This document shows, in pieces, positions 1 to 64,000 of a stretch of DNA of 64,000 nt. Origin of the DNA: Rhodothermales bacterium. Lineage in GTDB: Bacteria; Bacteroidota; Rhodothermia; Rhodothermales; Bin80. Positions within the stretch are counted from its first letter, which is position 1. Each line of letters begins with the position of its first letter. The stretch lies in assembly GCA_965116685.1 (NCBI GenBank), contig OZ220707.1, positions 1,811,655 to 1,875,654 of the forward strand. The letters are read 5' to 3'. The notes beneath the pieces are model-generated. The model searched no databases and was not told where the DNA came from. It worked only from the letters and a program-made list of their open reading frames with translations. Made by a program: the position numbers and the translations under genes.

Positions 1-1
1 C

Positions 2-997
2 TCGCCATCAATCCGCCATTTTTATCAAATGCCGGTCACGGGCGGGGAGCGTGAGCGACTGACCACATTGCCCGGCCGAAATGCAGCGGTGATCGCACCG
101 GATGAAGAGATGCTTGGCGTTCTGAATTCAATTCAGACACGTCCGCCCGAGGTGTTTGTGCAGGCACCCATGGAAGAGGAAACCCGGATTACCCACTCAC
201 AGACCGAAACCTGGCTTGCGTATTCCTGGCGTGCACCGGAAACGCGTCACTTCGAAGCCTCTGACGGGGTCATGGTCCCTGCTCATGTCTTTGAACCAGT
301 TGAGCCGAATGGTGCTGCAGTCCTCTTCGTGCATGGGGCAGGTTACATGCAGAATGTCCACGATGGGTGGTCCAGCTACTACCGCGAATACATGTTCCAC
401 AACCTCCTGGCAGATCTTGGCTATGTGGTCATGCAGGTTGACTATCGGGCCTCCGCGGGATATGGCCGGGACTGGCGCACAGCGATCTACCGCCATATGG
501 GAGGACGCGATCTGCAAGACTATGTGGATGCGTCGCGGTATATCACGGAGACCTATGGCATTGGCCCTGACCATATCGGGATCTATGGAGGCTCTTACGG
601 CGGGTTCATTACATTGATGGCGCTCTTCACAGAGCCGGAGTACTTTGGTGCCGGAGCAGCCCTGAGGAGTGTGACGGACTGGGCGCATTACAATCACACG
701 TACACCTCCAATATTTTGAATACGCCAGCAACCGACTCCTTGGCGTTTGCCCGCAGCTCGCCGATCAACTTTGCGGAAGGATTGAAGGACCCGTTACTCA
801 TGCCACATGGCATGATCGACCTGAATGTGCAATTCCAGGATATTGTCCGGCTTGGTCAGCGCCTGATTGAGCTTGGCAAGGAAGACTGGGAGATTGCCCT
901 CTATCCTGTTGAAGGACACGGCTTCCAGGAGCCATCGAGCTGGACGGATGAGTACCGTCGAATCCTCAAGCTCTTTGAGACACATATTCGCCCCTAG
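2..997 (+). CDS. S9-family serine peptidase (prolyl oligopeptidase / dipeptidyl peptidase type), C-terminal alpha/beta-hydrolase part; 5-prime end off-window
   Basis: The frame is open from the window edge, with no stop upstream of the listed ATG at 29. Nucleophile elbow IYGGSYGGFITL, with downstream acidic and VEGHGF histidine motifs typical of the S9 triad. Confidence 0.8.
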   Translation, partial: SPSIRHFYQMPVTGGERERLTTLPGRNAAVIAPDEEMLGVLNSIQTRPPEVFVQAPMEEETRITHSQTETWLAYSWRAPETRHFEASDGVMVPAHVFEPVEPNGAAVLFVHGAGYMQNVHDGWSSYYREYMFHNLLADLGYVVMQVDYRASAGYGRDWRTAIYRHMGGRDLQDYVDASRYITETYGIGPDHIGIYGGSYGGFITLMALFTEPEYFGAGAALRSVTDWAHYNHTYTSNILNTPATDSLAFARSSPINFAEGLKDPLLMPHGMIDLNVQFQDIVRLGQRLIELGKEDWEIALYPVEGHGFQEPSSWTDEYRRILKLFETHIRP

Positions 998-2400
998 TGC
1001 CCCCAATTGGGGGCGCTCAGATCTAGTGGATCTGACCATCGAACACTTTCCTGTTTGAGCCGCTCGCGCAATTCGGAGAGCTTTGCTCCGTACGTAGAAT
1101 CTGTTGCTAGATTCTTCGTCTCATGCGGATCCGTATTCAGATCAAAGAGCTGTTCGGTGTAAACTCCATCCACCTGATACTGGATGTGCTTCCAACCATC
1201 TGCCGTGCGCACTCCGCGCTGAAGATCCCGGTACGCAAAAAACGCTGCCTGACGCCCCGGCAGTTGGGAGTTCTCAATCAGGGGCTGCAAGCTTTCTCCC
1301 TCAACGGTTGGGGGCAAGGAGATCTTCAGATACTCTGCAATGGTTGGGAAAATGTCGAAGATATAGACTAATTGACTGCGCCGTTCATTCGCGGGAATCC
1401 CCGGGCCTGCCATGATGAGCGGGACCCGCATGCTGTGCTCATACAGGTTTTGTTTTCCCAGAAGTCCATGACTGCCAACCGCTAGCCCGTTGTCTCCTGC
1501 CATGACAATGAGGGTATTTTCCCGTTGTCCATTTTCTTCCAGTGCAGCGATAATGCGCCCGATCTGGGCATCAAGCTCACTAATCATTCCATAGTAAAGC
1601 GCGAGTTCCTCGCGTGCGATCTGTTCGGTGCGGGGATGTTCTCGAAGCCTTTCGTCTCGAACCTGCAACTCACCATTATTGAAGGGATGCTCTGGCAAGT
1701 AATTGGTTGGCAGGGAAATCGAATCTGCATGATACCAGCTGGCATAGGGTTCCGGCGGGGTTCTTGGATCGTGTGGAGAGGTAAAGGATACATAAGCAAA
1801 AAATGGCTGGTCCGTTGTGCTGGCTTCAGCCAAAAAATCAATCGCTGCATCCGCGTAGAGCGTACTTGAGTATCCTTCGACGTTGCGGCGAGTTGTATCG
1901 GGGTAGGTGCCTGTCGAATCAAATTCATATAGCTGGGGCGCTTCGTGCCCTCCTGCACCGGGCCAATGCATGCCCCCCATGAAGATGTTGTCCCCCGCCT
2001 GGAATGCCCGTGCAAAGGAGCCGCGGTCGTTATGCCATTTTCCGGTTCCGAACGTCATGTACCCTGCCTCCGCAGACGCTTCCGGCAGCATGACATGCTC
2101 TGGTGGAATATGATCTCCTGTTCCATCTAATCGAAAGAGTGGTCGCCCGGTCATAAGCATTGCCCGACTGGGAGCGCAGAGCGCGCCATGTTGCCCTCCC
2201 ATGGTATGAGCATGAGTGAAGGCCGTCCCCCGCTGAACCAGCGCGTCCAGATTCGGCGTTCTGATTTCTTCATTCCCCAGAGCATGAATGGTATTGAATC
2301 TCTGATCATCCGTGTACAACAATAACACGTTGATTGGAGGCTCCTGTGGAGCGTTACACGCGGCGATTAGAAATAGGACAGGGATTAATTTATTTCCCAT
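994..2400 (-). CDS. Sulfatase (arylsulfatase A family), lipoprotein-type signal
   Basis: N-terminus MGNKLIPVLFLIAAC (lipobox). LLLYTDDQR metal-binding motif and CAPSRAMLMTGR (C-x-P-x-R formylglycine motif). The ORF track starts at GTG 2412; ATG 2400 is preferred. Confidence 0.85.
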   Translation of the reverse strand: MGNKLIPVLFLIAACNAPQEPPINVLLLYTDDQRFNTIHALGNEEIRTPNLDALVQRGTAFTHAHTMGGQHGALCAPSRAMLMTGRPLFRLDGTGDHIPPEHVMLPEASAEAGYMTFGTGKWHNDRGSFARAFQAGDNIFMGGMHWPGAGGHEAPQLYEFDSTGTYPDTTRRNVEGYSSTLYADAAIDFLAEASTTDQPFFAYVSFTSPHDPRTPPEPYASWYHADSISLPTNYLPEHPFNNGELQVRDERLREHPRTEQIAREELALYYGMISELDAQIGRIIAALEENGQRENTLIVMAGDNGLAVGSHGLLGKQNLYEHSMRVPLIMAGPGIPANERRSQLVYIFDIFPTIAEYLKISLPPTVEGESLQPLIENSQLPGRQAAFFAYRDLQRGVRTADGWKHIQYQVDGVYTEQLFDLNTDPHETKNLATDSTYGAKLSELRERLKQESVRWSDPLDLSAPNWGH

Positions 2401-2500
2401 GGTTACATACACCTCTGAATGGTCAGATTTAATATACGACTATCTGCTCCTATCCCGGTCTCCATGTCGTACCTTGTTCCAAAATAACACTATCTCTACC

Positions 2501-3445
2501 ATGCGAATTCAGTTGATTGTATTGCTCGGATTATTTCTTGCGGGAACGGGTACAGCACAGACCCCCTCCGCACCCCATATCGTCTTCGTAACCGGAGATG
2601 AAGAATACCGCTCGGAGGAATCTATGCCGATGTTGGCCAGGATTTTAAAGAGGGATTACGGTTTTGATGTCAGTGTCTGTTATGCGTTGAATGAGGAGGG
2701 TTTCGTTGATCCGAATGTATTGGATAATATTGAAGGGCTGGAGCAGCTTGAAAATGCAGACATGATGGTCCTCTTCACCCGGTTTCGTGCGCTCCCCGAC
2801 TCGCAGGCACATTACATCCTGAAGTTTGCCGAATCCGGGAAGCCAATGGTTGGGTTTCGTACAACCACGCACGCATTCCTGTACAAGGATGACGCGGAAA
2901 GAGAGCATCTGAACAACGACTGGCCCACACGTGTCTTTGGTCAGCAGTGGATCACTCACCACGGCCATTTTGATGATGGCGAAGCTCCATTGACCCGTGT
3001 AGAAATTGCAGAAGACCTGCAGTCGCACCCGATTCTCAGCGGCGTGACCGGATTTGATGCTTTCTCATGGCTCTACCATGTAGATGGAGGAGAGTGGGAG
3101 CTTCATGGAGACAGCGAGGTGCTTCTCAACGGCACGGCATTACAATCGAATCACGCCAATGCGGGGCGCCTGGATCAGTATCCACTTACAAACCCGGTCG
3201 CATGGACAAAGACCTACACGGGAGTAAGTGGAGTCCCTGCGAGAGTATTCTTCACAACGTTGGGACATCCGTATGATTTCAAGGACGAGATGATGCGAAA
3301 GTTCGCCTTGAATGGCATCCTGTGGGCATTAGGGCATGAGGTTCCTGATGGAGGTGCGGACACAGAACCGGTCCTTCCTTATGAACCAAATAATTCCGGC
3401 TTTGGAGACAAATTCAAACCGAATATGCGACCAGACGATCTTTAG
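2501..3445 (+). CDS. ThuA-like (trehalose-utilisation / class-I amidotransferase-like fold) secreted protein
   Basis: Signal peptide MRIQLIVLLGLFLAGTGTAQ at the internal ATG 2501. IVFVTGDEEYRSEESMP and MVLFTRF blocks resemble ThuA-domain proteins. The family call is from memory only. Confidence 0.55.
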   Translation: MRIQLIVLLGLFLAGTGTAQTPSAPHIVFVTGDEEYRSEESMPMLARILKRDYGFDVSVCYALNEEGFVDPNVLDNIEGLEQLENADMMVLFTRFRALPDSQAHYILKFAESGKPMVGFRTTTHAFLYKDDAEREHLNNDWPTRVFGQQWITHHGHFDDGEAPLTRVEIAEDLQSHPILSGVTGFDAFSWLYHVDGGEWELHGDSEVLLNGTALQSNHANAGRLDQYPLTNPVAWTKTYTGVSGVPARVFFTTLGHPYDFKDEMMRKFALNGILWALGHEVPDGGADTEPVLPYEPNNSGFGDKFKPNMRPDDL

Positions 3446-3758
3446 AGGGGAATAACCTCCGACTCAGAGCACGGCAATATATCTTCGATGGATTTAAGAC
3501 AGAATTGGGCCTGCCAAGCTTGCAAATTCAGTCGCATACTGAGACATCTTGCGCTAATTTGTCTTAGATAAAGCATCTTCACCTCAAATCCTGGTTCCCA
3601 TAATAATCACCAGTCCCACTGAATCCTGAAGCCGGTTTTTGTAAGTTTTCTCGCGTCAAGCAATTCACTCAGAGCCACGAAGTATGCGTATAATCGCAGT
3701 CTGATCACGTAGCATTGCTAAGTGGAGTCATAGCCTTGCATATAATCCAACAAATTTG

Positions 3759-5867
3759 ATGCACTTGCAAACCGACGTACAGTATACCTATGATATCCAC
3801 ATCCCCGATAGGGATATCTGGGTTCCCCAAAACCAGACCGTAACCGTAGCGGGGCGAGAAATTGCCGGGATGATTTATTTGGGCGAAAGGAACCTGTTTT
3901 GTTACAGATCTGGACTATATGCAGATTCAGTTATTGACCCCAGCTTACAGGTGGATGACCGCAGTTACTTTGACCTTGAGCATGATGAAAGGTATCACTA
4001 CCTTCCGAGATATCACAATTTTTTTTCTGATGAGCGAGCAGAATACCTCGACTGGCTCGCTAGTGATCGATCTGGATTTGATTGCTACGAATCAATCATA
4101 CGTCTTTATTTCTACGGATTGGAACGACGATTTTTTCTAGATTCTCCCGATCACCAGGAGAGGCGTGCAATCATCACAGAAGTTGAGCGATTGCTAGAAC
4201 GGTACGAGAACCTCGACGATTTCGCCCGGGCTAAGCGTGAGATGTCAAAATTTCTTTATCTAGCCCACGCAATCGTTCAGCCGCCTGATCAGATCCAGCC
4301 TCGGTTTGAAAGCATCGGCAGGGAGTTTCCAATTGATGTCCGTTTTGCAATAGGATATAGGATAAAAAATGGCCAGCCACTTAGTTCCGACTGGGTTCTT
4401 AGTTGGTATGCCACCCACCCAGACTCACCAAAATTACGTACAGCAGCACGGCGAGCCTTGCCCGAGTTTAGGGCCCTGTTTGGGCAGCTTTTCGGAAAGA
4501 AATTTCCAGATGGTCTGCCATATATTCCGCTGTATTCTTTTCTTCATTCATATTATACATCTCCCTCCTTCTCTTTCACCGTTGGGCTAAGCTCTCGTGA
4601 AGATATTCCAGACATCTCCACTAGCTTTGATGTGCTACCGAAAGGGATCAAAAAAATCATTGACGAGGCAACGAAAGCACTGAACAGGTACAGCCGATTT
4701 CTTGGAAAACAGTTTGACTGCAGAGAAGCGATTGAAGCACATACTTTACTTCCCCAAAGTCTAAGACCTCTCTTTCCCAACGCTGCAATAGAAGAGCTAA
4801 AAAAATGGTCGGAAAAGGTTGTGGAATCTGGAGGCCTTGTCCTGGTTGAACGGGTCGTTAACAACGTTGATGAGATTCCACCCCAAAACATCACAAAACA
4901 ACACCTCACTAGAGCTGCAAATACGCTGGCACTCCTTTCGATTGGTATGGTGCCAGATCCGCGTTTCGAATTACGAGGACCAAAGATGGGGCAGATTGTT
5001 GTCCTTTTCAAGTTGCCTGAGCCTACCGCAGAATTGCAAGAAGTTAGTAGTAGGTATCGGGAGGCATTCTTTTGCATCCTGGCCGGAGGGTTTGTTGCCC
5101 ATGCAGATGGCCGTATAGAAGAGAAAGAGAAAGCTACTTTAGAGGCATATGTACGCTCCGCCTTGATCACCGAGCCCGAGCGTGACCGTCTCCTTGCCAA
5201 TCTTCGATGGATCCTTTCTGAACCACCCAAACTGGCAGGGATCCGAAGGCATCTCAAACATACTTGCAAGGATGTCCCTCACAAGATGGGAAAACTAGCA
5301 CTCAGCATCGCCGCAGTAGATGGTTCAATTGAACCAGTTAAAATCAAGGCGCTCGAGAAACTCTACAAGACCATCTGCCTGCCAGTCGAAAGCATCTATT
5401 CTGATCTGCATACCCTGTCAACTCCAGGAGGACTCCGAACCATTGCGTTTTCTGCCGAAAAGGAACAGGGTTTCACGGTTCCGCCACCGAACACCAACCA
5501 GCCAGTAGTTCTGGATGAGAAGCAGATCTCTTCATTAATGGCGGAGACCGCACAGGTGTCTGCCATTCTGGGTAATATTTTCGAGGAAGAAGATGTGCAG
5601 CAAGAGTACAGTGCGGAGTTGAGCAGTTCAGAGGATGTCTTCGAGGGGCTTGATGTCAAGCATTTGGCCTTTCTACGTGAACTTCTGACACAACAGCGCT
5701 GGAAAAAAGCAGACTATGCTGCTTTGGCCGAGCGATTTCAATTGATGCAGGAAGGAGCCCTAGAAATCCTGAATGAATGGTCCTTTGAACGTTTTGAAGA
5801 CATTCTGATTGATGAAGATGCGGACTATGAACTCAACCCGAACCTTTTAATCAAATTGCATCAATGA
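3759..5867 (+). CDS. sngA: TerB-N / TerB / TerB-C multidomain protein (Shango SngA-like)
   Basis: TerB-N-like WVPQNQTVTVAGREIAGMIYLG and YLDWLASDRSG...LYFYGLERRFFLD. Two TerB-like cores, AHADGRIEEKEKATLEAY and AAVDGSIEPVKIKALEKLY. TerB-C-like VVLDEKQISSLMAETAQVSAILGNIFEEE. First gene of a tight 3-gene cassette. Confidence 0.8.
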   Translation: MHLQTDVQYTYDIHIPDRDIWVPQNQTVTVAGREIAGMIYLGERNLFCYRSGLYADSVIDPSLQVDDRSYFDLEHDERYHYLPRYHNFFSDERAEYLDWLASDRSGFDCYESIIRLYFYGLERRFFLDSPDHQERRAIITEVERLLERYENLDDFARAKREMSKFLYLAHAIVQPPDQIQPRFESIGREFPIDVRFAIGYRIKNGQPLSSDWVLSWYATHPDSPKLRTAARRALPEFRALFGQLFGKKFPDGLPYIPLYSFLHSYYTSPSFSFTVGLSSREDIPDISTSFDVLPKGIKKIIDEATKALNRYSRFLGKQFDCREAIEAHTLLPQSLRPLFPNAAIEELKKWSEKVVESGGLVLVERVVNNVDEIPPQNITKQHLTRAANTLALLSIGMVPDPRFELRGPKMGQIVVLFKLPEPTAELQEVSSRYREAFFCILAGGFVAHADGRIEEKEKATLEAYVRSALITEPERDRLLANLRWILSEPPKLAGIRRHLKHTCKDVPHKMGKLALSIAAVDGSIEPVKIKALEKLYKTICLPVESIYSDLHTLSTPGGLRTIAFSAEKEQGFTVPPPNTNQPVVLDEKQISSLMAETAQVSAILGNIFEEEDVQQEYSAELSSSEDVFEGLDVKHLAFLRELLTQQRWKKADYAALAERFQLMQEGALEILNEWSFERFEDILIDEDADYELNPNLLIKLHQ

Positions 5868-5927
5868 ACCGGTACAATCGAAATCACACTACCCATTCGT
5901 AAAATCGGAGACCCTTTCATTCAATTG

Positions 5928-7205
5928 ATGGAACAAACAAAAATCAAGCAGCGCGACCGTGATGGCATTGTACAAGCACTCAGAGCAGGAGTCGTGCCTA
6001 AATTGGGACTGAGGCATATCCAGGTTGGACGCAGACACGAAATTGGGGAGCTGGTCCGTGACCTTGACCGAAACTGTGCCGGAGGAGCAGCAATTCGTTT
6101 CATCATCGGAGAATATGGATCAGGAAAAACTTTTTTTTTGAACCTCATTCGCCTGATCGCACTTGAGAAAGGAATGGTCGTGCTGTCAGCTGACTTGTCG
6201 CCTTCCCGTCGTCTGCAGGCGACGGGCGGACAGGCACGATCCCTCTATGCCGAAATGGCAAGGAACACTTCTACGCGCACCAAGCCCAATGGCGGTGCCA
6301 TGGGATCGATCGTACAGCGCTTTGCCGGTCAAGTGGTGCGCAGAGCACAGGAACAGGGTGCGAGCCCCGAAGTTATGATCCGTGAACAGCTTGCACACCT
6401 GCAGGAACTGACCGGAGGGTACGATTTCGCGGAGGTCATTGCACGGTACTGGCAGGGGTTTGACAAAGACGACCAGCAACTCTGTTCGAATGCACTTCGC
6501 TGGCTCAGGGCTGAATACTCCACAAAAACGGAAGCACGCAAGGCATTAGGGGTGCGAACCATCATTGATGATGCGAATATTTACGACCATCTGAAGCTGT
6601 TATCTTTGTTCGTACGGGAATCTGGCTATAAAGGGATGTTGGTGTCGCTTGACGAGATGGTGAATATCTACAAACTGCCTTCTACCTGGGCTAGGAAGGG
6701 AAACTTTGAGCAGATCCTGCGAATCCTGAATGATGTACTTCAGGGAAACACCCGTTACATTAGTTTTCTCTTGGCAGGGACCCCAGAGTTTTTGATGGAT
6801 ACGCGCCGTGGCCTCTACAGCTACGAGGCCCTGCACACCAGGCTCATGGAAAATCCATTTGCTCAGGATGGGCTTATAGATATGTCTGGCCCGGTGATTC
6901 GGTTAGCAAGTCTAACGCAGGAGGACATCTTCGTACTTCTTTGTAACCTTCGCCGCGTGGTTCAGGGGGATACTCCCTCATTGCCGGATTCAGCACTCAA
7001 ATCCTTTATGGAGCATTGTTCCAAACGTATCGGAAATGCCTATTTCAGGACTCCCCGCAGTACCGTCAAGGCTTTCGTCAACCTGCTTGCGATACTTGAA
7101 CAGAATCCTCAAGTGAATTGGCAAGATCTGATTAGGTCGGTAGATTTATCCGAAAATGAGGAGCCTGATCCTTCGAACGATGAACTCTCAACCTTCAAGC
7201 TCTGA
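5928..7205 (+). CDS. sngB: P-loop ATPase, DUF2791/BrxD-like (Shango SngB-like)
   Basis: Walker A GEYGSGKTFFLNLI, Walker B-like MLVSLDEMVN, and N-terminal IVQALRAGVVPKLGLRHIQVGR typical of DUF2791-type ATPases. Starts 57 nt after sngA. Confidence 0.8.
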   Translation: MEQTKIKQRDRDGIVQALRAGVVPKLGLRHIQVGRRHEIGELVRDLDRNCAGGAAIRFIIGEYGSGKTFFLNLIRLIALEKGMVVLSADLSPSRRLQATGGQARSLYAEMARNTSTRTKPNGGAMGSIVQRFAGQVVRRAQEQGASPEVMIREQLAHLQELTGGYDFAEVIARYWQGFDKDDQQLCSNALRWLRAEYSTKTEARKALGVRTIIDDANIYDHLKLLSLFVRESGYKGMLVSLDEMVNIYKLPSTWARKGNFEQILRILNDVLQGNTRYISFLLAGTPEFLMDTRRGLYSYEALHTRLMENPFAQDGLIDMSGPVIRLASLTQEDIFVLLCNLRRVVQGDTPSLPDSALKSFMEHCSKRIGNAYFRTPRSTVKAFVNLLAILEQNPQVNWQDLIRSVDLSENEEPDPSNDELSTFKL

Positions 7206-9405
7206 GCAGTCCCAAGGATTCAACAGACTTGCCATGCCTGTGCAGCGGTGGATCTGGAATAAGGGATGGGGAACACTTTACGAGATTCAGGAGCGGGCGA
7301 TTGGAACTCTCCTGGATCGGGATAATGATGTGATTATCGCCGCTGCGACCGCCAGAGGAAAGACCGAGGCAGCCTTCTTTCCGTTGATTTCTTTAGTACT
7401 GGAAAAATCAACATCTTCAGGGTTTGACCTAGTCTATCTCAGCCCACTTAAAGCACTAATCAATGATCAATTCGGGCGCCTCGGGGAGCTCTGCCAGAAG
7501 ACCAGATTACCTGTTTATCCCTGGCATGGGGACATCTCTCTGAGTGTTAAGAAACGTGCACGAGAAAACCCAAGTGGAATTCTACTCATTACACCTGAAT
7601 CCCTTGAGGCACTATTCGTACTTCGGGGCCCTGAAATGGCGAAGCTATTCAGGGGGGTACGGGCAGTTGTTGTGGACGAATTGCACGCGTTTTTGGACAA
7701 TGAACGTGGGATGCATGTCCGCTCCCTTTTGACGCGAATGGAACTGTCGGTCGGTAATCGAATCCGAAGAGTGGGACTATCCGCCACGTTAAATGAGATG
7801 GATCTGGTACGGAAAGCTCTCCGTCCTGAAAATCCCGGCGGGATTGAGATCTTAGAAGACAATTCTTTGAATTTTTGGCTGAAGGCACAGATCCGCGGCT
7901 ATCTCAGCCGAGAAAATCAATCAAAAAACGACGACTCCCGTGATTTAGCTGCACACAGTTCCGTCGTCCGGCACCTCTTCGATAAGTTGCGTGGCAAACG
8001 AAATCTGATTTTTGCAGGATCACGTCAAAACGTTGAATCTTATGCGGACGCTTTGCGCGTACATTCAGAAAAAGAGCGTGTGCCGCTTGAATTTTTTCCG
8101 CACCATGCAAACCTTTCCCGTGAGCACCGGATAGATTTGGAGGGGCGCCTGAAAACCCATTCGGCAACGACTGCCGTCTGCACATCTACCTTGGAACTGG
8201 GTATTGATATTGGAGAGATTGAATGTGTGGCACAGATTGGTCCACCCTTTTCTGTTTCCTCGCTCAGGCAGCGACTTGGACGGTCAGGCCGGCGTGCCGG
8301 TGCTCCTGCGATTCTGCGGATGTATCAGATCGAACTTGAAGCGAATACACAATCTCACCCGCTGGACCGCCTGCACCTAGGGCTCATCCGATCCATTGCA
8401 ATCGTAGAACTCCTGCGTCAGCGCTGGTATGAGCCTCCTGTGTCGCAAGCACTTCACCTTTCGACGCTTACACATCAAATTCTCTCTGTGATTGCAGAAC
8501 ATGGAGGCAGAAGTGCCTCTCGTATTTACAAGACCCTCTGTGAGCAGGGGCCCTTCCAGTCTGTCACACGCACCCTCTTTGCACGTCTTCTGAGGCAACT
8601 TGGATCTTCGGATATGGCGTTGATTGAACAGGCACCCGACGGGACTCTGCTTCTTGGCCAAAAGGGTGAGCGAATGGTTGAACATTACAGCTTCTATGCC
8701 GTGTTTCAAACCCCGCAAGAGTACCGGATTATTGCTGAAAACAAGGATCTTGGCACTTTGCCGATTACCATGTTGATGGTGCCAGACATGGCCATCATTT
8801 TTTCCGGTCGGCGATGGCGAATTCTTGAAGTTCGTGACAGCGAAAAAATCATCAAGGTCTCTGCTGATCAGGTTGGTATACCTCCGAAGTTTTCAGGAAC
8901 CGGTGGGCTCATTCATGACCGAGTTGTTGCCGAAATGCATAAGGTGTTGACCAGCACAGGGACCCCAGAATACCTTGATGAAACTGCTGCAGAACTCCTT
9001 GAAAGTGCACGCTTTGAAATTCAAAACCTCGGGCTTGATGTGAAATTCATTCAGGCGGCCGGTAAACGGCGCTCCCTGATTGCCACATGGGTGGGCACAA
9101 TCAAAACCTCAACGCTCGCTTTAATGCTGACTACCAAGGGATACAAAGTCACGACATTCGACGGTTTTCTTGATGTTGAGTGGTCCAGAAGGATGCCTCC
9201 CGTTACAGTTGCTCTAGATGAAATTTCCTGTTCAGACTCCATTACTCCTACATCTGCAATGTTAGAGAACTCAAACCTTAGCACAGAAAAATTTCATCCA
9301 TATCTCAGTCCAGCCCTACTCATTGAGGATGCGGCCAGCAGTAGGCTTGATTTTGGTGCTCTTCCAAGATTGGCACGCAGATTGATCAACCAGCGCGGGG
9401 AATGA
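7156..9405 (+). CDS. sngC: DExH-box (Lhr-like) superfamily-2 helicase (Shango SngC-like)
   Basis: Motif I AATARGKTEAAF, motif II VVVDELHAF, motif III SATL, motif VI QRLGRSGRR. Overlaps the sngB 3-prime end. ATG 7180 is an equally plausible start. Confidence 0.85.
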   Translation: MRSLILRTMNSQPSSSEQSQGFNRLAMPVQRWIWNKGWGTLYEIQERAIGTLLDRDNDVIIAAATARGKTEAAFFPLISLVLEKSTSSGFDLVYLSPLKALINDQFGRLGELCQKTRLPVYPWHGDISLSVKKRARENPSGILLITPESLEALFVLRGPEMAKLFRGVRAVVVDELHAFLDNERGMHVRSLLTRMELSVGNRIRRVGLSATLNEMDLVRKALRPENPGGIEILEDNSLNFWLKAQIRGYLSRENQSKNDDSRDLAAHSSVVRHLFDKLRGKRNLIFAGSRQNVESYADALRVHSEKERVPLEFFPHHANLSREHRIDLEGRLKTHSATTAVCTSTLELGIDIGEIECVAQIGPPFSVSSLRQRLGRSGRRAGAPAILRMYQIELEANTQSHPLDRLHLGLIRSIAIVELLRQRWYEPPVSQALHLSTLTHQILSVIAEHGGRSASRIYKTLCEQGPFQSVTRTLFARLLRQLGSSDMALIEQAPDGTLLLGQKGERMVEHYSFYAVFQTPQEYRIIAENKDLGTLPITMLMVPDMAIIFSGRRWRILEVRDSEKIIKVSADQVGIPPKFSGTGGLIHDRVVAEMHKVLTSTGTPEYLDETAAELLESARFEIQNLGLDVKFIQAAGKRRSLIATWVGTIKTSTLALMLTTKGYKVTTFDGFLDVEWSRRMPPVTVALDEISCSDSITPTSAMLENSNLSTEKFHPYLSPALLIEDAASSRLDFGALPRLARRLINQRGE

Positions 9406-9512
9406 CCAATAGAACTCTGCACCATCCTGCTGTTTTGGGCACGATGCCAAATGATTCACCACGCGGGAAGCATCCCCTGAATACATCAGGGGAGCAAAAA
9501 TCGGCAACAGTA

Positions 9513-10712
9513 CTATCGTCCTTTTGTTAGCAGACTCTTATACAATGCTGCGGTCTGCTTTGCAACCACCGCCCAACTGAAACTGGCCTCAACACGCGCA
9601 CGCCCCTGGAGCCCCATAGCCCGACTCCGCTCAGGATCCCCCATCAATTGATTGATGCTGTCTGCTAGTCGTTCTGCAAACCCCTTCCCCTCAAGTTCAA
9701 CTAAAAGCCCTGTTTCCCCATCTACCACAACCATAGGAATCCCGCCCACCTTAGTAGCTACAACCGCTGTTTCACAGGCCATGGCCTCAAGATTAATAAT
9801 TCCAAATGGTTCATATACCGATGGACATGCAAAGACCTGTGCGTGGGAGTAGAGCACAATCAACTCAGAGGGAGGCATCATTTCACGGATCCAGACCACA
9901 CGGTGCTCGTCGCTTTTTTTGAGCTTGGCGACCTCCTGAATCATTTCTGCTTCAATTTCCGGTGTGTCTGGTGCACCGGCAGCCAAGACGATCTGGGTCC
10001 CTGGATCAAGGTGCGCAATTGCATGCAATAAGTGAATGATTCCCTTTTGACGGGTAATTCTCCCCACAAACAGGACATAGGGGATTTCGGGGTTCACCCC
10101 ATAGCCTCGTAAGACGGTCTCGTCAAACGTAGGTTGATACTCTTCCAGATCAATTCCATTGGGGATCACATGAACTCTCCTGCGGCTGACCCCGTAGAGC
10201 GACACGACATCCTCTTTCATTTGAGGTGACACCGCAATCACGGCATCCGCTTCCTGATATGCCGTCTTCTCAATCCAGGAACTCATCTGATATGCACGCC
10301 CCAATTGCTCTGCTTTCCAGGGCCGATGCGGTTCCAGGCTGTGGGTTGTCAGCACCAGCTTGCCTCCAGTGAGCTGTTTAACCAGGATACCCGCCCAGTG
10401 AGAATACCACGTATGACAATGAATGATCTGGGTGTCCTCGGCCGCCGCGGCCATCGCCTGGTTGCGGTGCAGGGTACTGAAAAGCTTGTTGAAACGAGAA
10501 TCATTTCCCTTGGGCGCTCCTGTATCTCCAATTCCCTTTACACTGAGAGCATCTAAACTTTGCCTCTGTTTCCCGAATGCATAGACCTGCACCCGATGAT
10601 GCTCGGCTAATTCCCGTGTGAGATACTTAACATGCACTCCTGCACCACCATAAATGTTAGGTGGATATTCATTCGTTAAAACCGTTACTTTCACTTTGTA
10701 CGTCTCCACCAT
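9513..10712 (-). CDS. glgA: GT4-family glycogen synthase-like glycosyltransferase
   Basis: VTVLTNEYPPNIYGGAGVHVKYLTRELA N-terminus, and the C-terminal GT-B motif EPFGIINLEAMACETAVVATKVGGIP. Start taken at internal ATG 10712 (MVETYKVKV). The listed ORF continues upstream into IS-derived sequence. Confidence 0.75.
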   Translation of the reverse strand: MVETYKVKVTVLTNEYPPNIYGGAGVHVKYLTRELAEHHRVQVYAFGKQRQSLDALSVKGIGDTGAPKGNDSRFNKLFSTLHRNQAMAAAAEDTQIIHCHTWYSHWAGILVKQLTGGKLVLTTHSLEPHRPWKAEQLGRAYQMSSWIEKTAYQEADAVIAVSPQMKEDVVSLYGVSRRRVHVIPNGIDLEEYQPTFDETVLRGYGVNPEIPYVLFVGRITRQKGIIHLLHAIAHLDPGTQIVLAAGAPDTPEIEAEMIQEVAKLKKSDEHRVVWIREMMPPSELIVLYSHAQVFACPSVYEPFGIINLEAMACETAVVATKVGGIPMVVVDGETGLLVELEGKGFAERLADSINQLMGDPERSRAMGLQGRARVEASFSWAVVAKQTAALYKSLLTKGR

Positions 10713-11722
10713 GTCATAAAGTCCCTCTGCCTCCGCAGCTGTCTCGTTCAGCCGAACAAGCCAAGGGGATTCAGGATCGATTTCTACGATCATCGCATGC
10801 GTTTCCTTACATTTCTTTATCCTTTTGGCGCACACTTTTGTGAATTTTTTTACAAGCTCCGGGTTTTCTGAATAGCTGCTTGACTCGTCAAGCATTTGGT
10901 AGGCACTCTCAAAGGTTGTTTTCAGGTAGGCATGTTGGCGCCAGCTGGTGAAATCATATGCTTTTGAGGCTTTGATCGCCGTATCCACAGATCGCGTTAC
11001 CGTATCGTAGAGCTGTCTGACATCCGAAGGAGGTCCCTTTGCCTTCCTCCCTGCGCGCGGGAGTGTTTGGGATCTCTCCAGAGGCGGGATCAACCTCTTC
11101 AACCCCTGCTTTGTCACAATGGGATTGAGCTCCCGCATGAGAGCGTCCGTCATTTTAGTCAGGTTGTGACGTACGACCTCGTGCGAGTAAGGATGATCGT
11201 CTTCCCAAGTTCCATGCTGCAATATCTGACGCAATTGGATGTAGGAATTCGCCAGTGCTGCCAATCGGTCGTAGTCGCACTTGAGCGTGTTTTTTATTAC
11301 CATTAGAACAAATATGCGCCAATAGCTCATTCCAAGTCGACCGATATCCTGCCGCACCCCTGCAGCAGTGATGTGCTTCTTCATCACCGACAATACCTGC
11401 TCCCGCAGTGAATTGGTGGAACCAATCCTTTGCAAGACACGCAACGCACGGTCAATATCGTCCCGGGATTTCGGGTTGATCTGAATATCTCCTATCGGAA
11501 TGAGGTCCAGGGTTGGATTTCGGTTAATGTCCTGACGCATGGGGTTTAGAGGTCGGGAGGATGATTTGAGATCGGCACGTTTGTCTTGGGAAGTATACGC
11601 GTTGTTTGGATTTCATTGATTTCTGATTCTCTGGCTGGGGGGGCACCGAATCTATCCGATTCATAACGATCTGTCAGGTATGGTTGTTCGGAGCCAAAAG
11701 CATTTCTTTCGGAGCAACGGTT
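10713..11722 (-). mobile_element. ISNCY-family IS remnant: IRL-like end, leader and about 276 N-terminal transposase codons, catalytic half missing
   Basis: The N-terminus of the 675-aa ORF aligns with the transposases at 51710 and 58102. Examples: IPIGDIQINPKSRDDI vs VPIEEIELDLKSRDDV; GRLGMSYWRIFVL...CDYDRLAALAN vs GRPGMDLWRIVVL...CDYDRLAVLAN; SWRQHAYL vs GWRQHAYL. An IR-like GCATTTCTTTCGGAGCAACGG lies at 11700-11720. Confidence 0.65.
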
Positions 11723-11736
11723 TTGCAAGGAAGCGC

Positions 11737-14004
11737 TTAATCTATTTTTATCTGCCTCGGAGCTCGCACGAATAGCACATCATGCAACTTTGCATGATTC
11801 GTGAACACCTCCGGCCCTCGCTCTTCAAGTCCTTTCATGTTAAACCCAACCACCGTTAAGTCTGCGTCAGAGGATTTTTCAGAAACCATCCTGCGGAAAG
11901 CTTCAATATTGTCGATTGCCATATACTCAATATTTTTCTCCGAGATCGGCAGCCTTCCTTCACCGATCAACTGGGCAAATTCCTGCCTAGTCCGCTCTAC
12001 CTCCACTCCTGGCAAGGCCGCAAAAACCTGTACCTGCGCCTTCTCCCAATCCGGGTGTCCTAGAAGGATATAGCTCAGAAGAATCATTGTGTTTGCATTG
12101 TCTCTGTCATTCCAGGTCAGCCACACATGGATTGAATCTCTGCTGCCAAAATGCGTCTCACAGTGACGCAGCACCATAAGTGTCATATCCGTGTCTGCTG
12201 CGAACTTGCACTGATCTACCACGCCTTTGACCACATCCATGGAATCCCGTTGTGCAAATTCAAAAAGGATTGAGTTGTTCGACATGCCGGATACTCCAGG
12301 GACCTGAAGTGTCTGCGCCAGCGCTGAGGTGATGGACGGGCTCACAACCGTATCCATGTATACTGCACTGTGCTCCCTTTTTGCAAGTTCCAGTAATCGC
12401 TCTTTGATCCTCTTACTTTCAGAGAACGTGGCGGCAGTTAATCGGCCTTTTATAAAATGGACATACGTCCCGAACCCATATCGGTGGCACAGCCACCGTA
12501 GCATGATCAACGGGCTGCGCCGGTCAAAGGTGCGATCATTCACCATGATCACGCTCGGGCGCCACTCGTCAGCGACCTGATCCGTGCGTCGCTGCTGCAG
12601 ACGAATTTGCATATAGCGGGTCGCTTGCGTAATCGCATTCTGAAATAGCGAAGCCAAATCTCCCTCTCCCCGCTTCCCTATACGCAGCGCCTGGTAGAGT
12701 GCCACCAGAAGCAGAATCGCAAGCGTTGCAAACAATAGACTGATCTGGAACATCAGAAGGAAACAAATGATGGCTCCGAGAAGGCTGATATACCATCGGG
12801 ACCGGAAGCTCGGACGGTAGCTTGGTCGTGCCGCAAAATGCTCCAAGAAACTGATCGCGCAAAGAGACCCATAGGTCACCATAAAAAACATCGAAATCAG
12901 GATTGCAACAAGATTCACATTCCCTACAATGACGATCACCGTCGCCAAAACTCCTGTAATCATCGTCGCATGCCGAGGATCATTGGCCACACCGACCCCA
13001 CGCGACAACCATGCATTCAATCCTTTCCCCGGCAGCGAATTGTCTGCCCCCAAAGCCTGCAGGGTCCGAGGTGCCACCAGAACCGATCCAATTGCACTGC
13101 TCAAGGTCGCACAACACAACCCGATCAGGATGGCAGGCCCCCAAGCAGAAACCTGGGCCATGATCAACTGGTCTTCCGCCATCGCCTCAGGAGAGGCACT
13201 GATATGGAGTTTGAAGACAATCCCGATATAGACGATCATCCCGATTATCGTTGCCCATAACGTTCCCCTTGGCAGAGATTTGCGAGGATTCCGTAAATCC
13301 CCCGACAAGCCTACACCTGCCGTCATACCCGTAAATGCAGGAAATACAATTGCAAAAACGACGATGAACGAGTCAGGACGAGCAATCTTTTCCGTCAGAC
13401 TGACCGCATTCCGATCAAACCCTTCCAAAGGGGACCCCAGAAAAAACAGGAGTAGTGCCCCAAAGAGAGTCGCCGCAACCACGTATAACAGCTTAACCCC
13501 CAGATCCGCCCCCTTTGACAGCACAAGGGCCAACAGCATCACCAATGCAGGGATTGAGACGAGGCGTGAATCAAAACCAACTCCGAACTGATCCGCCAGG
13601 ATCGGCTCCAGCCAGGTGAATGCCTCGGCAAACGCAATCATGTAAAAGGCAACGGAGATTGCCTGGGATAAATACAGACTGATCCCAATCACCCCGCCAA
13701 TCGTTGTTCCGAACGATCGTGAGATGATGAAGTACTCCCCACCACCTTCCACTTTGCGGTTGGTTGCGATTTCTGCGAGCGCCAAGGCCGTTGGAATTGT
13801 CACAAGGTGGCCAAGAAGTATGATCCCCACAACCCCCAAAAGTCCTGTATGAGCCACGGCATAGCCGAAGCGCAGGAACATGATCGCCCCCAGGATTGTG
13901 CTGATTCCCGCAAGAAATACCGGTAATGTCCCAAACCCGTAACCACGATCTGTTGCCTGCATGTCTAATCCTGAATCTTTGTCTCGCCCGCTGAAATAAG
14001 CCAT
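11737..14004 (-). CDS. APC-superfamily permease with SLC12-type C-terminal domain (cation-chloride cotransporter-like)
   Basis: About 12 hydrophobic helices in the first 480 aa (amino-acid-permease-like FGTLPVFLAGISTILGAIMFLRFG), plus a roughly 270-aa soluble C-terminal domain. Confidence 0.7.
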   Translation of the reverse strand: MAYFSGRDKDSGLDMQATDRGYGFGTLPVFLAGISTILGAIMFLRFGYAVAHTGLLGVVGIILLGHLVTIPTALALAEIATNRKVEGGGEYFIISRSFGTTIGGVIGISLYLSQAISVAFYMIAFAEAFTWLEPILADQFGVGFDSRLVSIPALVMLLALVLSKGADLGVKLLYVVAATLFGALLLFFLGSPLEGFDRNAVSLTEKIARPDSFIVVFAIVFPAFTGMTAGVGLSGDLRNPRKSLPRGTLWATIIGMIVYIGIVFKLHISASPEAMAEDQLIMAQVSAWGPAILIGLCCATLSSAIGSVLVAPRTLQALGADNSLPGKGLNAWLSRGVGVANDPRHATMITGVLATVIVIVGNVNLVAILISMFFMVTYGSLCAISFLEHFAARPSYRPSFRSRWYISLLGAIICFLLMFQISLLFATLAILLLVALYQALRIGKRGEGDLASLFQNAITQATRYMQIRLQQRRTDQVADEWRPSVIMVNDRTFDRRSPLIMLRWLCHRYGFGTYVHFIKGRLTAATFSESKRIKERLLELAKREHSAVYMDTVVSPSITSALAQTLQVPGVSGMSNNSILFEFAQRDSMDVVKGVVDQCKFAADTDMTLMVLRHCETHFGSRDSIHVWLTWNDRDNANTMILLSYILLGHPDWEKAQVQVFAALPGVEVERTRQEFAQLIGEGRLPISEKNIEYMAIDNIEAFRRMVSEKSSDADLTVVGFNMKGLEERGPEVFTNHAKLHDVLFVRAPRQIKID

Positions 14005-14324
14005 CCTCCGCCAAACTCCAAGCCTCCCAATAAGCTACGAATTGAGATCCTATAATTGTTCTAAATCCTGCCCCAACCGTATAAAGCAAGGGACCAAAAA
14101 CGGATCGTTTCCGTGTGCTACAATAGACATGTCTCACTGTTCAGGCGTCTCCGAATTCTCCCCCCTGACATCTGCAACCCCGTTGGGCCATTAACACTCC
14201 AGATGTTCCGATGCACGTATACCAACTTCGGCGAATCAATGCATTTCATACTTGACTGGCAAGTTCGTAGTTTTAATATTCACCGTGTGCTTCGCTTGTA
14301 CCACATATACCCGATAATCCCCCA

Positions 14325-15062
14325 ATGTCAGAAATCTCACCCATTGCTGCTGCGCAGGATTCCTATACCATCCTGATCGTAGACGACGAAGATGACATTC
14401 TCGACCTGTTGCGCTACAATCTGGAGCGGCTGGGAATGAAAACCATTACCGCCAGGAATGGTGTTGAAGCACTGGACATCGTTGAAACCGGAGCTCTTGA
14501 TCTTATCGTGCTTGACATTATGATGCCTCGCATGAGCGGACTGGATGTCTGCCGACATATCCGAAAATATTCCAGACTGAAAGCGGTTCCCATTTTATTC
14601 CTCTCTGCGCGTTCCGAAGAAGAAGATCACATCCAGGGCTTGGATGTCGGGGCTGACAGCTACCTCTCCAAAACGTTTGGCATTGATGTCATTGTCTCCC
14701 AGATCAAAGCTCTCCTGCGTGGAACCCAGCGGATCATTCCCGGCGCTTCAATCCTGAGTATTCATGATCTTGACATTGACCGGGATCGGTATTGGGTATT
14801 TCAGAAAAACGCCGAAGAGCGGACACAGATCAACTTTACTCGCAGAGAATTTGATCTGTTATACTTTCTGGCGAACTCTCCAGGTGTTGTATTTACACGA
14901 AGGAACCTTATCAAGAGGGTTTGGGGAATGAAAGTGGAAGTTGGAAAACGCACCGTTGATGTGCATGTGAGCAAGCTCAACAAAAAACTGGGGAAATATC
15001 AGGGGACCGATTACATCCAATCCGTCAAAGGTGTTGGCTATCGCTTCCTGGAACGTAAGTGA
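14325..15062 (+). CDS. OmpR/PhoB-family response regulator
   Basis: Receiver domain ILIVDDEDDILDLL...LIVLDIMMP...K, and a winged-helix output domain LTRREFDLLYFLANSPGVVFTRRNLI...VDVHVSKLNKKL...GVGYRF. Confidence 0.9.
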   Translation: MSEISPIAAAQDSYTILIVDDEDDILDLLRYNLERLGMKTITARNGVEALDIVETGALDLIVLDIMMPRMSGLDVCRHIRKYSRLKAVPILFLSARSEEEDHIQGLDVGADSYLSKTFGIDVIVSQIKALLRGTQRIIPGASILSIHDLDIDRDRYWVFQKNAEERTQINFTRREFDLLYFLANSPGVVFTRRNLIKRVWGMKVEVGKRTVDVHVSKLNKKLGKYQGTDYIQSVKGVGYRFLERK

Positions 15063-15078
15063 GCCTCCGAGGAGTGGC

Positions 15079-16134
15079 ATGAACCCTGATCAACAAGTCC
15101 CCAAAGGTCTATTGGCCTACCGAGTATCCTGGCGTGTGAGCCTGCTTGTCTTGGTTACACTGTTTTTGGCTGCCCTGATTGGCTTTCGGCTACCTTGGTG
15201 GGTTGTCGTCTCTATCAGCGGAATCATCGGGCTCGTCACCTTTGTAGGGATCCATTGGATGGTCACTCAACGCATGTCTGCCTTGCAGTCCACCCTCGCA
15301 GGCATTGGCGAAAACGACGCAATTCTCCCCAAAAAAGAGCTGGCACTTCCGCGCGATGAACTCAGCTATCTGATCAATCTTGCTCATGATGCGGATCAAC
15401 GCGTTGCCAATCAAATGCAGGAGCTTGAGCGCATGGAAAACTATCGGAGTGAGTTTCTGGGCAACGTATCCCATGAACTCAAAACCCCTATTTTTGCGAT
15501 CCGGGGGTTTGCAGAAACCCTTCTGGATGGCGCTCTGGACGATGAGCGCGTCCGGCGCTCCTTTGTTCATAAAGTTCTCAGGAATGCGAACCGGCTTGGG
15601 AACCTTGCGGAGGATCTATCCTCCGTTGCCCGAATAGAGATGGGGGAGCTCTCCATGGATCAGCAACCATTCGACCTGCTCAAACTGAGCAGGGAAGTTC
15701 TTGAGTCACTGGAATCCATGGCCTCCGACAGAGAGATTGCCGTGCGACTCTCCATGCCTGAAGATCTACCCGAAGTGATTGCAGATCGCAATCATATCAG
15801 TCAGGTTCTCAGTAATCTGATTGATAATGGCATTAAGTATGGTCAAGCCGGCGGACAGGTTGAAGTGATTGCACGGCGATTGCACGAGGGCTCCGTCAAA
15901 GTTTCTGTTGTTGATGATGGAGCCGGCGTTTCCCCTGAATATATTCCACGTCTTACCGAAAGGTTTTTTCGGGTAGAACCTAGCCGCTCATCAGAGCTTG
16001 GCGGAACCGGTCTGGGGCTGGCAATTGTGAAACACATTCTCAGTGCACATGGCAGTCAGCTAATGATCGAAAGTCTTCCGGGAAGTGGTTCCACCTTCGG
16101 CTTTGTCCTTCCTACAACCGGCGAAATGATCTGA
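15079..16134 (+). CDS. Sensor histidine kinase (HisKA + HATPase_c), PhoR-like
   Basis: Two N-terminal TM helices, H-box FLGNVSHELKTPIFAI, N-box LSNLIDNGIKYG, and G-boxes DDGAGV and GGTGLGLAIVKHI. ATG 15079 lies 17 nt after the regulator stop. Confidence 0.85.
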   Translation: MNPDQQVPKGLLAYRVSWRVSLLVLVTLFLAALIGFRLPWWVVVSISGIIGLVTFVGIHWMVTQRMSALQSTLAGIGENDAILPKKELALPRDELSYLINLAHDADQRVANQMQELERMENYRSEFLGNVSHELKTPIFAIRGFAETLLDGALDDERVRRSFVHKVLRNANRLGNLAEDLSSVARIEMGELSMDQQPFDLLKLSREVLESLESMASDREIAVRLSMPEDLPEVIADRNHISQVLSNLIDNGIKYGQAGGQVEVIARRLHEGSVKVSVVDDGAGVSPEYIPRLTERFFRVEPSRSSELGGTGLGLAIVKHILSAHGSQLMIESLPGSGSTFGFVLPTTGEMI

Positions 16135-16750
16135 AATTCTCAGGGCGGAGCACTTCTTGGTCCATGGCTAATTCGTAGAGCTTTTTGGTCTTACGGCACA
16201 ATTCAGCCTGATCATCTGCATTGACCAGAACCACATCCGCCCAGCCCTCTGTTTCTCCCTGACACAGCTGCCTTTGCATTCTCGCACGTACTTCGCCTGC
16301 GCTTATTCCATCACGAGCCATCACACGCTCGGTGCGAACATCCTTGGGAGCACTGACTACACAGATCGCATCCAGGCGGTCTGCCAACCCTGCCTCGTAG
16401 ATGAGGGCCGCCTCGTGAATCAGCAAGCCGGATGATAACTGCTGCTTTCGGCGATCAAAAGCCTCACCGACTCTGGGATGTACGATTGCGTTCAAGTTGG
16501 CTAGGCTGGCCTCATTGCTGAACACCTGAGCCGCCAGCCAGGGTCGGTCTAACTGCCCATCCGGCTTATAGCTTTTACGCCCAAATAACTGGATCACCGC
16601 TTCGCGCACCTGCTCGCTGGATTCCATAAGATCCCGTGCCACTCGATCTGCTTCGAAGATGGTGGCCCCTAGATCTTCCAGATAACCACATACCGAGGAC
16701 TTCCCACTTCCAATTCCTCCCGTCACTCCCAGCGTTCGTACATCACACAT
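16112..16750 (-). CDS. coaE: Dephospho-CoA kinase
   Basis: LGVTGGIGSGKSSVC P-loop at the N-terminus; length about 212 aa from ATG 16750. Confidence 0.85.
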   Translation of the reverse strand: MCDVRTLGVTGGIGSGKSSVCGYLEDLGATIFEADRVARDLMESSEQVREAVIQLFGRKSYKPDGQLDRPWLAAQVFSNEASLANLNAIVHPRVGEAFDRRKQQLSSGLLIHEAALIYEAGLADRLDAICVVSAPKDVRTERVMARDGISAGEVRARMQRQLCQGETEGWADVVLVNADDQAELCRKTKKLYELAMDQEVLRPENFRSFRRL

Positions 16751-16916
16751 TGAGTCTAACTTTTGCGTACTGCAGTTGCTTATACAAGGTACGTTCCAGC
16801 GGAACACGCTTTGAACGCATCATTCATTCATATTATCGTCCCATCAACAATAAGCCCCCGTTCTCCTTTTCCGACTTTTAAACAGTATCTTCCTTTTGCT
16901 CATTTCAAGAAAAGAC

Positions 16917-17912
16917 ATGTCAGATCAACATACTCATTCCCCGGGCCACGGGGAGTTGTTCTCAAGTGGCCACACGCATGATCTGCGTGGTGCCAGCAAG
17001 CGACATTTGCTCTGGTGTGCGTTTCTGATTGGCGGTTACATGATCGTCGAGATTGTAGCTGGCATTGTTTCGGGCAGTTTGTCCCTCTTAGCGCATGCAG
17101 GGCACATGCTGACCGATGCATTCTGTATTGGAATCGCACTGGTGGCAATGAATGTTGCCGAAAAAAAAGCGACGAAGCGACATACCTATGGATACGAGCG
17201 CTATGAAATCATGGCTGCGCTGGTGAATGTGCTCGCATTATGGCTGCTCGCCGGAGCAATCCTGCTTGAGGCCTTCAATCGCACGGTGGCACATAGTCAT
17301 GAGCATGCACCCGACGGCACCATCATGGTTGTGGTTGGTGGGCTGGGCTTTGTGGTTCATTTGGTCGCTGCAACCATCCTGTACAGATCCATTGGACACA
17401 GTGTTAACGTTGCCGGCGTCTACCAGCATGTACGAGCAGATTTGCTGGGTGCAGTCGCAATTATGGCCTCGGGTGCACTTATCTGGTGGAATCCAATTGG
17501 TGGGGAATGGCTTGAGATTTGGCTTGACCCAATACTTGGTTTTGCCTTGGCCATCCTGATTCTCGCTGGTACACTGACAATCATAAGGCGTGTAACAAGA
17601 GTTCTTCTTGAGGGGGTCCCCAAACATGTTGATGTTCACAGGCTTTGTCGGTCTATTGAGAGCCTGCCCGGAGTCGTTCTAATTCATGATATCCATGTCT
17701 GGACGCTTTCGCAGGGTAGTGACGCGTTGACGGCGCATGTGGTGATTGGCGAACATGTGACGGATCGGGAAGCAATGCTGGATCAAATCAAAGAAATGGT
17801 AACGAACGAGTACAACATCGGTCACATGACCGTTCAACTGGAGTCAAGCGTCACACGGTGTACGGAAGATCACCATGTGGAAAACCTGCTTGCACTGGCA
17901 GACCAGTCCTGA
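16917..17912 (+). CDS. Cation diffusion facilitator (Zn/Co/Cd efflux) transporter
   Basis: His-rich N-terminus, six TM helices with the SLLAHAGHMLTDA motif, and a C-terminal cytoplasmic domain IHDIHVWTLSQG...LTAHV. Confidence 0.85.
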   Translation: MSDQHTHSPGHGELFSSGHTHDLRGASKRHLLWCAFLIGGYMIVEIVAGIVSGSLSLLAHAGHMLTDAFCIGIALVAMNVAEKKATKRHTYGYERYEIMAALVNVLALWLLAGAILLEAFNRTVAHSHEHAPDGTIMVVVGGLGFVVHLVAATILYRSIGHSVNVAGVYQHVRADLLGAVAIMASGALIWWNPIGGEWLEIWLDPILGFALAILILAGTLTIIRRVTRVLLEGVPKHVDVHRLCRSIESLPGVVLIHDIHVWTLSQGSDALTAHVVIGEHVTDREAMLDQIKEMVTNEYNIGHMTVQLESSVTRCTEDHHVENLLALADQS

Positions 17913-18040
17913 CCCTGCTATATCAGACCGATGAAGGGATCTTCAGCCACCATTCTTTTGACCCCGGCAACATTTAGTTTGTCCTGGGACATGCCTTGAC
18001 ACAGAGCATCGAACGCACTGTGGTGCGGCGAATTCATGCA

Positions 18041-20038
18041 TCAATCCAACCGCCAGAATACGCTCAATGAAATGAGTGGGATCAGGCGCCGTGTACCCCG
18101 CCGGGCAGCTCGTCGAATGATCTCCGCATTGGCTGACGGCAATTGGCCATAAAGCCGATATCTCAACTGTTGCCAATTCGTCCAGGCATCCAGACGCAAG
18201 GTCGTCTGGCCCCGTATCCAATAGAGTGCAGCCGACGGACCGGTCTGTATGATCCATCGTTTTCCTCTTCTGGTAATACTCCCGCGTGTACTGGTTAGCT
18301 CATCACTGGGTAGCTGGTATTGTACCGTAATTGCTCGGTCATAATCGCTTCGCAAAAATGTACGCCATCCCAGTTCTCCACGAAGTCGCCGCCCTGACTG
18401 TATCCGTAGCCAGGCGCTGTAGGTTCTGAGTGTGTCAAAGGGGATTTCGGCAAACTCGTCCCATCTCAGCCGCCCCAGACGCAAGTCCGAAAAACTGGCA
18501 GACAGCCTTAGATCTGTGTCAGGGAAGAGTCGATGTTCTATTTCTGATTCGAGACGCATCTCCCGCGCAGACTGGTCGGATGGCCTGCGTCCCGGTAGTA
18601 CAAAATCATCGGTCGTATAGGTGGCCCGCACTTCGCTGGCCAGTCGAATACGTGTCTGTGAAGACGGGGTCCAATCCATGGACGGGCGCAGTCGTAATGT
18701 GCGCTGGACATTGTTTTCTGCCGAACGCTCTGCATTCAAAAACACCGTATGATGATAGGAGCCGAACATCCTTGCCTCCACTCGAAAATAGCGGCGGCGG
18801 CGATGGCTGAGCGTGAACGTGGCGGTATGGTACACTTCATCCCGATCATCCAGATTTACCAAGGGCGTGTCATGCCGCACAATCCGCGAACTTCCTGAAA
18901 AAAGAACCGACAGTGCAGGCAAAATATCCCCCCGCACATTCCCGCTTACCGCAAAGACTCCTTCGTCGTAATCCGCCTGTTGCAGGAGCGTTCTTTTTTG
19001 TGCCGCTTCAGAAGGTGGTAACTCGTCCCTGTTGCTGAGGACTCGCCGCTCGCTGATTGCTCCGTACTCAGCACGCAATTGCGCGTCAACACGCTCGTGC
19101 TCATAGTGGAGACCGAACTGTCCGGTAAATGCCTGACGTGCAAAATTGGTCTCAAAAGTGATCGACTCTTCGGGGGCGCTCGGGGTGCGGATACGCCTTT
19201 GATTCAGTCGGATATCAGCCTGCGCAATAACGCGAAGCCCATTGATGACAGGAACCTGCATCAGGACGTTTGCATCCAGCGTGTCACTGGTGGTCGCCTC
19301 GATTGATTCAGGATCACGTAGCTGCCCCCGATTCAGGAACGACGCAGCCTGATAGGTATCCCTTCGACGACTGGAATAGCGTGCACGCGAATCCAGTCGT
19401 CCTAACCCGAATGAACGGGCGGCGGTTGCTGCCAACATCAGATCTCCAACCCGTCGCGGTGCGATGCGCTGCCATGCGGCATCGGAATAAAACGAGACCT
19501 GGTACCCCTGAATCTCACGAGGCTCCAAGTCCACCGACACCGCCACTGCAGGTCCGGTATCCACCCGTAAAGGAGCCCCCTGATCACCCTGTACAATTCC
19601 CGGTCGGCGATCTGATCCGACCCCTACCGCCGTCTCAAGCGTGAATGCTGTAAAGGGGTTCATCTGTATCCCGAGTAGAAGTGACCGGGATGAGGCACGA
19701 CCGGATCCAAACCAATCAAAATCCCCGTGAATACTTGCCCCGAAGCGAGGCCTGATTGGACGCACCGCGGTGAAGCTCAGACGATCTTCATCCCGGAAAC
19801 GAAGTCGATTGTCAAACTGGAGATACGCATCCGACATAAACCGATTGGTCATATCAATCTGCCAAGGGCCAAGGTTTGCGTTCCAAGTGGTAACGGAACT
19901 CCACCGATACCGATTCACTTCACGGGCAAATTCCGTCTCCTGCTGCAATGAAGACTGTGCCTTGGAGCGATTACTGGAGAACCCCAACGCCAGTATATAG
20001 ACGATCAGAAGCCATCGACTGCAAAAAGCCCCGTGCAT
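18041..20038 (-). CDS. Predicted outer-membrane beta-barrel protein, unknown family
   Basis: Signal peptide MHGAFCSRWLLIVYILALGFSSNRSKAQ at ATG 20038. Long R/D/S/Y-rich sequence with alternating hydrophobic pattern. No recognisable catalytic motif. Confidence 0.4.
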   Translation of the reverse strand: MHGAFCSRWLLIVYILALGFSSNRSKAQSSLQQETEFAREVNRYRWSSVTTWNANLGPWQIDMTNRFMSDAYLQFDNRLRFRDEDRLSFTAVRPIRPRFGASIHGDFDWFGSGRASSRSLLLGIQMNPFTAFTLETAVGVGSDRRPGIVQGDQGAPLRVDTGPAVAVSVDLEPREIQGYQVSFYSDAAWQRIAPRRVGDLMLAATAARSFGLGRLDSRARYSSRRRDTYQAASFLNRGQLRDPESIEATTSDTLDANVLMQVPVINGLRVIAQADIRLNQRRIRTPSAPEESITFETNFARQAFTGQFGLHYEHERVDAQLRAEYGAISERRVLSNRDELPPSEAAQKRTLLQQADYDEGVFAVSGNVRGDILPALSVLFSGSSRIVRHDTPLVNLDDRDEVYHTATFTLSHRRRRYFRVEARMFGSYHHTVFLNAERSAENNVQRTLRLRPSMDWTPSSQTRIRLASEVRATYTTDDFVLPGRRPSDQSAREMRLESEIEHRLFPDTDLRLSASFSDLRLGRLRWDEFAEIPFDTLRTYSAWLRIQSGRRLRGELGWRTFLRSDYDRAITVQYQLPSDELTSTRGSITRRGKRWIIQTGPSAALYWIRGQTTLRLDAWTNWQQLRYRLYGQLPSANAEIIRRAARRGTRRLIPLISLSVFWRLD

Positions 20039-20051
20039 CTTGGTGATCGGC

Positions 20052-20384
20052 CTAACCGGGGGGCCACTCAAGTGAGCGACCACCGAGTACATGAAAATGA
20101 AGATGATCCACTGATTGCCCTCCGTCGGGCCCACAATTGATGACTATACGGTAACCACCTGTAAGCCCTTCCTGCTCCGCAACTTTATTTGCCACAACCA
20201 GGAGATGTCCGGCAAGAGCGGCGTCCAGGTCATCATCAAGTGCCTGTATCGGCTTGCGCGGAACCACTAAAACATGGGTTGGTGCCTGCGGAGCAATATC
20301 CCGGAACGCCACACATACTTCATCCTCGTAAATACGGTCTGCCGGAATTTCTCCGTCAATGATGCGCTCAAACAAAGTTGGCAT
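20052..20384 (-). CDS. HIT-family (histidine triad) nucleotide hydrolase
   Basis: MPTLFERIIDGEIPA N-terminus and the HLHFHVLGG histidine triad. The listed ORF start at 20501 lies inside the adjacent IS and is rejected. Confidence 0.85.
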   Translation of the reverse strand: MPTLFERIIDGEIPADRIYEDEVCVAFRDIAPQAPTHVLVVPRKPIQALDDDLDAALAGHLLVVANKVAEQEGLTGGYRIVINCGPDGGQSVDHLHFHVLGGRSLEWPPG

Positions 20385-20466
20385 AAAAAGATACCTGATA
20401 TGTTCCCCTGCGCTGAACAATACGCCCTCCGCTTCGTTCCTTTGCGACCCGTGACGATCACCTTTT

Positions 20467-21800
20467 GAATGGGGAATCATATACGTAAGTGACCTGTCCA
20501 TTAGGCGGCCCTCTGCGTATCCATTTCACAGGTCATAGAGGTCGGTAACCCGAACGCCTCTCGCTGTGCAGTTGCCCCAATCCCGGAGGCCAGTATGTTT
20601 GCCGCCGCGTTCAGGTCGGCATGATCCGCATGTCCACAGGACATACACTTGAATGTACTTTGCGTCTTTCGATTCTCTTTATCCCGGTGTCCACATATGT
20701 TACAGTCCTGACTGGTATAAGGGGCAGGGACCTTCATGACCTTCCGGCATTTGTATTCCAGCATTTGATCCAACTGTCCCCATCCGGTTTTCAGGATCTC
20801 TCGGTTCAGTCCAGCCTTCGCGTTGACGTTTGTACCGGGATTCTCTACGGTACCTTTGGCACTGGACGTCATGTTCTGGATATTCAGGTCTTCCAGTACT
20901 GCGGTCGAGGATCGGTTGGCGATCCTCCGGGACGCTTGATGATTTGCATTCGTACGGGTATTGGCAATACTTCGATGAACTTTCTGGATCTTCAGTTTCG
21001 TACGCTTCCTGTGATTGGATCCTTTTTGTTGCCGGGCCAACTGCCGTTGATACCGGTGCAGCTTTGCCGTCTTCCGTTTAATCTCCGGTTGCTGGATGAT
21101 CTCCTGCTCCCCGTCTGAATAGGTTGTAGCAAACTGTGACATACCACTTGCCTGCCAGTTTCTTGACGACCGCCTTGACCGGCTTGCCGTCGGTATACGG
21201 GTTGTTACCACGAATCTGTACGTATCCCAGTTTGGGAATGAGTAGCTTCCCGTCTTTGATCTTAACGGCATCCGGGATCGTGAATGAGGGAGTAGTGCGG
21301 TGTATGGAATGAAACTTCGGTCGTCCATTCCCGTGCTTGAAAAATCCCTGTCAGGCATCTGCCTGGTACTTCAAGGTGTACCGGGTAATCTTATAGCTGT
21401 ATTCGGGCAGCCAGTCCACATGATCTCGCAGTTCCTTGAATCGTTTGCCAAGAGAGAAGAAACTCGTCGATGGGGGCTTCTCTTCAGACTCTTTCGCTTT
21501 GGCGTAGGCTTCGTTCTGCTGTGCCAGCATTGCATTCCAAACGAATCGACAGGCACCTGCCAGTCCCGCCAGTTTCTTTGCCTTGGATTGCGTTCCCGGC
21601 AATAGCCGATAGACGATGCTTCGGTATCGGAAACTAGTTTGCTCTTTTTCGTTCAATCCCTTAACGGGCATGGTATCAATCGAGGTGATATTATGGTAAG
21701 CAATAGGGTGGATGGGTGTCCATCCTATTGTGTCCGTTAGCCCTGAAGCCATGAAAAGGTTGCATGACTTCAGGTTACTCACGTATATAGTTCCCTTTGA
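20467..21800 (-). mobile_element. TnpB-only IS (IS200/IS605-IS1341-like), decayed, with about 28-bp imperfect terminal inverted repeats
   Basis: GAATGGGGAATCATATACGTAAGTGACC (20467-20494) matches the reverse complement of GGTTACTCACGTATATAGTTCCCTTTGA (21773-21800) at 20/28 positions. A subterminal hairpin CAATAGGGTGGATGGGTGTCCATCCTATTG lies at 21701-21730. Confidence 0.7.
20501..21671 (-). pseudogene. tnpB: tnpB (RuvC-like RNA-guided nuclease) pseudogene
   Basis: The N-terminal ORF ends at an in-frame TGA (21351-21353), where the family has W (ADA*QGFFKHGNGRPKFHS). An out-of-frame deletion near 21120 removes the GIDLG RuvC-I segment between VTVCYNL and SDGEQ. The RuvC-II VLEDLNIQNM, zinc finger CNICGH...CMSCGH and RuvC-III HADLNAAANI are retained. 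Confidence 0.75.
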
Positions 21801-22247
21801 ATGCCTACGGTTTACCTCACACGGGAGACACATTTTAACGCGGCTCACCGCTTACACAACCCTGCAAAATCAGACGAGTGGAACTGTTCGGTTTTCGGAC
21901 CCTGCAACAATCCCAACTGGCATGGCCACAACTATAGGCTCCAGATAACTGTTGCAGGCACTCCCGACCCGGATACGGGCTATGTAATTGATCTGGGAGA
22001 CCTGAACCAAGTGATTCAAGATCGTGTTATCCGTCACCTGGATCATAAGAACCTGAACTTGGATGTCCCCTTCCTCAAGGGGATCATGCCATCCACAGAA
22101 AACCTTGTCATTGCGATCTGGGATCGTCTGGCAGACACCTTACCTGCCGGCACCCTCTATCGCGTCCGACTTCATGAAACACCAAAAAATTCAGCAGACT
22201 ACTTTGGCCCGGATGGATCACTCAGATCTGTTAGATCAAACTCTTAG
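21801..22247 (+). CDS. queD: 6-carboxy-5,6,7,8-tetrahydropterin synthase
   Basis: [12 protein letters not shown]...[11 protein letters not shown] motif set of the PTPS/QueD family. Confidence 0.85.
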
Positions 22248-22815
22248 CGAAGAGCCTCCAGCGGCAGGCCTTGATCATCATGTTCACGAGCTTCTACGAC
22301 TGCTTGGCGAAGATCCGGCGCGCGAGGGTCTACTGAAGACCCCTGAGCGTGTCGCCAAGTCTCTTTCATTCCTGACGCAGGGATACCACATTGATGCAAA
22401 AGCGATCCTGAAATCAGCCGTCTTTGAGGAGGACTACAACGAAATGATTCTGGTCCGTGATATTGATCTGTTCAGCCTGTGCGAACATCATTTACTTCCT
22501 TTTTTTGGGAAAGCTCATGTTGCCTATATCGCGCAGAACCATATTGTTGGTCTGAGTAAAATCCCCCGGGTCGTTGATGCGTTTGCTCGCCGTCTGCAGG
22601 TACAGGAACGTTTAACCGTCCAGATCCGAGATGCCATTGATGAGGTCATCCAACCTCTCGGAACCGCGGTCGTGATTGAAGCGACGCATCTATGTATGTC
22701 CATGCGTGGTGTAGAGAAGCAGAACGCACTTACCGCTACCAGTGCCATGAGCGGTGCCTTTCTATCCGAGGGAACCGCACGCGAAGAATTTATGCGACTG
22801 GTCTACGCGAAATAG
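22213..22815 (+). CDS. folE: GTP cyclohydrolase I
   Basis: [39 protein letters not shown] and [11 protein letters not shown] motifs. The start is ambiguous (ATG 22174 or 22213); both overlap the queD 3-prime end. Confidence 0.85.
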
Positions 22816-22823
22816 CGCCTATT

Positions 22824-23387
22824 TCAATTCCAGCTCGGGTCCGCGGGGAAGTTTGCCAGAATTGCATATTCTCCCCCCATTTTTCGAAGGACCTGGCGCC
22901 AGAGTGTGCTGGGATCATGTTCAAAGATCAGGTCTGAATTCCCATGTGTTATGAACCAGCATCCCTCTCTCATCTCCTGTTCCAACTGCCCCGGTGCCCA
23001 ACCGGAATACCCGACGAAAAAGCGGATTTGGCTGGAGGTAATGCAGTCGTCTTTTACCGTTTTGATCACATCTTGAACTTTCCCGCAAAAACATACATCC
23101 TCCATCACCGGCCGTGATTCCCGTATAAGGTCTTCACGCCGATGGAGATAGGTGAGGCAATCCTGCTCTACCGGCCCACCCTCATAAATCACATGTCCAT
23201 CAACATCATGGTCCAGAAGGCGATTCAGCGACAACGGTGTTGGACGATTCACAACCAGCCCCAGACTGCCCTCCGCATCATGTATACACATCAGAATCAC
23301 TGCCCGATAAAATGGCCCTGATGGGTGGTCGGGGGGTGTGATAAGCAGATCGCCGGGCGCAATCTCTCCCAGGTTGTATTGGGTCAT
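22824..23387 (-). CDS. YqgE/AlgH-family (UPF0301) protein
   Basis: GDLLITPPDHPSGPFYRAVILMCIHDAEGSLGLVVNRP and FFVGYSGWAPGQLEQE motifs. Confidence 0.8.
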   Translation of the reverse strand: MTQYNLGEIAPGDLLITPPDHPSGPFYRAVILMCIHDAEGSLGLVVNRPTPLSLNRLLDHDVDGHVIYEGGPVEQDCLTYLHRREDLIRESRPVMEDVCFCGKVQDVIKTVKDDCITSSQIRFFVGYSGWAPGQLEQEMREGCWFITHGNSDLIFEHDPSTLWRQVLRKMGGEYAILANFPADPSWN

Positions 23388-23902
23388 CCTTTTGAGGCTA
23401 AAAGTGCTTTCAGTGCTCCACACCAGTGATCAGCATCCCGGGTGATGGTCACAACGTTGATCGTTTGAAAACGTGGAAACAACTCTATCATAATATCGGG
23501 AATTTTACTCCATTCCTCTTGGCGGATTAGTGTTTCAAGCGTATCTGCCGCCTTCCTGCTCCAGCGCCAGTCATTGCGAAGGGCTTCCGCACGCTTCCAG
23601 TAATTACGCTCATCCCACACGTCTGCACTCCCTTCAATTGTCGCATAGATCCCGCGTAGCGAAAAGACAAATAGTGCTGCCATGTCCTTTGCCTCATCAT
23701 CAAAGCGGTCTTTTTCTGCCAAAAGGCGAAGAAGTTCTGCACAGGTGCGCCTGTGAGCATTGCGCTCTTTGGCGGGTGTATTACCGGTGCGTATAATCCG
23801 TGCCATATAGTTCAGGATCTGATTAAGTCTACCCAACACATGGGGAATAAGCCCGATGGGTTGGGCGATAAGGGTGGGTCGGACTTCATGGGTCTTATCC
23901 AT
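23384..23902 (-). CDS. Hypothetical protein (172 aa), no recognisable domain
   Basis: Clean ORF with an ATG start. Its TGA overlaps the ATG of the downstream yqgE-like gene (ATGA), which suggests translational coupling. Confidence 0.4.
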   Translation of the reverse strand: MDKTHEVRPTLIAQPIGLIPHVLGRLNQILNYMARIIRTGNTPAKERNAHRRTCAELLRLLAEKDRFDDEAKDMAALFVFSLRGIYATIEGSADVWDERNYWKRAEALRNDWRWSRKAADTLETLIRQEEWSKIPDIMIELFPRFQTINVVTITRDADHWCGALKALLASKG

Positions 23903-24033
23903 CCAACATGATACTTCTGCCTGTATTTATGTTCTGCAGTCTCACAGATGATGGGCAACCGAAAAACTACACATTCTCCGATAAACCACCTTCCGGCATA
24001 TAATCGCCGTCGCTGAAAATATTGAGACCCTGT

Positions 24034-24659
24034 CTACCAACTTTCAGGTTTGTAGATCTTCGTTTGGGGGATTGGATTCGGCAACTGTGACTTCCTAAGC
24101 GCACCGCCTCTGATGCGTGCCAAAAAATCTGCATGAATTTTGAGTTGTCGTGATGTTTTCTTCTTTCCAGGTGTAATCAGTCCTATACGAATTGCTGGAT
24201 GCTGCTCCTTTGTCAGCCGCATTGTCTCGGCTATATCACTGTCATTCGTTACAACCACGGCACACTCATACTTACCAAGCCATGCATCATTGAGTAAATG
24301 CACCGCTAAATTGACATCTGAACCCTTTTCTTTGGTGTCTAGCACGCTGACTATCTTTGGGGTTCCCTTCGGGTTCGCAAGTGGTCGGCGAATTTTGTGA
24401 GTCAAGAAGGATCCGAGGTGAACCTCTACATTGGGCTTGTAATTCTGCAAGGCGTTGAGATATGTGTTTTGTCTCTGTGATTGAGAGGGATCTCTCCGCG
24501 AGTCTGCCACTTTGACAGTAAAGAATTTAACCAGTTCAATGTTATGGTGTGGCTGAAGTATGCTCTTGAAAAGCAATGGGAGATCTAGCCACTTGTAGGA
24601 TGTGCCTCTTAAGATCCGTAATAGAGATTAAACCCATCAACATATACGATCGTCCGCAT
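24034..24659 (-). pseudogene. NYN-domain (LabA/PIN-like RNase) gene with one frame break after codon 16
   Basis: ATG 24659 gives MRTIVYVDGFNLYYGS then TAA. Shifting one nt at about 24611 continues as LRGTSYKWLDLPLLFKSIL... into the 180-aa ORF, which carries EKGSDVNLAVHLLNDAW and VVVTNDSDIAE NYN motifs. Confidence 0.65.
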
Positions 24660-24668
24660 AATCACCTC

Positions 24669-24697
24669 AAAAAAGCTAGGGCCTCCGAAGAGGCCCT
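24669..24697 (-). terminator. Rho-independent terminator (minus strand)
   Basis: Minus strand reads AGGGCCUC-UUCG-GAGGCCCU followed by AGCUUUUUU. It is preceded by a second UUCG-looped hairpin (24701-24722). It ends 10 nt upstream of the NYN ATG. Confidence 0.6.
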
Positions 24698-25397
24698 GCG
24701 CCCTACACCCGAAGACGTAGGGGGGGGTAAGGCGAGAGATTTCACCAGAATCAGGTGCTGCACCCGCCGACATCATTAACTTAGCAATTTCGTCCTTGTT
24801 CCCAAAATACTACTTTGGTGACATAATTCCCTTTCCTTTCAAGGCTTGACTCCCGAAAACAGAAAGATGGTCGGTGGGGGGTTCCGGCACCATTTCCAGT
24901 AGTTGACATGACAAATCATGATGCTGGGCTCGGTTTTGCTATGATCACGGTTGGGAGAGGAGTGGAACTGAAGATCAATGATCCACAACAAATGCTAGAG
25001 CCAAGTGATGGATTGTGCTACCCCTCAAGCCCAGGTCGCCGACCCGGACTGAAGCCAGCCGAGCGAATCATCCCAACCCCCTGCGATTTGCGAGACCGGC
25101 GGACACATGTTCCTCTGGGCGTCCCAGGACCGGATCACCGAGGGGCTACATGCTCGAGCGCCGGGGCGGCAGATACGTGTGCTGCCTCATTTGGAAACCA
25201 GCGAGCGGAGGCCCGATCCAGCCCATCCTCTACTGGCGAAAAGGCACGCCGGAGTTCAGGGAGGCGAAGGGATTCATGACCGCCTCCAGGGCGGAGGCGG
25301 ACCGGGAAGACGGGCGCCCGAGCTTCTTCTTCTCGATGATCGGGCGCGTGACCAAAGGGCCGGTGCAGCTGCGGGATCCCTATACATTGGATCTCAC

Positions 25398-25593
25398 TTA
25401 ATGGGAATTATATACATGTGTACCCAGACTCATGCATCCATTTCACGGGTTCACGAGGTCTCCAATGAGAACGCCTCTCGCCGTGCAGTCGCCCCAATCC
25501 CGGAGGCCAATGGCATATTCGACCATACCCCAATATACGGAAATTCAGCGGATTGTTTGCAATGGGTACACACATATATAATTCCCCATTTAA
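25398..25593 (-). mobile_element. MITE-like internal-deletion derivative of the TnpB IS, keeping the tnpB 3-prime end / right-end region
   Basis: Inverted repeats TTAATGGGAATTATATACATGTGTACCC (25398-25425) and GGGTACACACATATATAATTCCCCATTTAA (25564-25593) both resemble the IRs of the IS at 20467/21773. Region 25435-25510 matches 20517-20595, the last 19 or so tnpB codons (LASGIGATARREAFSLETS*). Confidence 0.6.
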
Positions 25594-25665
25594 TTTATCC
25601 CAAACAGGAAACCCATGCCAGTTATTCACACTAAACACATCACGATGCCCTGAGGGGCAAATATC

Positions 25666-25869
25666 ATGAAAGATCACCAGAACGTCACCGAAAACTGCCC
25701 GATTTTGGGCGTCCGCGTCCGCAAGGAGATGAAGGAGCACCTGGCCTATCTTGGCCAGCTGGATAAGCGATTGATGTCCTACATCACGAGGGAGGCGACC
25801 TACCAGGGCCTTCGGGATGTAGAGGTGCAGTTTCGGGAGCGAGGCCTGCTAAAGGAAGCCGCACAATGA
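25666..25869 (+). CDS. Small ribbon-helix-helix (CopG/Arc-like) protein, putative
   Basis: 67 aa. ILGVRVRKEMKEHLAYLGQ fits a beta-strand followed by a helix, as in RHH folds. ATG start. GC-rich like the neighbouring island DNA. Confidence 0.4.
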   Translation: MKDHQNVTENCPILGVRVRKEMKEHLAYLGQLDKRLMSYITREATYQGLRDVEVQFRERGLLKEAAQ

Positions 25870-25900
25870 TCGCACCCGCGACAAAAAAAGCCCCCCTGAC

Positions 25901-27921
25901 TAGCCTGAATTTCCAACAGACAACTTAAAGTGACATTATGTGGGTATTTAGGCCTTACAGATACGATTTGATCCCATTATTGTCACTTTTTTTTGTGTTT
26001 ATATCTCGCTAACCAATACATTTGACAATTTCTGTCATTGCCATAAATACCCGGGATTTGACAGTTATTATCATTTTTCTCGATTTAATCTCTTCTTGTT
26101 TCATATTTATCGTTGCGTGTATTATATTAGTGCATGATACTTAATAACGATTTTTTATGACGTTTACCAACCAAGAACTCGAAAATCTCTTCCTCCAGCC
26201 CCAATCCCCGCACCAACTCCAGTATGAGGCCCTGCGTGCACGATTCGTAGATCGAAAGCCTTGGGCAGAAATTGCCAAACAGTTTCGCCTCAACCCGGGC
26301 ACACTCCGTAACCTGGCTTCAAAGGTGCGTAAATCTGGAACCCTTGATCTGTTTGACTCTCCCATCAACCAAAAACGATCCCAGCGAGATCAGCGAATCC
26401 TTGCACTGCGTTTGGAAGAGCAGCTCTCCAATACAGAAATTTCGGAGCGTTTGGCAGCGGAAGGAATCAAAGCGGGAACTACCACCATTGGCTTGGTCCT
26501 CAAGAACGCAGGAGTTTCAAAGCTTCCCCGACGAATGGCACGTGCAGTGCCACAGGTGTTGAAGGCCCCCGAAGCCGATGTCCGCCGGTTCTTGCCCACC
26601 TCCGCGAAGTGGCAGACCCGTTTTGGCGGACTATTCCTCTTTGCTCGGGATCTGCAACAGGCCCGACTTGATCGGGTCCTGGCCGAGTGGCCCACCAGCA
26701 AGAAACTGCCTGCTCCGACCATGATCCGTGCACTGCTGGCCCTCAAGCTCTGGGGGATTGGACGGCCCTATCATGTGATGCCGGATATTCTGGATCCGGG
26801 AAGTGCCCTGTTTGCGGGACTCAATGTGATGCCGAAAAAATCAACGCTTACTGAGTATAGTACCCGCATTGATGCCTCACATTTGCGTCCGCTGATGGAT
26901 GTCTGGCATGGCGTTGCACAGGAACTGTTGCCAGCTCCAGAAACCTCCTTTGACCTGGACTTCCATATCATCCCCTATCATGGAGATGAAGCATTGATGC
27001 AGAAACATTTCGTCTCCAAACGGAGCCGACGGCAACGAGGAATCTTGGCCATCGTTGCTCGGCAAGCGAGTCAGCGTGCGCTCATCTACGGGGATGCGAG
27101 AATTACCAAAGCCAATCAAAATGATGCCATTCTCGAATTCGTGGACCTCTGGGAACAACGCGCCGGGAAGCCTCCCAAGGAATTAGTCTTTGACAGTCGC
27201 TTTACCACCTATGCGAATCTGAACGAACTCAATCAACGCAATATCTACTTTTTAACCCTGCGGCGGCGTGCACCTTCCATTGTGTACCAACTCAATCAAC
27301 GCCCGTCCCAGGATTGGAAAACCATCCAACTTCAAAATATCGGGCGCAAGTACTCCACCCCACGAATCCTGGATGAATCCATTACCGTGCGAAACTACTC
27401 GAAGAACCTGCGCCAGATCGCAATCAAAGGACTCGGACACGATAAACCAACCCTTCTGATCACCAATCGGATGGAAGAACATCCCACAACGCTCGTGGAC
27501 CGGTATGCCCGGCGCATGCTCATCGAAAATGCCATTGAGGACGCAATTAATTTCTTCCATATGGACGCGCTCTCAAGTACCGTGCCATTACGGATTGACT
27601 TGGATTTACAATTGACGCTCATCGCCAGTACCCTCTACCAAGTCTTAGCACAGCGCTTGGGAGCCCGGTATGAAACCGCGAAAAGCCGAACCATCTTCAA
27701 TAAATTCGTCCATGCCCCCGCCACCGTCATCACCCACAACGATCAAATCGTGGTACGACTCACCCGACGCGCACACAACACAGAACTGCGGGCAGCAGGC
27801 TATGTTGGATCCCAAGGACCGATCTCCTGGATGCAGAACCGAAACCTAATCCTTGAATACGTCTAATCGCTCACTTGCTTATCCGATTGTCATCAAAAAA
27901 CGTGGTTGGAAATTCAGGCTA
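25901..27921 (+). mobile_element. IS4-superfamily-like insertion sequence (about 2.0 kb)
   Basis: Perfect 17-bp terminal inverted repeat: TAGCCTGAATTTCCAAC (25901-25917) and GTTGGAAATTCAGGCTA (27905-27921). An AT-rich left subterminal region carries several TGACA/TGTCA motifs. A single transposase ORF lies inside. Confidence 0.75.
26157..27866 (+). CDS. DDE transposase (IS4/IS1634-like)
   Basis: N-terminal HTH-like segments, DFHIIPYHGD and VFDSRFTTY acidic-residue blocks, and the C-terminal YARRMLIENAIED signature (Y-x2-R-x3-E) typical of IS4-type transposases. Confidence 0.8.
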   Translation: MTFTNQELENLFLQPQSPHQLQYEALRARFVDRKPWAEIAKQFRLNPGTLRNLASKVRKSGTLDLFDSPINQKRSQRDQRILALRLEEQLSNTEISERLAAEGIKAGTTTIGLVLKNAGVSKLPRRMARAVPQVLKAPEADVRRFLPTSAKWQTRFGGLFLFARDLQQARLDRVLAEWPTSKKLPAPTMIRALLALKLWGIGRPYHVMPDILDPGSALFAGLNVMPKKSTLTEYSTRIDASHLRPLMDVWHGVAQELLPAPETSFDLDFHIIPYHGDEALMQKHFVSKRSRRQRGILAIVARQASQRALIYGDARITKANQNDAILEFVDLWEQRAGKPPKELVFDSRFTTYANLNELNQRNIYFLTLRRRAPSIVYQLNQRPSQDWKTIQLQNIGRKYSTPRILDESITVRNYSKNLRQIAIKGLGHDKPTLLITNRMEEHPTTLVDRYARRMLIENAIEDAINFFHMDALSSTVPLRIDLDLQLTLIASTLYQVLAQRLGARYETAKSRTIFNKFVHAPATVITHNDQIVVRLTRRAHNTELRAAGYVGSQGPISWMQNRNLILEYV

Positions 27922-27999
27922 GGGAAGTTGACAGGGGCCTGGGACACGCAAAGTGCGTGAGGAATGACCTTCACATCCCCGAGGGGGAAGGATGTTCCC

Positions 28000-29127
28000 A
28001 TGCGCCGCGCCCCAGACCGAGGGGCCATGCCGACGCATAAGCAAATCCAGGCCCGCAACCGCCTCATCATCGCCAACCTCGGGGGCGGCATGACACAGAA
28101 AGAGGCCGAAGCCAAATACGGACTTACCGCAGAGCGCATCCGCCAGATCGCGAGGCAGCACGGCGTCCGGGCAAAGAGCGGAATCGGAGAGGCAAAGCGG
28201 AAGCTCAACCAGGCGATCATCGAAGACTTGAAAGCCGGCATGACACAGAAAGAGGCCGGAGCCAAATATGACCTTGCCCCGGAGCAAATCTACCAGATCG
28301 CGAGGCAGCACGGCGTCCGGGCAAAGAGCGGAATCGGAGAGGCAAAGCGGAAGCGCAACCAGGCGATCATCGAAGACTTGAAAGCCGGCATGACACAGAA
28401 AGAGATCGGAGCCAAATACAGACTTACCGCAGAGCGCATCCGCCAGATCACGAAACAGCACGGCATCACAAAGTACCTGACTGGAGAGGCAAAGCGGAAG
28501 CGCAACCAGGCGATCATCAAAGACTTGAAAGCCGGCATGACGGTGAAGCAAGCCGGAGCCAAATACGGACTTCACCCCGGGAGCATCAGCCAGATCGCGA
28601 AACAGAACGGCGTCGGAGGAATAGAGGCAAGGCGGAAGCGCAACCAGGCGATCATCAAAGACTTGAAAGCCGGCATGACGGTGAAGCAAGCCGGAGCCAA
28701 ATACGGACTTCACACTGGGAGCATCAGCCAGATCGCGAGAACGAACGGCGTTCAGGCATACAAGGCTAAAACGCGCCTGATTGGAGAGGCGCTGCGGAAG
28801 CGCAACCAGACGGTCATCGAAGACTTGAAAGCCGGCATGACACAGAAAGAGGCCGGAGCCAAATACGGGCGTACCCCAGAACACATCAACCTGATCGCGA
28901 GGCAGCACGGCATCCGGACATATAAAGCTAAAACGCACCAGATCAGAGAGGCGCTGCGGAAGCGCAACCAAGCGATTATCACCGACCTGAAAGCCGGCAT
29001 GGCACGGAAAGAGGCGGAGCCAAATACGACCTCGACCGCTCGACCATCAGCCAGATCGCGATACAGAACGGCGTTGGAGCAATGGAGGCAAAGCGGAAGC
29101 GCAACCAGGCGATTATCAAAGACCTGA
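28000..29127 (+). CDS. Tandem-HTH array protein (frame-1 part; the repeat register is lost after a 1-nt deletion at about 29015)
   Basis: Start at ATG 28000, preceded by GGGGGAAGGA. Repeated module: RKRNQAIIxDLKAGMTQKEAGAKYGLxxxxIxQIARQHGV. After 29015 the same repeat continues in frame 3 (ORF 29082-29471). Confidence 0.6.
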   Translation: MRRAPDRGAMPTHKQIQARNRLIIANLGGGMTQKEAEAKYGLTAERIRQIARQHGVRAKSGIGEAKRKLNQAIIEDLKAGMTQKEAGAKYDLAPEQIYQIARQHGVRAKSGIGEAKRKRNQAIIEDLKAGMTQKEIGAKYRLTAERIRQITKQHGITKYLTGEAKRKRNQAIIKDLKAGMTVKQAGAKYGLHPGSISQIAKQNGVGGIEARRKRNQAIIKDLKAGMTVKQAGAKYGLHTGSISQIARTNGVQAYKAKTRLIGEALRKRNQTVIEDLKAGMTQKEAGAKYGRTPEHINLIARQHGIRTYKAKTHQIREALRKRNQAIITDLKAGMARKEAEPNTTSTARPSARSRYRTALEQWRQSGSATRRLSKT

Positions 29128-29225
29128 AAGCGGGCATGACACAGAAAGAGGCCGGAGCCAAATACGACCTCGACCGCTCGACCATCAGCCAGATCGCGAC
29201 ACAGCACGGCTTCCATACAAAGAGA
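28051..29225 (+). repeat. Eight coding tandem repeats of 138-162 nt (46-54 aa HTH modules)
   Basis: Modules begin at ARNRLIIANLGGGM, then RKLNQAIIEDLKAGM, then six copies starting RKRNQ(A/T)(I/V)IxDLKAGM. Linker lengths vary (GVRAKSGIGEAK, GVGGIEAR, GVQAYKAKTRLIGEAL). Confidence 0.8.
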
Positions 29226-29254
29226 GAGAAAGCCAAATACCGCCACGTGATTGA

Positions 29255-29474
29255 CCGCCCATCGCAGAGACCTACCGGCAAAGCGCCTTCTTCCGCGCAA
29301 AGCGGGAAGGGATCTACGGCGGCACCTGTCCGAGTTGCGGTGGCAAAGATCACGGGCCCGGCAACCCCACGGACCGATTCTGGATCTGGCACCGAGACGG
29401 CGACCGACCGCAGGACGTCTATGGCTACCGGAAATGCTCCCCGGGAAATCGGGAGCATGAAGCCATCCTGAAGG
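29255..29474 (+). pseudogene. Primase-type zinc-ribbon segment in frame 2 without its own start codon
   Basis: IAETYRQSAFFRAKREGIYGGTCPSCGGKDHGPGNPTDRFWIWHRDGDRPQDVYGYRKCSPGN resembles C-P-x-C-G-G-K-D...DRF...C zinc ribbons of primase-helicases. There is no ATG/GTG/TTG in this frame after the stop at 29252. It is probably joined to the HTH array by a 1-nt indel in a C-run. Confidence 0.45.
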
Positions 29475-29923
29475 CCCTGGGGCTGTGGGATCATTCCGCC
29501 GCGCGCGGATTTCGGAGGCGGCGCCCCCCAAGCAGGACCGAAGCAACCTGGTCAAGCGCCACACGGAACAGGAAGCAGCACTGGAATGCAACCACCAGAA
29601 AGAAGCCGATCCAATACCCGCACCTGCAGAGCAGCCTGCCGCGGAGCCACCGCCCTCACGCGTGTTACCTCATATCTGAACTTCCCCCCGATCCGGCGTC
29701 AATGGGGTGGCAGATCGAGTTTTGTTATATAACTGGCCATTTTGTCCGGGGATGGACATCCTCCCATTCTGTGAACAGATCTCCGTGATCGGGGCCGGGT
29801 TTTGGGGCCAAAGGACGGGTTGGATCCTCCAAAGGACAAAAAGATGAATGGCCATTTTTCGTTTAGGTGTGGGAACCAGGGGGCCAGTGAGACCATAGAT
29901 CGTGCTACCCTTCAACGAACCCA

Positions 29924-31585
29924 TTACCTCAATCGACCAAGCCAGGCTTTTAGCTCTGGACGACCTCTTCGATTTGCAAGGATCAGATAGGTCGCGGCAA
30001 AAAGGGCTGTGACGGTGATCCCACTCCATATTGGACTCCAATTTTGAGTGAAAGACCAAAAAGCAAAAGAGGGAATTAGTGCAATCATCACAATCAGTTT
30101 CATTTCCCCTATCGCTCGCCAGGGGATAAATGCCGTCCCTAATCGGCACTTCAATGCCCGCCCAAGAAATAACCATTCAACCCACGCCGCGACAGCACTA
30201 CCCGCTGCCAGCCCAACCGCACCAAAGTACAGCGTTGATGAGCCCGCCCCTGTGACCTGCGACACCGGTAACTGATCAAGTGCAAACATTGCAGGGATTG
30301 CCACCACCAATGCAATGATGGCGCGGGCCAGCGCCATGCGTGCCGGCGTGCGTGTATCACCGAGAGCCCAGAATCCGTTCTGTAACAAGCGGCTGCTGAT
30401 TGTAGCCAAAAGCCCAAGACTGTATGTGGCCAGAATGAAATAGGTGAGCCAATTATCATCAATTCCGAACAAGCCTCCGCGATAAATCGCTCCAATGATT
30501 ACATAGCCCAATGCCATGTACCCCAGAGCTGTGGGAACAGCCAGAAACAGACCCTGCCGGAGTCCTGCACGAATCCGCTCCGCCATACGGGGAAGGCTGC
30601 CGGTTCCAATTCGCGTGAGCTCCGGTAACTCGGCCGCTGCAACCGATAGACCAAAAAGTGAAATCGGAAGGATATAGAGGACCTGTGCATACCCGATACT
30701 CGCGACAGCCCCCTCAACCAAAAGCGTTGCGAGCAGGATATCCACATATGCTGAGAGCTGAGCAACGCCTCGACCCGCCAATGCGGGCCCCACGGCGGCG
30801 AATGCTTGACGCACACCGTCCACATGGGTAGAGAGACTCAGACGGAACCCTTTCATCACCATCGCAACCGACGGCAACTGAACCAGAAACTGCATCAAGC
30901 CGCCAATCCCTCCGCCAATAAAAACCGCAGTCAGGAGTCGGGTGAGGGTCTCTGGTAATATAGAATCTCCATTCTCTCCCGGAGTAAACCCAATCTGGCT
31001 TCCAACGCCCAGGAGCGCACCGATAATGGTCACATTCCATAATATCGGTGCAAAGTAGGGCATGAGAAATCGCCGGTGACTATTCAGGACTCCCAGCGCC
31101 CAGGAGGACAGGACCAGGATACCTGCCATTGGAAACGCAAGCCGAACCATGTCAACCGCCAGAAGAAGCCGGTCCACCTCCCGCAATCCGGCGGCCACCT
31201 CTGCGGCATCTCCAACAAACCCTCGCATGAGTATGGAACAGATGGGATGGGCCAGCCAAATTCCCAAAAGCACACCCGCGCAGACCACTGCGGTCAGTAA
31301 ACCCAAAATGCTGCCAGCGAACCGCCCCGCAGCCTCCGGCCTTCCTTCCTCAATCATCTTGCTGTATACAGGGATAAACGCTGCCGACATCGTACCTTCG
31401 CCAAGCAGGTTCTGTAGAGCGTTCGGTGCCTGGAATGCGGCTCTCAACACATCCGCATGTGCTCCACTGCCAAAGTAGCGGGCCATGAGGCTCCATCGAA
31501 TCAAACCCAATACACGACTCGAAAGAATCCCCAGTGCCACAATAGACGCGCGGTTTCCCACCGGGGGTTTCACCTCATCCGTCAT
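29924..31585 (-). CDS. murJ: Lipid II flippase MurJ/MviN
   Basis: LGILSSRVLGLIRWSLMARYFGSG N-terminal signature, about 14 TM helices, MOP-superfamily pattern. ATG 31585 preferred over 31624 and 31681. Confidence 0.85.
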   Translation of the reverse strand: MTDEVKPPVGNRASIVALGILSSRVLGLIRWSLMARYFGSGAHADVLRAAFQAPNALQNLLGEGTMSAAFIPVYSKMIEEGRPEAAGRFAGSILGLLTAVVCAGVLLGIWLAHPICSILMRGFVGDAAEVAAGLREVDRLLLAVDMVRLAFPMAGILVLSSWALGVLNSHRRFLMPYFAPILWNVTIIGALLGVGSQIGFTPGENGDSILPETLTRLLTAVFIGGGIGGLMQFLVQLPSVAMVMKGFRLSLSTHVDGVRQAFAAVGPALAGRGVAQLSAYVDILLATLLVEGAVASIGYAQVLYILPISLFGLSVAAAELPELTRIGTGSLPRMAERIRAGLRQGLFLAVPTALGYMALGYVIIGAIYRGGLFGIDDNWLTYFILATYSLGLLATISSRLLQNGFWALGDTRTPARMALARAIIALVVAIPAMFALDQLPVSQVTGAGSSTLYFGAVGLAAGSAVAAWVEWLFLGRALKCRLGTAFIPWRAIGEMKLIVMIALIPSFAFWSFTQNWSPIWSGITVTALFAATYLILANRRGRPELKAWLGRLR

Positions 31586-31638
31586 CTTGCCCCTGTGTTT
31601 GTGAACCAGTCGTATCTTGCCCATATTCCGCCAAATCC

Positions 31639-32220
31639 ATGATCGAATACATTGAAGGGATCCTGAGCAGTAAAGGGCCAACCCATGCAGTCATTGATGT
31701 GCAGGGAATTGGATACCGCATTTTCATTCCGATGTCTACCTCTGATAAACTGCCTGATACCGGTAAAAAGGTACGTCTGCTTACACATCATTATACCCGG
31801 GAAGACCGGGAGCAGTTATTTGGGTTCGTTTCTTCCGGTGAACGGGCAATCTTTGAATTGTTTATTGGTGTCTCTGGAATCGGTCCAAAGATCGCCATTG
31901 CAGCTCTTTCAACTCTGACTCCAGAGGAACTGGTAAAATACATTACCCTGAGACAGCCGGCCATGCTGCAACGCATCAACGGGGTCGGTCGCAAAACTGC
32001 TGAGCGTCTGGTGGTAGATCTGTTTGATCGCATCCGTGAACTGGATCTTGCACAGGTAGACGTCTCCGGGGCAACCAGTGCCCGGGCGGATGCACTCGCC
32101 GCTCTGGAAACCCTTGGGCTTTCCCGTGCGAAGGCCGAACAACTGCTACGTAAAGTCATGCGGTCTCACCCTGAAGTCAATACAGCTGAAGAGTTTTTGC
32201 AACTAGCTCTTGGCCAATAG
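31639..32220 (+). CDS. ruvA: Holliday junction branch-migration protein RuvA
   Basis: MIEYIEGIL...VIDVQGIGYRIFIP OB-fold start, and HhH motifs GVSGIGPKIAIAAL and INGVGRKTAERL. Confidence 0.9.
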   Translation: MIEYIEGILSSKGPTHAVIDVQGIGYRIFIPMSTSDKLPDTGKKVRLLTHHYTREDREQLFGFVSSGERAIFELFIGVSGIGPKIAIAALSTLTPEELVKYITLRQPAMLQRINGVGRKTAERLVVDLFDRIRELDLAQVDVSGATSARADALAALETLGLSRAKAEQLLRKVMRSHPEVNTAEEFLQLALGQ

Positions 32221-32260
32221 TTACCTTAATTTGTGATTTGAACCATCCTTTATTACTCCG

Positions 32261-33298
32261 ATGAAAAAACCCTCTATGACCCGACGAGATTTCATCCGAA
32301 ACAGCGCCGCCGCCAGCGCGGCAACTGTCCTTCGACCAAAAATACACTCCGCCACCGGTCCTGTTGCAATTGCCAGCCGTAACGGCCTCGGTGCAGTGGC
32401 CCGTACGGTTGAAGAGATAAATGCGGGAGCCGATGCACTGGATGCAGTGATCGCAGGCGTCAACTTGGTGGAGGAAGACCCGAATGACAGAACCGTAGGA
32501 TATGGTGGTCTTCCAAATGCAAATGGCGTCGTTGAATTAGATTCTGCGGTCATGCATGGCCCGACGGGCAGAGCGGGAGCGGTGGCTTCCCTCCAAGGGA
32601 TTAAATATCCGTCCAAGGTCGCAAAACTTGTGCTTGAACGTACCGATCATGTGCTACTGGTCGCAAAGGGAGCACAAGACTTTGCCCGAATGCATGGCTT
32701 CTCGATTGAGAACCTGCTCACACAGGAAGCCCGTGAAATTTGGGTTCGCTGGCGGGAAACCCTCTCCAATCAGGATGACTATTTGCCTCCCCATGGGCCA
32801 GACGACGTAGATCTGGGAGAAGCCATGCAACGCAGCTATGAGCACTGGGGAACCATCCATTGCTCGGCAATGGATTTACAGGGAAATATCAGCAGTGTCA
32901 CAACAACAAGTGGTTTGGCTTTCAAAATTCCTGGTCGTGTAGGGGACTCTCCCATCATCGGAGCTGGTCTTTACTGTGACAATGAGGTCGGAGCGGCCGG
33001 GTCAACTGGACGCGGAGAAGCCAACCTGGAGAATTGCTGCAGCTTTCTGATCGTAGAACGCATGCGCATGGGGGACAGCCCGGAAGATGCATGTTTGTAT
33101 GCATGCGAGCGCATCGCACAAAATACACATCTGGCTCGACTGCAAAATCAGGCGGGAGAACCCGCTTTTAATGTGTCGTTCTATGCACTCAACAAAGCCG
33201 GTGAAGTTGCCGGTGCTCGCATCCGGGGCGCCGCGCAAATGGCCGTTGCCGATAATAATGGAGCCAGACATATTGAGATGGCATACCTCTATGCCTAA
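32261..33298 (+). CDS. Ntn-hydrolase of the asparaginase-2 family (glycosylasparaginase / isoaspartyl peptidase-like), Tat signal
   Basis: Tat motif MTRRDFIRNSAAASAA, GTIHCSAMD autoprocessing-site region, and GRVGDSPIIGAGLY and GSTGRGE motifs. Confidence 0.75.
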   Translation: MKKPSMTRRDFIRNSAAASAATVLRPKIHSATGPVAIASRNGLGAVARTVEEINAGADALDAVIAGVNLVEEDPNDRTVGYGGLPNANGVVELDSAVMHGPTGRAGAVASLQGIKYPSKVAKLVLERTDHVLLVAKGAQDFARMHGFSIENLLTQEAREIWVRWRETLSNQDDYLPPHGPDDVDLGEAMQRSYEHWGTIHCSAMDLQGNISSVTTTSGLAFKIPGRVGDSPIIGAGLYCDNEVGAAGSTGRGEANLENCCSFLIVERMRMGDSPEDACLYACERIAQNTHLARLQNQAGEPAFNVSFYALNKAGEVAGARIRGAAQMAVADNNGARHIEMAYLYA

Positions 33299-33308
33299 GG
33301 CTTGAGCC

Positions 33309-34268
33309 ATGCCTCTCTTTTTGGATCTGCCGAGGCTGCCCTTGCCGGCATCGAATGTGGAAATATTCCACCGAAGTGCCCCGGTCGTGTTGGAAATTGG
33401 ATTCGGCGATGGCAGCTTTCTGGAGTGGGTTGCCAAAACGCACCCGGATTGGAACTGTCTCGGAGCAGATGTCGCACGCGGATCCGTTGCACGTGCACTC
33501 AAGCGCCTGCGTAGCGCGAATGTGTCCAACGTTCGGCTGCATCATGGGAGTGGTTTGTTTCTTTTGCGCAATGTTCTATCCAACGAGAGCGTTTCTCGGG
33601 TCTATGTGAATTTTCCCGACCCCTGGCGAAAGAAACGACATGCCGGGAAACGACTGTTTCAGCATTCGTTTTTCGAACTGCTTGCGGCCCGTCTCACCAC
33701 GGACGGCTCATTGCTCCTTACTACAGATGATGCGCCCTACTTCGAACAAACCATCTCAATAGCCCTTAAATCAGGTTACTACAAGGTAACCGAACATCCA
33801 CCGCCCCCTGCAGCCCTTCAAACAAAGTATGCATCCAAATGGCGCGAAGCTGGCCGCAGATTTTACCATGTACATATACAGAAACAGGTCCGGCACACGC
33901 CAGAAATTCCTCCTGAAATTCACAAAGAAACCGGCATGCATCACGCACTCCTGAATGGATCAATTCCAGAAATCACTGAATTTGAGAAGGTGATTCACCA
34001 TTTTCCCCAGGGCCATGTTGTCATCCTGGATGTGTTGCAGATGATTGGCCAGAAAGGGCTGGTTTTTGTCGCACGCTCACACGAGCCGGAATTGGTACAG
34101 GATCTGTTTATTCAACTTCGCCCCGCAGAGAACGCGGATGTTGATCTGCTCTTGAGTGTGACAACTTTTGGCAACCCCATCGCAACACGCGGAACCAGCG
34201 AGGCGGTGAAAGCTGTCAGCCGCTGGTTGACGCGGCAAACCCTAACGCTCCGTGGCACCTACTATTAA
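33309..34268 (+). CDS. trmB: tRNA (guanine-N7)-methyltransferase with about 120-aa C-terminal extension
   Basis: VLEIGFGDGSFL SAM motif and VNFPDPWRKKRHAGKRL signature. The protein is 319 aa, against roughly 210-240 aa for typical TrmB as I recall. Confidence 0.8.
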   Translation: MPLFLDLPRLPLPASNVEIFHRSAPVVLEIGFGDGSFLEWVAKTHPDWNCLGADVARGSVARALKRLRSANVSNVRLHHGSGLFLLRNVLSNESVSRVYVNFPDPWRKKRHAGKRLFQHSFFELLAARLTTDGSLLLTTDDAPYFEQTISIALKSGYYKVTEHPPPPAALQTKYASKWREAGRRFYHVHIQKQVRHTPEIPPEIHKETGMHHALLNGSIPEITEFEKVIHHFPQGHVVILDVLQMIGQKGLVFVARSHEPELVQDLFIQLRPAENADVDLLLSVTTFGNPIATRGTSEAVKAVSRWLTRQTLTLRGTYY

Positions 34269-34298
34269 TGGGGCCCATCTATTTTCAGGTCAACTCTC

Positions 34299-34961
34299 AT
34301 GTCCCGATCTACCCTCGCACTCACCGATGAACTACGCGAATATATCCTGGATGTATCCCTGCGCGAGCACCCTCTTTTGGCGGCGCTGCGGGAAGAAACA
34401 GCACAGCATCCAAAGGCCAAGATGCAGATTTCTCCCGATCAGGGACAGTTTATGGCAACCCTGTTACGTCTAATCCAAGCACGATCCGTCTTGGAAATTG
34501 GCACCTTCACTGGATACTCCACCCTGGCAATGATGCTGGCACTCCCCTCAGATGGACATATCGTTGCCTGTGATATCAGTGAAGACTATACCAAGGTGGC
34601 ACGCAAGTACTGGTCTGAGGCCGCGGTTGCTGATCGAATTACACTGCGTATAGCTCCTGCATCACAGACCCTGGACGAGCTTCTTGCAAGCGGGAAAGTA
34701 AATACGTTTGATGCCGCCTTCATTGATGCGGATAAAGAAAGTTATGATGTGTATTTCGAGAGGTCCCTGGCTCTGGTTCGACCTGGTGGACTGATCATGA
34801 TTGACAATGTCCTGCGTGGAGGAGATGCTGCCAATCCCGCAACAGAGAGCACAGCCACACAATCCATTCAGGCTCTAAACAAAAAACTCCATCAGGATTC
34901 CCGTGTGCATCTGACCCTGGTACCCATTGGAGACGGAGTGACCTTACTTCAAAAAGTTTGA
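34299..34961 (+). CDS. Class I SAM-dependent O-methyltransferase (caffeoyl-CoA OMT-like)
   Basis: VLEIGTFTGYSTLAMM SAM-binding motif, FIDADKESY, and LIMIDNVLRGG metal/substrate motifs. Confidence 0.8.
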   Translation: MSRSTLALTDELREYILDVSLREHPLLAALREETAQHPKAKMQISPDQGQFMATLLRLIQARSVLEIGTFTGYSTLAMMLALPSDGHIVACDISEDYTKVARKYWSEAAVADRITLRIAPASQTLDELLASGKVNTFDAAFIDADKESYDVYFERSLALVRPGGLIMIDNVLRGGDAANPATESTATQSIQALNKKLHQDSRVHLTLVPIGDGVTLLQKV

Positions 34962-35029
34962 CCCTGCCCTCGCCCCCATCAAGCTGGCATAGTCCGAATA
35001 CGGTCGGGGGAATCCTTCGTGCCTCTATT

Positions 35030-35848
35030 CTATGCTTCTGCCCGGTTCCTCAGCCAGTTTACTGTCAAAAGCAAGAGGACCGCAAATACGATCAAAAACG
35101 TTGCAACGGCTAAAATCGCTGGACTGATCTGCTCTCTGATTCCCGCCCACATCTGACGCGGAATCGTACGCTGCTCGGTACCTGCCATAAATAGCACCAC
35201 GATCACTTCGTCAAACGATATAGCAAAGGCAAAGAGGGCACCGGACATCACTCCGGGGGCGATCAGTGGGAATTGCACACGCCGGAACGCAGTCCATGGA
35301 CCCGCTCCTAGGCTTGCTGCCGCATTGTTGAGAGTAGGATCGTAAGCGGCCAAGGTAGCCGTCACCGTGACGACGACAAATGGAACCCCCAATGTGGTGT
35401 GAGCCAGGATGATACTGAGATAGGTCTGCCCGAGTCCAAGACCCGAATAGAAGAAAAACATGCCAGCAGCTGCAATGATCACGGGAATCACCATTGGCGA
35501 AATAATTACTCCCATGATCACCCGTCGCGCAGGCATGTTCGGGTTTGCAAGTCCGAGTGCCGCCAGCGTGCCAAGTACGGTCGCCAGCAGCGTCGCACTG
35601 GTTCCGATGATGATACTGTTTACCAGACTGTTCCTCCATACCTCATTCTGGGCGATCTCGCGATACCATCGGAATGACCACGCATCCGGGTCCAACCTCA
35701 ACATCGCCTCGGAGAAGGTAAAGTATGGCTCGGCATTGAAGCTGAGCGGGACGATCACGATGATCGGAGCAACCAAAAACACGAACACAAGCGTGCAAAA
35801 CCCTAAATAGGCGATTCGTCCCAGTCCCGGCCGTGTGATGCCCATCAT
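35030..35848 (-). CDS. ABC transporter permease (PotC-like)
   Basis: Six TM helices and an EAA-type loop AASLGAGPWTAFRRVQFPLIAP. Confidence 0.85.
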   Translation of the reverse strand: MMGITRPGLGRIAYLGFCTLVFVFLVAPIIVIVPLSFNAEPYFTFSEAMLRLDPDAWSFRWYREIAQNEVWRNSLVNSIIIGTSATLLATVLGTLAALGLANPNMPARRVIMGVIISPMVIPVIIAAAGMFFFYSGLGLGQTYLSIILAHTTLGVPFVVVTVTATLAAYDPTLNNAAASLGAGPWTAFRRVQFPLIAPGVMSGALFAFAISFDEVIVVLFMAGTEQRTIPRQMWAGIREQISPAILAVATFLIVFAVLLLLTVNWLRNRAEA

Positions 35849-37065
35849 TATCCCAACCCCATTTTTTCAACCCCTACCAACCGCTCATACAGGACATACA
35901 GGATCATGACACCCACCAATAGCACTCCTCCCAGTGCAGCAGCAAGGCCCCAGTTCAGTGAGGTCTGCATATGATAAGCGATCATGTTGGAGATGAGCTG
36001 CCCCTCGCTGCCTCCGACCAGTGCAGGGGTAATGTAAAAGCCGATAGCTAGGATGAAGACCAGAAGTCCTCCAGCTCCCACTCCGGGAAGCGATTGTGGC
36101 CAGTAGACCCGCAGAAAGGCCTGCAAGGGAGTGGCGCCTAGCGAGGCCGCGGCACGCATGTAGGTCGGGGGAATCCCGCGCATAACCGAATACAGCGGCA
36201 AAACCATGAATGGAAGTAGCACATGTGTCATGGCCACAATGGTTCCGGTCATGTTGTAAACCATCGCCACTCTCCCCGCCTCGCTGATTAATCCCACAGC
36301 GACCATAAGATCATTCAAGACCCCCTGTGTCTGTAACAGGACGATCCACGAAGTTGTGCGCACCAAAAGCGATGTCCAGAATGGGACCAGTACCAAAATC
36401 AGCAGCCAATTTGCCCGGCCTGTCGGCGAACGGGCAATCAGATGTGCAATCGGGTACCCAAGAATCAGACAGAGCAGTGTAATCATGCTGCTCACCAACA
36501 GCGTCCGCCAGAACAATTTTAGATAGATACGCCGCTCCACGGGTTGCGGCGCCAGGGAGCCATCAGGCAGACGCTGCAGGTCCAGGGCATTCTCATAGTG
36601 GCGCATGGTGAATCGCTCGCCCGTAATTTGGATGGCATACCAGGTCTCTGGATCAGCCCAGATCGTATCAATTGCCATCATGGACTCACGCCATGACCCC
36701 TGCTCCGTGCTGCGTAACTCCCGGGCGGTTCGGGTGAGCACGCTTCGTAGCCCACTTTGCACCCGGTTGACCCTGCCAGCTACCTGACCAAGGGTTCGCT
36801 CCGCTTCCGCACGCTTGATTTCCTCTGCCGCAACAGAAAATACTGCTTCTGACGGGAGTGTGCTTCCGTCCCAATCATCAAGTAGCTCCAGCGTTTCAGG
36901 TAAGACATCGGCCACCACAGGATCGTAAACGCTCCGCGTCAGCATCGTCCCCAAAGGAGCAAGGAAGGTTACTCCGATATAGATCACAAGCGGGGCTACA
37001 AGACCAAGCGCCCGTAACTGCGCCCGGCGATTGGGACCAACAGAAAATCTTAACGAGCCAGCCAT
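35848..37065 (-). CDS. ABC transporter permease (PotB-like, with extended periplasmic loop)
   Basis: EAA loop AASLGATPLQAFLRVYWPQSLPG. Abuts the downstream permease; the ATG at 35848 shares 1 nt with its stop. Confidence 0.85.
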   Translation of the reverse strand: MAGSLRFSVGPNRRAQLRALGLVAPLVIYIGVTFLAPLGTMLTRSVYDPVVADVLPETLELLDDWDGSTLPSEAVFSVAAEEIKRAEAERTLGQVAGRVNRVQSGLRSVLTRTARELRSTEQGSWRESMMAIDTIWADPETWYAIQITGERFTMRHYENALDLQRLPDGSLAPQPVERRIYLKLFWRTLLVSSMITLLCLILGYPIAHLIARSPTGRANWLLILVLVPFWTSLLVRTTSWIVLLQTQGVLNDLMVAVGLISEAGRVAMVYNMTGTIVAMTHVLLPFMVLPLYSVMRGIPPTYMRAAASLGATPLQAFLRVYWPQSLPGVGAGGLLVFILAIGFYITPALVGGSEGQLISNMIAYHMQTSLNWGLAAALGGVLLVGVMILYVLYERLVGVEKMGLG

Positions 37066-38141
37066 GCACTAAACCGCTCGTTCATTTCGTCTTGATGGTC
37101 CGCCCACCATGCCCAATCAAAGCGTAAGGCATGCACCACGTTGGCATCGCTACCCGGCAGGTGTGGCTTCATATCCACACCCTTCTCTATATGAGTGGTC
37201 ACCAGTGGCATGCCTGATTTGCGGACGGGCGAATAGGAAATTCGGCTGCCGATTTGAGCCATTGATTCCGCGCTGGTCACAAAGTCAAGGTATTCCATCG
37301 CCTCTTCAAGCCGCGGAGTACCCGCGACGACCACGAATTGGCCCACTGCAAGGAGTTGTCCATCCCATACAATCACAAACGGCTGATCTTCCAGTACCTG
37401 CGCGTTAAAGATGCGGCCGTTGTATGCGGTGGACATGACCGCTTCCCCATCAGCCAACATCTGCGGCGGCTGGGCCCCCGCTTCCCACCAGATCACTTCG
37501 TCCTTGATCGTTTCGAGTTTCGCGAAAGCACGATCAATCCCCTCAGGTGTGTCCAATGTCGCGTACACCTGATCCCGTGGCACCCCGTCGGCCATCAATG
37601 CAAACTCCATGTTAACTTGCGGAACGCGCCTCATTCCCCGGCGGCCGGGGAAGGTTTCCAAATCAAAAAAATCAGCGACCGTACTGGGCTTGGTGCCGGG
37701 AATGTTTTCTTCGTTATAAGCATACACGGTCGAAAAAAAGACGCTTCCTACTCCACAGTCGGTAATGACCCCTTCCAGAAAATCCTCTGCGGCCGGTGTC
37801 CCGTCAGGACCGGGAGACAGTGAGGTGACCTCTACCGGCTCGAGAAGCCCCTCATCACATCCTCGCACGGCTTCGGCCATTTCCAGGTCCACTACATCCC
37901 AGTGAATCTCACCGATCTCCACTTGTGCGCGGATTTGAGCGAGGCCTCCATTATAATCTTCGACCTTGATATTGATGCCGGTTTCTTCCGTGAAGGGAAT
38001 GTTTACCCCCTCATTGACCGCGCGTCCATAGGACCCTCCCCAGGATACGGCCGTAATGGAGCGTGACGAATCTGTTTGACATGCAGCAACAGACAGTACA
38101 AACAAAACGGCGAAAAAACATGGGCTAATGCGATCATTCAT
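37050..38141 (-). CDS. ABC transporter periplasmic substrate-binding lipoprotein (PotD/PotF-like)
   Basis: Lipobox FVLSVAAC, SWGGSYG start and family-1 solute-binding pattern. Substrate not assignable from sequence. Confidence 0.75.
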   Translation of the reverse strand: MNDRISPCFFAVLFVLSVAACQTDSSRSITAVSWGGSYGRAVNEGVNIPFTEETGINIKVEDYNGGLAQIRAQVEIGEIHWDVVDLEMAEAVRGCDEGLLEPVEVTSLSPGPDGTPAAEDFLEGVITDCGVGSVFFSTVYAYNEENIPGTKPSTVADFFDLETFPGRRGMRRVPQVNMEFALMADGVPRDQVYATLDTPEGIDRAFAKLETIKDEVIWWEAGAQPPQMLADGEAVMSTAYNGRIFNAQVLEDQPFVIVWDGQLLAVGQFVVVAGTPRLEEAMEYLDFVTSAESMAQIGSRISYSPVRKSGMPLVTTHIEKGVDMKPHLPGSDANVVHALRFDWAWWADHQDEMNERFSAWLAR

Positions 38142-38173
38142 GGCAAATTTCTTTTAGATCCAAATTATTGGAT

Positions 38174-39313
38174 TTATTCGTGGTTGAGTGCACGGCAGTC
38201 TACAACCGTCCATCCGATGCGAACGAGGTCGCCCTTCACCAATCCGCCATGTCCCACGATATTTGGGATGGTGGCAATAAAATCCTCTCGACCACACGCG
38301 GCTAGGCGTACACGCAACTGATTCCCCAGAAACGTCAAATCTTCCACGGTTGCATCGACCTCATTCGTGTAGCGCCCCGCTCCCGGATTAATTTTCACGC
38401 GCTCGGGGCGAATGGAAAGAGACACCTTGTCCCCCACCTGACATGGAACTACCTTCAGGGCAGAAACAGTTGCACCGCCCGTTTCCACTTCACAGACATC
38501 GTTCTGCTGCGAAATTGCACGGACGCGTCCCTGGAGTTGATTACTCTCACCAATGAACCGAGCAACAAAAGCGGATTCAGGCTCTTCATACAGCCCTTCT
38601 GGCACGGCGATCTGCTCAACGACTCCCTCGCGAAGCACGGCGATCCGATCCGACATCACCATCGCCTCCTGTTGATCATGTGTGACATAGACGACCGTCA
38701 CCGCCAACGTCTGGTGAATGCGTCGTATTTCATACTGCATCTCGTCACGCAGGCTTCGGTCAAGTGCTCCCAAGGGCTCGTCCATCAGTACCAGGCTAGG
38801 TTCAAAGACAAGTGCTCTTGCGATTGCCACCCGTTGTTGTTGACCACCAGACAACTGTCCCGGTCGGCGGTCTACAAAACCCTCAAGGCGAACCAGACGC
38901 AGTACCCGCTCAACCCGCTCCCTGCGCTCGTCCGCGCCCATGCCACGCACTTCCAGCGGAAATGCGAGGTTTGCCCCCACCGTCATGTGAGGAAAAAGGG
39001 CGTAATTCTGGAATACCATCCCAATTCCGCGTTTGCGTGCCGGCAGGTCTTGGATAGGATCTCCATCCAACAAGATCTCGCCAGTTGTGGGTGCCTGAAA
39101 ACCGGCAAGCATCATCAGGATGGTCGTCTTTCCCGATCCCGAGGGGCCCAGCAATGTCACGAACTCGCCTGTCCGGATACTGAGATCAAGATCCTTGACG
39201 ACCAAGGTTCGCCCATCATAACTCTTTTCGACCCCTCTGAATTCAACGTGAGTACTGTTGTTACCCACGAGATCCTTGGAGCTGTTCTGTTCGCCTGTCG
39301 CAGTCAACGTCAA
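38174..39313 (-). CDS. ABC transporter ATP-binding protein (PotA-like)
   Basis: Walker A GPSGSGKTT, signature LSGGQQQRVAIARAL, Walker B LVLMDEPLGALD, and a C-terminal TOBE-like domain. TTG start at 39313 (GTG 39268 possible). Confidence 0.9.
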   Translation of the reverse strand: MTLTATGEQNSSKDLVGNNSTHVEFRGVEKSYDGRTLVVKDLDLSIRTGEFVTLLGPSGSGKTTILMMLAGFQAPTTGEILLDGDPIQDLPARKRGIGMVFQNYALFPHMTVGANLAFPLEVRGMGADERRERVERVLRLVRLEGFVDRRPGQLSGGQQQRVAIARALVFEPSLVLMDEPLGALDRSLRDEMQYEIRRIHQTLAVTVVYVTHDQQEAMVMSDRIAVLREGVVEQIAVPEGLYEEPESAFVARFIGESNQLQGRVRAISQQNDVCEVETGGATVSALKVVPCQVGDKVSLSIRPERVKINPGAGRYTNEVDATVEDLTFLGNQLRVRLAACGREDFIATIPNIVGHGGLVKGDLVRIGWTVVDCRALNHE

Positions 39314-39548
39314 TTACCTTAGATAGCATCGCTCCGCTGAAACGGAAGTCTGTGAATACTAGTTCCGCCGATTGGGCTCATTCTAGAACCTGGGCTATCT
39401 GATGAATGCCTGGGCATTGCCTGTCTTAAGGAGGGTGTTTGACCACTTCGGGATGCTACTCCAACCTCTCTTGATCTTACGCCGGGGTTCGCACTACTTC
39501 CTCCGACCCGCTTCCGGTACACTCAATCGGTTCTGTGACTTGGCATTT

Positions 39549-39851
39549 TCAGTCAATTTCACTGAGATCGTACCAGTCTATCTCCCGCTCACCAATACCG
39601 TCCTCTCCGGGTGCTCGCTCGATGAGAGTCACAAGAGTTGAACCGAAAATGTCGAAACCCATGAGCCGGTCCTGGACGCGCACTGCACCGACATATGTGG
39701 TGCCAGCCCAGACGTCAAAATAGGAGAACGCGTCGCGGTCGCGGGTGGTAGACACCCAGAGACGGTTCTGACCATCAAACCTGAATGCTGGCTTGAGGAG
39801 CCACTCCTTGGGCTCTCCTCGAAACTCCGCTGCAATGACATGTATCTCCGA
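39549..39851 (-). pseudogene. C-terminal fragment of a 6-bladed-beta-propeller-type lipoprotein gene split by the ISL3-bounded unit
   Basis: The open frame SEIHVIAAEFRGEPKEWLLKPAFRFDGQNRLWVSTTRDRDAFSYFDVWAGTTYVGAVRV...DWYDLSEID* begins exactly at the IS boundary and has no start codon. It continues the frame of 54137-54279. Confidence 0.65.
39844..39850. repeat. Target-site duplication, left copy (ATCTCCG)
   Basis: Identical 7-mer at 54137-54143, immediately outside the opposite ISL3 end. With the next base it is 8 bp with one mismatch (ATCTCCGA vs ATCTCCGG). Confidence 0.7.
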
Positions 39852-41122
39852 GATTCTACCGCGATTCCTATGGAATGATTAAATTTGGGCTCACTCAATA
39901 CAGAGGTATCCAATGGAAAGGGATTTCGTCACAGTGATGCGCTACAGCTTAGGATTAGGGCACGACTGGAAGATTGACAAGATGCTGGTGGACGAGCGGG
40001 AGCAGTAGATTGATATCTACATTTCGCATTCGGGAGGCACGTTGTTTTGCCCCGAGACGGGAGAGTCCGGTACACTCTATGATCATCGTGAGGAACGGAC
40101 TTGGCGCCACTTGGATTTGTTGGAATTCAAGTGTTTTATCCATTGTCGGGTTCCGCGGGTAGATGCGGGGGTGAAGACGATTAAGACGCCTTGGGCGGGT
40201 GCCTCAGATCGGTTCACGCATGCGTTTGAGCGCTGGACGATTGACTTGCTGTAAGCGACGAAGAATCAAACAAAGACCGCAGAGCTTCTTCGTTGTGGGT
40301 TTGACATCATCAATCGGATCATGCATCGCAGTGTATCCCGTGGAGAAGAGCGACGATCGCTGGACGGGATTGTGCATTTGAGTGTGGATGAGAAGGCGTT
40401 TCAGCGCGGGCATACGTATGCCACCATTGTCAGTGATACGAAGCGTGGTGTGGTGCTTGATGTCGGTGAAGGTCGGGACAAAGTTCGTGCAAAAGCGATG
40501 TTAAGCCGCCTTTGGTGGGATAAAAAGGCACAAATAAAGACCCTCACCACCGATATGTGGAAGGCCTACATTGCCCTGGCCAAGGAGGACCTCCCCGACG
40601 CAGAACTCATTCATGATCGTTTTCATTTGGTCAAGTATCTCAATGAGGGGATTGATCAAGTACGTCGCAGAGAGGTGAAGCAACATGAGGAACTCAAACA
40701 CAGTCGTTATGCGCTCTTGAAAAATGAACAGAATCGAACCCAAAAACAAGACGAGATTTTCAAAGTCATCCAGGAATCCAACTTGCAGGTCAGCGTCCCC
40801 TGGCGATTGCGAGAGGAATTCAAGGCGATCTTTGAATGCAGATCATTGTCCGATGCAAAGCAGTACTTCCAACTTTGGTTTGAGAGTGTGAAAGAAGCAG
40901 CCGTGAAGGAGATCATAAAAGTGGCGGAGATGTTTGAACGACATCTCACAGGCGTGTGTAATGCCCTTTGCCACGAACAGTCCAACGCCAGAGCATGCAA
41001 TGGGAAGATCCAGGAGGTCAAAACGATCGGTAGAAGATATAGAAAATTTGAAAACTTCCGATCGGCGATTCTTTTTTTCTGCGGCGATTTAGACCTCCAT
41101 TCACAATATTCACGGTAGAACC
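39852..41122 (+). mobile_element. ISL3-family insertion sequence, full-length copy 1
   Basis: IRL GATTCTACCGCGATTCC... matches the reverse complement of IRR ...ATTCACGGTAGAACC (GGTTCTACCGTGAAT). A single transposase frame lies inside. Confidence 0.8.
39937..41118 (+). pseudogene. ISL3 transposase with two in-frame stop codons
   Basis: One frame reads MRYSLGLGHDWKIDKMLVDEREQ*IDIYISHSGGTLFCPETGESGTLYDHREERTWRHLD...WTIDLL*ATKNQ...DEKAFQRGHTYATIVSD... The stops are TAG at 40006-40008 and TAA at 40252-40254. Confidence 0.8.
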
Positions 41123-41363
41123 GAATTAATTTCTAAAATCGCGGCTATTTTGGGGTACCGCCGCCCCCCCAACTAGCCGCCCCTAACGGCTGTCAGTTTT
41201 TCAAAAAAAACCTTGAACCTATGGAGAAAATCGTGTCTTCAAGAAACCGGAATGGGGGGAAGTTCAGTTATGGAATCAGGGAAGAATGCAATCTAAGGGG
41301 GCAATCATAAACAAATTTCCCATCTTATTCCGTTTGGCTCTTGCACTTGCAATGTTCAAGTCA

Positions 41364-44300
41364 CTAATACTGGAGCGATCCCCGCACATTCACGCCGATG
41401 TCTCCCAGTGAAGCTGTACGGCTGTGTGCCAGACCAAAGACCGAGAAGGTCAGCCGCTCCCATGGATGAAGTTCACCGCCCAACCGGTACATCCTGCCCT
41501 GTGACAGCTGAGTCACTCCCATGATTGACCGGGCGGTGCCATCTTTCCACGGAATCCCATACCCCAACTCCAATTCGGTCCGGTGAACCCCTGTCCCCAT
41601 CGGCGCCGCATCCCGGATCGTCTGCTGACCATACAGCGACATCCCCTGTCCCAGACCCCATGAAGGTCGTACCCGCATCATTAATCCTTCCGACCGGTTT
41701 CCCACCTGCACGAATCCCGAGATCCCCCACTCGCTGAACCCCGCCGCCGTATGCATCACCAGTCCCTGCGCGTGCACATCTGCCTTCAAGCGCCACGCCG
41801 GGTACGCTATCCGCATCCCTCCGCCAAACTCCAAGCCCACGCCCGTCTCCGCACTCCCGCCATCACTGCGCACATTCGCCTCCACATAGGGACGAAGCAC
41901 ATTGTTGATCCGCGCATTTGCTTCCACCCCTGCCCGAACCCGGTACACCTCCGCCGTCACCGCATGCGCCTCAATCTCTGCATCCGTCACCAGCACATCT
42001 CCATGATAGTTCAGCCCAATGGTGCTGTTTGATACCAGTGTTCCCCGAACCCCCATCGCACCAAACCTTGATGTCAGATCGCCGTCCAGCTCCAGCACCT
42101 CGGCCTGTCCGCGTCCGGCCCCGGCGCTCAACCATACCTCCCATCCTGCACGCGCCACCGACACATACGGATACACGCCCGTCAATCCTGCAGTGATCTC
42201 TCCCGACTCCTGCGCCGCCGCAAACGATCCCTCGCCCTGACTGTGGGACAGTAGAACCCCTGCCAGCCAGCCTCCCTTCCACCGGTAGTCTGCCCCCAGC
42301 ATCCCGGTGGTCACCTCGCCATCCAGCGTTAACCCGTCATCCTCCCGACCATTGAATTGACGGAATGCTCCCCGGCCCCATACACTGAACGACCCGCTGT
42401 ACGAGGTCGCCGACATGCGGCAGCCGCCCAACAACTCTCCCAGGGACGGATCCCAGGAAGAAGCCGAATACCAGAGCCGGGACATCTCTGCGCGCGTTGC
42501 CGCCCCGCATGCTGTACCATCCGCTCCGCGGAACCGATCCCCCAGTGCCTCCACCACCTGGGTCGCCGACGTCCGAACAAACCGTGCCGTATACGCCTCC
42601 AAGGCTTCCTGGCTTACCGTGGTTGCCGCCTGGATCGTTGCCACGCCCACCGCCTTCGCAATCTCTGCATTCTCCGAAGACTCCAGATGCACCGTGAAGG
42701 TCTCCTCCTGCCAGTCCAGCCCGTCCTTCAGGAGCGGGACCGCGATCATGGCATCCAACGTCCCCGGTGCCAGCGTCACGACTCCCGAAGCGGCTTCATA
42801 GTCTTCCCCCGCCTTCGCCGTTCCATCCTGCGTCCGGTATGCAGCCGAGATCATTTGACGCTGCGGATGGGACAGTGAGACTTGGAAACGGACCATTCCC
42901 TCTTCTTCCTGTACCAGTGCATCCTCCACCCGAAGAATTGCCGTCCCCCCATCATTGTCCAGGATCGTGCCCGTCCCCGTTCCACGCGCAATGATTGCGT
43001 TCTGCGGTTTCAATAAGGTCACCGCAAACGTCTCCGTTGACTCCGGGATCTCATCATCGGTGATCTCAATCTCAATCACCCCCTGGGTGGCACCCGGATC
43101 AAAGATCACAATCCCACGCGATGCCGTGTAGTCCAGACCCGACTCTGCCGTGCCATCCGTGCTGGCATACTGCACGGTTACCACCACATCCGTGGGACGG
43201 CTGAGTTCGATGGGCAGTTGAATGGCACCTGCATCTTCCAATTCCCGCTTGTCGTAGATCGTGATCGTCAGCGGCCCCGGACGCTCGTCATTGTCGGTAA
43301 TCGTCACCGTGACCGGTGCCTCCTCTCCGTTGTAGCCGCCGCCAGATGCTGCGAGATTTAGCTCTATCGTATCCGTCTCATAATCCTCATCCTCCGCCGC
43401 CGTTAAGGTCACCGTTTGGGCCTGATTCCAGTTGGAGGTCGTAAACGTAAGAGGAGTGTCACTCAGGCTCAGATCCGTTCCCGCGTGGCCGCTGAAGGTT
43501 ACCGTCACCGGGCCCGAGGGTTGGGCCAGCAAACGGACCTCAAGTGGATGCGTGCCTCCTTCTTCCATGGTCACGGCCTCCTCAACCACGAGACCCGCTG
43601 CATCATTTTCCGCAATCGTCACCGTGATCGTTATTGGTATCAGTTCGTCGTAGCCTCCGCCCGACGCAGTCAACAACAGGATCCCTGAATCAGTCTCAAA
43701 ATCATCATCCTCCGTCGCCGTTAATGTCATCGTCTTGGGAGTCTGCCAATCCGCGGTTGTAAACGTGAGCGAGAACCGATCCAGCATTAGGTCCGGGTTC
43801 GTATTCCTTGTAATCGTTACCACCACCGGTCCGGAAGGCGATCGGGCAAGCGCAATCTTCAACTCCTCCGAACCTCCCTCGGGAACGGTTACCCGATCCC
43901 GGACATCAATCCCCGGTGCATCATTGTCCGTGATCGTTACCGGAATGTAGGCGATTTCCTCGTAGCCACCCCCATTTGCCGTTACGGTCAACGTCTCAAA
44001 ATTCGAACTAAAATCCGTGTCATCTTCCCCCGCCGTCAACGTCACCGACTTCGCCATATCCCAGTCCGCCGGACTAAACGTCAGATGCGGAGGACTATAG
44101 GTCAGCAGTGATCCTGTCGGCAAAGTCATCATCACCGTCACTTCACTCAATGGCTTCGAGGTTAATGTAATCTGAAACGTTTGGGTGCCCCCCTCCACGA
44201 CCGATACCGATGGAGGCGTATTAATCCCTGCCTCATCGTCGTCGATGATGGTCACCTTGACCAATGATTGCTCTCCATTGGCCAGCTCAGAGGGTAGGGG

Positions 44301-47300
44301 GCCAAGTGCCACGGTGAAGGTCTCGTCGTCTTCTGCAATCTTATCCGCAACCGTGGAAATGGAATAGTTCCCGCGTGTCTCGCCAGCGTTGATTGTAATC
44401 TGAACCGGAGGCGATGCCTCGTAATCCTCATCCTTCACCGCCGTGCCATTCGCCACCGTCAATGGTATCGTTACATCGGTATCCTGTGCATCGGACAAGG
44501 TTGCGGTCACGGTCACCGATTTACCCTCCTCCACGAAATTGAGGGCCACGGACAGGTTCGTCACGATTGCGTTATCTGCCTCTGCGTCCCAAACTGCCGT
44601 CGCAGATACCTCAGAGGCTGGACCGGTATTGACACCATTGGTGGCCGAATTCGCGGCCACCGTCACCACCACATCAACATTCCCATTTGGCGTGATCTGC
44701 AGCGTATACTCGGACGCATCCACTATGGAGAACGAGTTCTGCACCTTACTGCCCCCGGTCACCGTCACATCCGCATCATCAAAGCCCGTTACATCCTCCG
44801 TGAACTTGAACCTTGCCGGGAACATCGCTGTGGAGCTGATCGTAGCGGGGGCGATGATGTCCAAGGTTGGGATCGCATCCCACCTCACTGTTTCCGACTG
44901 AGCCGATGCCGGCACGCCGTGGCCCTGGACCGTTACAGCGCCCGCCCGCACCGTCACCACTACATCAACATTCCCATTTGGCGTGATCTGCAGCGTATAC
45001 TCGGACGCATCCACTATGGAGAACGAGTTCTGCACCTTACTGCCCCCGGTCACCGTCACATCCGCATCATCAAAGCCCGTTACATCCTCCGTGAACTTGA
45101 ACCTTGCCGGGAACGTCGCTGTGGAGCTGATCGTGCCGGGAACATTGATGCTTAAGGTGGGGATCGCATCCCACCTCACTGTTTCCGACTGAGCCGATGC
45201 CGGCACGCTGTGCCCCCGGACCGTTACAGCGCCCGCCCGCACCGTTACCACTACATCAACATTCCCATTTGGCGTGATCTGCAGCGTATACTCGGACGCA
45301 TCCACCATGGAGAACGAGTTCTGCACCTTACTGCCCCCGGTCACCGTCACATCCGCATCATCAAAGCCCGTTACATCCTCCGTGAACTTGAACCTTGCCG
45401 GGAACGTCGCTGTGGAGCTGATCGTGCCGGGAACATTGATGCTTAAGGTGGGGATCGCATCCCATCTCACTGTTTCCGACTGAGCCGATGCCGGCACGCT
45501 GTGGCCCTGGACCGTTACAGCGCCCGCCCGCACCGTCACCACTACATCAACATTCCCATTTGGCGTGATCTGCAGCGTATACTCGGACGCATCCACCATG
45601 GAGAACGAGTTCTGCACCTTACTGCCCCCGGTCACCGTCACATCCGCATCATCAAAGCCCGTTACATCCTCCGTGAACTTGAACCTTGCCGGGAACGTCG
45701 CTGTGGAGCTGATCGTGCCGGGAACATTGATGCTTAAGGTGGGGATCGCATCCCACCTCACTGTTTCCGACTGAGCCGATGCCGGCACGCTGTGCCCCCG
45801 GACCGTTACAGCGCCCGCCCGCACCGTTACCACTACATCAACATTCCCATTTGGCGTGATCTGCAGCGTATACTCGGACGCATCCACCATGGAGAACGAG
45901 TTCTGCACCTTACTGCCCCCGGTCACCGTCACATCCGCATCATCAAAGCCCGTTACATCCTCCGTGAACTTGAACCTTGCCGGGAACGTCGCTGTGGAGC
46001 TGATCGTGCCGGGAACATTGATGCTTAAGGTGGGGATCGCATCCCACCTCACTGTTTCCGACTGAGCCGATGCCGGCACGCTGTGCCCCCGGACCGTTAC
46101 AGCGCCCGCCCGCACCGTTACCACTACATCAACATTCCCATTTGGCGTGATCTGCAGCGTATACTCGGACGCATCCACCATGGAGAACGAGTTCTGCACC
46201 TTACTGCCCCCGGTCACCGTCACATCCGCATCATCAAAGCCCGTTACATCCTCCGTGAACTTGAACCTTGCCGGGAACGCCGCTGTGGAGCTGATCGTAG
46301 CGGGGGCGATGATGTCCAAGGTTGGGGCATCCCAACGCGCTGTTTCGGTGGCATCATTTATCGGCCCTGGATTATTGAAACCACCCGTTGCAGCGTTCGC
46401 CTTCACTGTTACCACCACATCGGCACCGCCGTCCGGCGTGATCACCAGATCGTAGATGTTTCCAGTTCCCGTGAACACGCCCTTCGTGCCGCCCGTCACC
46501 GTCACATCAGTGTCGTCGGTGGGATCAAATCCAATCACCGATTCCGAAAACATGAAGCTTGCCCTGATATTCGCCGTGGAGTTGATCGTGCCGGGAATCC
46601 CGATGCTCACCGTGGGGGCATCCCAACGCGCCGTTTCGGTGACATCATTTATCGGCCCCCGATTGGAACTACTCATTGCAGCGTTCGCCTTCACCGTTAC
46701 CACCACATCGACATCGCCGTCCGGCTTGATCACCAGATCGTAGGTGTCTCCAGTTCCCGTGAACGCGCCCTTCGTGCCGCCCATCACCGTCACATCAATG
46801 GCTTCGGTGGCGTCAAAATCCGTCACCGCCTCCGTCCATGTAAAGGTCGCCGTGATGTCCACCACGGAGTTGATCCTGGGTTTATCCAACGTGATCGCCA
46901 CCGTCGGAGCATCCTTCCAAACCGCCGTTTTGGACATCCTCTCTAACGGCCCCGTATTCGCGCCGTCGGTTACAGCGTCCACCTCCACCGTCATTACCAC
47001 ATTAGCATTACCGTCTGGTGTGATTTCCATCGTATATTTCCACCATTCTTCACTAACGGTGAACAGGTCCCCCATGCCCCCAGTCACTGTCACATCCCCG
47101 GCCTCAAAGCCCGTTACATTCTCCGAGAACACGAACGTCGCCGTGAAAGGGTCCGTCGTGTTGATCGTCGCCGGTATGTCAATACTCGACAAACCTGGGA
47201 CCGTCATATCACACTCCGCCTCGGCGGTGACACGCGACAACGGACCAAGGTTACTGGAGAGGTCCATTGCAGCATCTTCCTCTACCGTTACCGTCACCTT

Positions 47301-50300
47301 GTCGCCACTACCAGTACAGCCATCTCCCGTGATCGCCAGCGTGTACTCGGTTCCGCTCACGGCAGTAAAGGCACCTTTCGTGCCACCGGTGACCGTCACA
47401 TCGCCCGTCAAAAAGTCCGACACAGCCTCCGACCAAATAAAGGTCGCGGTGATGTTCGTCGTGGAGTTGATCGTGGAGGGAACCCCGGTGATCGTCACCG
47501 TTGGGGCGGCCGCGTCCCAGATGGCCATTTTGGAGACCTCGGAGGCCGGCCCCCTATTGACGCCATCGGTGGCCGCATTCGCGGCAACCTCAACCGTCAC
47601 ATTTGATCCGCTGGTTGGCGTGACCACCAGCGTGTACTCGATTCCGCTCTCGGCAGTAAAGGCACCTTTCGTGCCACCGGTGACCGTCACATCGCCCGTC
47701 AAAAAGTCCGACACAGCCTCCGACCACGTAAAGGTCGCGGTGATGTTCGTCGTGGAGTTGATCGTGGAGGGAACCCCGGTGATCGTCACCGTTGGGGCCG
47801 CATCCCAGGTCGCCGTCGCTGTCTCATCAGTGGCCGGGCCCGTATTGAGGGTGGCATCGGTGCCCGAATTCGCGTCCACCGTCACCACCACATCGGATCC
47901 GCTGGTTGGCGTGATCCCCAGCGTGTACTCGGTTGCGCTCACAACAGTAAAGGTGCCTTTCGCACCAGAGGGGGCCACCGACACATCCGTCGCATCAAAG
48001 CCCGTCACCGCCTCCGACCAGATAAAGGTCGCGGTGAACGCCGTCGTGGAGTTGATCGTGGAGGGAACCCCGGTGATCGCCACCGTTGGGGCCGCATCCC
48101 AGGTCGCCGTCGCTGTCTCATCAGTGGCCGGGCCCGTATTGAGGGTGGCATCGGTGCCCGAATTCGCGTCCACCGTCACCACCACATCGGATCCGCTGGT
48201 TGGCGTGATCCCCAGCGTGTACTCGGTTGCGCTCACAACAGTAAAGGTGCCTTTCGCACCAGAGGGGGCCACCGACACATCCGTCGCATCAAAGCCCGTC
48301 ACCGCCTCCGACCAGATAAAGGTCGCAGTGAACGCCGTCGTGGAGTTGATCGTGGAGGGAACCCCGGTGATCGCCACCGTTGGGGCCGCATCCCAGGTCG
48401 CCGTCGCTGTCTCATCAGTGGCCGGGCCCGTATTGAGGGTGGCATCGGTGCCCGAATTCGCGTCCACCGTCACCACCACATCGGATCCGCTGGTTGGCGT
48501 GATCCCCAGCGTGTACTCGGTTGCGCTCACAACAGTAAAGGTGCCTTTCGCACCAGAGGGGGCCACCGACACATCCGTCGCATCAAAGCCCGTCACCGCC
48601 TCCGACCAGATAAAGGTCGCGGTGAACGCCGTCGTGGAGTTGATCGTGGAGGGAACCCCGGTGATCGTCACCGTTGGGGCCGCATCCCAGGTCGCCGTCG
48701 CTGTCTCATCAGTGGCCGGGCCCGTATTGAGGGTGGCATCGGTGCCCGAATTCGCGTCCACCGTCACCACCACATCGGATCCGCTGGTTGGCGTGATCCC
48801 CAGCGTGTACTCGGTTGCGCTCACAGCAGTAAAGGTGCCTTTCGCACCAGAGGGGGCCACCGACACATCCGTCGCATCAAAGCCCGTCACCGCCTCCGAC
48901 CAGATAAAGGTCGCGGTGAACGCCGTCGTGGAGTTGATCGTGGAGGGAACCCCGGTGATCGCCACCGTTGGGGCCGCATCCCAGGTCGCCGTCGCTGCCA
49001 CATCAGAGGATGGGCCCATATTGGAAGAGGCAGCGGTAGCCGAACTCGCCTTCACCTTCACCTCCACATCGCCATTGGTGCCAGTCTGAGGGCCAGTTGG
49101 CGTGATCTTCAGCGTGTACAGACTTGCGTCCGAGGGATTTGGAGTAAAGGTGCCTTTCGTGCCATTGGTGACCCTCACATCGTTCTTCTTAAAGCCCGTC
49201 ACAGGCTCCGTCCATGTAAAGGTTGCGGTGAACGCCGTCGTGGAGTTGATCGTGGAGGGAACCCCGGTAATCTTCACCGTTGGGGTCGCATTCCAGATAG
49301 CCGTTTTGGAGACCGCAGTGGTCGGTCCGGGATTGAGACCATCCGTTGCAGCGTCCTTATTCACCCTCACCACCACATTGCCATTGGTGCCAGTCTGAGG
49401 TCCGTCTGGCGTGATCAGAAGACTGAATGTGGTAAAATTTGATCCAGATAAAGTACCTTTCGTGCCACCGGTAACCTCCACATCCTCACTCACAAATTGA
49501 AACACCGGTTCAGAAAACGCAAACGTCGCCGTGAACGCCGTCGTTGAGTTGATCTCATCTGGCACCCCGATCGTCACCGTTGGGGCGTCCGCATCCCAAA
49601 CTGCCCTCGCTTTCACATTAGAGGCCGGACCGGTATTAATGCCATCACTAAGAGCGTGCGCATCTATTGCCACCACCACATCCTGACCGCCCAATGGCGT
49701 TAACCTCCATGTGCGCGTGATTCCATGTGAAGAAGTCCTGCTATGGGAGGAGGTGCCACCAAATCTCACATTAGCGTAAGCCCCATCCCCATCCAACGCC
49801 TCGCTGAACTTAATGGTTACATCAAACGGTGTCCTTGAGTTGATCTTTACTGGAACTCCGGTGACGCCTACCACCTTTGGGGGCACATCATCCCATTTCA
49901 CCGTCTCGGTCACCGCAGAGCTCGGGCCTGGATTGTCGTCACTATCCTTCACAGAATTCGCCTTCACCGTCACCTCCACATCTTCGTTGCCGTTTGGCGT
50001 GATCTCCAACGTATACGTGTCATCATCCACGCGAGTCAAACTTCCCAACACATCGTGCCCGGTCACCGTCACATCGCTAATCGCAAAATCCTGCACATCC
50101 TCGTCGAATTCAAACGTCGCCGTGAACAGAGCCGTTGAGTTGATCCTGCTGCTGGGAAACACAATGTTCACAACTGGGCTTGCATCCCAACGCGCAGTGG
50201 CGGTGACGGGAGCTGTCGGGCCATCGTTTGTACCGTCCGAGGCAGCATTCTTCTTCACCTTCACCACCACATTGGCGGCGCCGTCTGGCATGATCTCCAG

Positions 50301-51338
50301 CGTGTACACGGTTGCACTCACAACATTCCATGTGCCTTTCGTGCCCCCGTCCACCCTCACATCGTTCTTTTTAAAGCCCGTCACATCCTCTAACCATGTA
50401 AATTTTGCCGTGAACGGAGTCAGGGTTTTGATCGTCGCGGGGACATCGCTGATCGTCACCGTTGGGGCGCCCGCATCCCAAACCGCCGTCTTGAACACAT
50501 CAGCCGGGCCCGTATTGCCGTCATTATCCGTCACAGTGCCCGCCGTCACCGTCACATCGCCATTGGTGGGAGGGATTGCGTCAGGGTCAGGACCGTTTGG
50601 CGTAATCTCCAGCGTATATGTAAGATCTCCACTAACACCCGTAAAATCTCTGAGTCTGGCAGTGCTACGACCACGTACTGTATTGATTTTCAATCCCTCA
50701 ACTGCTTCAAGTGTATGCCTCCCCCCCCCCATTTTTGCGTCTGAACTACTCCAGACCTCGTCCCTCTCAGACAGGAGTATCTCTGAGTCCTCCATCACCT
50801 CACCACGACTATCTGAGTTTACGAAGAGACTTGTCCCACCCGACTTAACCACAGGTTTTGGGACGAATACTAAACGATGCCGATCCCCAACCTCCACGAC
50901 CACATCATCAAACTTGCTTCCATCACCCCCGTCCGCTTTAAAGGCGCGTTCTTCGTCAAGGATCACCTGCGTCCCAGTATAATGGGTCGTACAGTTATTG
51001 TTGCCTGGATCCCTTACTGCAACATCAGCATCCCATCCTCCGAATTTGTTCTCTCTGAAGACTATGTGGTTTGAATGAGAAACTCCAGAATCAGAACAGA
51101 CGATTGCTTTCTGTTCACCGTTATCGTCATGGTTCAATCCCCCGCCCTCCAGTCCAGTTGAAATAACCCCAGGGGCAGACCCCAATTTTATATCAAAAAA
51201 ATCAGGGTTCAATTTCTCTTCCGTTGTCGTATATCCTGAATATCTGAATCCATGGTCATTGACCCCGTACGACTGCGAGTAAAGGACTGTCGGACACAGT
51301 AGTCTAGGTAGAACCATTGCTACGATCAGGATATGCAT
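41364..51338 (-). CDS. Giant autotransporter-type adhesin: about 22 Ig-like modules, Calx-beta and related modules, C-terminal beta-barrel translocator
   Basis: Repeated roughly 97-aa modules (P-T-V-x-I...INSTTAFTATF.W.E.VTGF...DV.V.GG.KG.F......YTL.ITP...DVVVTV.AN...D....GP......A.WDA). Calx-beta-like blocks (ANGTAVKDEDYEA...DDETFTVAL; STDGTAESGLDYTA; TQDGTAKAGEDYEA). Last roughly 330 aa fit an autotransporter beta-domain pattern (SVWGRGAFRQF...MLGADYRW...VNVRGSLQY). The start is uncertain: ATG 51338 (MHILIVAMVLPRLLCPTVLYSQS) is used here; ATG 51425 and ATG 51317 are alternatives. Confidence 0.75.
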   Translation of the reverse strand: MHILIVAMVLPRLLCPTVLYSQSYGVNDHGFRYSGYTTTEEKLNPDFFDIKLGSAPGVISTGLEGGGLNHDDNGEQKAIVCSDSGVSHSNHIVFRENKFGGWDADVAVRDPGNNNCTTHYTGTQVILDEERAFKADGGDGSKFDDVVVEVGDRHRLVFVPKPVVKSGGTSLFVNSDSRGEVMEDSEILLSERDEVWSSSDAKMGGGRHTLEAVEGLKINTVRGRSTARLRDFTGVSGDLTYTLEITPNGPDPDAIPPTNGDVTVTAGTVTDNDGNTGPADVFKTAVWDAGAPTVTISDVPATIKTLTPFTAKFTWLEDVTGFKKNDVRVDGGTKGTWNVVSATVYTLEIMPDGAANVVVKVKKNAASDGTNDGPTAPVTATARWDASPVVNIVFPSSRINSTALFTATFEFDEDVQDFAISDVTVTGHDVLGSLTRVDDDTYTLEITPNGNEDVEVTVKANSVKDSDDNPGPSSAVTETVKWDDVPPKVVGVTGVPVKINSRTPFDVTIKFSEALDGDGAYANVRFGGTSSHSRTSSHGITRTWRLTPLGGQDVVVAIDAHALSDGINTGPASNVKARAVWDADAPTVTIGVPDEINSTTAFTATFAFSEPVFQFVSEDVEVTGGTKGTLSGSNFTTFSLLITPDGPQTGTNGNVVVRVNKDAATDGLNPGPTTAVSKTAIWNATPTVKITGVPSTINSTTAFTATFTWTEPVTGFKKNDVRVTNGTKGTFTPNPSDASLYTLKITPTGPQTGTNGDVEVKVKASSATAASSNMGPSSDVAATATWDAAPTVAITGVPSTINSTTAFTATFIWSEAVTGFDATDVSVAPSGAKGTFTAVSATEYTLGITPTSGSDVVVTVDANSGTDATLNTGPATDETATATWDAAPTVTITGVPSTINSTTAFTATFIWSEAVTGFDATDVSVAPSGAKGTFTVVSATEYTLGITPTSGSDVVVTVDANSGTDATLNTGPATDETATATWDAAPTVAITGVPSTINSTTAFTATFIWSEAVTGFDATDVSVAPSGAKGTFTVVSATEYTLGITPTSGSDVVVTVDANSGTDATLNTGPATDETATATWDAAPTVAITGVPSTINSTTAFTATFIWSEAVTGFDATDVSVAPSGAKGTFTVVSATEYTLGITPTSGSDVVVTVDANSGTDATLNTGPATDETATATWDAAPTVTITGVPSTINSTTNITATFTWSEAVSDFLTGDVTVTGGTKGAFTAESGIEYTLVVTPTSGSNVTVEVAANAATDGVNRGPASEVSKMAIWDAAAPTVTITGVPSTINSTTNITATFIWSEAVSDFLTGDVTVTGGTKGAFTAVSGTEYTLAITGDGCTGSGDKVTVTVEEDAAMDLSSNLGPLSRVTAEAECDMTVPGLSSIDIPATINTTDPFTATFVFSENVTGFEAGDVTVTGGMGDLFTVSEEWWKYTMEITPDGNANVVMTVEVDAVTDGANTGPLERMSKTAVWKDAPTVAITLDKPRINSVVDITATFTWTEAVTDFDATEAIDVTVMGGTKGAFTGTGDTYDLVIKPDGDVDVVVTVKANAAMSSSNRGPINDVTETARWDAPTVSIGIPGTINSTANIRASFMFSESVIGFDPTDDTDVTVTGGTKGVFTGTGNIYDLVITPDGGADVVVTVKANAATGGFNNPGPINDATETARWDAPTLDIIAPATISSTAAFPARFKFTEDVTGFDDADVTVTGGSKVQNSFSMVDASEYTLQITPNGNVDVVVTVRAGAVTVRGHSVPASAQSETVRWDAIPTLSINVPGTISSTATFPARFKFTEDVTGFDDADVTVTGGSKVQNSFSMVDASEYTLQITPNGNVDVVVTVRAGAVTVRGHSVPASAQSETVRWDAIPTLSINVPGTISSTATFPARFKFTEDVTGFDDADVTVTGGSKVQNSFSMVDASEYTLQITPNGNVDVVVTVRAGAVTVQGHSVPASAQSETVRWDAIPTLSINVPGTISSTATFPARFKFTEDVTGFDDADVTVTGGSKVQNSFSMVDASEYTLQITPNGNVDVVVTVRAGAVTVRGHSVPASAQSETVRWDAIPTLSINVPGTISSTATFPARFKFTEDVTGFDDADVTVTGGSKVQNSFSIVDASEYTLQITPNGNVDVVVTVRAGAVTVQGHGVPASAQSETVRWDAIPTLDIIAPATISSTAMFPARFKFTEDVTGFDDADVTVTGGSKVQNSFSIVDASEYTLQITPNGNVDVVVTVAANSATNGVNTGPASEVSATAVWDAEADNAIVTNLSVALNFVEEGKSVTVTATLSDAQDTDVTIPLTVANGTAVKDEDYEASPPVQITINAGETRGNYSISTVADKIAEDDETFTVALGPLPSELANGEQSLVKVTIIDDDEAGINTPPSVSVVEGGTQTFQITLTSKPLSEVTVMMTLPTGSLLTYSPPHLTFSPADWDMAKSVTLTAGEDDTDFSSNFETLTVTANGGGYEEIAYIPVTITDNDAPGIDVRDRVTVPEGGSEELKIALARSPSGPVVVTITRNTNPDLMLDRFSLTFTTADWQTPKTMTLTATEDDDFETDSGILLLTASGGGYDELIPITITVTIAENDAAGLVVEEAVTMEEGGTHPLEVRLLAQPSGPVTVTFSGHAGTDLSLSDTPLTFTTSNWNQAQTVTLTAAEDEDYETDTIELNLAASGGGYNGEEAPVTVTITDNDERPGPLTITIYDKRELEDAGAIQLPIELSRPTDVVVTVQYASTDGTAESGLDYTASRGIVIFDPGATQGVIEIEITDDEIPESTETFAVTLLKPQNAIIARGTGTGTILDNDGGTAILRVEDALVQEEEGMVRFQVSLSHPQRQMISAAYRTQDGTAKAGEDYEAASGVVTLAPGTLDAMIAVPLLKDGLDWQEETFTVHLESSENAEIAKAVGVATIQAATTVSQEALEAYTARFVRTSATQVVEALGDRFRGADGTACGAATRAEMSRLWYSASSWDPSLGELLGGCRMSATSYSGSFSVWGRGAFRQFNGREDDGLTLDGEVTTGMLGADYRWKGGWLAGVLLSHSQGEGSFAAAQESGEITAGLTGVYPYVSVARAGWEVWLSAGAGRGQAEVLELDGDLTSRFGAMGVRGTLVSNSTIGLNYHGDVLVTDAEIEAHAVTAEVYRVRAGVEANARINNVLRPYVEANVRSDGGSAETGVGLEFGGGMRIAYPAWRLKADVHAQGLVMHTAAGFSEWGISGFVQVGNRSEGLMMRVRPSWGLGQGMSLYGQQTIRDAAPMGTGVHRTELELGYGIPWKDGTARSIMGVTQLSQGRMYRLGGELHPWERLTFSVFGLAHSRTASLGDIGVNVRGSLQY
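44580..46325 (-). repeat. Six tandem 291-nt coding repeats (97-aa Ig-like modules), the four central units near-identical
   Basis: The marker GATCGCATCCCA recurs at 44871, 45162, 45453, 45744 and 46035, an exact 291-nt spacing. Shadow ORFs recur at 44919/45210/45501/45792/46083. Confidence 0.9.
47791..48966 (-). repeat. Four tandem 294-nt near-identical coding repeats (98-aa Ig-like modules)
   Basis: GTTGGGGCCGCATCCCAGGTCGCC recurs at 47791 and 48085 and then at 294-nt steps up to 48967. The protein shows four copies of APTV(A/T)ITGVPSTINSTTAFTATFIWSEAVTGFDATDVSVAPSGAKGTFT... Confidence 0.9.
50721..50730 (-). repeat. Homopolymeric G10 tract (C10 on plus strand) inside the adhesin coding region
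   Basis: The plus strand reads TGCCT-CCCCCCCCCC-ATTTTT. The coding strand reads AAA ATG GGG GGG GGG AGG (KMGGGR), about 200 codons from the start. Confidence 0.9.
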
Positions 51339-51427
51339 CGCAGTGTATCCCGTGGAGAAGAGCGACGATCGCTGGACGGGATTGCGCATTTGAGTGTGGA
51401 TGAGAAGGCGTTTCAGCTCGGGCATAT
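51333..51427 (+). mobile_element. ISL3 copy 2, internal fragment (equivalent to 40321-40413 of copy 1); 5-prime third of the IS absent
   Basis: ATGCATCGCAGTGTATCCCGTGGAGAAGAGCGACGATCGCTGGACGGGATTG(C/T)GCATTTGAGTGTGGATGAGAAGGCGTTTCAG... shows 2 mismatches to copy 1. The antisense strand supplies the first 29-30 codons of the listed 3353-aa ORF. Confidence 0.8.
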
Positions 51428-53430
51428 GTAGTGTCTGTCCGAGAATACCATCGCATCTCTAAAATGTGCCTTTATGCCCTCCTGTGTCTGGATTTTGTCG
51501 CAATTCTCTCCATTTTTTTCTCGCCGATTTTTTTAATTCCTCTCGGGGGCGGGTGATTTTCAGGAAAATCCACAATCCCTGAAAAACCTGTATTGGAAGC
51601 ATCCCAAGGCGGTTTTTACTCTGAATTTATTCTTCAGATTTGTCGATCCATGCCTGGATCATGGGAGTATAAGTGGAACCGGGCCGTTCATCTTCAACTT
51701 TTTTTTGCGATGCGAAAAGCGTATGACTTTCAATTATCAATGGATTGCATCTCCATGGAGGAGATCCAGCTTGATCCAAGAAGCCGGGATGTGATTCAAG
51801 TATTTCTGTATGGGCTCCGACAAATTTTTCTGGACCTCCCGACCCGATTGAAGTTGATGGATCTTTTGGAGAGGTATAAACCGGGAACCCGTAAGAATTG
51901 TGGGCGCCCCGGAATGGACGTGTGGAATATCTTGGTTTTGGCCGGCCTGAAGCAGGCGCTGCATTGCAACTATGATCTTTTGACCGCTTTGGCGAACCAT
52001 ATGGATATTGTGCGGCAGATGCTGGGGCATGGAGCGGACGATCGGACCCGCTACACTCGTTCCGCCATTCATGATAACGTATCGGCACTGTCCCCCGAAT
52101 TGCTGGTGCAGGTCAATTGTTTGGTGGTCAAACTTGGGCACCGAATGGTCGGCAAACCCGAGGGCGAGACGCTCAAATGTCGGTGCGACTCGAAACCGGT
52201 GAAGACCAATGTTCGCTTTCCGACCGATCTGCTCTTGCTCTGGGACTCGGTACGTTGTCTGATTCGTGTCAGTGCGAAGGTGGGCAAATCATTTGGGATG
52301 GATGGTTGGCTGCAACACCAAAGTCTGAGCAATAAGGTCTACCGGGAATATAGGGCAGCTCGGAAGGGTCAGCGGCGTGACTACAAACTCAAGAACGTTC
52401 GCAGATATCTGCGCAGCAGTCGTGCGATGGTCAAAAAATCTCTTGACCTTCTGGAGCAGATCAATGCACTGGAGCAGGAGATTTTGGCCCGTTCCGGCCC
52501 CCGTTCCAATGCAGATCAAGCCACTTTGCAGGAAATTTTTGAGGCCAAACAGGAACTCTGTCTGTATCTGGACTACATTGCGCGATTTTCCGATCAGATC
52601 CAGCGCCGCATCTTTGAAGGAGAGCAGATTCCTACCCACGAGAAAATCTATTCGATCTTCAAGCCGTTCACGCGATGGATCGTCAAGGGCAAGGCAGGAA
52701 TCCTCTGCGAGTTGGGGGTCCCGGTCGCGGTGATTGAAGATGAGGATCAATTTGTTTTAGGCTACGGGATTCTTTGGGAGGGAACCGACAAGGATATTGC
52801 GATTCCCCTGGTGAAGACCTTGGAGGCACAGTATCCAGGGATCTCCATGACCTGCTCGTTTGACCGGGCGTTTTACAGTCCTGAGGTGCGTAAGCAGTTG
52901 GATGAAAAGCTGGAAGTTACGGCCATGCCGAAGAAAGGGGGGCGGACCCAAGAGGAACAAGCACGTCAGAATGACCCGGCTTACCAGAACGCACGGAAGG
53001 GGCATGCCGGAGTAGAGTCCTGCATGAACCATCTCAACCATCGGGGCTTGTCACTGGTGCGTGAGACCAGCAGCGAAAGCTTCGAACGTGTGGTGGCAAC
53101 CTCGGTATTGGCCGCGAACATCCACCGGTTGGGGACGCTAGTGCGAGATCAGGAACGAAAGCGTCTCAGACGTCTCCAGAAACAACGCAAGCGATTGCGG
53201 CGCGCGGCGTAGCCATCCCGCTTATCCGAGGAAGAACATCAAGTGGCTCGTACGGGCGGATGCGAGAGGTGTGTCCAGTAGATACGAAATACCTGTAATA
53301 CAGAAAAATCCAGCACAAACAAGTGTCTCAAAAACGACCGCCCCACCAATAATCAAACGGATTGAACCAAAATGAACCCCAATATCTCGGAACAGACCCG
53401 GAGCACAGGCATTTTCTGGACAGACACTAC
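51428..53430 (+). mobile_element. ISNCY-family insertion sequence (copy A) nested inside ISL3 copy 2
   Basis: Terminal inverted repeats GTAGTGTCTGTCCGAGAATACC (51428-) and GGCATTTTCTGGACAGACACTAC (-53430). ISL3 homology resumes at 53431 exactly where it broke at 51427. Confidence 0.8.
51710..53212 (+). CDS. ISNCY-family DDE transposase (copy A)
   Basis: MRKAYDFQLSMDCISMEEIQLDPRSRD..., GRPGMDVWNILVLAGL, CDSKPVKTNVRFPTD, EKIYSIFKPFTRWIVKGKAGILCELG, CSFDRAFYSPE and RKGHAGVESCMNHL. This pattern matches ISNCY transposases as I recall them. Confidence 0.8.
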   Translation: MRKAYDFQLSMDCISMEEIQLDPRSRDVIQVFLYGLRQIFLDLPTRLKLMDLLERYKPGTRKNCGRPGMDVWNILVLAGLKQALHCNYDLLTALANHMDIVRQMLGHGADDRTRYTRSAIHDNVSALSPELLVQVNCLVVKLGHRMVGKPEGETLKCRCDSKPVKTNVRFPTDLLLLWDSVRCLIRVSAKVGKSFGMDGWLQHQSLSNKVYREYRAARKGQRRDYKLKNVRRYLRSSRAMVKKSLDLLEQINALEQEILARSGPRSNADQATLQEIFEAKQELCLYLDYIARFSDQIQRRIFEGEQIPTHEKIYSIFKPFTRWIVKGKAGILCELGVPVAVIEDEDQFVLGYGILWEGTDKDIAIPLVKTLEAQYPGISMTCSFDRAFYSPEVRKQLDEKLEVTAMPKKGGRTQEEQARQNDPAYQNARKGHAGVESCMNHLNHRGLSLVRETSSESFERVVATSVLAANIHRLGTLVRDQERKRLRRLQKQRKRLRRAA

Positions 53431-54136
53431 GTATGCTACCATTGTCAGTGATACGAAGCGTGGTGTGGTGCTTGATGTCGGTGAAGGTCGGGACAAAGTT
53501 CGTGCAAAAGCGCTGTTAAACCGCCTTTGGGGGGATAAAAAGGCACAAATAAAGACCCTCACCACCGATATGTGGAAGACCTACATCGCCCTGGCCAAGG
53601 AGGACCTCCCCGACGCAGAACTCATTCATGATCGTTTTCATTTGGTCAAATATCTCAATGAGGGGATTGATCAAGTACGTCGCAGAGAGGTGAAGCAACA
53701 TGAGGAACTCAAACACAGTCGTTATGCGCTCTTGAAAAATGAACAGAATCGAACCCAAAAACAAGACGAGATTTTCAAAGTCATCCAGGAATCCAACTTG
53801 CAGGTCAGCGTTGCCTGGCGATTGCGAGAGGAATTCAAGGCGATCTTTGAATGCAGATCATTGTCCGATACAAAGCAGTACTTCCAACTTTGGTTTGAGA
53901 GTGTGAAAGAAGCAGCCGTGAAGGAGATCATGAAAGTGGCGGAGATGTTTGAACGACATCTCACAGGCGTGTGTAATGCCCTTTGCCACGAACAATCCAA
54001 CGCCAGAGCATGCAATGGGAAGATTCAGGAGGTCAAAACGATCGGCAGAGGATACAGAAAATTTGAAAACTTCCGATCGGCGATTCTTTTTTCTGCGGCG
54101 ATTTAGACCTCCATCCATAACATTCACGGTAGAACC
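53431..54136 (+). mobile_element. ISL3 copy 2, 3-prime part up to IRR
   Basis: Collinear with 40416-41122 of copy 1, with about 8 amino-acid differences over about 235 residues. A T-run indel near the end changes the C-terminus. Ends ...CACGGTAGAACC at 54136. Confidence 0.85.
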
Positions 54137-54143
54137 ATCTCCG
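54137..54143. repeat. Target-site duplication, right copy (ATCTCCG)
   Basis: Identical to 39844-39850, directly abutting the ISL3 IRR. Confidence 0.7.
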
Positions 54144-54950
54144 GTTCACTAACCGGTCCTGCAAGAGAGCGGAGACGAACCCTGCTATTCACATGAGCGG
54201 CAACGTCACGTTCATTGGGCAGCGCTTCAACGTAGCTGGGAGAAGCGACCACGGTGACCGTTGAGGCATCCCTGTGATCAAAAACACCAGTTCATATTCA
54301 CAGACATGAAATACGAGTCCCCCATCCGGCGTTGAGACCCCCACCGCCGGATTGAAACATTCGCGGTCCACGGCATCAGCTAGATCCGTGCGCTCCCACA
54401 GAACCTCCCCGGAGGATGCATCAACTTCTTGGGGAACATAACTGGGCTGGAATAATCCTTCGCTGAAATCGGCAGGCGTCGGCGTTACCAACTCAAAACC
54501 GAGCAAATGACCACCACGTAGTAGGGTCAACTGGAAACCGGATGGCATACGTGTCTCCGACATGAGATTGCCATCCGGGCTGAACAAACTCAGTCGCCCT
54601 CCCCCGACCCCAAAGTCCAACGCCGCTACATGACCGGCCCGGCCACGCTCAATCCCGGAGAGTGCCTCTAACTCCCCCGGCCCTCTACCCTTTCCCCCGA
54701 ATACGGTGACGGTGCCCTCAACCCTGTCCATACAATGAATGCAAGCCTCATAGGAGTCGGTTACGCACACAATCTCTTCAGACAAGATTGCTATGTGGTT
54801 GGTGGTACTCATCGGAGCACCACTTGAGGCGAAGGGAGAAAATGCAATGGTCTCCAGCACATCGGTCCCCTCCGATGCGCATCCGGTGACAGCCAATAGA
54901 CAAAAAACGGCGGCCACCGGGGAACACAGCACCAAACCAATCTTCAACAT
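54137..54950 (-). pseudogene. N-terminal fragment of the split beta-propeller lipoprotein gene (also carries one frame break near 54278)
   Basis: Lipoprotein signal MLKIGLVLCSPVAAVFCLLAVTGC and a FGGKGRGPGEL motif typical of 6-bladed beta-propeller (NHL-like) lipoproteins. From about 54279 a second frame (HRDASTVTVVASPSYVEALPNERDVAAHVNSRVRLRSLAGPVSEPE) reads straight into the fragment at 39851. Confidence 0.65.
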
Positions 54951-55251
54951 GATCGTCTCTCTGAACATAGTAAGGAATGAAAGAAACCTTGTGATTCCTT
55001 TTTTTGCGATTCATGTGGAGGCTTGATGAATTTGGGGACCCACGCAAATATGAAAGCATCAATGGCGTAGTTCCAAAGGCCCCGTCATGAAGTCCAAGAG
55101 CAATTACAGTCTTTATTTGCAACTCGGCGAGTACTTTCAGCACATCTTGTTGTTTCTTTTTGTTACTTTAAGGGCATAACTCCTTAACTTGGACCTTTAA
55201 CCAGAACGGTTCTAATAGAGCCTGCATGATTCCTATCGCCTTCTATCAACG

Positions 55252-57858
55252 ATGAAACAGATTCTCTCACTCATTCACGCGGTCACGAAAATCAGGATCG
55301 GCCTCTTTGTACTTTTGTTGGTTTCGCTGCTTCACCAGGAAGCTAGTGCACAAATCTCGGTTATGGGAACGGTGGTGTCAGATGACACTGGTGAACCGTT
55401 GGCAGGTGTCTCGGTTGTGATTGATGGCGCGTTTATCGGTACCACTACGGACCAAGAGGGGAAGTACACGATCAATCTACGATCCCAGAACGACGTACTG
55501 ATTTTTTCTTTTGTGGGCTTTCGGACGCAACTTCATACGGTGACTCCAGGCGTTACACTGATTGATGTTCGCCTGCAACTTGATGTGGTCAGGATGGAGG
55601 AAATCAGCATTGTCGCCGAAGAACCTAAGACCTTTGCGAGCAATGTGGTTGCTGCTCCGATGATACGTCAGCAGTCTCCAATTACCAGCGTGACATCGGT
55701 CATAGACAACCTTCCTGGCGTATCCGCTCAGGAAGGCGATGCATACGGTATGGATGACTGGTCAAGCAACATCGCCATGCGAGGTTTTCAAGTCACTATC
55801 AATGAAGTACAAATTGGAACCACGATTGATGGGTTCTCGAATGGCACATCTGATTATTGGAGTGGTGCGAAGGCGAATCGGTTTGTTGACGTTACCAATC
55901 TGGGCGGCATTGAGGTGTCGCAAGGAACCGCCGACATCGCCTCCCAGTCGGTGGAGGCACTGGGCGGAACATTCAACTATATCACGGACGATCCCGCGCC
56001 AGAGCGACGTTACACTGTATCGGCCACGGTTGGCGAGCATGATGCAAAACGGGTCGCCATGCGTATTGACACCGGGCCACTGTTTGGGGAAAAGGCATAT
56101 GCCTGGGTGACGGCACTTCGCCAGCAGGGCACCGATTGGATTCAGGGTGCCGCGCAAAATGAGCGCGAGCACCTTGCTGCAAAACTCACCTCAACACTTG
56201 GGCCTCTTGATCTCACTAGCTATTTTTCGTACGATCAGATTAATGAAGATGTCTATCAGAGGCTTTACAGTGACGCTAATTTCAGGGCAAACCCACGGTG
56301 GGACCGCCTGATTGATGACTGGCCTGGCGTGCCATATCTAAACCAATTCTACAGACGGGGCTGGACGACATTGCGCAACAATACCTTCGGTTACGTCAAA
56401 GCCGACTGGACGGCTGGCGCGGGCATCTCAATCACCACGGGAGCCTACTTTCATCGGAATAGAGGCCGAGGAGACTGGCTTCCCCCGTACATTGTTGACA
56501 TTTCTGACGATCAAGGTGGACCGGAGTCGGAACTGCAGGGTGGGGACCCTGTCCGTGGCGGACAGCAAATCGGGTTGATACACTTTGTTGATCGGAACGG
56601 AACGGCTGTCTTGCCCGAGCCTGGGTGTACATCATCCTATATTTTCCATTATTATGGAGCAAGTGGACCGGAGGTTGACCCTGCCTGCCATCCGGGAGCG
56701 ACGGCCGTTCAGTCATATCGCCATAGCCACTACGGAAAGGATCGTGTCGGTATCACGGTTGACGAAGAATGGTTCACCTTGATTGGTGCGGCTGGCAGTT
56801 CGCTGCGCGCCGGAATTTGGTACGAAAATTCACGTCGCCTTCTCGGTCGGGACTGGCACCGTATACTGGACCCTTCCCTCAACGAAATGTGGGATGAGGA
56901 GGCTTATTGGCACCAGTATGACTGGGAGTTCCCACAGCACGTATTCAGATGGTATCTTGAAGAGACTCTTTATGCGGGCCCGTTCACTGCGAGAGCCGGT
57001 GTCAGACAGTTTCTCGTTGAAATATCGCGTACAGACTTGTTCAATGTGGATCCAGATTTGACCGCAGAGTCCAACTCGGATCTGCTCTTCTCCGGCGGTG
57101 TTACATACGAATCGCCGATCGAAGGCTTGCGTCTATTTGCCGGCTATTCCGAGAATTTCCGGGCATTCAGTTCGGCCCTCTTGGAAGTGCCCGGTCGGAG
57201 CCTTGATGCGCTTGAACCGGAAACCTCTTCAAATATTGACGTAGGGGTGCAATTTTCGGGTGATCGGATTGCTTTGAGCGGCACTTGGTATGCTGTGGAT
57301 TTCCAGAATCGCATTGTATTTCTCGGCCCGTCAACCACAGCTGGACCGAATTACCTCATTCCGGGCGGGGGGGCATACTTCAACGCAGGCGGTTTGGATA
57401 CGCGTGGGTTTGAGCTCTCGGCCACGGTGCAACTACCACGTAAAGTGTCCCTCTATTCTGCCTATACACGTAACAACTCGGAATATATTGGTAGCGGAGA
57501 TGCTGCTGTGGATGCGAGCCAAGGGACTTTACCCGGTACTGACGTTACGGGCGTGCCTGATCAGCTTTGGGTTGTTTCCATTGATCGATCCGGTCCGCTA
57601 AGTACCGGGCTATCCGCAAAGTATACGGCTTCGCGTCGTGTAAGCCTGACGGCTGACTGGTACTCGGATGCCTATTGGATCGTGGATGCCTACATCAGTT
57701 TATCAGGAGAATCCCTCGGCCGTTTGTTTCGGTCAACGGAATTCTCGCTGGTTGCAAACAATCTGTTCGACGAAACCTATCTATCCGCCATTACTGAGAA
57801 TGCCGCCTGGCTTGGGGCGGCGCGAACAGTCTCAATGACGACTACGATCACGTTCTAG
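55252..57858 (+). CDS. TonB-dependent outer-membrane receptor with N-terminal CarboxypepD_reg-like domain
   Basis: Signal peptide, MGTVVSDDTGEPLAGVSVVIDGAFIGTTTDQEGKYTINL (carboxypeptidase-regulatory-like fold), plug-domain motifs, long beta-barrel, and a terminal aromatic residue (TTTITF). Confidence 0.85.
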   Translation: MKQILSLIHAVTKIRIGLFVLLLVSLLHQEASAQISVMGTVVSDDTGEPLAGVSVVIDGAFIGTTTDQEGKYTINLRSQNDVLIFSFVGFRTQLHTVTPGVTLIDVRLQLDVVRMEEISIVAEEPKTFASNVVAAPMIRQQSPITSVTSVIDNLPGVSAQEGDAYGMDDWSSNIAMRGFQVTINEVQIGTTIDGFSNGTSDYWSGAKANRFVDVTNLGGIEVSQGTADIASQSVEALGGTFNYITDDPAPERRYTVSATVGEHDAKRVAMRIDTGPLFGEKAYAWVTALRQQGTDWIQGAAQNEREHLAAKLTSTLGPLDLTSYFSYDQINEDVYQRLYSDANFRANPRWDRLIDDWPGVPYLNQFYRRGWTTLRNNTFGYVKADWTAGAGISITTGAYFHRNRGRGDWLPPYIVDISDDQGGPESELQGGDPVRGGQQIGLIHFVDRNGTAVLPEPGCTSSYIFHYYGASGPEVDPACHPGATAVQSYRHSHYGKDRVGITVDEEWFTLIGAAGSSLRAGIWYENSRRLLGRDWHRILDPSLNEMWDEEAYWHQYDWEFPQHVFRWYLEETLYAGPFTARAGVRQFLVEISRTDLFNVDPDLTAESNSDLLFSGGVTYESPIEGLRLFAGYSENFRAFSSALLEVPGRSLDALEPETSSNIDVGVQFSGDRIALSGTWYAVDFQNRIVFLGPSTTAGPNYLIPGGGAYFNAGGLDTRGFELSATVQLPRKVSLYSAYTRNNSEYIGSGDAAVDASQGTLPGTDVTGVPDQLWVVSIDRSGPLSTGLSAKYTASRRVSLTADWYSDAYWIVDAYISLSGESLGRLFRSTEFSLVANNLFDETYLSAITENAAWLGAARTVSMTTTITF

Positions 57859-57860
57859 CC

Positions 57861-59840
57861 AACTAGTGCTGGGCAGAAAATACCAAAAATGGCCAATAAT
57901 CTTTGATTCAAGGTCTATGGAGTAGTTTTCGAGAATCGTTTTGGTTGCGAATTTTTAGGATTCAGGTAATTTCTGGGGGGATTTGGGGAGATTACAGGGG
58001 ATCTGGTCCCCTAAGGCAGAATTCTTCGCATCTTTTAGGGGGCAAAAGGTTAACCCTGTTTGGACTTGGGCGTTGAATCTTCAACCATTTCTCTTTTTCA
58101 CATGCGTAAGGTTTTTCAAGCTCAAATGACGATTGGCACCGTTCCCATTGAGGAGATTGAGCTGGATCTCAAGAGTCGGGACGATGTGATTGCCTATCTG
58201 TATGGGGTCCAACAGATCTTCAAGAATCCTCGGACCCGTAAACAGCTTTTTGATCTGATGGACTCCGGCTATAATCCTGGGGTCCGCAAGGATCGTGGAC
58301 GTCCGGGGATGGACCTGTGGAGGATCGTGGTATTGGCGGGCTTGCGTCAAGCGATCCACTGTGACTATGATCGTCTGGCGGTATTGGCCAATGGGTTAAA
58401 GTCCCTTCGCCAGATGATGGGACACAGCGATGCTGACGACACGCAGTACAACCGTCAGACCATCCAGGATAATGTGTCGGGCCTGTCTCCGGAGCTTCTT
58501 GGGCAGATAAATGCTCTGGTGGTGAAACAGGGGCACCAAGCCGTAGGGCACACCGAGGGAGAACTGTTGAAAACACGAGGAGACTCCAAAGTCGTCAAGA
58601 CGAATGTTGAGTTTCCCACGGATGTGCGTCTGATGTGGGATACGATTCGGTGTATGATCCGCAAGTGTGTACGGGTATCGAAGCAGTCGGGGCTTAGGGG
58701 CTGGCGGCAACATGCCTATCTTCAGCGAGAGACGTACAAATTATTTCAATCCATCCGCACGGCTCGGCAGTACAAATCCAACCACGAGGGGGTAGAAGCA
58801 TACCTGGCGTACTGTTGCAAGATTCGGGAGAAAGCGGAACAACTGCTTCGCGATTTGGATGCATTTCTTACGTCGCCCATGGATCAGAACCATGTGGGTC
58901 AACCTTCTGGCTTGGATGCAAAACAGCTGGCTCAGCTGCAGAGTGCAAAGGTTCGGATCGTGGAATTGGTCGCCTATGCGGCGAAATTTGCAGACCAAAT
59001 TGATCGTCGCATTCTGCGGGGAGAAACGATTCCTTCCGAGGAGAAGGTGATGTCTATTTTCAAACCGCATACGTGTTGGATCAAGAAAGGCAAAGTCGGC
59101 GTCGTATGCGAGTTAGGGGTTCCGGTTGCGATGATCGAGGATGAGCATCAATTTGTCTTGGGATACGAAATTATATGGACCGGGACGGACAAGGATGTGG
59201 CCGTATCCTTGATTAAATCGACGCAGGCGATCTACCCAGACGCTCGGAGTTGTTCGTTGGATCGGGGGTTTTACAGTCCAGAAACGTTTGACGAATTGGA
59301 TCAGTTGTTAGAGGTCAACGCAACGCTGAAGAAGGGGCGCTGTACGAAAGAGGAGCAGGAACGTCAGGCAACGGACTCGTTCAAACAAGGACGCAAAGGA
59401 CATTCGGCAGTGGAATCTGCACTGAATAATTTAGGCCAACGAGGATGGGATGTGGTACGTGAAGTGAGCCCAGAGAGCTTTGAGCGGGTTGTAGCTACCG
59501 CCGTCCTGGCGGCCAATCTCCACCGGTTGGGACGTCTGGTTCTCAGCCAAGAACTGAAACGTGCCAAACGCCGACGGCGTGCAGCGTAGGAGATCTCTGA
59601 AGTCGAGTCAAGATATGACCGCGCGTTCGACGCGGATGGCAGAGGTACGTTCAGACTGCACGAAATCTACGGATATAGCATTGCAACACGACAAGAACAA
59701 AGCCAAAAACGGACGCGAAAGGGACCGAATGGACACGGGGCCTCCAAAGTTCGTCATGTCGAGGGGAAAATTGAGGAAACCTCCCAATTTCTACTGAGTC
59801 GAAATTCAAAAAACAGCTATTTTCTGCCAAGCACCAACTA
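57861..59840 (+). mobile_element. ISNCY-family insertion sequence (copy B)
   Basis: IR-like ends AACTAGTGCTGGGCAGAAAATACC (57861-57884) and GCTATTTTCTGCCAAGCACCAACTA (59816-59840). They resemble the copy A IRs. Boundaries are good to a few nt. Confidence 0.65.
58102..59589 (+). CDS. ISNCY-family DDE transposase (copy B)
   Basis: Collinear with copy A along its full length, with roughly half of residues identical by eye. Contains GDSKVVKTNVEFPTD, EKVMSIFKPHTCWIKKGKVGVVCELG, CSLDRGFYSPE and RKGHSAVESALNNL. Confidence 0.8.
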   Translation: MRKVFQAQMTIGTVPIEEIELDLKSRDDVIAYLYGVQQIFKNPRTRKQLFDLMDSGYNPGVRKDRGRPGMDLWRIVVLAGLRQAIHCDYDRLAVLANGLKSLRQMMGHSDADDTQYNRQTIQDNVSGLSPELLGQINALVVKQGHQAVGHTEGELLKTRGDSKVVKTNVEFPTDVRLMWDTIRCMIRKCVRVSKQSGLRGWRQHAYLQRETYKLFQSIRTARQYKSNHEGVEAYLAYCCKIREKAEQLLRDLDAFLTSPMDQNHVGQPSGLDAKQLAQLQSAKVRIVELVAYAAKFADQIDRRILRGETIPSEEKVMSIFKPHTCWIKKGKVGVVCELGVPVAMIEDEHQFVLGYEIIWTGTDKDVAVSLIKSTQAIYPDARSCSLDRGFYSPETFDELDQLLEVNATLKKGRCTKEEQERQATDSFKQGRKGHSAVESALNNLGQRGWDVVREVSPESFERVVATAVLAANLHRLGRLVLSQELKRAKRRRRAA

Positions 59841-59890
59841 TTCGGCATTCACTGCCGCCTGCCAACGAGTACGTGATAAATTGGGGGAAC

Positions 59891-61354
59891 TCAGGTATTT
59901 CTGCGATTGCGCCAGGTGGTGGTCCGTGAATCCGAGGGCCGGGATTTCTGCAGTAAGACGGTTGCCACAGCGGCGGCTTTCGTTGGCACGTCGGCCTGCT
60001 CTGTCAGAAGTTCCGGGTGCTCATCCACGAAATGAGTACTGAGACGAGTTTCCTGCCATGCTGCACTTTGCATAACACGGCGGCAGAATTGGCGCGTTGT
60101 TTTTACTCCTGCAATCTGATAATCACTTAAAGCACCGATCATTCTCTGTGTTGCTTCCTCACGCGTACGACCCCACGTAGTCACTTTTGAGATCATTGGA
60201 TCGTAATAGATTGGCACCTCGCCGCTGACCTCCAGACCGCTATCCACCCGGACCCCAACCCCTGTCGGAACCTGATGAAACGTAATCCTGCCCGGATTCG
60301 GTAAAAAGTTGGATTCTGGATCCTCTGCATAAATGCGACACTCTACCGCGTGCCCATGAATCTCTATTTCCTTTTGTTCGTACGGCAGAGGTGCCCCTTC
60401 TGCGATCCTGATTTGCTCGGCAACAAGATCCAATCCAGTGATGTACTCGGTGACCGGGTGCTCCACTTGAAGGCGCGTATTCATTTCCATAAAGTAGAAG
60501 TTATTGTCCTGATCAAGTAAAAATTCAATGGTCCCCGCACCAACATACTTGCATGCCTGTGCGGCGCGGATCGCCGCTGCCCCCATGCAGGCTCTCAACT
60601 CTGCAGTCATGTCTGCACAGGGGGCTTCCTCAATGACTTTCTGGTGGCGTCGTTGTATGGAGCACTCGCGTTCAAACAGATGGATACATTTGCCGTATGC
60701 ATCTGCAAGGATCTGAAATTCTACGTGCCGTGGATTTTCCAAATACTTCTCAATAAAGATGCGGGCATCCCCAAAGGCAGAACCTGCTTCCCCCTGTGCC
60801 CGGTCAAGCGCCTGCTCCATTTCCTGGGCGCTGTTCACCTTGCGCATCCCTTTGCCGCCACCTCCTGCCGCTGCTTTTGCGAGCACCGGATATCCAATTT
60901 GGTCCGCAATGGCTAGTGCTTCGTCAACATGGGTGACCGCTCCTGCGGTTCCTGGAACCACCGGTACATCATGTGCCTGCATGACCTTTCTGGCCAACAT
61001 CTTGTCTCCCATGTCACTGATCGCCTGCGCGGAAGGGCCAATGAACACAACCCCCTGTTCTGCACACGCCTTCGCAAGTTCAGCCCGCTCAGACAAGAAC
61101 CCATAACCTGGATGAACCGCGTCTGCCCCACTTTCTTTGATCGCATCCATAATCCGGCTCAGATTCAAGTAAGATTCTACCGATGGGGCAGGGCCCACAC
61201 AATAGGCCTCGTCTGCATAGACCACATGGGCACTTCTGCGATCAATCTCACTGTAGATTGCAACCGAACGTATCCCCAGCACTTTACAGGTGCGCATGAT
61301 CCGCAGCGCAATCTCTCCTCGATTCGCAATCAGTATCTTTGAAGTCTTCTTCAT
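59891..61354 (-). CDS. accC: Biotin carboxylase (acetyl-CoA carboxylase subunit)
   Basis: KILIANRGEIALRI, ATP-grasp GGGGKGMR, EMNTRLQVEHPVTE and IDPM-type motifs. Has a tail about 35 aa longer than E. coli AccC. Confidence 0.85.
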   Translation of the reverse strand: MKKTSKILIANRGEIALRIMRTCKVLGIRSVAIYSEIDRRSAHVVYADEAYCVGPAPSVESYLNLSRIMDAIKESGADAVHPGYGFLSERAELAKACAEQGVVFIGPSAQAISDMGDKMLARKVMQAHDVPVVPGTAGAVTHVDEALAIADQIGYPVLAKAAAGGGGKGMRKVNSAQEMEQALDRAQGEAGSAFGDARIFIEKYLENPRHVEFQILADAYGKCIHLFERECSIQRRHQKVIEEAPCADMTAELRACMGAAAIRAAQACKYVGAGTIEFLLDQDNNFYFMEMNTRLQVEHPVTEYITGLDLVAEQIRIAEGAPLPYEQKEIEIHGHAVECRIYAEDPESNFLPNPGRITFHQVPTGVGVRVDSGLEVSGEVPIYYDPMISKVTTWGRTREEATQRMIGALSDYQIAGVKTTRQFCRRVMQSAAWQETRLSTHFVDEHPELLTEQADVPTKAAAVATVLLQKSRPSDSRTTTWRNRRNT

Positions 61355-61416
61355 TCGCTCTAACCGTGCTACTGAATATCGTGCATATCTGTTCTTGAAC
61401 CATCCTGGAGTTGTTT

Positions 61417-62199
61417 ATGTCTCGTTTGACTACCGCTGATGACCTTTATGCCGTGATGGAAGTCGATCGCTTTGCTTCCGCAGAAGAGATAAAGGTTGCC
61501 TATCGACGACTTGCCCAACAACATCATCCCGATCGTAACCCAGGCGATGATGAAGCGGAAGAGCGCTTTAAGCGGCTTCAGCAGGCCTACAGTATTCTCT
61601 CAGATCCTGCCCGGAGAAGGGCGTATGACCAACTTCGGATCACAACGAAACCCGACCCCTCACCGGTATTCGTGGATGATTTTTTCTCCAGCATCGGTGA
61701 GTTTTTTGAAGAGCTCTTTGGGGGAGGCAGCAATGTCGTGCATATATCGCTGGAACGTGCTCTTCGAGGTGGACCCGTTATGATTCGGGGCAAAGATGGA
61801 TCTCTTACCCGGATTGTACTTCCCCGGGGAGTGAAGAATAAATTCCGGATCCGCACCTCTGATGACCCCACTGCACATGTTTTCACCTTCAAGGTGCGCC
61901 CACATCCCGTATTTACCCGAAAAGGAAGCACCCTGCAAATGAAGCTGCCTCTAAACGGACTGGAGGCGCTTTTGGGGTGTACACATACAATTACTGACCC
62001 CTATGGGGAGCCGATCACGATTGATGTTCCACCCAATTCAACCCCCGGAACCAGACTGCGACTCAAGGGATGCGGAGTTCAAACGGAGACAAAACGGACG
62101 GGAGATCTACTGGTTGACCTCCAGATCCTCCCCCTGAAGCCGTCAGACCGCGAAACTCTTTACAACGCCGCACATGCGGCCGGGCTTATTGACCGGTAG
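61417..62199 (+). CDS. DnaJ-domain co-chaperone (CbpA-like: J domain plus DnaJ C-terminal domain, no zinc finger)
   Basis: [36 protein letters not shown] (HPD motif). GGAG lies 7 nt upstream of ATG 61417. Confidence 0.8.
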
Positions 62200-63133
62200 T
62201 TTCGGTCAGTGAAGTATATACATGCCCGACAAATACATCCGGCTCTAATACTCCACCTACCCAGTCCGCATCTATGGAGGCGGTGGGCTTCGCAGCGATG
62301 GCCTCCTCCTGAGATTTCCCCTCTTGGATCAGAGCCGACACGGCATTGCGGACGGTCACCAACATATCCCGGTACGCCTCCAGCTCGGATTGATTGGACA
62401 GCGGTCCATGTCCGGGGATGATCTTCGTGCTTTCATTGGAGCGTGCAAGCACCTCTTCCGCAACTGCAATCACTCCATCCACAGAGCCTCCACTATCCAC
62501 ATCAATGAATGGGTACATCCCGTTGAAGTAGGTGTCCCCCATATGGATCACATTCCCCTTCAGGAAATGTACAATCGCATCGCCATCCGTGTGTGCATCC
62601 GGCGCATGGAAGATCTCTATCGTGTCTCCATTCCAGTAAAAGGTCATCTCTTCGGTAAACGTGACAACGGGAAGGGCTTCTTTGGGGGCGGCAGGTACTT
62701 TTCGCCCGAACGCACCGAGAACCTGATCCACACTCAGGCGCGCCCGAACATTTTCGTGTGCCACAATAATGGCACCCTGTTTGCCCAGGTTTTCATTTCC
62801 TCCCACATGATCACCGTGCCAATGCGTGTTGAGGACAAACTGAACCGATTGATCCGTGCGTGTTGCGATTGCTGCCAGGATTTTCTCGGTCAGAGGAGCG
62901 AACTGATCATCAATCATGAAGGTCGCATCCTCTCCGTAGGACACTCCAATATTCCCCCCTTGACCAACTAACATCAAGATGCCGGGGGCGGCTTCCTGAA
63001 TTTCAATTTCAATCGCATCAAATTCCTCCTGGGCAATTGCCCCGGGAGTGAGAAAGTTTAACACTGACATAAGCATGCAGATAATAATGACTTGATAAAC
63101 AGTTGTGTTGGTGAAAAAGGTTGTGTTATTCAT
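62186..63133 (-). CDS. Secreted MBL-fold metallo-hydrolase
   Basis: Signal-like N-terminus ending GAIAQ, and an HxHxDH motif [13 protein letters not shown], with downstream H and D ligands ([19 protein letters not shown]). Confidence 0.75.
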
Positions 63134-63650
63134 CTTCTTCGTGGTCATCGGAGCGCTGACCCAGTTCACGGTCCAGGAGAAAGAGCGCGGCTCCTGATTC
63201 ACCGACCAGACGCAAATTCTCCATGATCTCCCGGGCAGATTCCTCTTCTTCCAACTGCTCCTCTATGAACCAGTGCAGAAGCGTCTGGGAGCCATAATCC
63301 TGGTCTTCCTGCGCCAAAGTATACAGCTGATTGATTCGAGCAGTAATGTATTGTTCGTGCTCCAGCACTTGTGAAAAAATTTCGAGTGTTGTCCGCTCTG
63401 AATCAATGCTCGGCTTCTCCAACGCATGAAGCTCTACTTTTGCATCGCGCTGAAGCAGGAAATCGTACAACTTTAACCCATGTACTAACTCTTCTTCCCA
63501 TTGCATCCGCAACCAGTGAGCAAAGCCCTTCAGGCTCCGGGACTCCATTTCAGCAGCAAGTGCCAAGTACAGATAGGCAGAATCCAACTCTGCTTTAATT
63601 TGCTCATTCAGCGCAGCCTGCATTCGTTTGGACAACCCTTTTCTTGCCAT
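63126..63650 (-). CDS. Ferritin (non-haem, Ftn-like)
   Basis: MQAALNEQIKAELDSAYLYLALAAEME...WEEELVHGLKLYDFL carries the ferroxidase-centre E/E-x-x-H pattern. ATG 63650 preferred over the upstream extension. Confidence 0.8.
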   Translation of the reverse strand: MARKGLSKRMQAALNEQIKAELDSAYLYLALAAEMESRSLKGFAHWLRMQWEEELVHGLKLYDFLLQRDAKVELHALEKPSIDSERTTLEIFSQVLEHEQYITARINQLYTLAQEDQDYGSQTLLHWFIEEQLEEEESAREIMENLRLVGESGAALFLLDRELGQRSDDHEEDE

Positions 63651-63816
63651 GATTCCGATTGGATGATTCTTCTGCGTATACCACTCAAATCCGGCCCTGT
63701 TGCGCATCGTATCGAACATGATAATGTATGTGTGGTATACGGAATTACTACGTTCCATCTCAATTCTCTGCCTCTGACTTTACGGCTACGACTCACTCAA
63801 CCCTCATCAGTCGATG

Positions 63817-64000
63817 TCAACAGCCGGGCATATCCTTTGGGCAGACGATGAAATTGATCTGCTCCGATCCCACGTACTTTTTCTTGAAAATCGTGGCTAC
63901 CAGGTTACGTGCGTAACCAATGGGGCGGACGCCGTTGAGGTGGTCGCCCAGGGTGATTTGGTTGACGTGGTCCTTCTGGATGAGCAGATGCCCGGTATGG
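63817..64000 (-). CDS. 3-prime end of an unidentified gene running off the window
   Basis: The open frame ...[58 protein letters not shown] ends at TGA 63817-63819. It is not in the ORF track because the start lies off-window. Confidence 0.3.

Follow-up and report, generated by a model that had tools for sequence, protein, structure and literature searches.

A probable mobile-element remnant with eight tandem helix-turn-helix modules and a putative primase-type zinc ribbon in a Rhodothermales chromosome

The helix-turn-helix (HTH) domains of sigma-70 region 4 and of Mor proteins comprise three helices with the signature R-N...I...G-x-(S/T)...A...(Y/F)-G-L...I...I and are present in one copy in those proteins. 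Several HTH units that read one long asymmetric site occur in Drosophila Pipsqueak (four psq repeats), AraC/MarA (double HTH) and Myb (R1–R3). Modular DNA-binding arms of homing endonucleases, in which NUMOD1-type HTH are combined with HNH or GIY-YIG, were reportedly described by Sitbon and Pietrokovski, and known homing endonucleases contain one to a few such modules. The C-terminal HTH series of Tn7 TnsD is likewise a multi-HTH reader of a long asymmetric DNA site (PMC10293859).

Array gene in comparison with described HTH proteins

The locus lies in a 64,000-nt stretch of a Rhodothermales chromosome, which was analysed as a whole (hereafter the window). The array gene and the elements upstream of it were as follows.

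25666..25869, + strand: 67-aa ORF with no assigned function (9686-9889 in the sister genome L001, 7 aa changes)
25900..27922, + strand: insertion sequence (IS) of 2023 bp with perfect 18-bp terminal inverted repeats
26157-27866, + strand: DDE transposase of the IS, 569 aa
27964..29127, + strand: array gene, longest intact ORF, 387 aa with ATG 27964 as start or 375 aa with ATG 28000 (P0001)
28033..28947, + strand: HTH modules M1–M6, frame 1
28033-28188, 28189-28338 and 28339-28485, + strand: M1, M2 and M3, frame 1
28486-28623, 28624-28785 and 28786-28947, + strand: M4, M5 and M6, frame 1
28948..29084, + strand: M7, first half in frame 1 and second half in frame 3
29085..29261, + strand: M8 with linker, frame 3, open as far as 29471

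An earlier reading of the DNA from sequence only had proposed eight tandem modules of 46–54 aa, and these are present at 28033–29261: each of the eight was recognized by the module HMM (i-E from 1e-27 to 1e-31), and TRF returned a period of 150 with 7.5 copies (score 967), the individual DNA repeats being 138–162 bp long. When all six frames of the window were translated and searched with the module HMM, no further copies of the module were found. The longest intact ORF spans M1–M6 and the first half of M7 and then runs into an out-of-frame tail; with its six and a half modules, this 387-aa ORF survives and could still be made, a counterpoint to the decay of the locus. The array protein is strongly basic (pI 10.6). 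If a poly-HTH array is defined by three or more module-profile matches in tandem, separated by linkers shorter than about 20 aa, the eight modules of the window assign the gene to this class. When the repaired 511-aa protein served as query in a word-indexed search of 5.8 billion proteins, the window's own ORF was the sole match.

Assignment of the modules to the sigma-70 region 4/Mor type, also proposed earlier, agrees with the results from Pfam, PHROGs and AlphaFold2. The homeodomain-like, transposase-type families HTH_28 (PF13518; 1e-30, 105.9 bits over six stretches) and HTH_23 (PF13384; 76 bits) passed their gathering scores. Sigma70_r4 (PF04545) matched the whole array with 83.3 bits (E = 8.5e-24), and a single module, with 27.3 bits, passed the gathering cut-off of 24.1. 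The best PHROG was the Mor-like late transcriptional activator (PHROG 836/532), matched only at its C-terminal HTH (positions 83–120 of 133); HNH-endonuclease PHROG families also matched the array, and the marginal PDB sequence matches were sigma region 4 chains. Structure prediction, which had been suggested as a check, yielded three helices, H(16)-H(8)-H(10), consistent with a three-helix HTH fold in every module (pLDDT of 87 for the ORF model and 92–96 for the module blocks). The pTM of 0.47 leaves the arrangement of modules relative to one another undefined, and with the whole-array model as query, Foldseek retrieved no PDB entry at E < 0.1, as is expected of a flexible string of small domains.

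The modules carry the signature of sigma-70 region 4 and Mor; however, the array has eight tandem copies rather than one, no sigma regions 2 or 3 (only HTH-type Pfam families were found on the 433-aa repaired array) and no Mor dimerization domain (Mor, PF08765, was missing among the 25 best Pfam families), and it belongs neither to the sigma factors nor to the Mor proteins. In contrast to homing endonucleases, no nuclease domain was found for the array gene in the translations scanned with Pfam across 27964–29698, and NUMOD1 (PF07453) was missing among the best 25 Pfam families listed at E ≤ 1. Stand-alone array proteins can contain seven to ten modules, whereas known homing endonucleases have one to a few. 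Faint Pfam matches to TnsD and one match to HTH_psq were recorded on arrays; the arrays have no sequence-level membership in the TnsD, Psq, AraC/MarA or Myb families and differ from them in a much higher copy number and in their apparent evolution by recent in situ duplication.

Putative primase-type zinc ribbon and decay of the locus

For comparison, a syntenic Rhodothermales genome with about 95% identity to the window was used (L001, the sister genome). The 13.4 kb flanking alignment contained only five 1-nt indels, none of them inside genes; both assemblies are therefore clean, and random indel error is very low. In the region 23800–25254, 13 indels were found between the two genomes, and neighbouring genes were also broken. 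The IS is present in the window only, its end lying 42 bp before ATG 27964, and the site is empty in the sister genome; before the insertion, the 67-aa ORF, conserved in the sister genome, adjoined the array gene directly upstream. In the window, M7 is interrupted by a 1-nt deletion after position 29015 (GAGGC-GGAGCC versus GAGGCCGGAGCC in the other modules). The sister array has three modules, with a 1-nt deletion in module 1 and, past its final module, a 4-nt indel; the individual frameshifts in both genomes and the counts of eight and three modules depend on assembly quality as judged from the flanking sequence. The modules had been described as clearly diverged and as no result of recent amplification. 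They are diverged, but not uniformly (core DNA identity of 65–92% among the window modules, and 92–96% for the pair M4/M5), and the history of the array appears to include recent duplication, the sister genome having three modules and not eight. At this genome identity, the locus is a clean example of repeat-number change combined with gene decay.

Two further features lie downstream of the array.

29288..29449, + strand: putative remnant of an N-terminal primase zinc ribbon (phage-type DNA primase), frame 2
29485..29679, + strand: 64-aa ORF, described earlier as an "acidic, proline-rich tail", frame 1

The ribbon motif reads CPSCGG...DRFWIW...YRKC in frame 2, with the first knuckle, CPSC, at 29327–29338 and the second degenerated from CxxC to YRKC (29426–29437) with the loss of one Zn ligand. 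Frame 2 is open from 29255 to 29786, and no ATG, GTG or TTG precedes the ribbon (ATC at 29261). The segment aligned without gaps to residues 19–55 of a Vibrio phage primase (43% identity) and also to residues 19–68 of an Acinetobacter phage primase, the similarity being short (37–53 residues, 30–43% identity, E = 4e-3 against the phage collection). In reverse tblastn searches of the whole window with both primases, the best matches fell at 29288–29449 (E = 8.8e-6 and 0.006), and no other spot was matched. The two full primases matched through residues 19–68 only, with no match for the catalytic (TOPRIM) domain, and tblastn detected no catalytic remnant in or beside 29450–29925. These alignments identify the cysteine motif as a putative remnant of a primase-type, gp61-like N-terminal zinc ribbon, which shares FFR-x-x-REG-x-x-x-G-x-CP-x-CG ... 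RF-x-I ... C with the zinc domain of phage primases (T4 gp61-like 'DNA primase subunit'; PHROG 47) and differs from them in having YRKC for CxxC, no start codon and no TOPRIM/catalytic domain. The earlier comparison with primase-helicases therefore stands as regards the primase type, given the two phage primases, whereas the P4-alpha-type Prim_Zn_Ribbon (PF08273) gave no Pfam match at E ≤ 10 with the ribbon segment of either genome. The ribbon had zero matches in Pfam, PHROGs and PDB sequences, the word-indexed search of 5.8 billion proteins with this segment returned nothing, and its AlphaFold2 model computed without an alignment was uninformative (pLDDT 42.6). With two synonymous and nine non-synonymous changes in its frame, the ribbon appears to change neutrally between both genomes. 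The sister locus is truncated at window position 29407, and the region of the 64-aa ORF is absent from it; the ORF exists as described, but it has no family match and no support as a coding tail, and the frame break postulated in front of it (about 29480) is unnecessary, since frame 2 remains open there.

Two other interpretations of this segment were rejected. A degenerate HNH motif (C-x2-C...DH...N...C) has unfit spacings, and both database matches were primase N-termini; programmed frameshifting was discarded because the breaks differ between the genomes, save one in a neutrally evolving region.

The system is broken in the window: M7 carries the 1-nt deletion, the IS lies immediately upstream, and the ribbon is degenerate, start-less and truncated. 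With the frame change before the ribbon and an orthologue frameshifted differently, this is not an intact protein-coding gene. The locus is probably a decaying mobile-element or prophage remnant in the Rhodothermales chromosome, consisting of a poly-HTH pseudogene and a 5' stub of a primase gene. The original locus would have included a gene for a poly-HTH protein with eight three-helix HTH modules arranged as beads on a string, and its second part would be a DNA primase gene of phage type, now reduced to a stub that retains the zinc ribbon alone. Each module may have read its own short DNA subsite, in which case the intact array would recognize one long asymmetric site; DNA binding and such recognition are suggested by the family membership of the modules, and long sites are read in this way by the tandem HTH arms of homing endonucleases, TnsD, Psq and AraC/MarA. 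The number of modules may shift by unequal recombination between the ~150-bp repeats, and the gene presumably no longer serves its original function.

A true ancestral fusion, in which the eight-HTH array was in frame with a primase (ribbon and a catalytic domain since lost) before becoming a pseudogene, is possible but rather doubtful; such a protein would have tethered the primase to a long specific DNA site. The array frame is free of stops for 70 codons past M8, into the ribbon region, the ribbon frame has no start codon of its own, and when frames 3 and 2 are joined near 29258 the sequence continues seamlessly, ...KAKYRHVIDRP followed by IAETYRQSAFFRAKREG...; the break between array and ribbon is identical in the two genomes and is therefore old. 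However, no array among the top 150 relatives is followed by a primase-type ribbon, many proteins among the closest pure arrays stop no more than about 15 residues past their final module, and no catalytic remnant lies nearby. In addition, the ribbon is located about 18 residues from the N-terminus in both phage primases; here the matching FFR motif comes 11 codons after the opening of frame 2, consistent with a separate gene in which the start codon at 29261 mutated from ATG to ATC.

It is unlikely that a truncated product of 375–387 aa, in which six modules are intact, continues to be expressed, perhaps from a promoter reading outward from the IS, and to act as a DNA-binding regulator. Its ORF is intact, many relatives presumably function with only 3–6 modules, and a TTGACA hexamer lies just past the IS end; however, no promoter-like site was found in a scan of 27800–29950, the sister copy is frameshifted in module 1, and the surrounding island decays in both genomes. 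Candidate target repeats are likewise missing nearby: iterated DNA motifs, a check that the sequence-only reading had suggested, were sought around the array gene, and only chance two-copy matches were found within the 64-kb window. Rfam gave zero matches on the window.

The same reading had joined array, ribbon and acidic tail into one protein of about 560 aa on the condition that the three breaks are errors; an intact protein of this kind, hidden by sequencing or assembly errors, is very improbable. One nucleotide would repair each break, and the break in M7 falls within a CC dinucleotide; nevertheless, the genes in the flanks are free of indels in two independent assemblies, the array-to-ribbon break is common to both, the other lesions are independent in the two genomes, the ribbon, minus one Zn ligand and without a primase body, evolves neutrally, and the tail has no support. 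Mis-expansion or mis-joining of repeats during assembly is a very improbable explanation of the eight-module length: the repeats are 138–162 bp long and 65–92% identical, the sister assembly has only three, and the short contigs on which many relatives sit suggest that assemblies tend to break at such arrays, but all modules are mutually distinguishable (at least 8% DNA difference), the locus is inside a 3.76-Mb contig, and arrays of 7–10 modules occur in many unrelated assemblies.

Poly-HTH arrays as a protein class

The window copy, as a pseudogene, is of little importance in itself; it points to a large class of proteins. A profile search for multi-module proteins, suggested earlier, was run on 1.84 billion proteins and revealed at least 511 clusters (50% identity) at E ≤ 1e-3, whose proteins consist entirely or largely of sigma-r4/Mor-like HTH modules in tandem, most with 2–10 modules, although members may carry more than 10. 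With tandem arrays recurring in hundreds of clusters, the architecture, which the earlier reading had not recognized, is not unique, and the statement that these domains normally occur once per protein was too strong, since 143 of the 150 top relatives had two or more modules. Some class members stand alone and others form runs of several genes (three consecutive array genes in L015); still others are fused to, or lie next to, nuclease domains of homing endonucleases. They resemble the arms of homing endonucleases in standing in tandem beside HNH (P0034, P0107), Endonuclease VII (Endonuclease_7, P0059), GIY-YIG with NUMOD3 (P0145) and HNH_repeat (P0046); in L009, the gene of a two-module HNH protein overlaps that of an eight-module array. 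Their surroundings are often prophage-like, as observed in L016 and L018. Structural matches in BFVD were uncharacterized phage proteins, spanning 200–417 columns. A viral-contig scan with the module alignment found no relative, and a metagenome-contig scan found one distant two-module locus only, in a prophage-like region. In the literature, no description was found of stand-alone poly-HTH arrays or of any characterized member. The class thus far appears, from these matches and contexts, to be widespread, unnamed and uncharacterized, and to comprise phage and mobile-element proteins.

Module identity was 49% within proteins versus 29% between proteins, which, together with the close pair M4/M5, points to expansion of modules in situ. 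The scaffold residues R-N, I, G, G-L, I..I and G were nearly invariant within arrays, and variability was highest where the third (recognition) helix begins, with entropy peaks within proteins at profile columns 30–33 and 35–36; this concentration of variation suggests one DNA subsite per module. For the window modules, dN/dS was 0.54 in the scaffold versus 1.39 at the start of the recognition helix, a contrast drawn from 28 non-independent module pairs, and the scaffold value reflects past constraint, not necessarily present constraint.

The association with homing endonucleases and prophages, the expansion in situ and the variability at DNA-reading positions make these proteins candidates for modular recognition of long sites. 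If they do recognize sites in this way, they would bear on target choice by selfish elements, and they could supply engineerable DNA-binding scaffolds. A broader proposal, which we regard as speculative and on balance improbable, is that poly-HTH arrays are a natural, fast-evolving modular DNA-recognition system, an HTH counterpart of zinc-finger and TALE arrays. In each module of about 50 aa, a few hypervariable residues where the recognition helix begins would read the subsite; phages and mobile elements would gain long-site specificity as modules are duplicated and diversified, and the arrays might guide nucleases, here perhaps a primase, to unique targets. In the databases, array proteins carry automatic names such as 'sigma subunit' and 'Pin-like recombinase'.

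The eight-module array

The locus carries a pseudogenised representative of a class of proteins built of tandem sigma-70 region 4/Mor-like HTH modules (poly-HTH) that is widespread but undescribed. It adjoins a primase stub, and its significance lies mainly in the class and less in the window copy. The sequence observation and both domain assignments of the sequence-only reading stood; the intact fusion was not supported, and the architecture is not unique. Three-frame translation of positions 27964-29700 revealed eight back-to-back units, each 46-54 aa long, that share the consensus EAKRKRNQAIIxDLKAGMTQKEAGAKYGLxxxxIxQIARQHGV.

Modules of the array (three-frame translation)
28033-28188, module M1
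28189-28338, module M2
28339-28485, module M3
28486-28623, module M4
28624-28785, module M5
28786-28947, module M6
28948-29084, module M7, split by a 1-nt deletion
29085-29261, module M8

The tandem arrangement was confirmed by translation, by Tandem Repeats Finder (TRF; period 150, 7.5 copies, 78% matches, score 967) and by a module HMM built from seven of the modules, with which every array unit scored from 1e-27 to 1e-31 and no further copies were found when all six frames of the 64-kb window were searched. In M7, 1 nt was missing after 29015 (GAGGC-GGAGCC, versus GAGGCCGGAGCC in all other modules). The modules had been described as clearly diverged, which holds for some pairs (core DNA identity from 65% to 92%) but not as even divergence, the M4/M5 pair being 96% identical by TRF. 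The repaired array had a pI of 10.6, with 90 K+R versus 36 D+E.

The repaired array matched the Pfam families HTH_28 (1e-30 over six stretches), Sigma70_r4 (8.5e-24) and HTH_23 (1.4e-21), and a single module cleared the Sigma70_r4 gathering score (27.3 versus 24.1 bits). The top PHROG families were Mor-like late transcriptional activators, aligned at their C-terminal HTH, and the marginal PDB sequence matches were to sigma region 4 chains. The AlphaFold2 model of the 375-aa ORF, run with a 150-sequence alignment, had three helices per module (~16, 8 and 10 residues; mean pLDDT 87); its pTM of 0.47 corresponds to confident single domains with an undefined inter-domain arrangement. The assignment of the modules to sigma region 4/Mor-like HTH domains is correct according to the Pfam, PHROG, PDB and AlphaFold2 results.

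Comparison with the sister locus and the primase-type ribbon

Among 185,579 scanned species genomes, one related locus was found, L001, from a Rhodothermales MAG; it was syntenic with the window (~95% identity). The 13.4 kb of aligned flanks contained only five single-base indels, all intergenic or at gene ends; thus, random indel error is negligible in both assemblies. In contrast, 13 indels were found in 23800-25254. L001 had three modules versus eight in the window; its module 1 lacks 1 nt, a 4-nt indel lies past its last module, and the frame change between the array and the downstream cysteine motif region (the ribbon, 29288-29449) was common to both loci. The L001 copy was cut off at window position 29407, followed by a duplicated murJ fragment. 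In the ribbon frame, 2 synonymous and 9 non-synonymous changes were found between the two loci, with no frame favoured. Two further features lie close to the array:

25900-27922, IS of 2023 bp, bounded by perfect 18-bp terminal inverted repeats and encoding a 569-aa DDE transposase; its end lies 42 bp upstream of the array ATG, and L001 has an empty site
24034-24776 (minus strand), NYN-domain gene, frameshifted; intact in L001 (8288-8920, 210 aa)

Taken together, the clean flanks, the differing L001 lesions, the unfavoured ribbon frame, the IS and the frameshifted NYN gene point to a decaying island and not to the proposed intact gene of 560 aa interrupted by sequencing errors; the array–ribbon break common to both loci likewise argues against such errors.

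The transposase of the IS, which is single-copy in the window, had weak DDE_Tnp_1/DDE_Tnp_1_4 matches, and no clear target-site duplication was visible at the element. The N-terminal MRTIVYVDGFNLYYGS of the NYN-domain product is now in a separate ORF. In L001, 10680-13306 comprises the murJ fragment and ruvA start (corresponding to window 30667-31733) after the array locus, an inserted 367-aa gene and a complete murJ, an order that reflects a real rearrangement or else a chimeric assembly.

Frame 2 is open at 29255-29786, and its product contains FFRAKREGIYGGTCPSCGGKDHGPGNPTDRFWIWHRDGDRPQDVYGYRKCSPGNREHEAILKAL. The ribbon had no match in Pfam, PHROG, PDB or protein-database searches, and its AlphaFold2 model was uninformative. 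In tblastn against 50,697 phage genomes, it matched the N-terminus of annotated DNA primases, namely, a Vibrio phage family (E = 4e-3, 43-46% identity, 37 ungapped residues, primase residues 19-55), the match being a bona fide primase (PHROG 47, 6.7e-57), and T4-like Acinetobacter phages (residues 19-68). When both full-length primases were searched against the whole window, the top match of each was 29288-29449 (E = 8.8e-6 and 0.006), and no match to the catalytic parts was found near the ribbon. The first knuckle, CPxC, is retained, whereas the second is YRKC in the window versus CxNC in the phage primases. No ATG, GTG or TTG occurs from the frame-2 stop (29252-29254) to the ribbon; the codon at 29261 is ATC. 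Judging from these alignments, the region is a putative primase-type zinc ribbon reduced to a degenerate stub; the proposed primase-type assignment was therefore retained for a stub only, since both phage primases match back to it. The P4-alpha Pfam family was ruled out, Pfam giving no match.

The break near 29255 is best explained by two adjoining genes, the second of which lost its start: the ribbon lies ~18 residues from the N-terminus in both phage primases, frame 2 opens only 11 codons ahead of the matching motif, and a ribbon follows the array in none of the best 150 relatives. An ancient frameshift in an array-primase fusion, consistent with 70 stop-free codons of the array frame and with the seamless join that would result across the break, is rather unlikely. 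Two separate genes are thus favoured.

A weak tblastn match (E = 0.036) to the catalytic region of the Vibrio phage primase (residues 195-254) was found at 39609-39806 (minus strand), outside all listed ORFs of at least 150 aa; it may belong to a TOPRIM-type gene or be due to chance.

The wider poly-HTH class

In a HMMER search of 1.84 billion representative proteins, the module profile matched 511 at E ≤ 1e-3, of which 48 reached E ≤ 1e-10. By our own domain count, at least two modules were present in 143 of the 150 best relatives and at least four in 46 (for example, P0002, 379 aa, 7 modules; P0006, 629 aa, 10 modules; P0009, 418 aa, 8 modules), and several "extra" regions proved to be more divergent modules. 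The architecture, which the sequence-only reading did not recognise, is thus not unique. The names that these relatives bear in databases ("sigma subunit" or "Pin-like recombinase") were all assigned automatically. Domains fused to the arrays include HNH, Endonuclease VII, GIY-YIG with NUMOD3, the homing-endonuclease-associated repeat, Mom and ROS/MucR. In a Foldseek search of predicted viral structures, 16 phage proteins matched at E ≤ 1e-3 (200-417 columns aligned), nearly all uncharacterised. No description of stand-alone arrays was found in the literature searched; the HTH modules in homing endonucleases and the several HTH domains in TnsD come closest.

At locus L009 (9099-11257), an 8-module poly-HTH gene shares its first 4 nt with a gene for a 301-aa HNH endonuclease, which has a cysteine-rich N-terminus, two HTH modules of its own and the HNH domain. 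Housekeeping genes flank the pair, which possibly forms a two-gene homing-type element. Three successive overlapping array genes (370, 328 and 367 aa) were found at L015 (1313-4508), within a cluster of small unknown genes that all run in one direction. Loci L016 and L018 were prophage-like (cI-type repressor, excisionase, integrase), and L008 was surrounded by IS elements and a methyltransferase.

In a set of 33 proteins, each with four or more modules, within-protein variability was minimal at the scaffold positions R6, N7, I10, G17, I34, I37 and G42 and maximal at columns 30-33 and 35-36, where the third helix begins. For the modules of the window itself, dN/dS was 1.39 in the turn and recognition helix versus 0.54 elsewhere, a contrast that is only suggestive because the module pairs are non-independent. 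Modules were 49% alike within one protein versus 29% to those of other proteins; therefore, the arrays expand by local duplication. Each module would read a DNA subsite of its own, and an intact array would recognise a long asymmetric site. Ahead of helix 1, a conserved basic stretch may serve as a minor-groove arm, as in homeodomains and Hin. The nearby iterated DNA motifs suggested earlier were sought as targets, and no candidates were found near the array gene.

Other features of the window

An IS605-family TnpB element occupies 20472-21790, with no copy in L001; its TnpB frame is broken into two ORFs that overlap. These and a long ORF are as follows:

20501-21358, TnpB ORF with OrfB_IS605 and a Cas12f-like TNB domain
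21351-21848, TnpB ORF with HTH_OrfB_IS605
41364-51425 (minus strand), uninterrupted single ORF of 3353 aa

The region 24750-25500 is unusually GC-rich (0.55-0.61 versus ~0.51), with no convincing ORF or Rfam match. At 25255-25583, the window has ~330 bp, to which ~94 bp correspond in L001. The additional DNA, possibly a small MITE-like insertion, bears a 24-nt inverted repeat (25403-25426/25563-25586, 92% complementary). A repeat of ~114 nt (75-80% identity), present at 41011-41125 and 54025-54137 and at the L001 rearrangement junction (11746-11861), may be a dispersed intergenic repeat.

Follow-up and report, generated by a model that had tools for sequence, protein, structure and literature searches.

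A 14.3-kb ISL3-bounded, compound-transposon-like unit carrying a giant autotransporter adhesin gene in a lipoprotein gene of an uncultured Rhodothermales bacterium

The window analyzed here, a stretch of 64,000 nucleotides from a 3.76-Mb metagenome-assembled contig, contains a block of 14,285 bp (39852-54136) in which two decayed ISL3 copies surround an autotransporter adhesin gene of about 10 kb. The host of the block is an uncultured Rhodothermales bacterium and the site that it occupies is a conserved lipoprotein gene on the chromosome. The features of the locus are the following:

39629-39843, minus strand: C-terminal part of the target gene, a lipoprotein of unknown function; after removal of one 8-mer its frame continues at 54145-54968
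39844-39851, no strand: target site duplication, left copy, ATCTCCGA (minus strand TCGGAGAT)
39852-41122, plus strand: ISL3 copy 1, full length, 1271 bp (PF01610, E 1.8e-56; NF033550, 199.8 bits against a cut-off of 180)
39852-39877 and 41097-41122, plus strand: inverted repeats of copy 1, IRL beginning GATTCTACCGCG and IRR ending CACGGTAGAACC
39913-41118, plus strand: transposase frame of copy 1, 401 codons, with in-frame stops TAG at 40006-40008 and TAA at 40252-40254
41123-41363, no strand: spacer from the IRR of copy 1 to the adhesin stop codon, 241 bp, with a weak hairpin and then a T-run (41174-41202), terminator-like
41364-51332, minus strand: adhesin-derived coding sequence, codons 32-3353 and the stop; the mechanical ORF extends to 51425
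51329-51430, plus strand: ISL3 copy 2, left piece, corresponding to positions ~465-567 of copy 1 (blastn 96.1% over 103 bp)
51431-53427, plus strand: ISNCY-1 inside copy 2, 1997 bp, transposase ORF 51593-53212 of 539 aa (NF033593, 341.5 bits against a cut-off of 325)
53428-54136, plus strand: ISL3 copy 2, right piece, corresponding to positions 562-1271 of copy 1 (blastn 97.2% over 710 bp; PF01610, E 5.3e-55)
54137-54144, no strand: target site duplication, right copy, ATCTCCGG (minus strand CCGGAGAT); the same junction is present in Logan contig L001
54145-54968, minus strand: N-terminal part of the target gene, with the lipoprotein signal LLAVTGC and a -1 frameshift in an A5 run at 54280-54284

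An earlier sequence-only reading of this DNA had proposed a complete ISL3 at 39852-41122, and these coordinates hold over the full length. ISL3 family members are, according to ISfinder, about 1.2-1.5 kb long and have terminal inverted repeats of 15-39 bp. Copy 1 fits the family by its ISL3-type DDE transposase, length, inverted repeats and 8-bp duplication: its two repeats agree at 17-19 of their 26 positions, full-length relatives are ~1.27 kb long with the same inverted repeats, the tips GGTTCTACCGC / GCGGTAGAACC are kept in seven related ISL3 copies, and a related copy of the same ISL3 subgroup, in L024, has an 8-bp duplication (AGTCATTA/AGTCACTA). Copy 2, which had been described as truncated at its 5' end, interrupted by another IS and directly oriented, indeed lies on the plus strand like copy 1, on the other side of a 3353-codon ORF. 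It starts at about 51329, lacks the first ~470 bp including its IRL, carries a 1-nt deletion near the 3' end and is split by an ISNCY element. Its IRR (54111-54136) closes the right piece and is complete, as is the IRL of copy 1 at the other outer end of the block. The element inside copy 2 fits the ISNCY family by transposase type, terminal inverted repeats (GTGTCTGTCC.../...GGACAGACAC) and target duplication (6 bp with one mismatch, TATGTA at 51425-51430 and TACGTA at 53428-53433), the repeats and the duplication being set by comparison with ISNCY-2, a second family member in the window that has a perfect 6-bp duplication. Neither flanking ISL3 now holds a working transposase, since copy 1 has two nonsense codons and copy 2 is broken. 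The earlier view that both copies are defective and the unit frozen in place is thus right as to the transposase genes, but "frozen" exceeds the evidence: with intact outer inverted repeats, the unit could still be mobilised by a transposase provided in trans.

The outer ends of the block are flanked by an 8-bp duplication that abuts the inverted repeat tips exactly. Its copies, ATCTCCGA and ATCTCCGG, differ by one substitution and share the 7-mer ATCTCCG (39844-39850 and 54137-54143), as the first reading had seen. The chance of at least 7 of 8 matches between flanking 8-mers is 25/65536 = 3.8e-4 for the single pair of positions compared, which is fixed by the repeat tips. The two flanks, taken earlier for halves of one gene, do form a single frame when joined with one 8-mer: it encodes a lipoprotein of the 369-residue type with 97 homologues, the best of them 82% identical over 100% of the length. 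At the DNA level the joined flanks align without gaps across the junction to five related loci (among them L002 at 89.7%, L004 at 87.2%, and L003 and L005 at 86%), and the single site in relatives has the sequence TCGGAGAT, GCGGAGAT or TCAGAGAT. In plain blastn searches against relatives the two flanks hit stretches that have 7-8 nt in common, as is characteristic of a target duplication, and relative to the empty sites exactly 8 bp are duplicated. Furthermore, the lipoprotein gene is intact in 15 related Rhodothermales loci, those with resolved neighbours sharing the gene order of the window, and neither the adhesin nor this ISL3 is at the site in any of them; with a protein identity of 76-82%, even the nearest of these loci belong to other species rather than to strains of the same one. 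The empty site anticipated by the first reading is therefore present, and the arrangement that would have spoken against that reading, an adhesin at this locus without ISL3 copies, was seen in none of the 15. Because of the duplication and the empty site in relatives, we conclude that the adhesin came to the site as IS-bounded cargo, as had been claimed. The -1 frameshift in the split gene, where homologues read ELAFFDHRDA and the same A5 run is present in L001, had escaped the first reading.

These alignments also bear on whether the adhesin is native to the locus and two ISL3 elements inserted independently beside it, the 8-mer match being a coincidence. ISL3-family elements do occur near adhesin homologues in L007 and L008, and IS elements gather in this region in several relatives; yet the flanking sequences belong to a single split gene and join without a gap at exactly one 8-mer, the 15 relatives carry the gene uninterrupted and adhesin-free, and the match has the low chance probability given above. 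This account is refuted by the empty-site alignments and is practically negligible.

The contig is metagenome-assembled and ISL3 is a repeat, so that a segment with the order ISL3-adhesin-ISL3 could have been mis-threaded from elsewhere into a solo ISL3 in the lipoprotein gene. The two ISL3 copies are easily told apart in long reads because they differ at 22 sites and by an indel, and because copy 2 is truncated and carries the ISNCY insert. In addition, the right junction with variants specific to copy 2 recurs in an independent Logan assembly (L001, run ERR14375725); this support covers the right junction, while exact-protein look-ups for the left junction and the ISL3-adhesin joins in an independent assembly gave no match. 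A mis-join would require two switches within 0.8 kb at 97% identity, and we consider such an artefact very improbable.

The cargo encodes a type Va autotransporter whose passenger is built of Ig-like (Big_12) and Calx-beta repeats and forms a long surface fibre. A unique N-terminal region is followed by ~19 Big_12 repeats (Pfam, x19, E 5e-143), three Calx-beta domains and a C-terminal autotransporter beta-barrel. The barrel scored 31.9 bits with PF03797 against a cut-off of 26, positions 1-118 of the 255 in the profile being covered, and homologues of the adhesin bear precomputed PF03797 matches. An AlphaFold2 model of the C-terminus (mean pLDDT 66.9) has a helix at 24-52 and then long antiparallel strands, and its best Foldseek matches were EstA, Hbp, BrkA (target TM-score 0.73), AIDA-I, EspP and NalP. 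With AIDA-I, BrkA and Hbp the protein shares a linker helix that leads into a C-terminal PF03797 beta-barrel; unlike them, it has ~19 Big_12 repeats and Calx-beta domains in the passenger instead of a beta-helix, and IS-derived sequence has taken the place of part of its putative native signal peptide. A role in adhesion would follow from the domain content.

The adhesin gene had been described as carried in the unit, and its ORF is there, but the 5' end is not intact: the native start and upstream region are gone and antisense ISL3 stands in their place. ORF codons 1-31 are the antisense of the left piece of copy 2, and the antisense translation matches the ISL3 of L007. Homology of the N-terminus to the homologue P0144 begins at residue 32; the hydrophobic core of the putative Sec signal peptide, ILIVAMVLPRLLCPTVLYSQ, is conserved with P0144, and the residues before it are antisense ISL3. 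At the fusion point the part of the adhesin gene that codes for this putative signal peptide adjoins ISL3 position ~470. Neither this loss nor the type Va architecture was in the first reading. At the other end of the gene, the 3.2 kb at the 3' side show 92-94% DNA identity with L006; the flanking genes reach 84-90% with relatives, a comparison that we count in favour of a cargo that would be native to the lineage. The spacer beyond it has no homology to the DNA downstream of the adhesin homologues in L006-L008, where the homology ends at the stop codon.

The block is an ISL3-bounded, compound-transposon-like unit, a real but ordinary case of an IS moving a large gene: the same IS lies twice around the cargo with a single target duplication outside, and its copies are in direct orientation as in IS26-type structures. 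In classical compound transposons the transposase requires only the outermost inverted repeats. We think that the unit entered a single target site most likely through an ISL3 transposase that worked from the two outermost repeats, IRL of copy 1 on the left and IRR of copy 2 on the right (probability about 0.55). Either a pre-formed ISL3-adhesin-ISL3 element would have transposed, or a circle of one ISL3 plus the adhesin would have integrated replicatively in the manner of a cointegrate, and in both cases a staggered cut at the target would have produced the 8-bp duplication. The unit would later have decayed in place, with two nonsense codons arising in copy 1, an internal deletion creating the fusion of the adhesin to ISL3 at position ~470, insertion of ISNCY into copy 2, one substitution in the duplication and a frameshift in the dead target gene; both the enzymatic step and the order of these events are our reconstruction, and the adhesin gene is presumably still expressed. 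Mobility of the unit as a whole is suggested by one insertion: no second copy was found among the adhesin and ISL3 loci compared, and neither a circle junction nor an intact transposase of this ISL3 element was found among the loci compared.

The differences between the ISL3 copies, polarised with five outgroup ISL3 elements, comprise ~13 derived changes on copy 1 and ~10 on copy 2. These changes are intermingled along the copies, show no switch that would mark a crossover and have a nonsynonymous to synonymous ratio of 14:8, which fits two copies that would have started out alike at the formation of the unit and decayed side by side since. These changes bear on a two-step course that we regard as possible rather than probable, in which a solo ISL3 inserted into the lipoprotein gene with its 8-bp duplication and the adhesin with a partial ISL3 recombined in later, be it by Campbell-type integration of a circle holding ISL3 positions ~470-1271 and the adhesin, by double crossover with donor DNA that had an ISL3 copy on each side of the adhesin, or by transposase-catalysed targeted integration beside the resident IS, as with IS26 translocatable units. 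Against it stands the missing switch, with the limit that at ~22 informative sites the power is low and one crossover could go unseen. A solo-ISL3 allele of the site was likewise absent among the relatives compared, which are other species, and the same illegitimate ISL3/adhesin junction is needed as for outer-end transposition, so that no event is saved. The two-step course does predict direct orientation, and it gives a full left copy, the cargo and a right copy starting inside the IS without an extra deletion. It also has precedents: ISL3 elements with passengers form circles (PMC5559704), a megacircle integrating beside a resident IS is known for a large exoprotein locus of Burkholderia thailandensis (PMC6350997), and homologous recombination was favoured by the authors for the ISL3-bounded liaSR of Enterococcus faecium (PMC9484755). 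The layout is exactly that expected from a single crossover with a circle bearing a partial ISL3, which weighs against transposition by the outer ends. Direct orientation is needed by the recombination and cointegrate routes, whereas a classical compound transposon can have its copies in either orientation. Outer-end transposition and recombination into a resident ISL3, the two routes named by the sequence-only reading, are the two that remain, and the present data do not separate them. That reading counted a single insertion event for either route; by recombination there would have been two.

Several known systems resemble parts of this unit. The classical compound transposons Tn9 (direct IS1 copies), Tn10 and Tn5 likewise have their cargo between two copies of one IS and a single target duplication of IS-typical size around the whole. 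Unlike these, the unit belongs to the ISL3 family, carries a single 10-kb surface-protein gene rather than resistance genes, has lost the inner part of one IS and has two dead transposase genes, and is known from one insertion. In IS26-type and megacircle systems a circle of one IS plus cargo can integrate beside a resident IS and rebuild the compound structure, in IS26-type units without a new duplication. The copies are direct in IS26 translocatable units and in the IS2-like 210-kb bcpAIOB 'megacircle' transposon of B. thailandensis, whose cargo includes a very large surface exoprotein system (PMC6350997), as they are here; those belong to the IS6 and IS3 families and their circles are experimental, whereas here an ISL3 unit of 14 kb with a single gene is seen in sequence only. 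In E. faecium two direct ISL3 copies around the chromosomal liaSR genes were called a "putative pseudo-compound transposon"; the neighbourhood was identical in all genomes and no duplication was analysed (PMC9484755), while the relocation of the present unit to a new site is shown by the target duplication and the empty site. Lastly, the ISL3-like fosB transposon of Enterococcus plasmids has a passenger gene, 25-bp inverted repeats, 8-bp duplications and circular intermediates (PMC5559704, PMC3812183). It holds one transposase gene and the passenger inside a single pair of inverted repeats (2.5 kb), compared with two IS copies, an extra internal IRR and a 10-kb cargo here.

A broader proposal, that ISL3 recurrently relocates giant autotransporter adhesins in sponge-associated Rhodothermales and that the IS remnant was co-opted by an adhesin under selection, is in our view doubtful. 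If it were true, the promoter, start codon and signal-peptide n-region of the adhesin would now come from antisense ISL3 and perhaps from the end of ISNCY next to it. No stop codon interrupts the 9966-nt adhesin frame, although the flanking IS elements and the two target duplications show neutral decay of at least roughly 1%; at 1.4% neutral divergence such a frame would stay open with a probability of ~0.04. Additionally, two of three other homologue regions have an ISL3-family element 0.1-3.2 kb downstream of their adhesin homologue, compared with only one such element in ~200 kb of control loci.

DNA-level comparison with related genomes was decisive in establishing the empty site of this locus. 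Joining minus strand 54968-54145, one copy of the flanking 8-mer and 39843-39629 restores a single reading frame, whose protein begins with a lipoprotein signal (LLAVTGC) and has 97 homologues, the best five being 71-82% identical over 100% of the query (363-369 residues); no Pfam or NCBIfam family gave it a name. The flanks had been taken in the sequence-only reading for two halves of one gene, and the joined sequence (GTTAGTGAAYCGGAGATACATGTCATTGC) aligned to relatives without a gap at the junction, at 89.7% DNA identity in L002, 87.2% in L004 and 86% in L003 and L005, all loci with an intact target gene. At the 8-mer these relatives read GCGGAGAT, TCGGAGAT and TCAGAGAT, as compared with CCGGAGAT and TCGGAGAT for the two window copies. 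In plain blastn the overlap of the two flank matches was 7 nt in L002 and 8 nt in both L004 and L010; exactly 8 bp were therefore duplicated, and one copy was later changed by one base. Gene order agrees with the window wherever genes next to the site were examined in relatives: an operon of ABC ATPase, solute-binding protein and permease lies on one side of the target gene in L002-L005, as in the window, and in L002 a TonB-dependent receptor gene lies on the other side with no insert between. Furthermore, the gene is intact in 12 GTDB representative genomes (nearly all named Rhodothermales or Rhodothermaceae MAGs), one of which is the L004 chromosome. A single-protein query of genome contigs with the joined protein gave no match, and an alignment-based scan then succeeded. 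The empty site that had been proposed as a check was thus found in 15 distinct related loci, none of which carries the adhesin or this ISL3 there, which excludes that the adhesin is native to the locus.

The target gene in the window is also frameshifted (-1) within an A5 run (54280-54284); homologues require A6 there and read ELAFFDHRDA. Since an independent Logan contig (L001, run ERR14375725) has the same run, the shift probably reflects true decay of a dead gene and not a homopolymer error. The independent contig also spans the right junction with variants specific to ISL3 copy 2, which speaks against an assembly artefact as the source of the whole arrangement, an explanation that we consider very improbable; exact-protein searches with seven window ORFs, including both ISL3 ORFs, the ISNCY transposase, the giant ORF, the ABC ATPase and the SBP, returned no contig record.

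Mobile elements of the unit and its surroundings (window coordinates)
39852-41122, 1271 bp: ISL3 copy 1, with IRL GATTCTACCGCG... and IRR ...CACGGTAGAACC
51329-51430, oriented as copy 1: left piece of ISL3 copy 2, equal to copy 1 positions 465-567 at 96.1%
51431-53427, 1997 bp: ISNCY-1, between the copy 2 pieces, with transposase ORF 51593-53212 (NF033593, 341.5 bits; cut-off 325)
53428-54136, oriented as copy 1: right piece of ISL3 copy 2, equal to copy 1 positions 562-1271 at 97.2%
57866-59834: ISNCY-2, a second ISNCY-family element, with transposase ORF 58060-59589 (509 aa)

The two ISL3 copies lie in direct orientation around the adhesin gene, as originally described. Copy 1 is full length and holds a single transposase frame of 401 codons (39913-41118) whose only breaks are two nonsense codons (TAG 40006 and TAA 40252); its C-terminal 265 codons match PF01610 (E 1.8e-56) and the NCBIfam ISL3 model (199.8 bits, cut-off 180). 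Copy 2 is without its first ~470 bp, IRL included, and is split by ISNCY-1, which is flanked by a 6-bp duplication (TATGTA/TACGTA) where copy 1 has TACGTA once. The ISNCY-1 target is the centre of a 12-bp ISL3 palindrome, GCATACGTATGC (window 51422-51436; copy 1 40411-40422), and because of this its ends were ambiguous until it was compared with ISNCY-2. The outer inverted repeats are directly abutted by ATCTCCGA (39844-39851) and ATCTCCGG (54137-54144), so that the duplication reported outside the outer ends is borne out as 8 bp with one substitution. With one position pair compared, at least 7 of 8 matches would arise by chance with a probability of 25/65536 = 3.8e-4, and a coincidental 8-mer is hardly credible.

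Insertion is best explained, with a probability of roughly 0.55, by a transposase that would have worked on the outer IRL and IRR. Either a pre-formed compound element would have transposed, or a circle with one ISL3 and the adhesin would have integrated in a replicative, cointegrate-type event. In published work, ISL3-like elements with passenger genes form circles and generate 8-bp duplications (PMC5559704), and a related ISL3 copy in L024 also has an 8-bp duplication. A solo ISL3 could instead have made the duplication, with the adhesin and a partial ISL3 entering later by homologous or targeted recombination; this second route, possible but the less probable of the two, predicts the layout of one full and one truncated copy without an extra deletion. 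When five outgroup ISL3 elements were used to polarise the sites at which the copies differ, about 13 derived changes fell on copy 1 and about 10 on copy 2 (nonsynonymous to synonymous, 14:8), interspersed and with no crossover mosaic seen in this low-power test. Such a pattern fits parallel decay of two copies that were still alike at the formation of the unit, and for this reason mildly favours transposase action on the outer ends over later recombination.

At the truncated end of copy 2, the 5' end of the adhesin gene has also been rebuilt. Codons 4-31 of the ORF are ISL3 translated in antisense; the related ISL3 of L007, a locus with an adhesin homologue, gives a matching peptide when it is read in antisense too. 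A word-based search with the N-terminal 298 aa found no homologue, and exhaustive HMMER gave one informative match, P0144, the only detectable N-terminal relative (41% over 159 residues, with homology from residue 32). The homology starts inside the hydrophobic core of the signal peptide (window ILIVAMVLPRLLCPTVLYSQ, P0144 ILTTMIVLSGLLCPTILYSQ), and P0144 has 24 extra residues upstream of the shared region. These limits place the join of ISL3 position ~470 to the adhesin at 51329-51333 and, because the join lies away from an IS end, it was produced by illegitimate deletion or recombination. The native promoter is lost, and so, probably, is the native start codon; a sigma-70 scan of 51200-51800, upstream of the adhesin, found no promoter-like site. 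Candidate start codons are M1, M13, M30 and M37, and the window organism shows no Shine-Dalgarno usage by which to choose among them. An ISL3 fragment fused to the 5' end of a seemingly still open gene is a testable fusion. A single-sequence structure model of the N-terminal domain was unusable (pLDDT 32). A possible third ISL3 end at 51290-51315 (ending in GGTAGAACC at 51307-51315; 18/26 matches to the IRR of copy 1), 14 bp away from where copy 2 is truncated, was rejected as chance, since equal scores occur elsewhere in the window and the stretch encodes the signal-peptide core conserved in P0144.

The cargo is a 3353-codon ORF (41364-51425, minus strand) with 19 Big_12 Ig-like repeats and three Calx-beta domains. 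An autotransporter translocator domain (PF03797, 31.9 bits; cut-off 26) makes up its last 440 residues, and homologues that are up to 98% identical have Calx-beta and autotransporter matches. A sequence search of PDB with this domain gave nothing useful; an AlphaFold2 model (pLDDT 66.9) has a long helix followed by a beta-barrel, and its best PDB structural matches are the autotransporter beta-domains of EstA, Hbp, BrkA (target TM-score 0.73), AIDA-I, EspP and NalP. Taken together, these results identify a type Va autotransporter whose passenger carries Ig-like repeats, for which "adhesin" appears a reasonable label judging by the domains alone. The gene contains near-perfect tandem repeats at DNA level, at 44658-46298 (291 nt x 5.6, 98%) and at 47328-49071 (294 nt x 6, 93%). 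Since each near-identical repeat unit encodes one Ig-like domain, repeat number likely varies between strains, with a risk of collapse or expansion in assembly. The GC content of the adhesin (54-64%, versus about 52-55% in the flanks) was rejected as a sign of foreign origin, because repeat composition explains the difference.

Over its 3' 3.2 kb the adhesin gene shares 92-94% DNA identity with two tandem paralogues in L006, 76% with L007 and 70% with L008, the last being part of the same 3.58-Mb genome that has an empty site, and the flanking genes are 84-90% identical to those of relatives. The cargo family is therefore native to the lineage, and these identities do not have the appearance of transfer from a distant source. 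A check proposed in the sequence-only reading was to look for the adhesin beside ISL3 in other replicons. ISL3-family elements lie just downstream of adhesin homologues in L007 (61-66% protein identity to copy 1, same relative orientation, 3.2 kb away) and in L008 (a different element, 27-35% identical, in opposite orientation and itself interrupted), and about 200 kb of sequence from empty-site loci contains only one ISL3; among nine related ISL3 loci from metagenomes, none has an adhesin within 10 kb. These data hint at an ISL3-adhesin association.

Several further observations concern these homologues. In L008 (OZ244823.1 region 2.52-2.54 Mb; L008 1545-3272 and 11033-16221) an IS (DDE_Tnp_1) interrupts the adhesin homologue, and the unrelated ISL3 after it has been broken up by another IS and by a group II intron reverse transcriptase gene; in this lineage, mobile elements seem to accumulate at giant adhesin loci. 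L006 (ERZ25069412 ctg830227_1x_c, 18.5 kb), named as 1x coverage and circular, has at least three tandem adhesin paralogues, two of whose barrel domains are 97.5-98% identical in protein to that of the window, and no ISL3 on the contig; it may be genuinely circular, a tandem array or an artefact of a single read. Among the ISL3 relatives found, the closest (L022 310-3737, LXNI01000499.1; 96% protein identity) carries an interrupting insert of ~3.4 kb at a position unlike the ISNCY-1 site. In these metagenomes the ISL3 subgroup appears largely decayed, since most of the related copies (L023-L028) have frameshifts. MPNB01, a relative, and LXNI01 and MKWU01, metagenome records with related ISL3, presumably come from a sponge metagenome study, and the habitat of the window organism is one that we can only infer.

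The two target duplications have acquired one substitution each (2 in 28 bases) and the ISL3 copies about 1.3% derived change each; both values suggest that neutral sequence has diverged by roughly 1% or more after the insertions. A neutral 9966-nt frame at 1.4% would be expected to acquire ~3 stop codons, with a probability of about 0.04 of none, a weak argument that selection may have kept the adhesin frame despite its rebuilt 5' end.

To our knowledge, ISL3 compound structures with evidence of a duplication are rarely documented. Two IS copies around the cargo, a single duplication and an empty site in relatives give it the defining structure of a compound transposon; it agrees with the ISL3 family in every feature tested, and from this one insertion we infer that it moved as a unit. 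It contains no working transposase at present; its outer inverted repeats are nevertheless intact and, because of this, it does not follow that it is frozen in place, as had been suggested. Its nearest parallels are classical compound transposons, the ISL3-like fosB transposon and IS26-type translocatable units. Others are a Burkholderia thailandensis megacircle (PMC6350997) and an ISL3-bounded liaSR structure in Enterococcus faecium, whose authors stated in 2022 that such ISL3-bounded structures were previously undescribed (PMC9484755). The present case is well supported and mechanistically unsurprising, and is neither a new mechanism nor a new kind of mobile element. Its value is that of a clean case of IS-mediated relocation, with a target duplication, a syntenic empty site and dated decay, in which the cargo is a very large surface-protein gene, not a resistance gene, and the host is an uncultured Rhodothermales lineage, host and IS family both being under-documented. 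It offers a possible mechanism of surface variation, as one way for such bacteria to shuffle a repertoire of giant adhesins.

Outside the unit, ISNCY-2 is ~65% identical in DNA to ISNCY-1; its inverted repeats measure 17 nt (GTGCTGGGCAGAAAATA / TATTTTCTGCCAAGCAC), and its 6-bp duplication (CAACTA) is perfect. A search of the whole window against Rfam gave no match. ISNCY-2 lies between the TonB-dependent receptor gene and a gene at 59891-61354 that matches, at 88% DNA identity, the L004 stretch holding a biotin carboxylase gene; the corresponding intergenic region in L004 is occupied by a different IS (DDE_Tnp_1).
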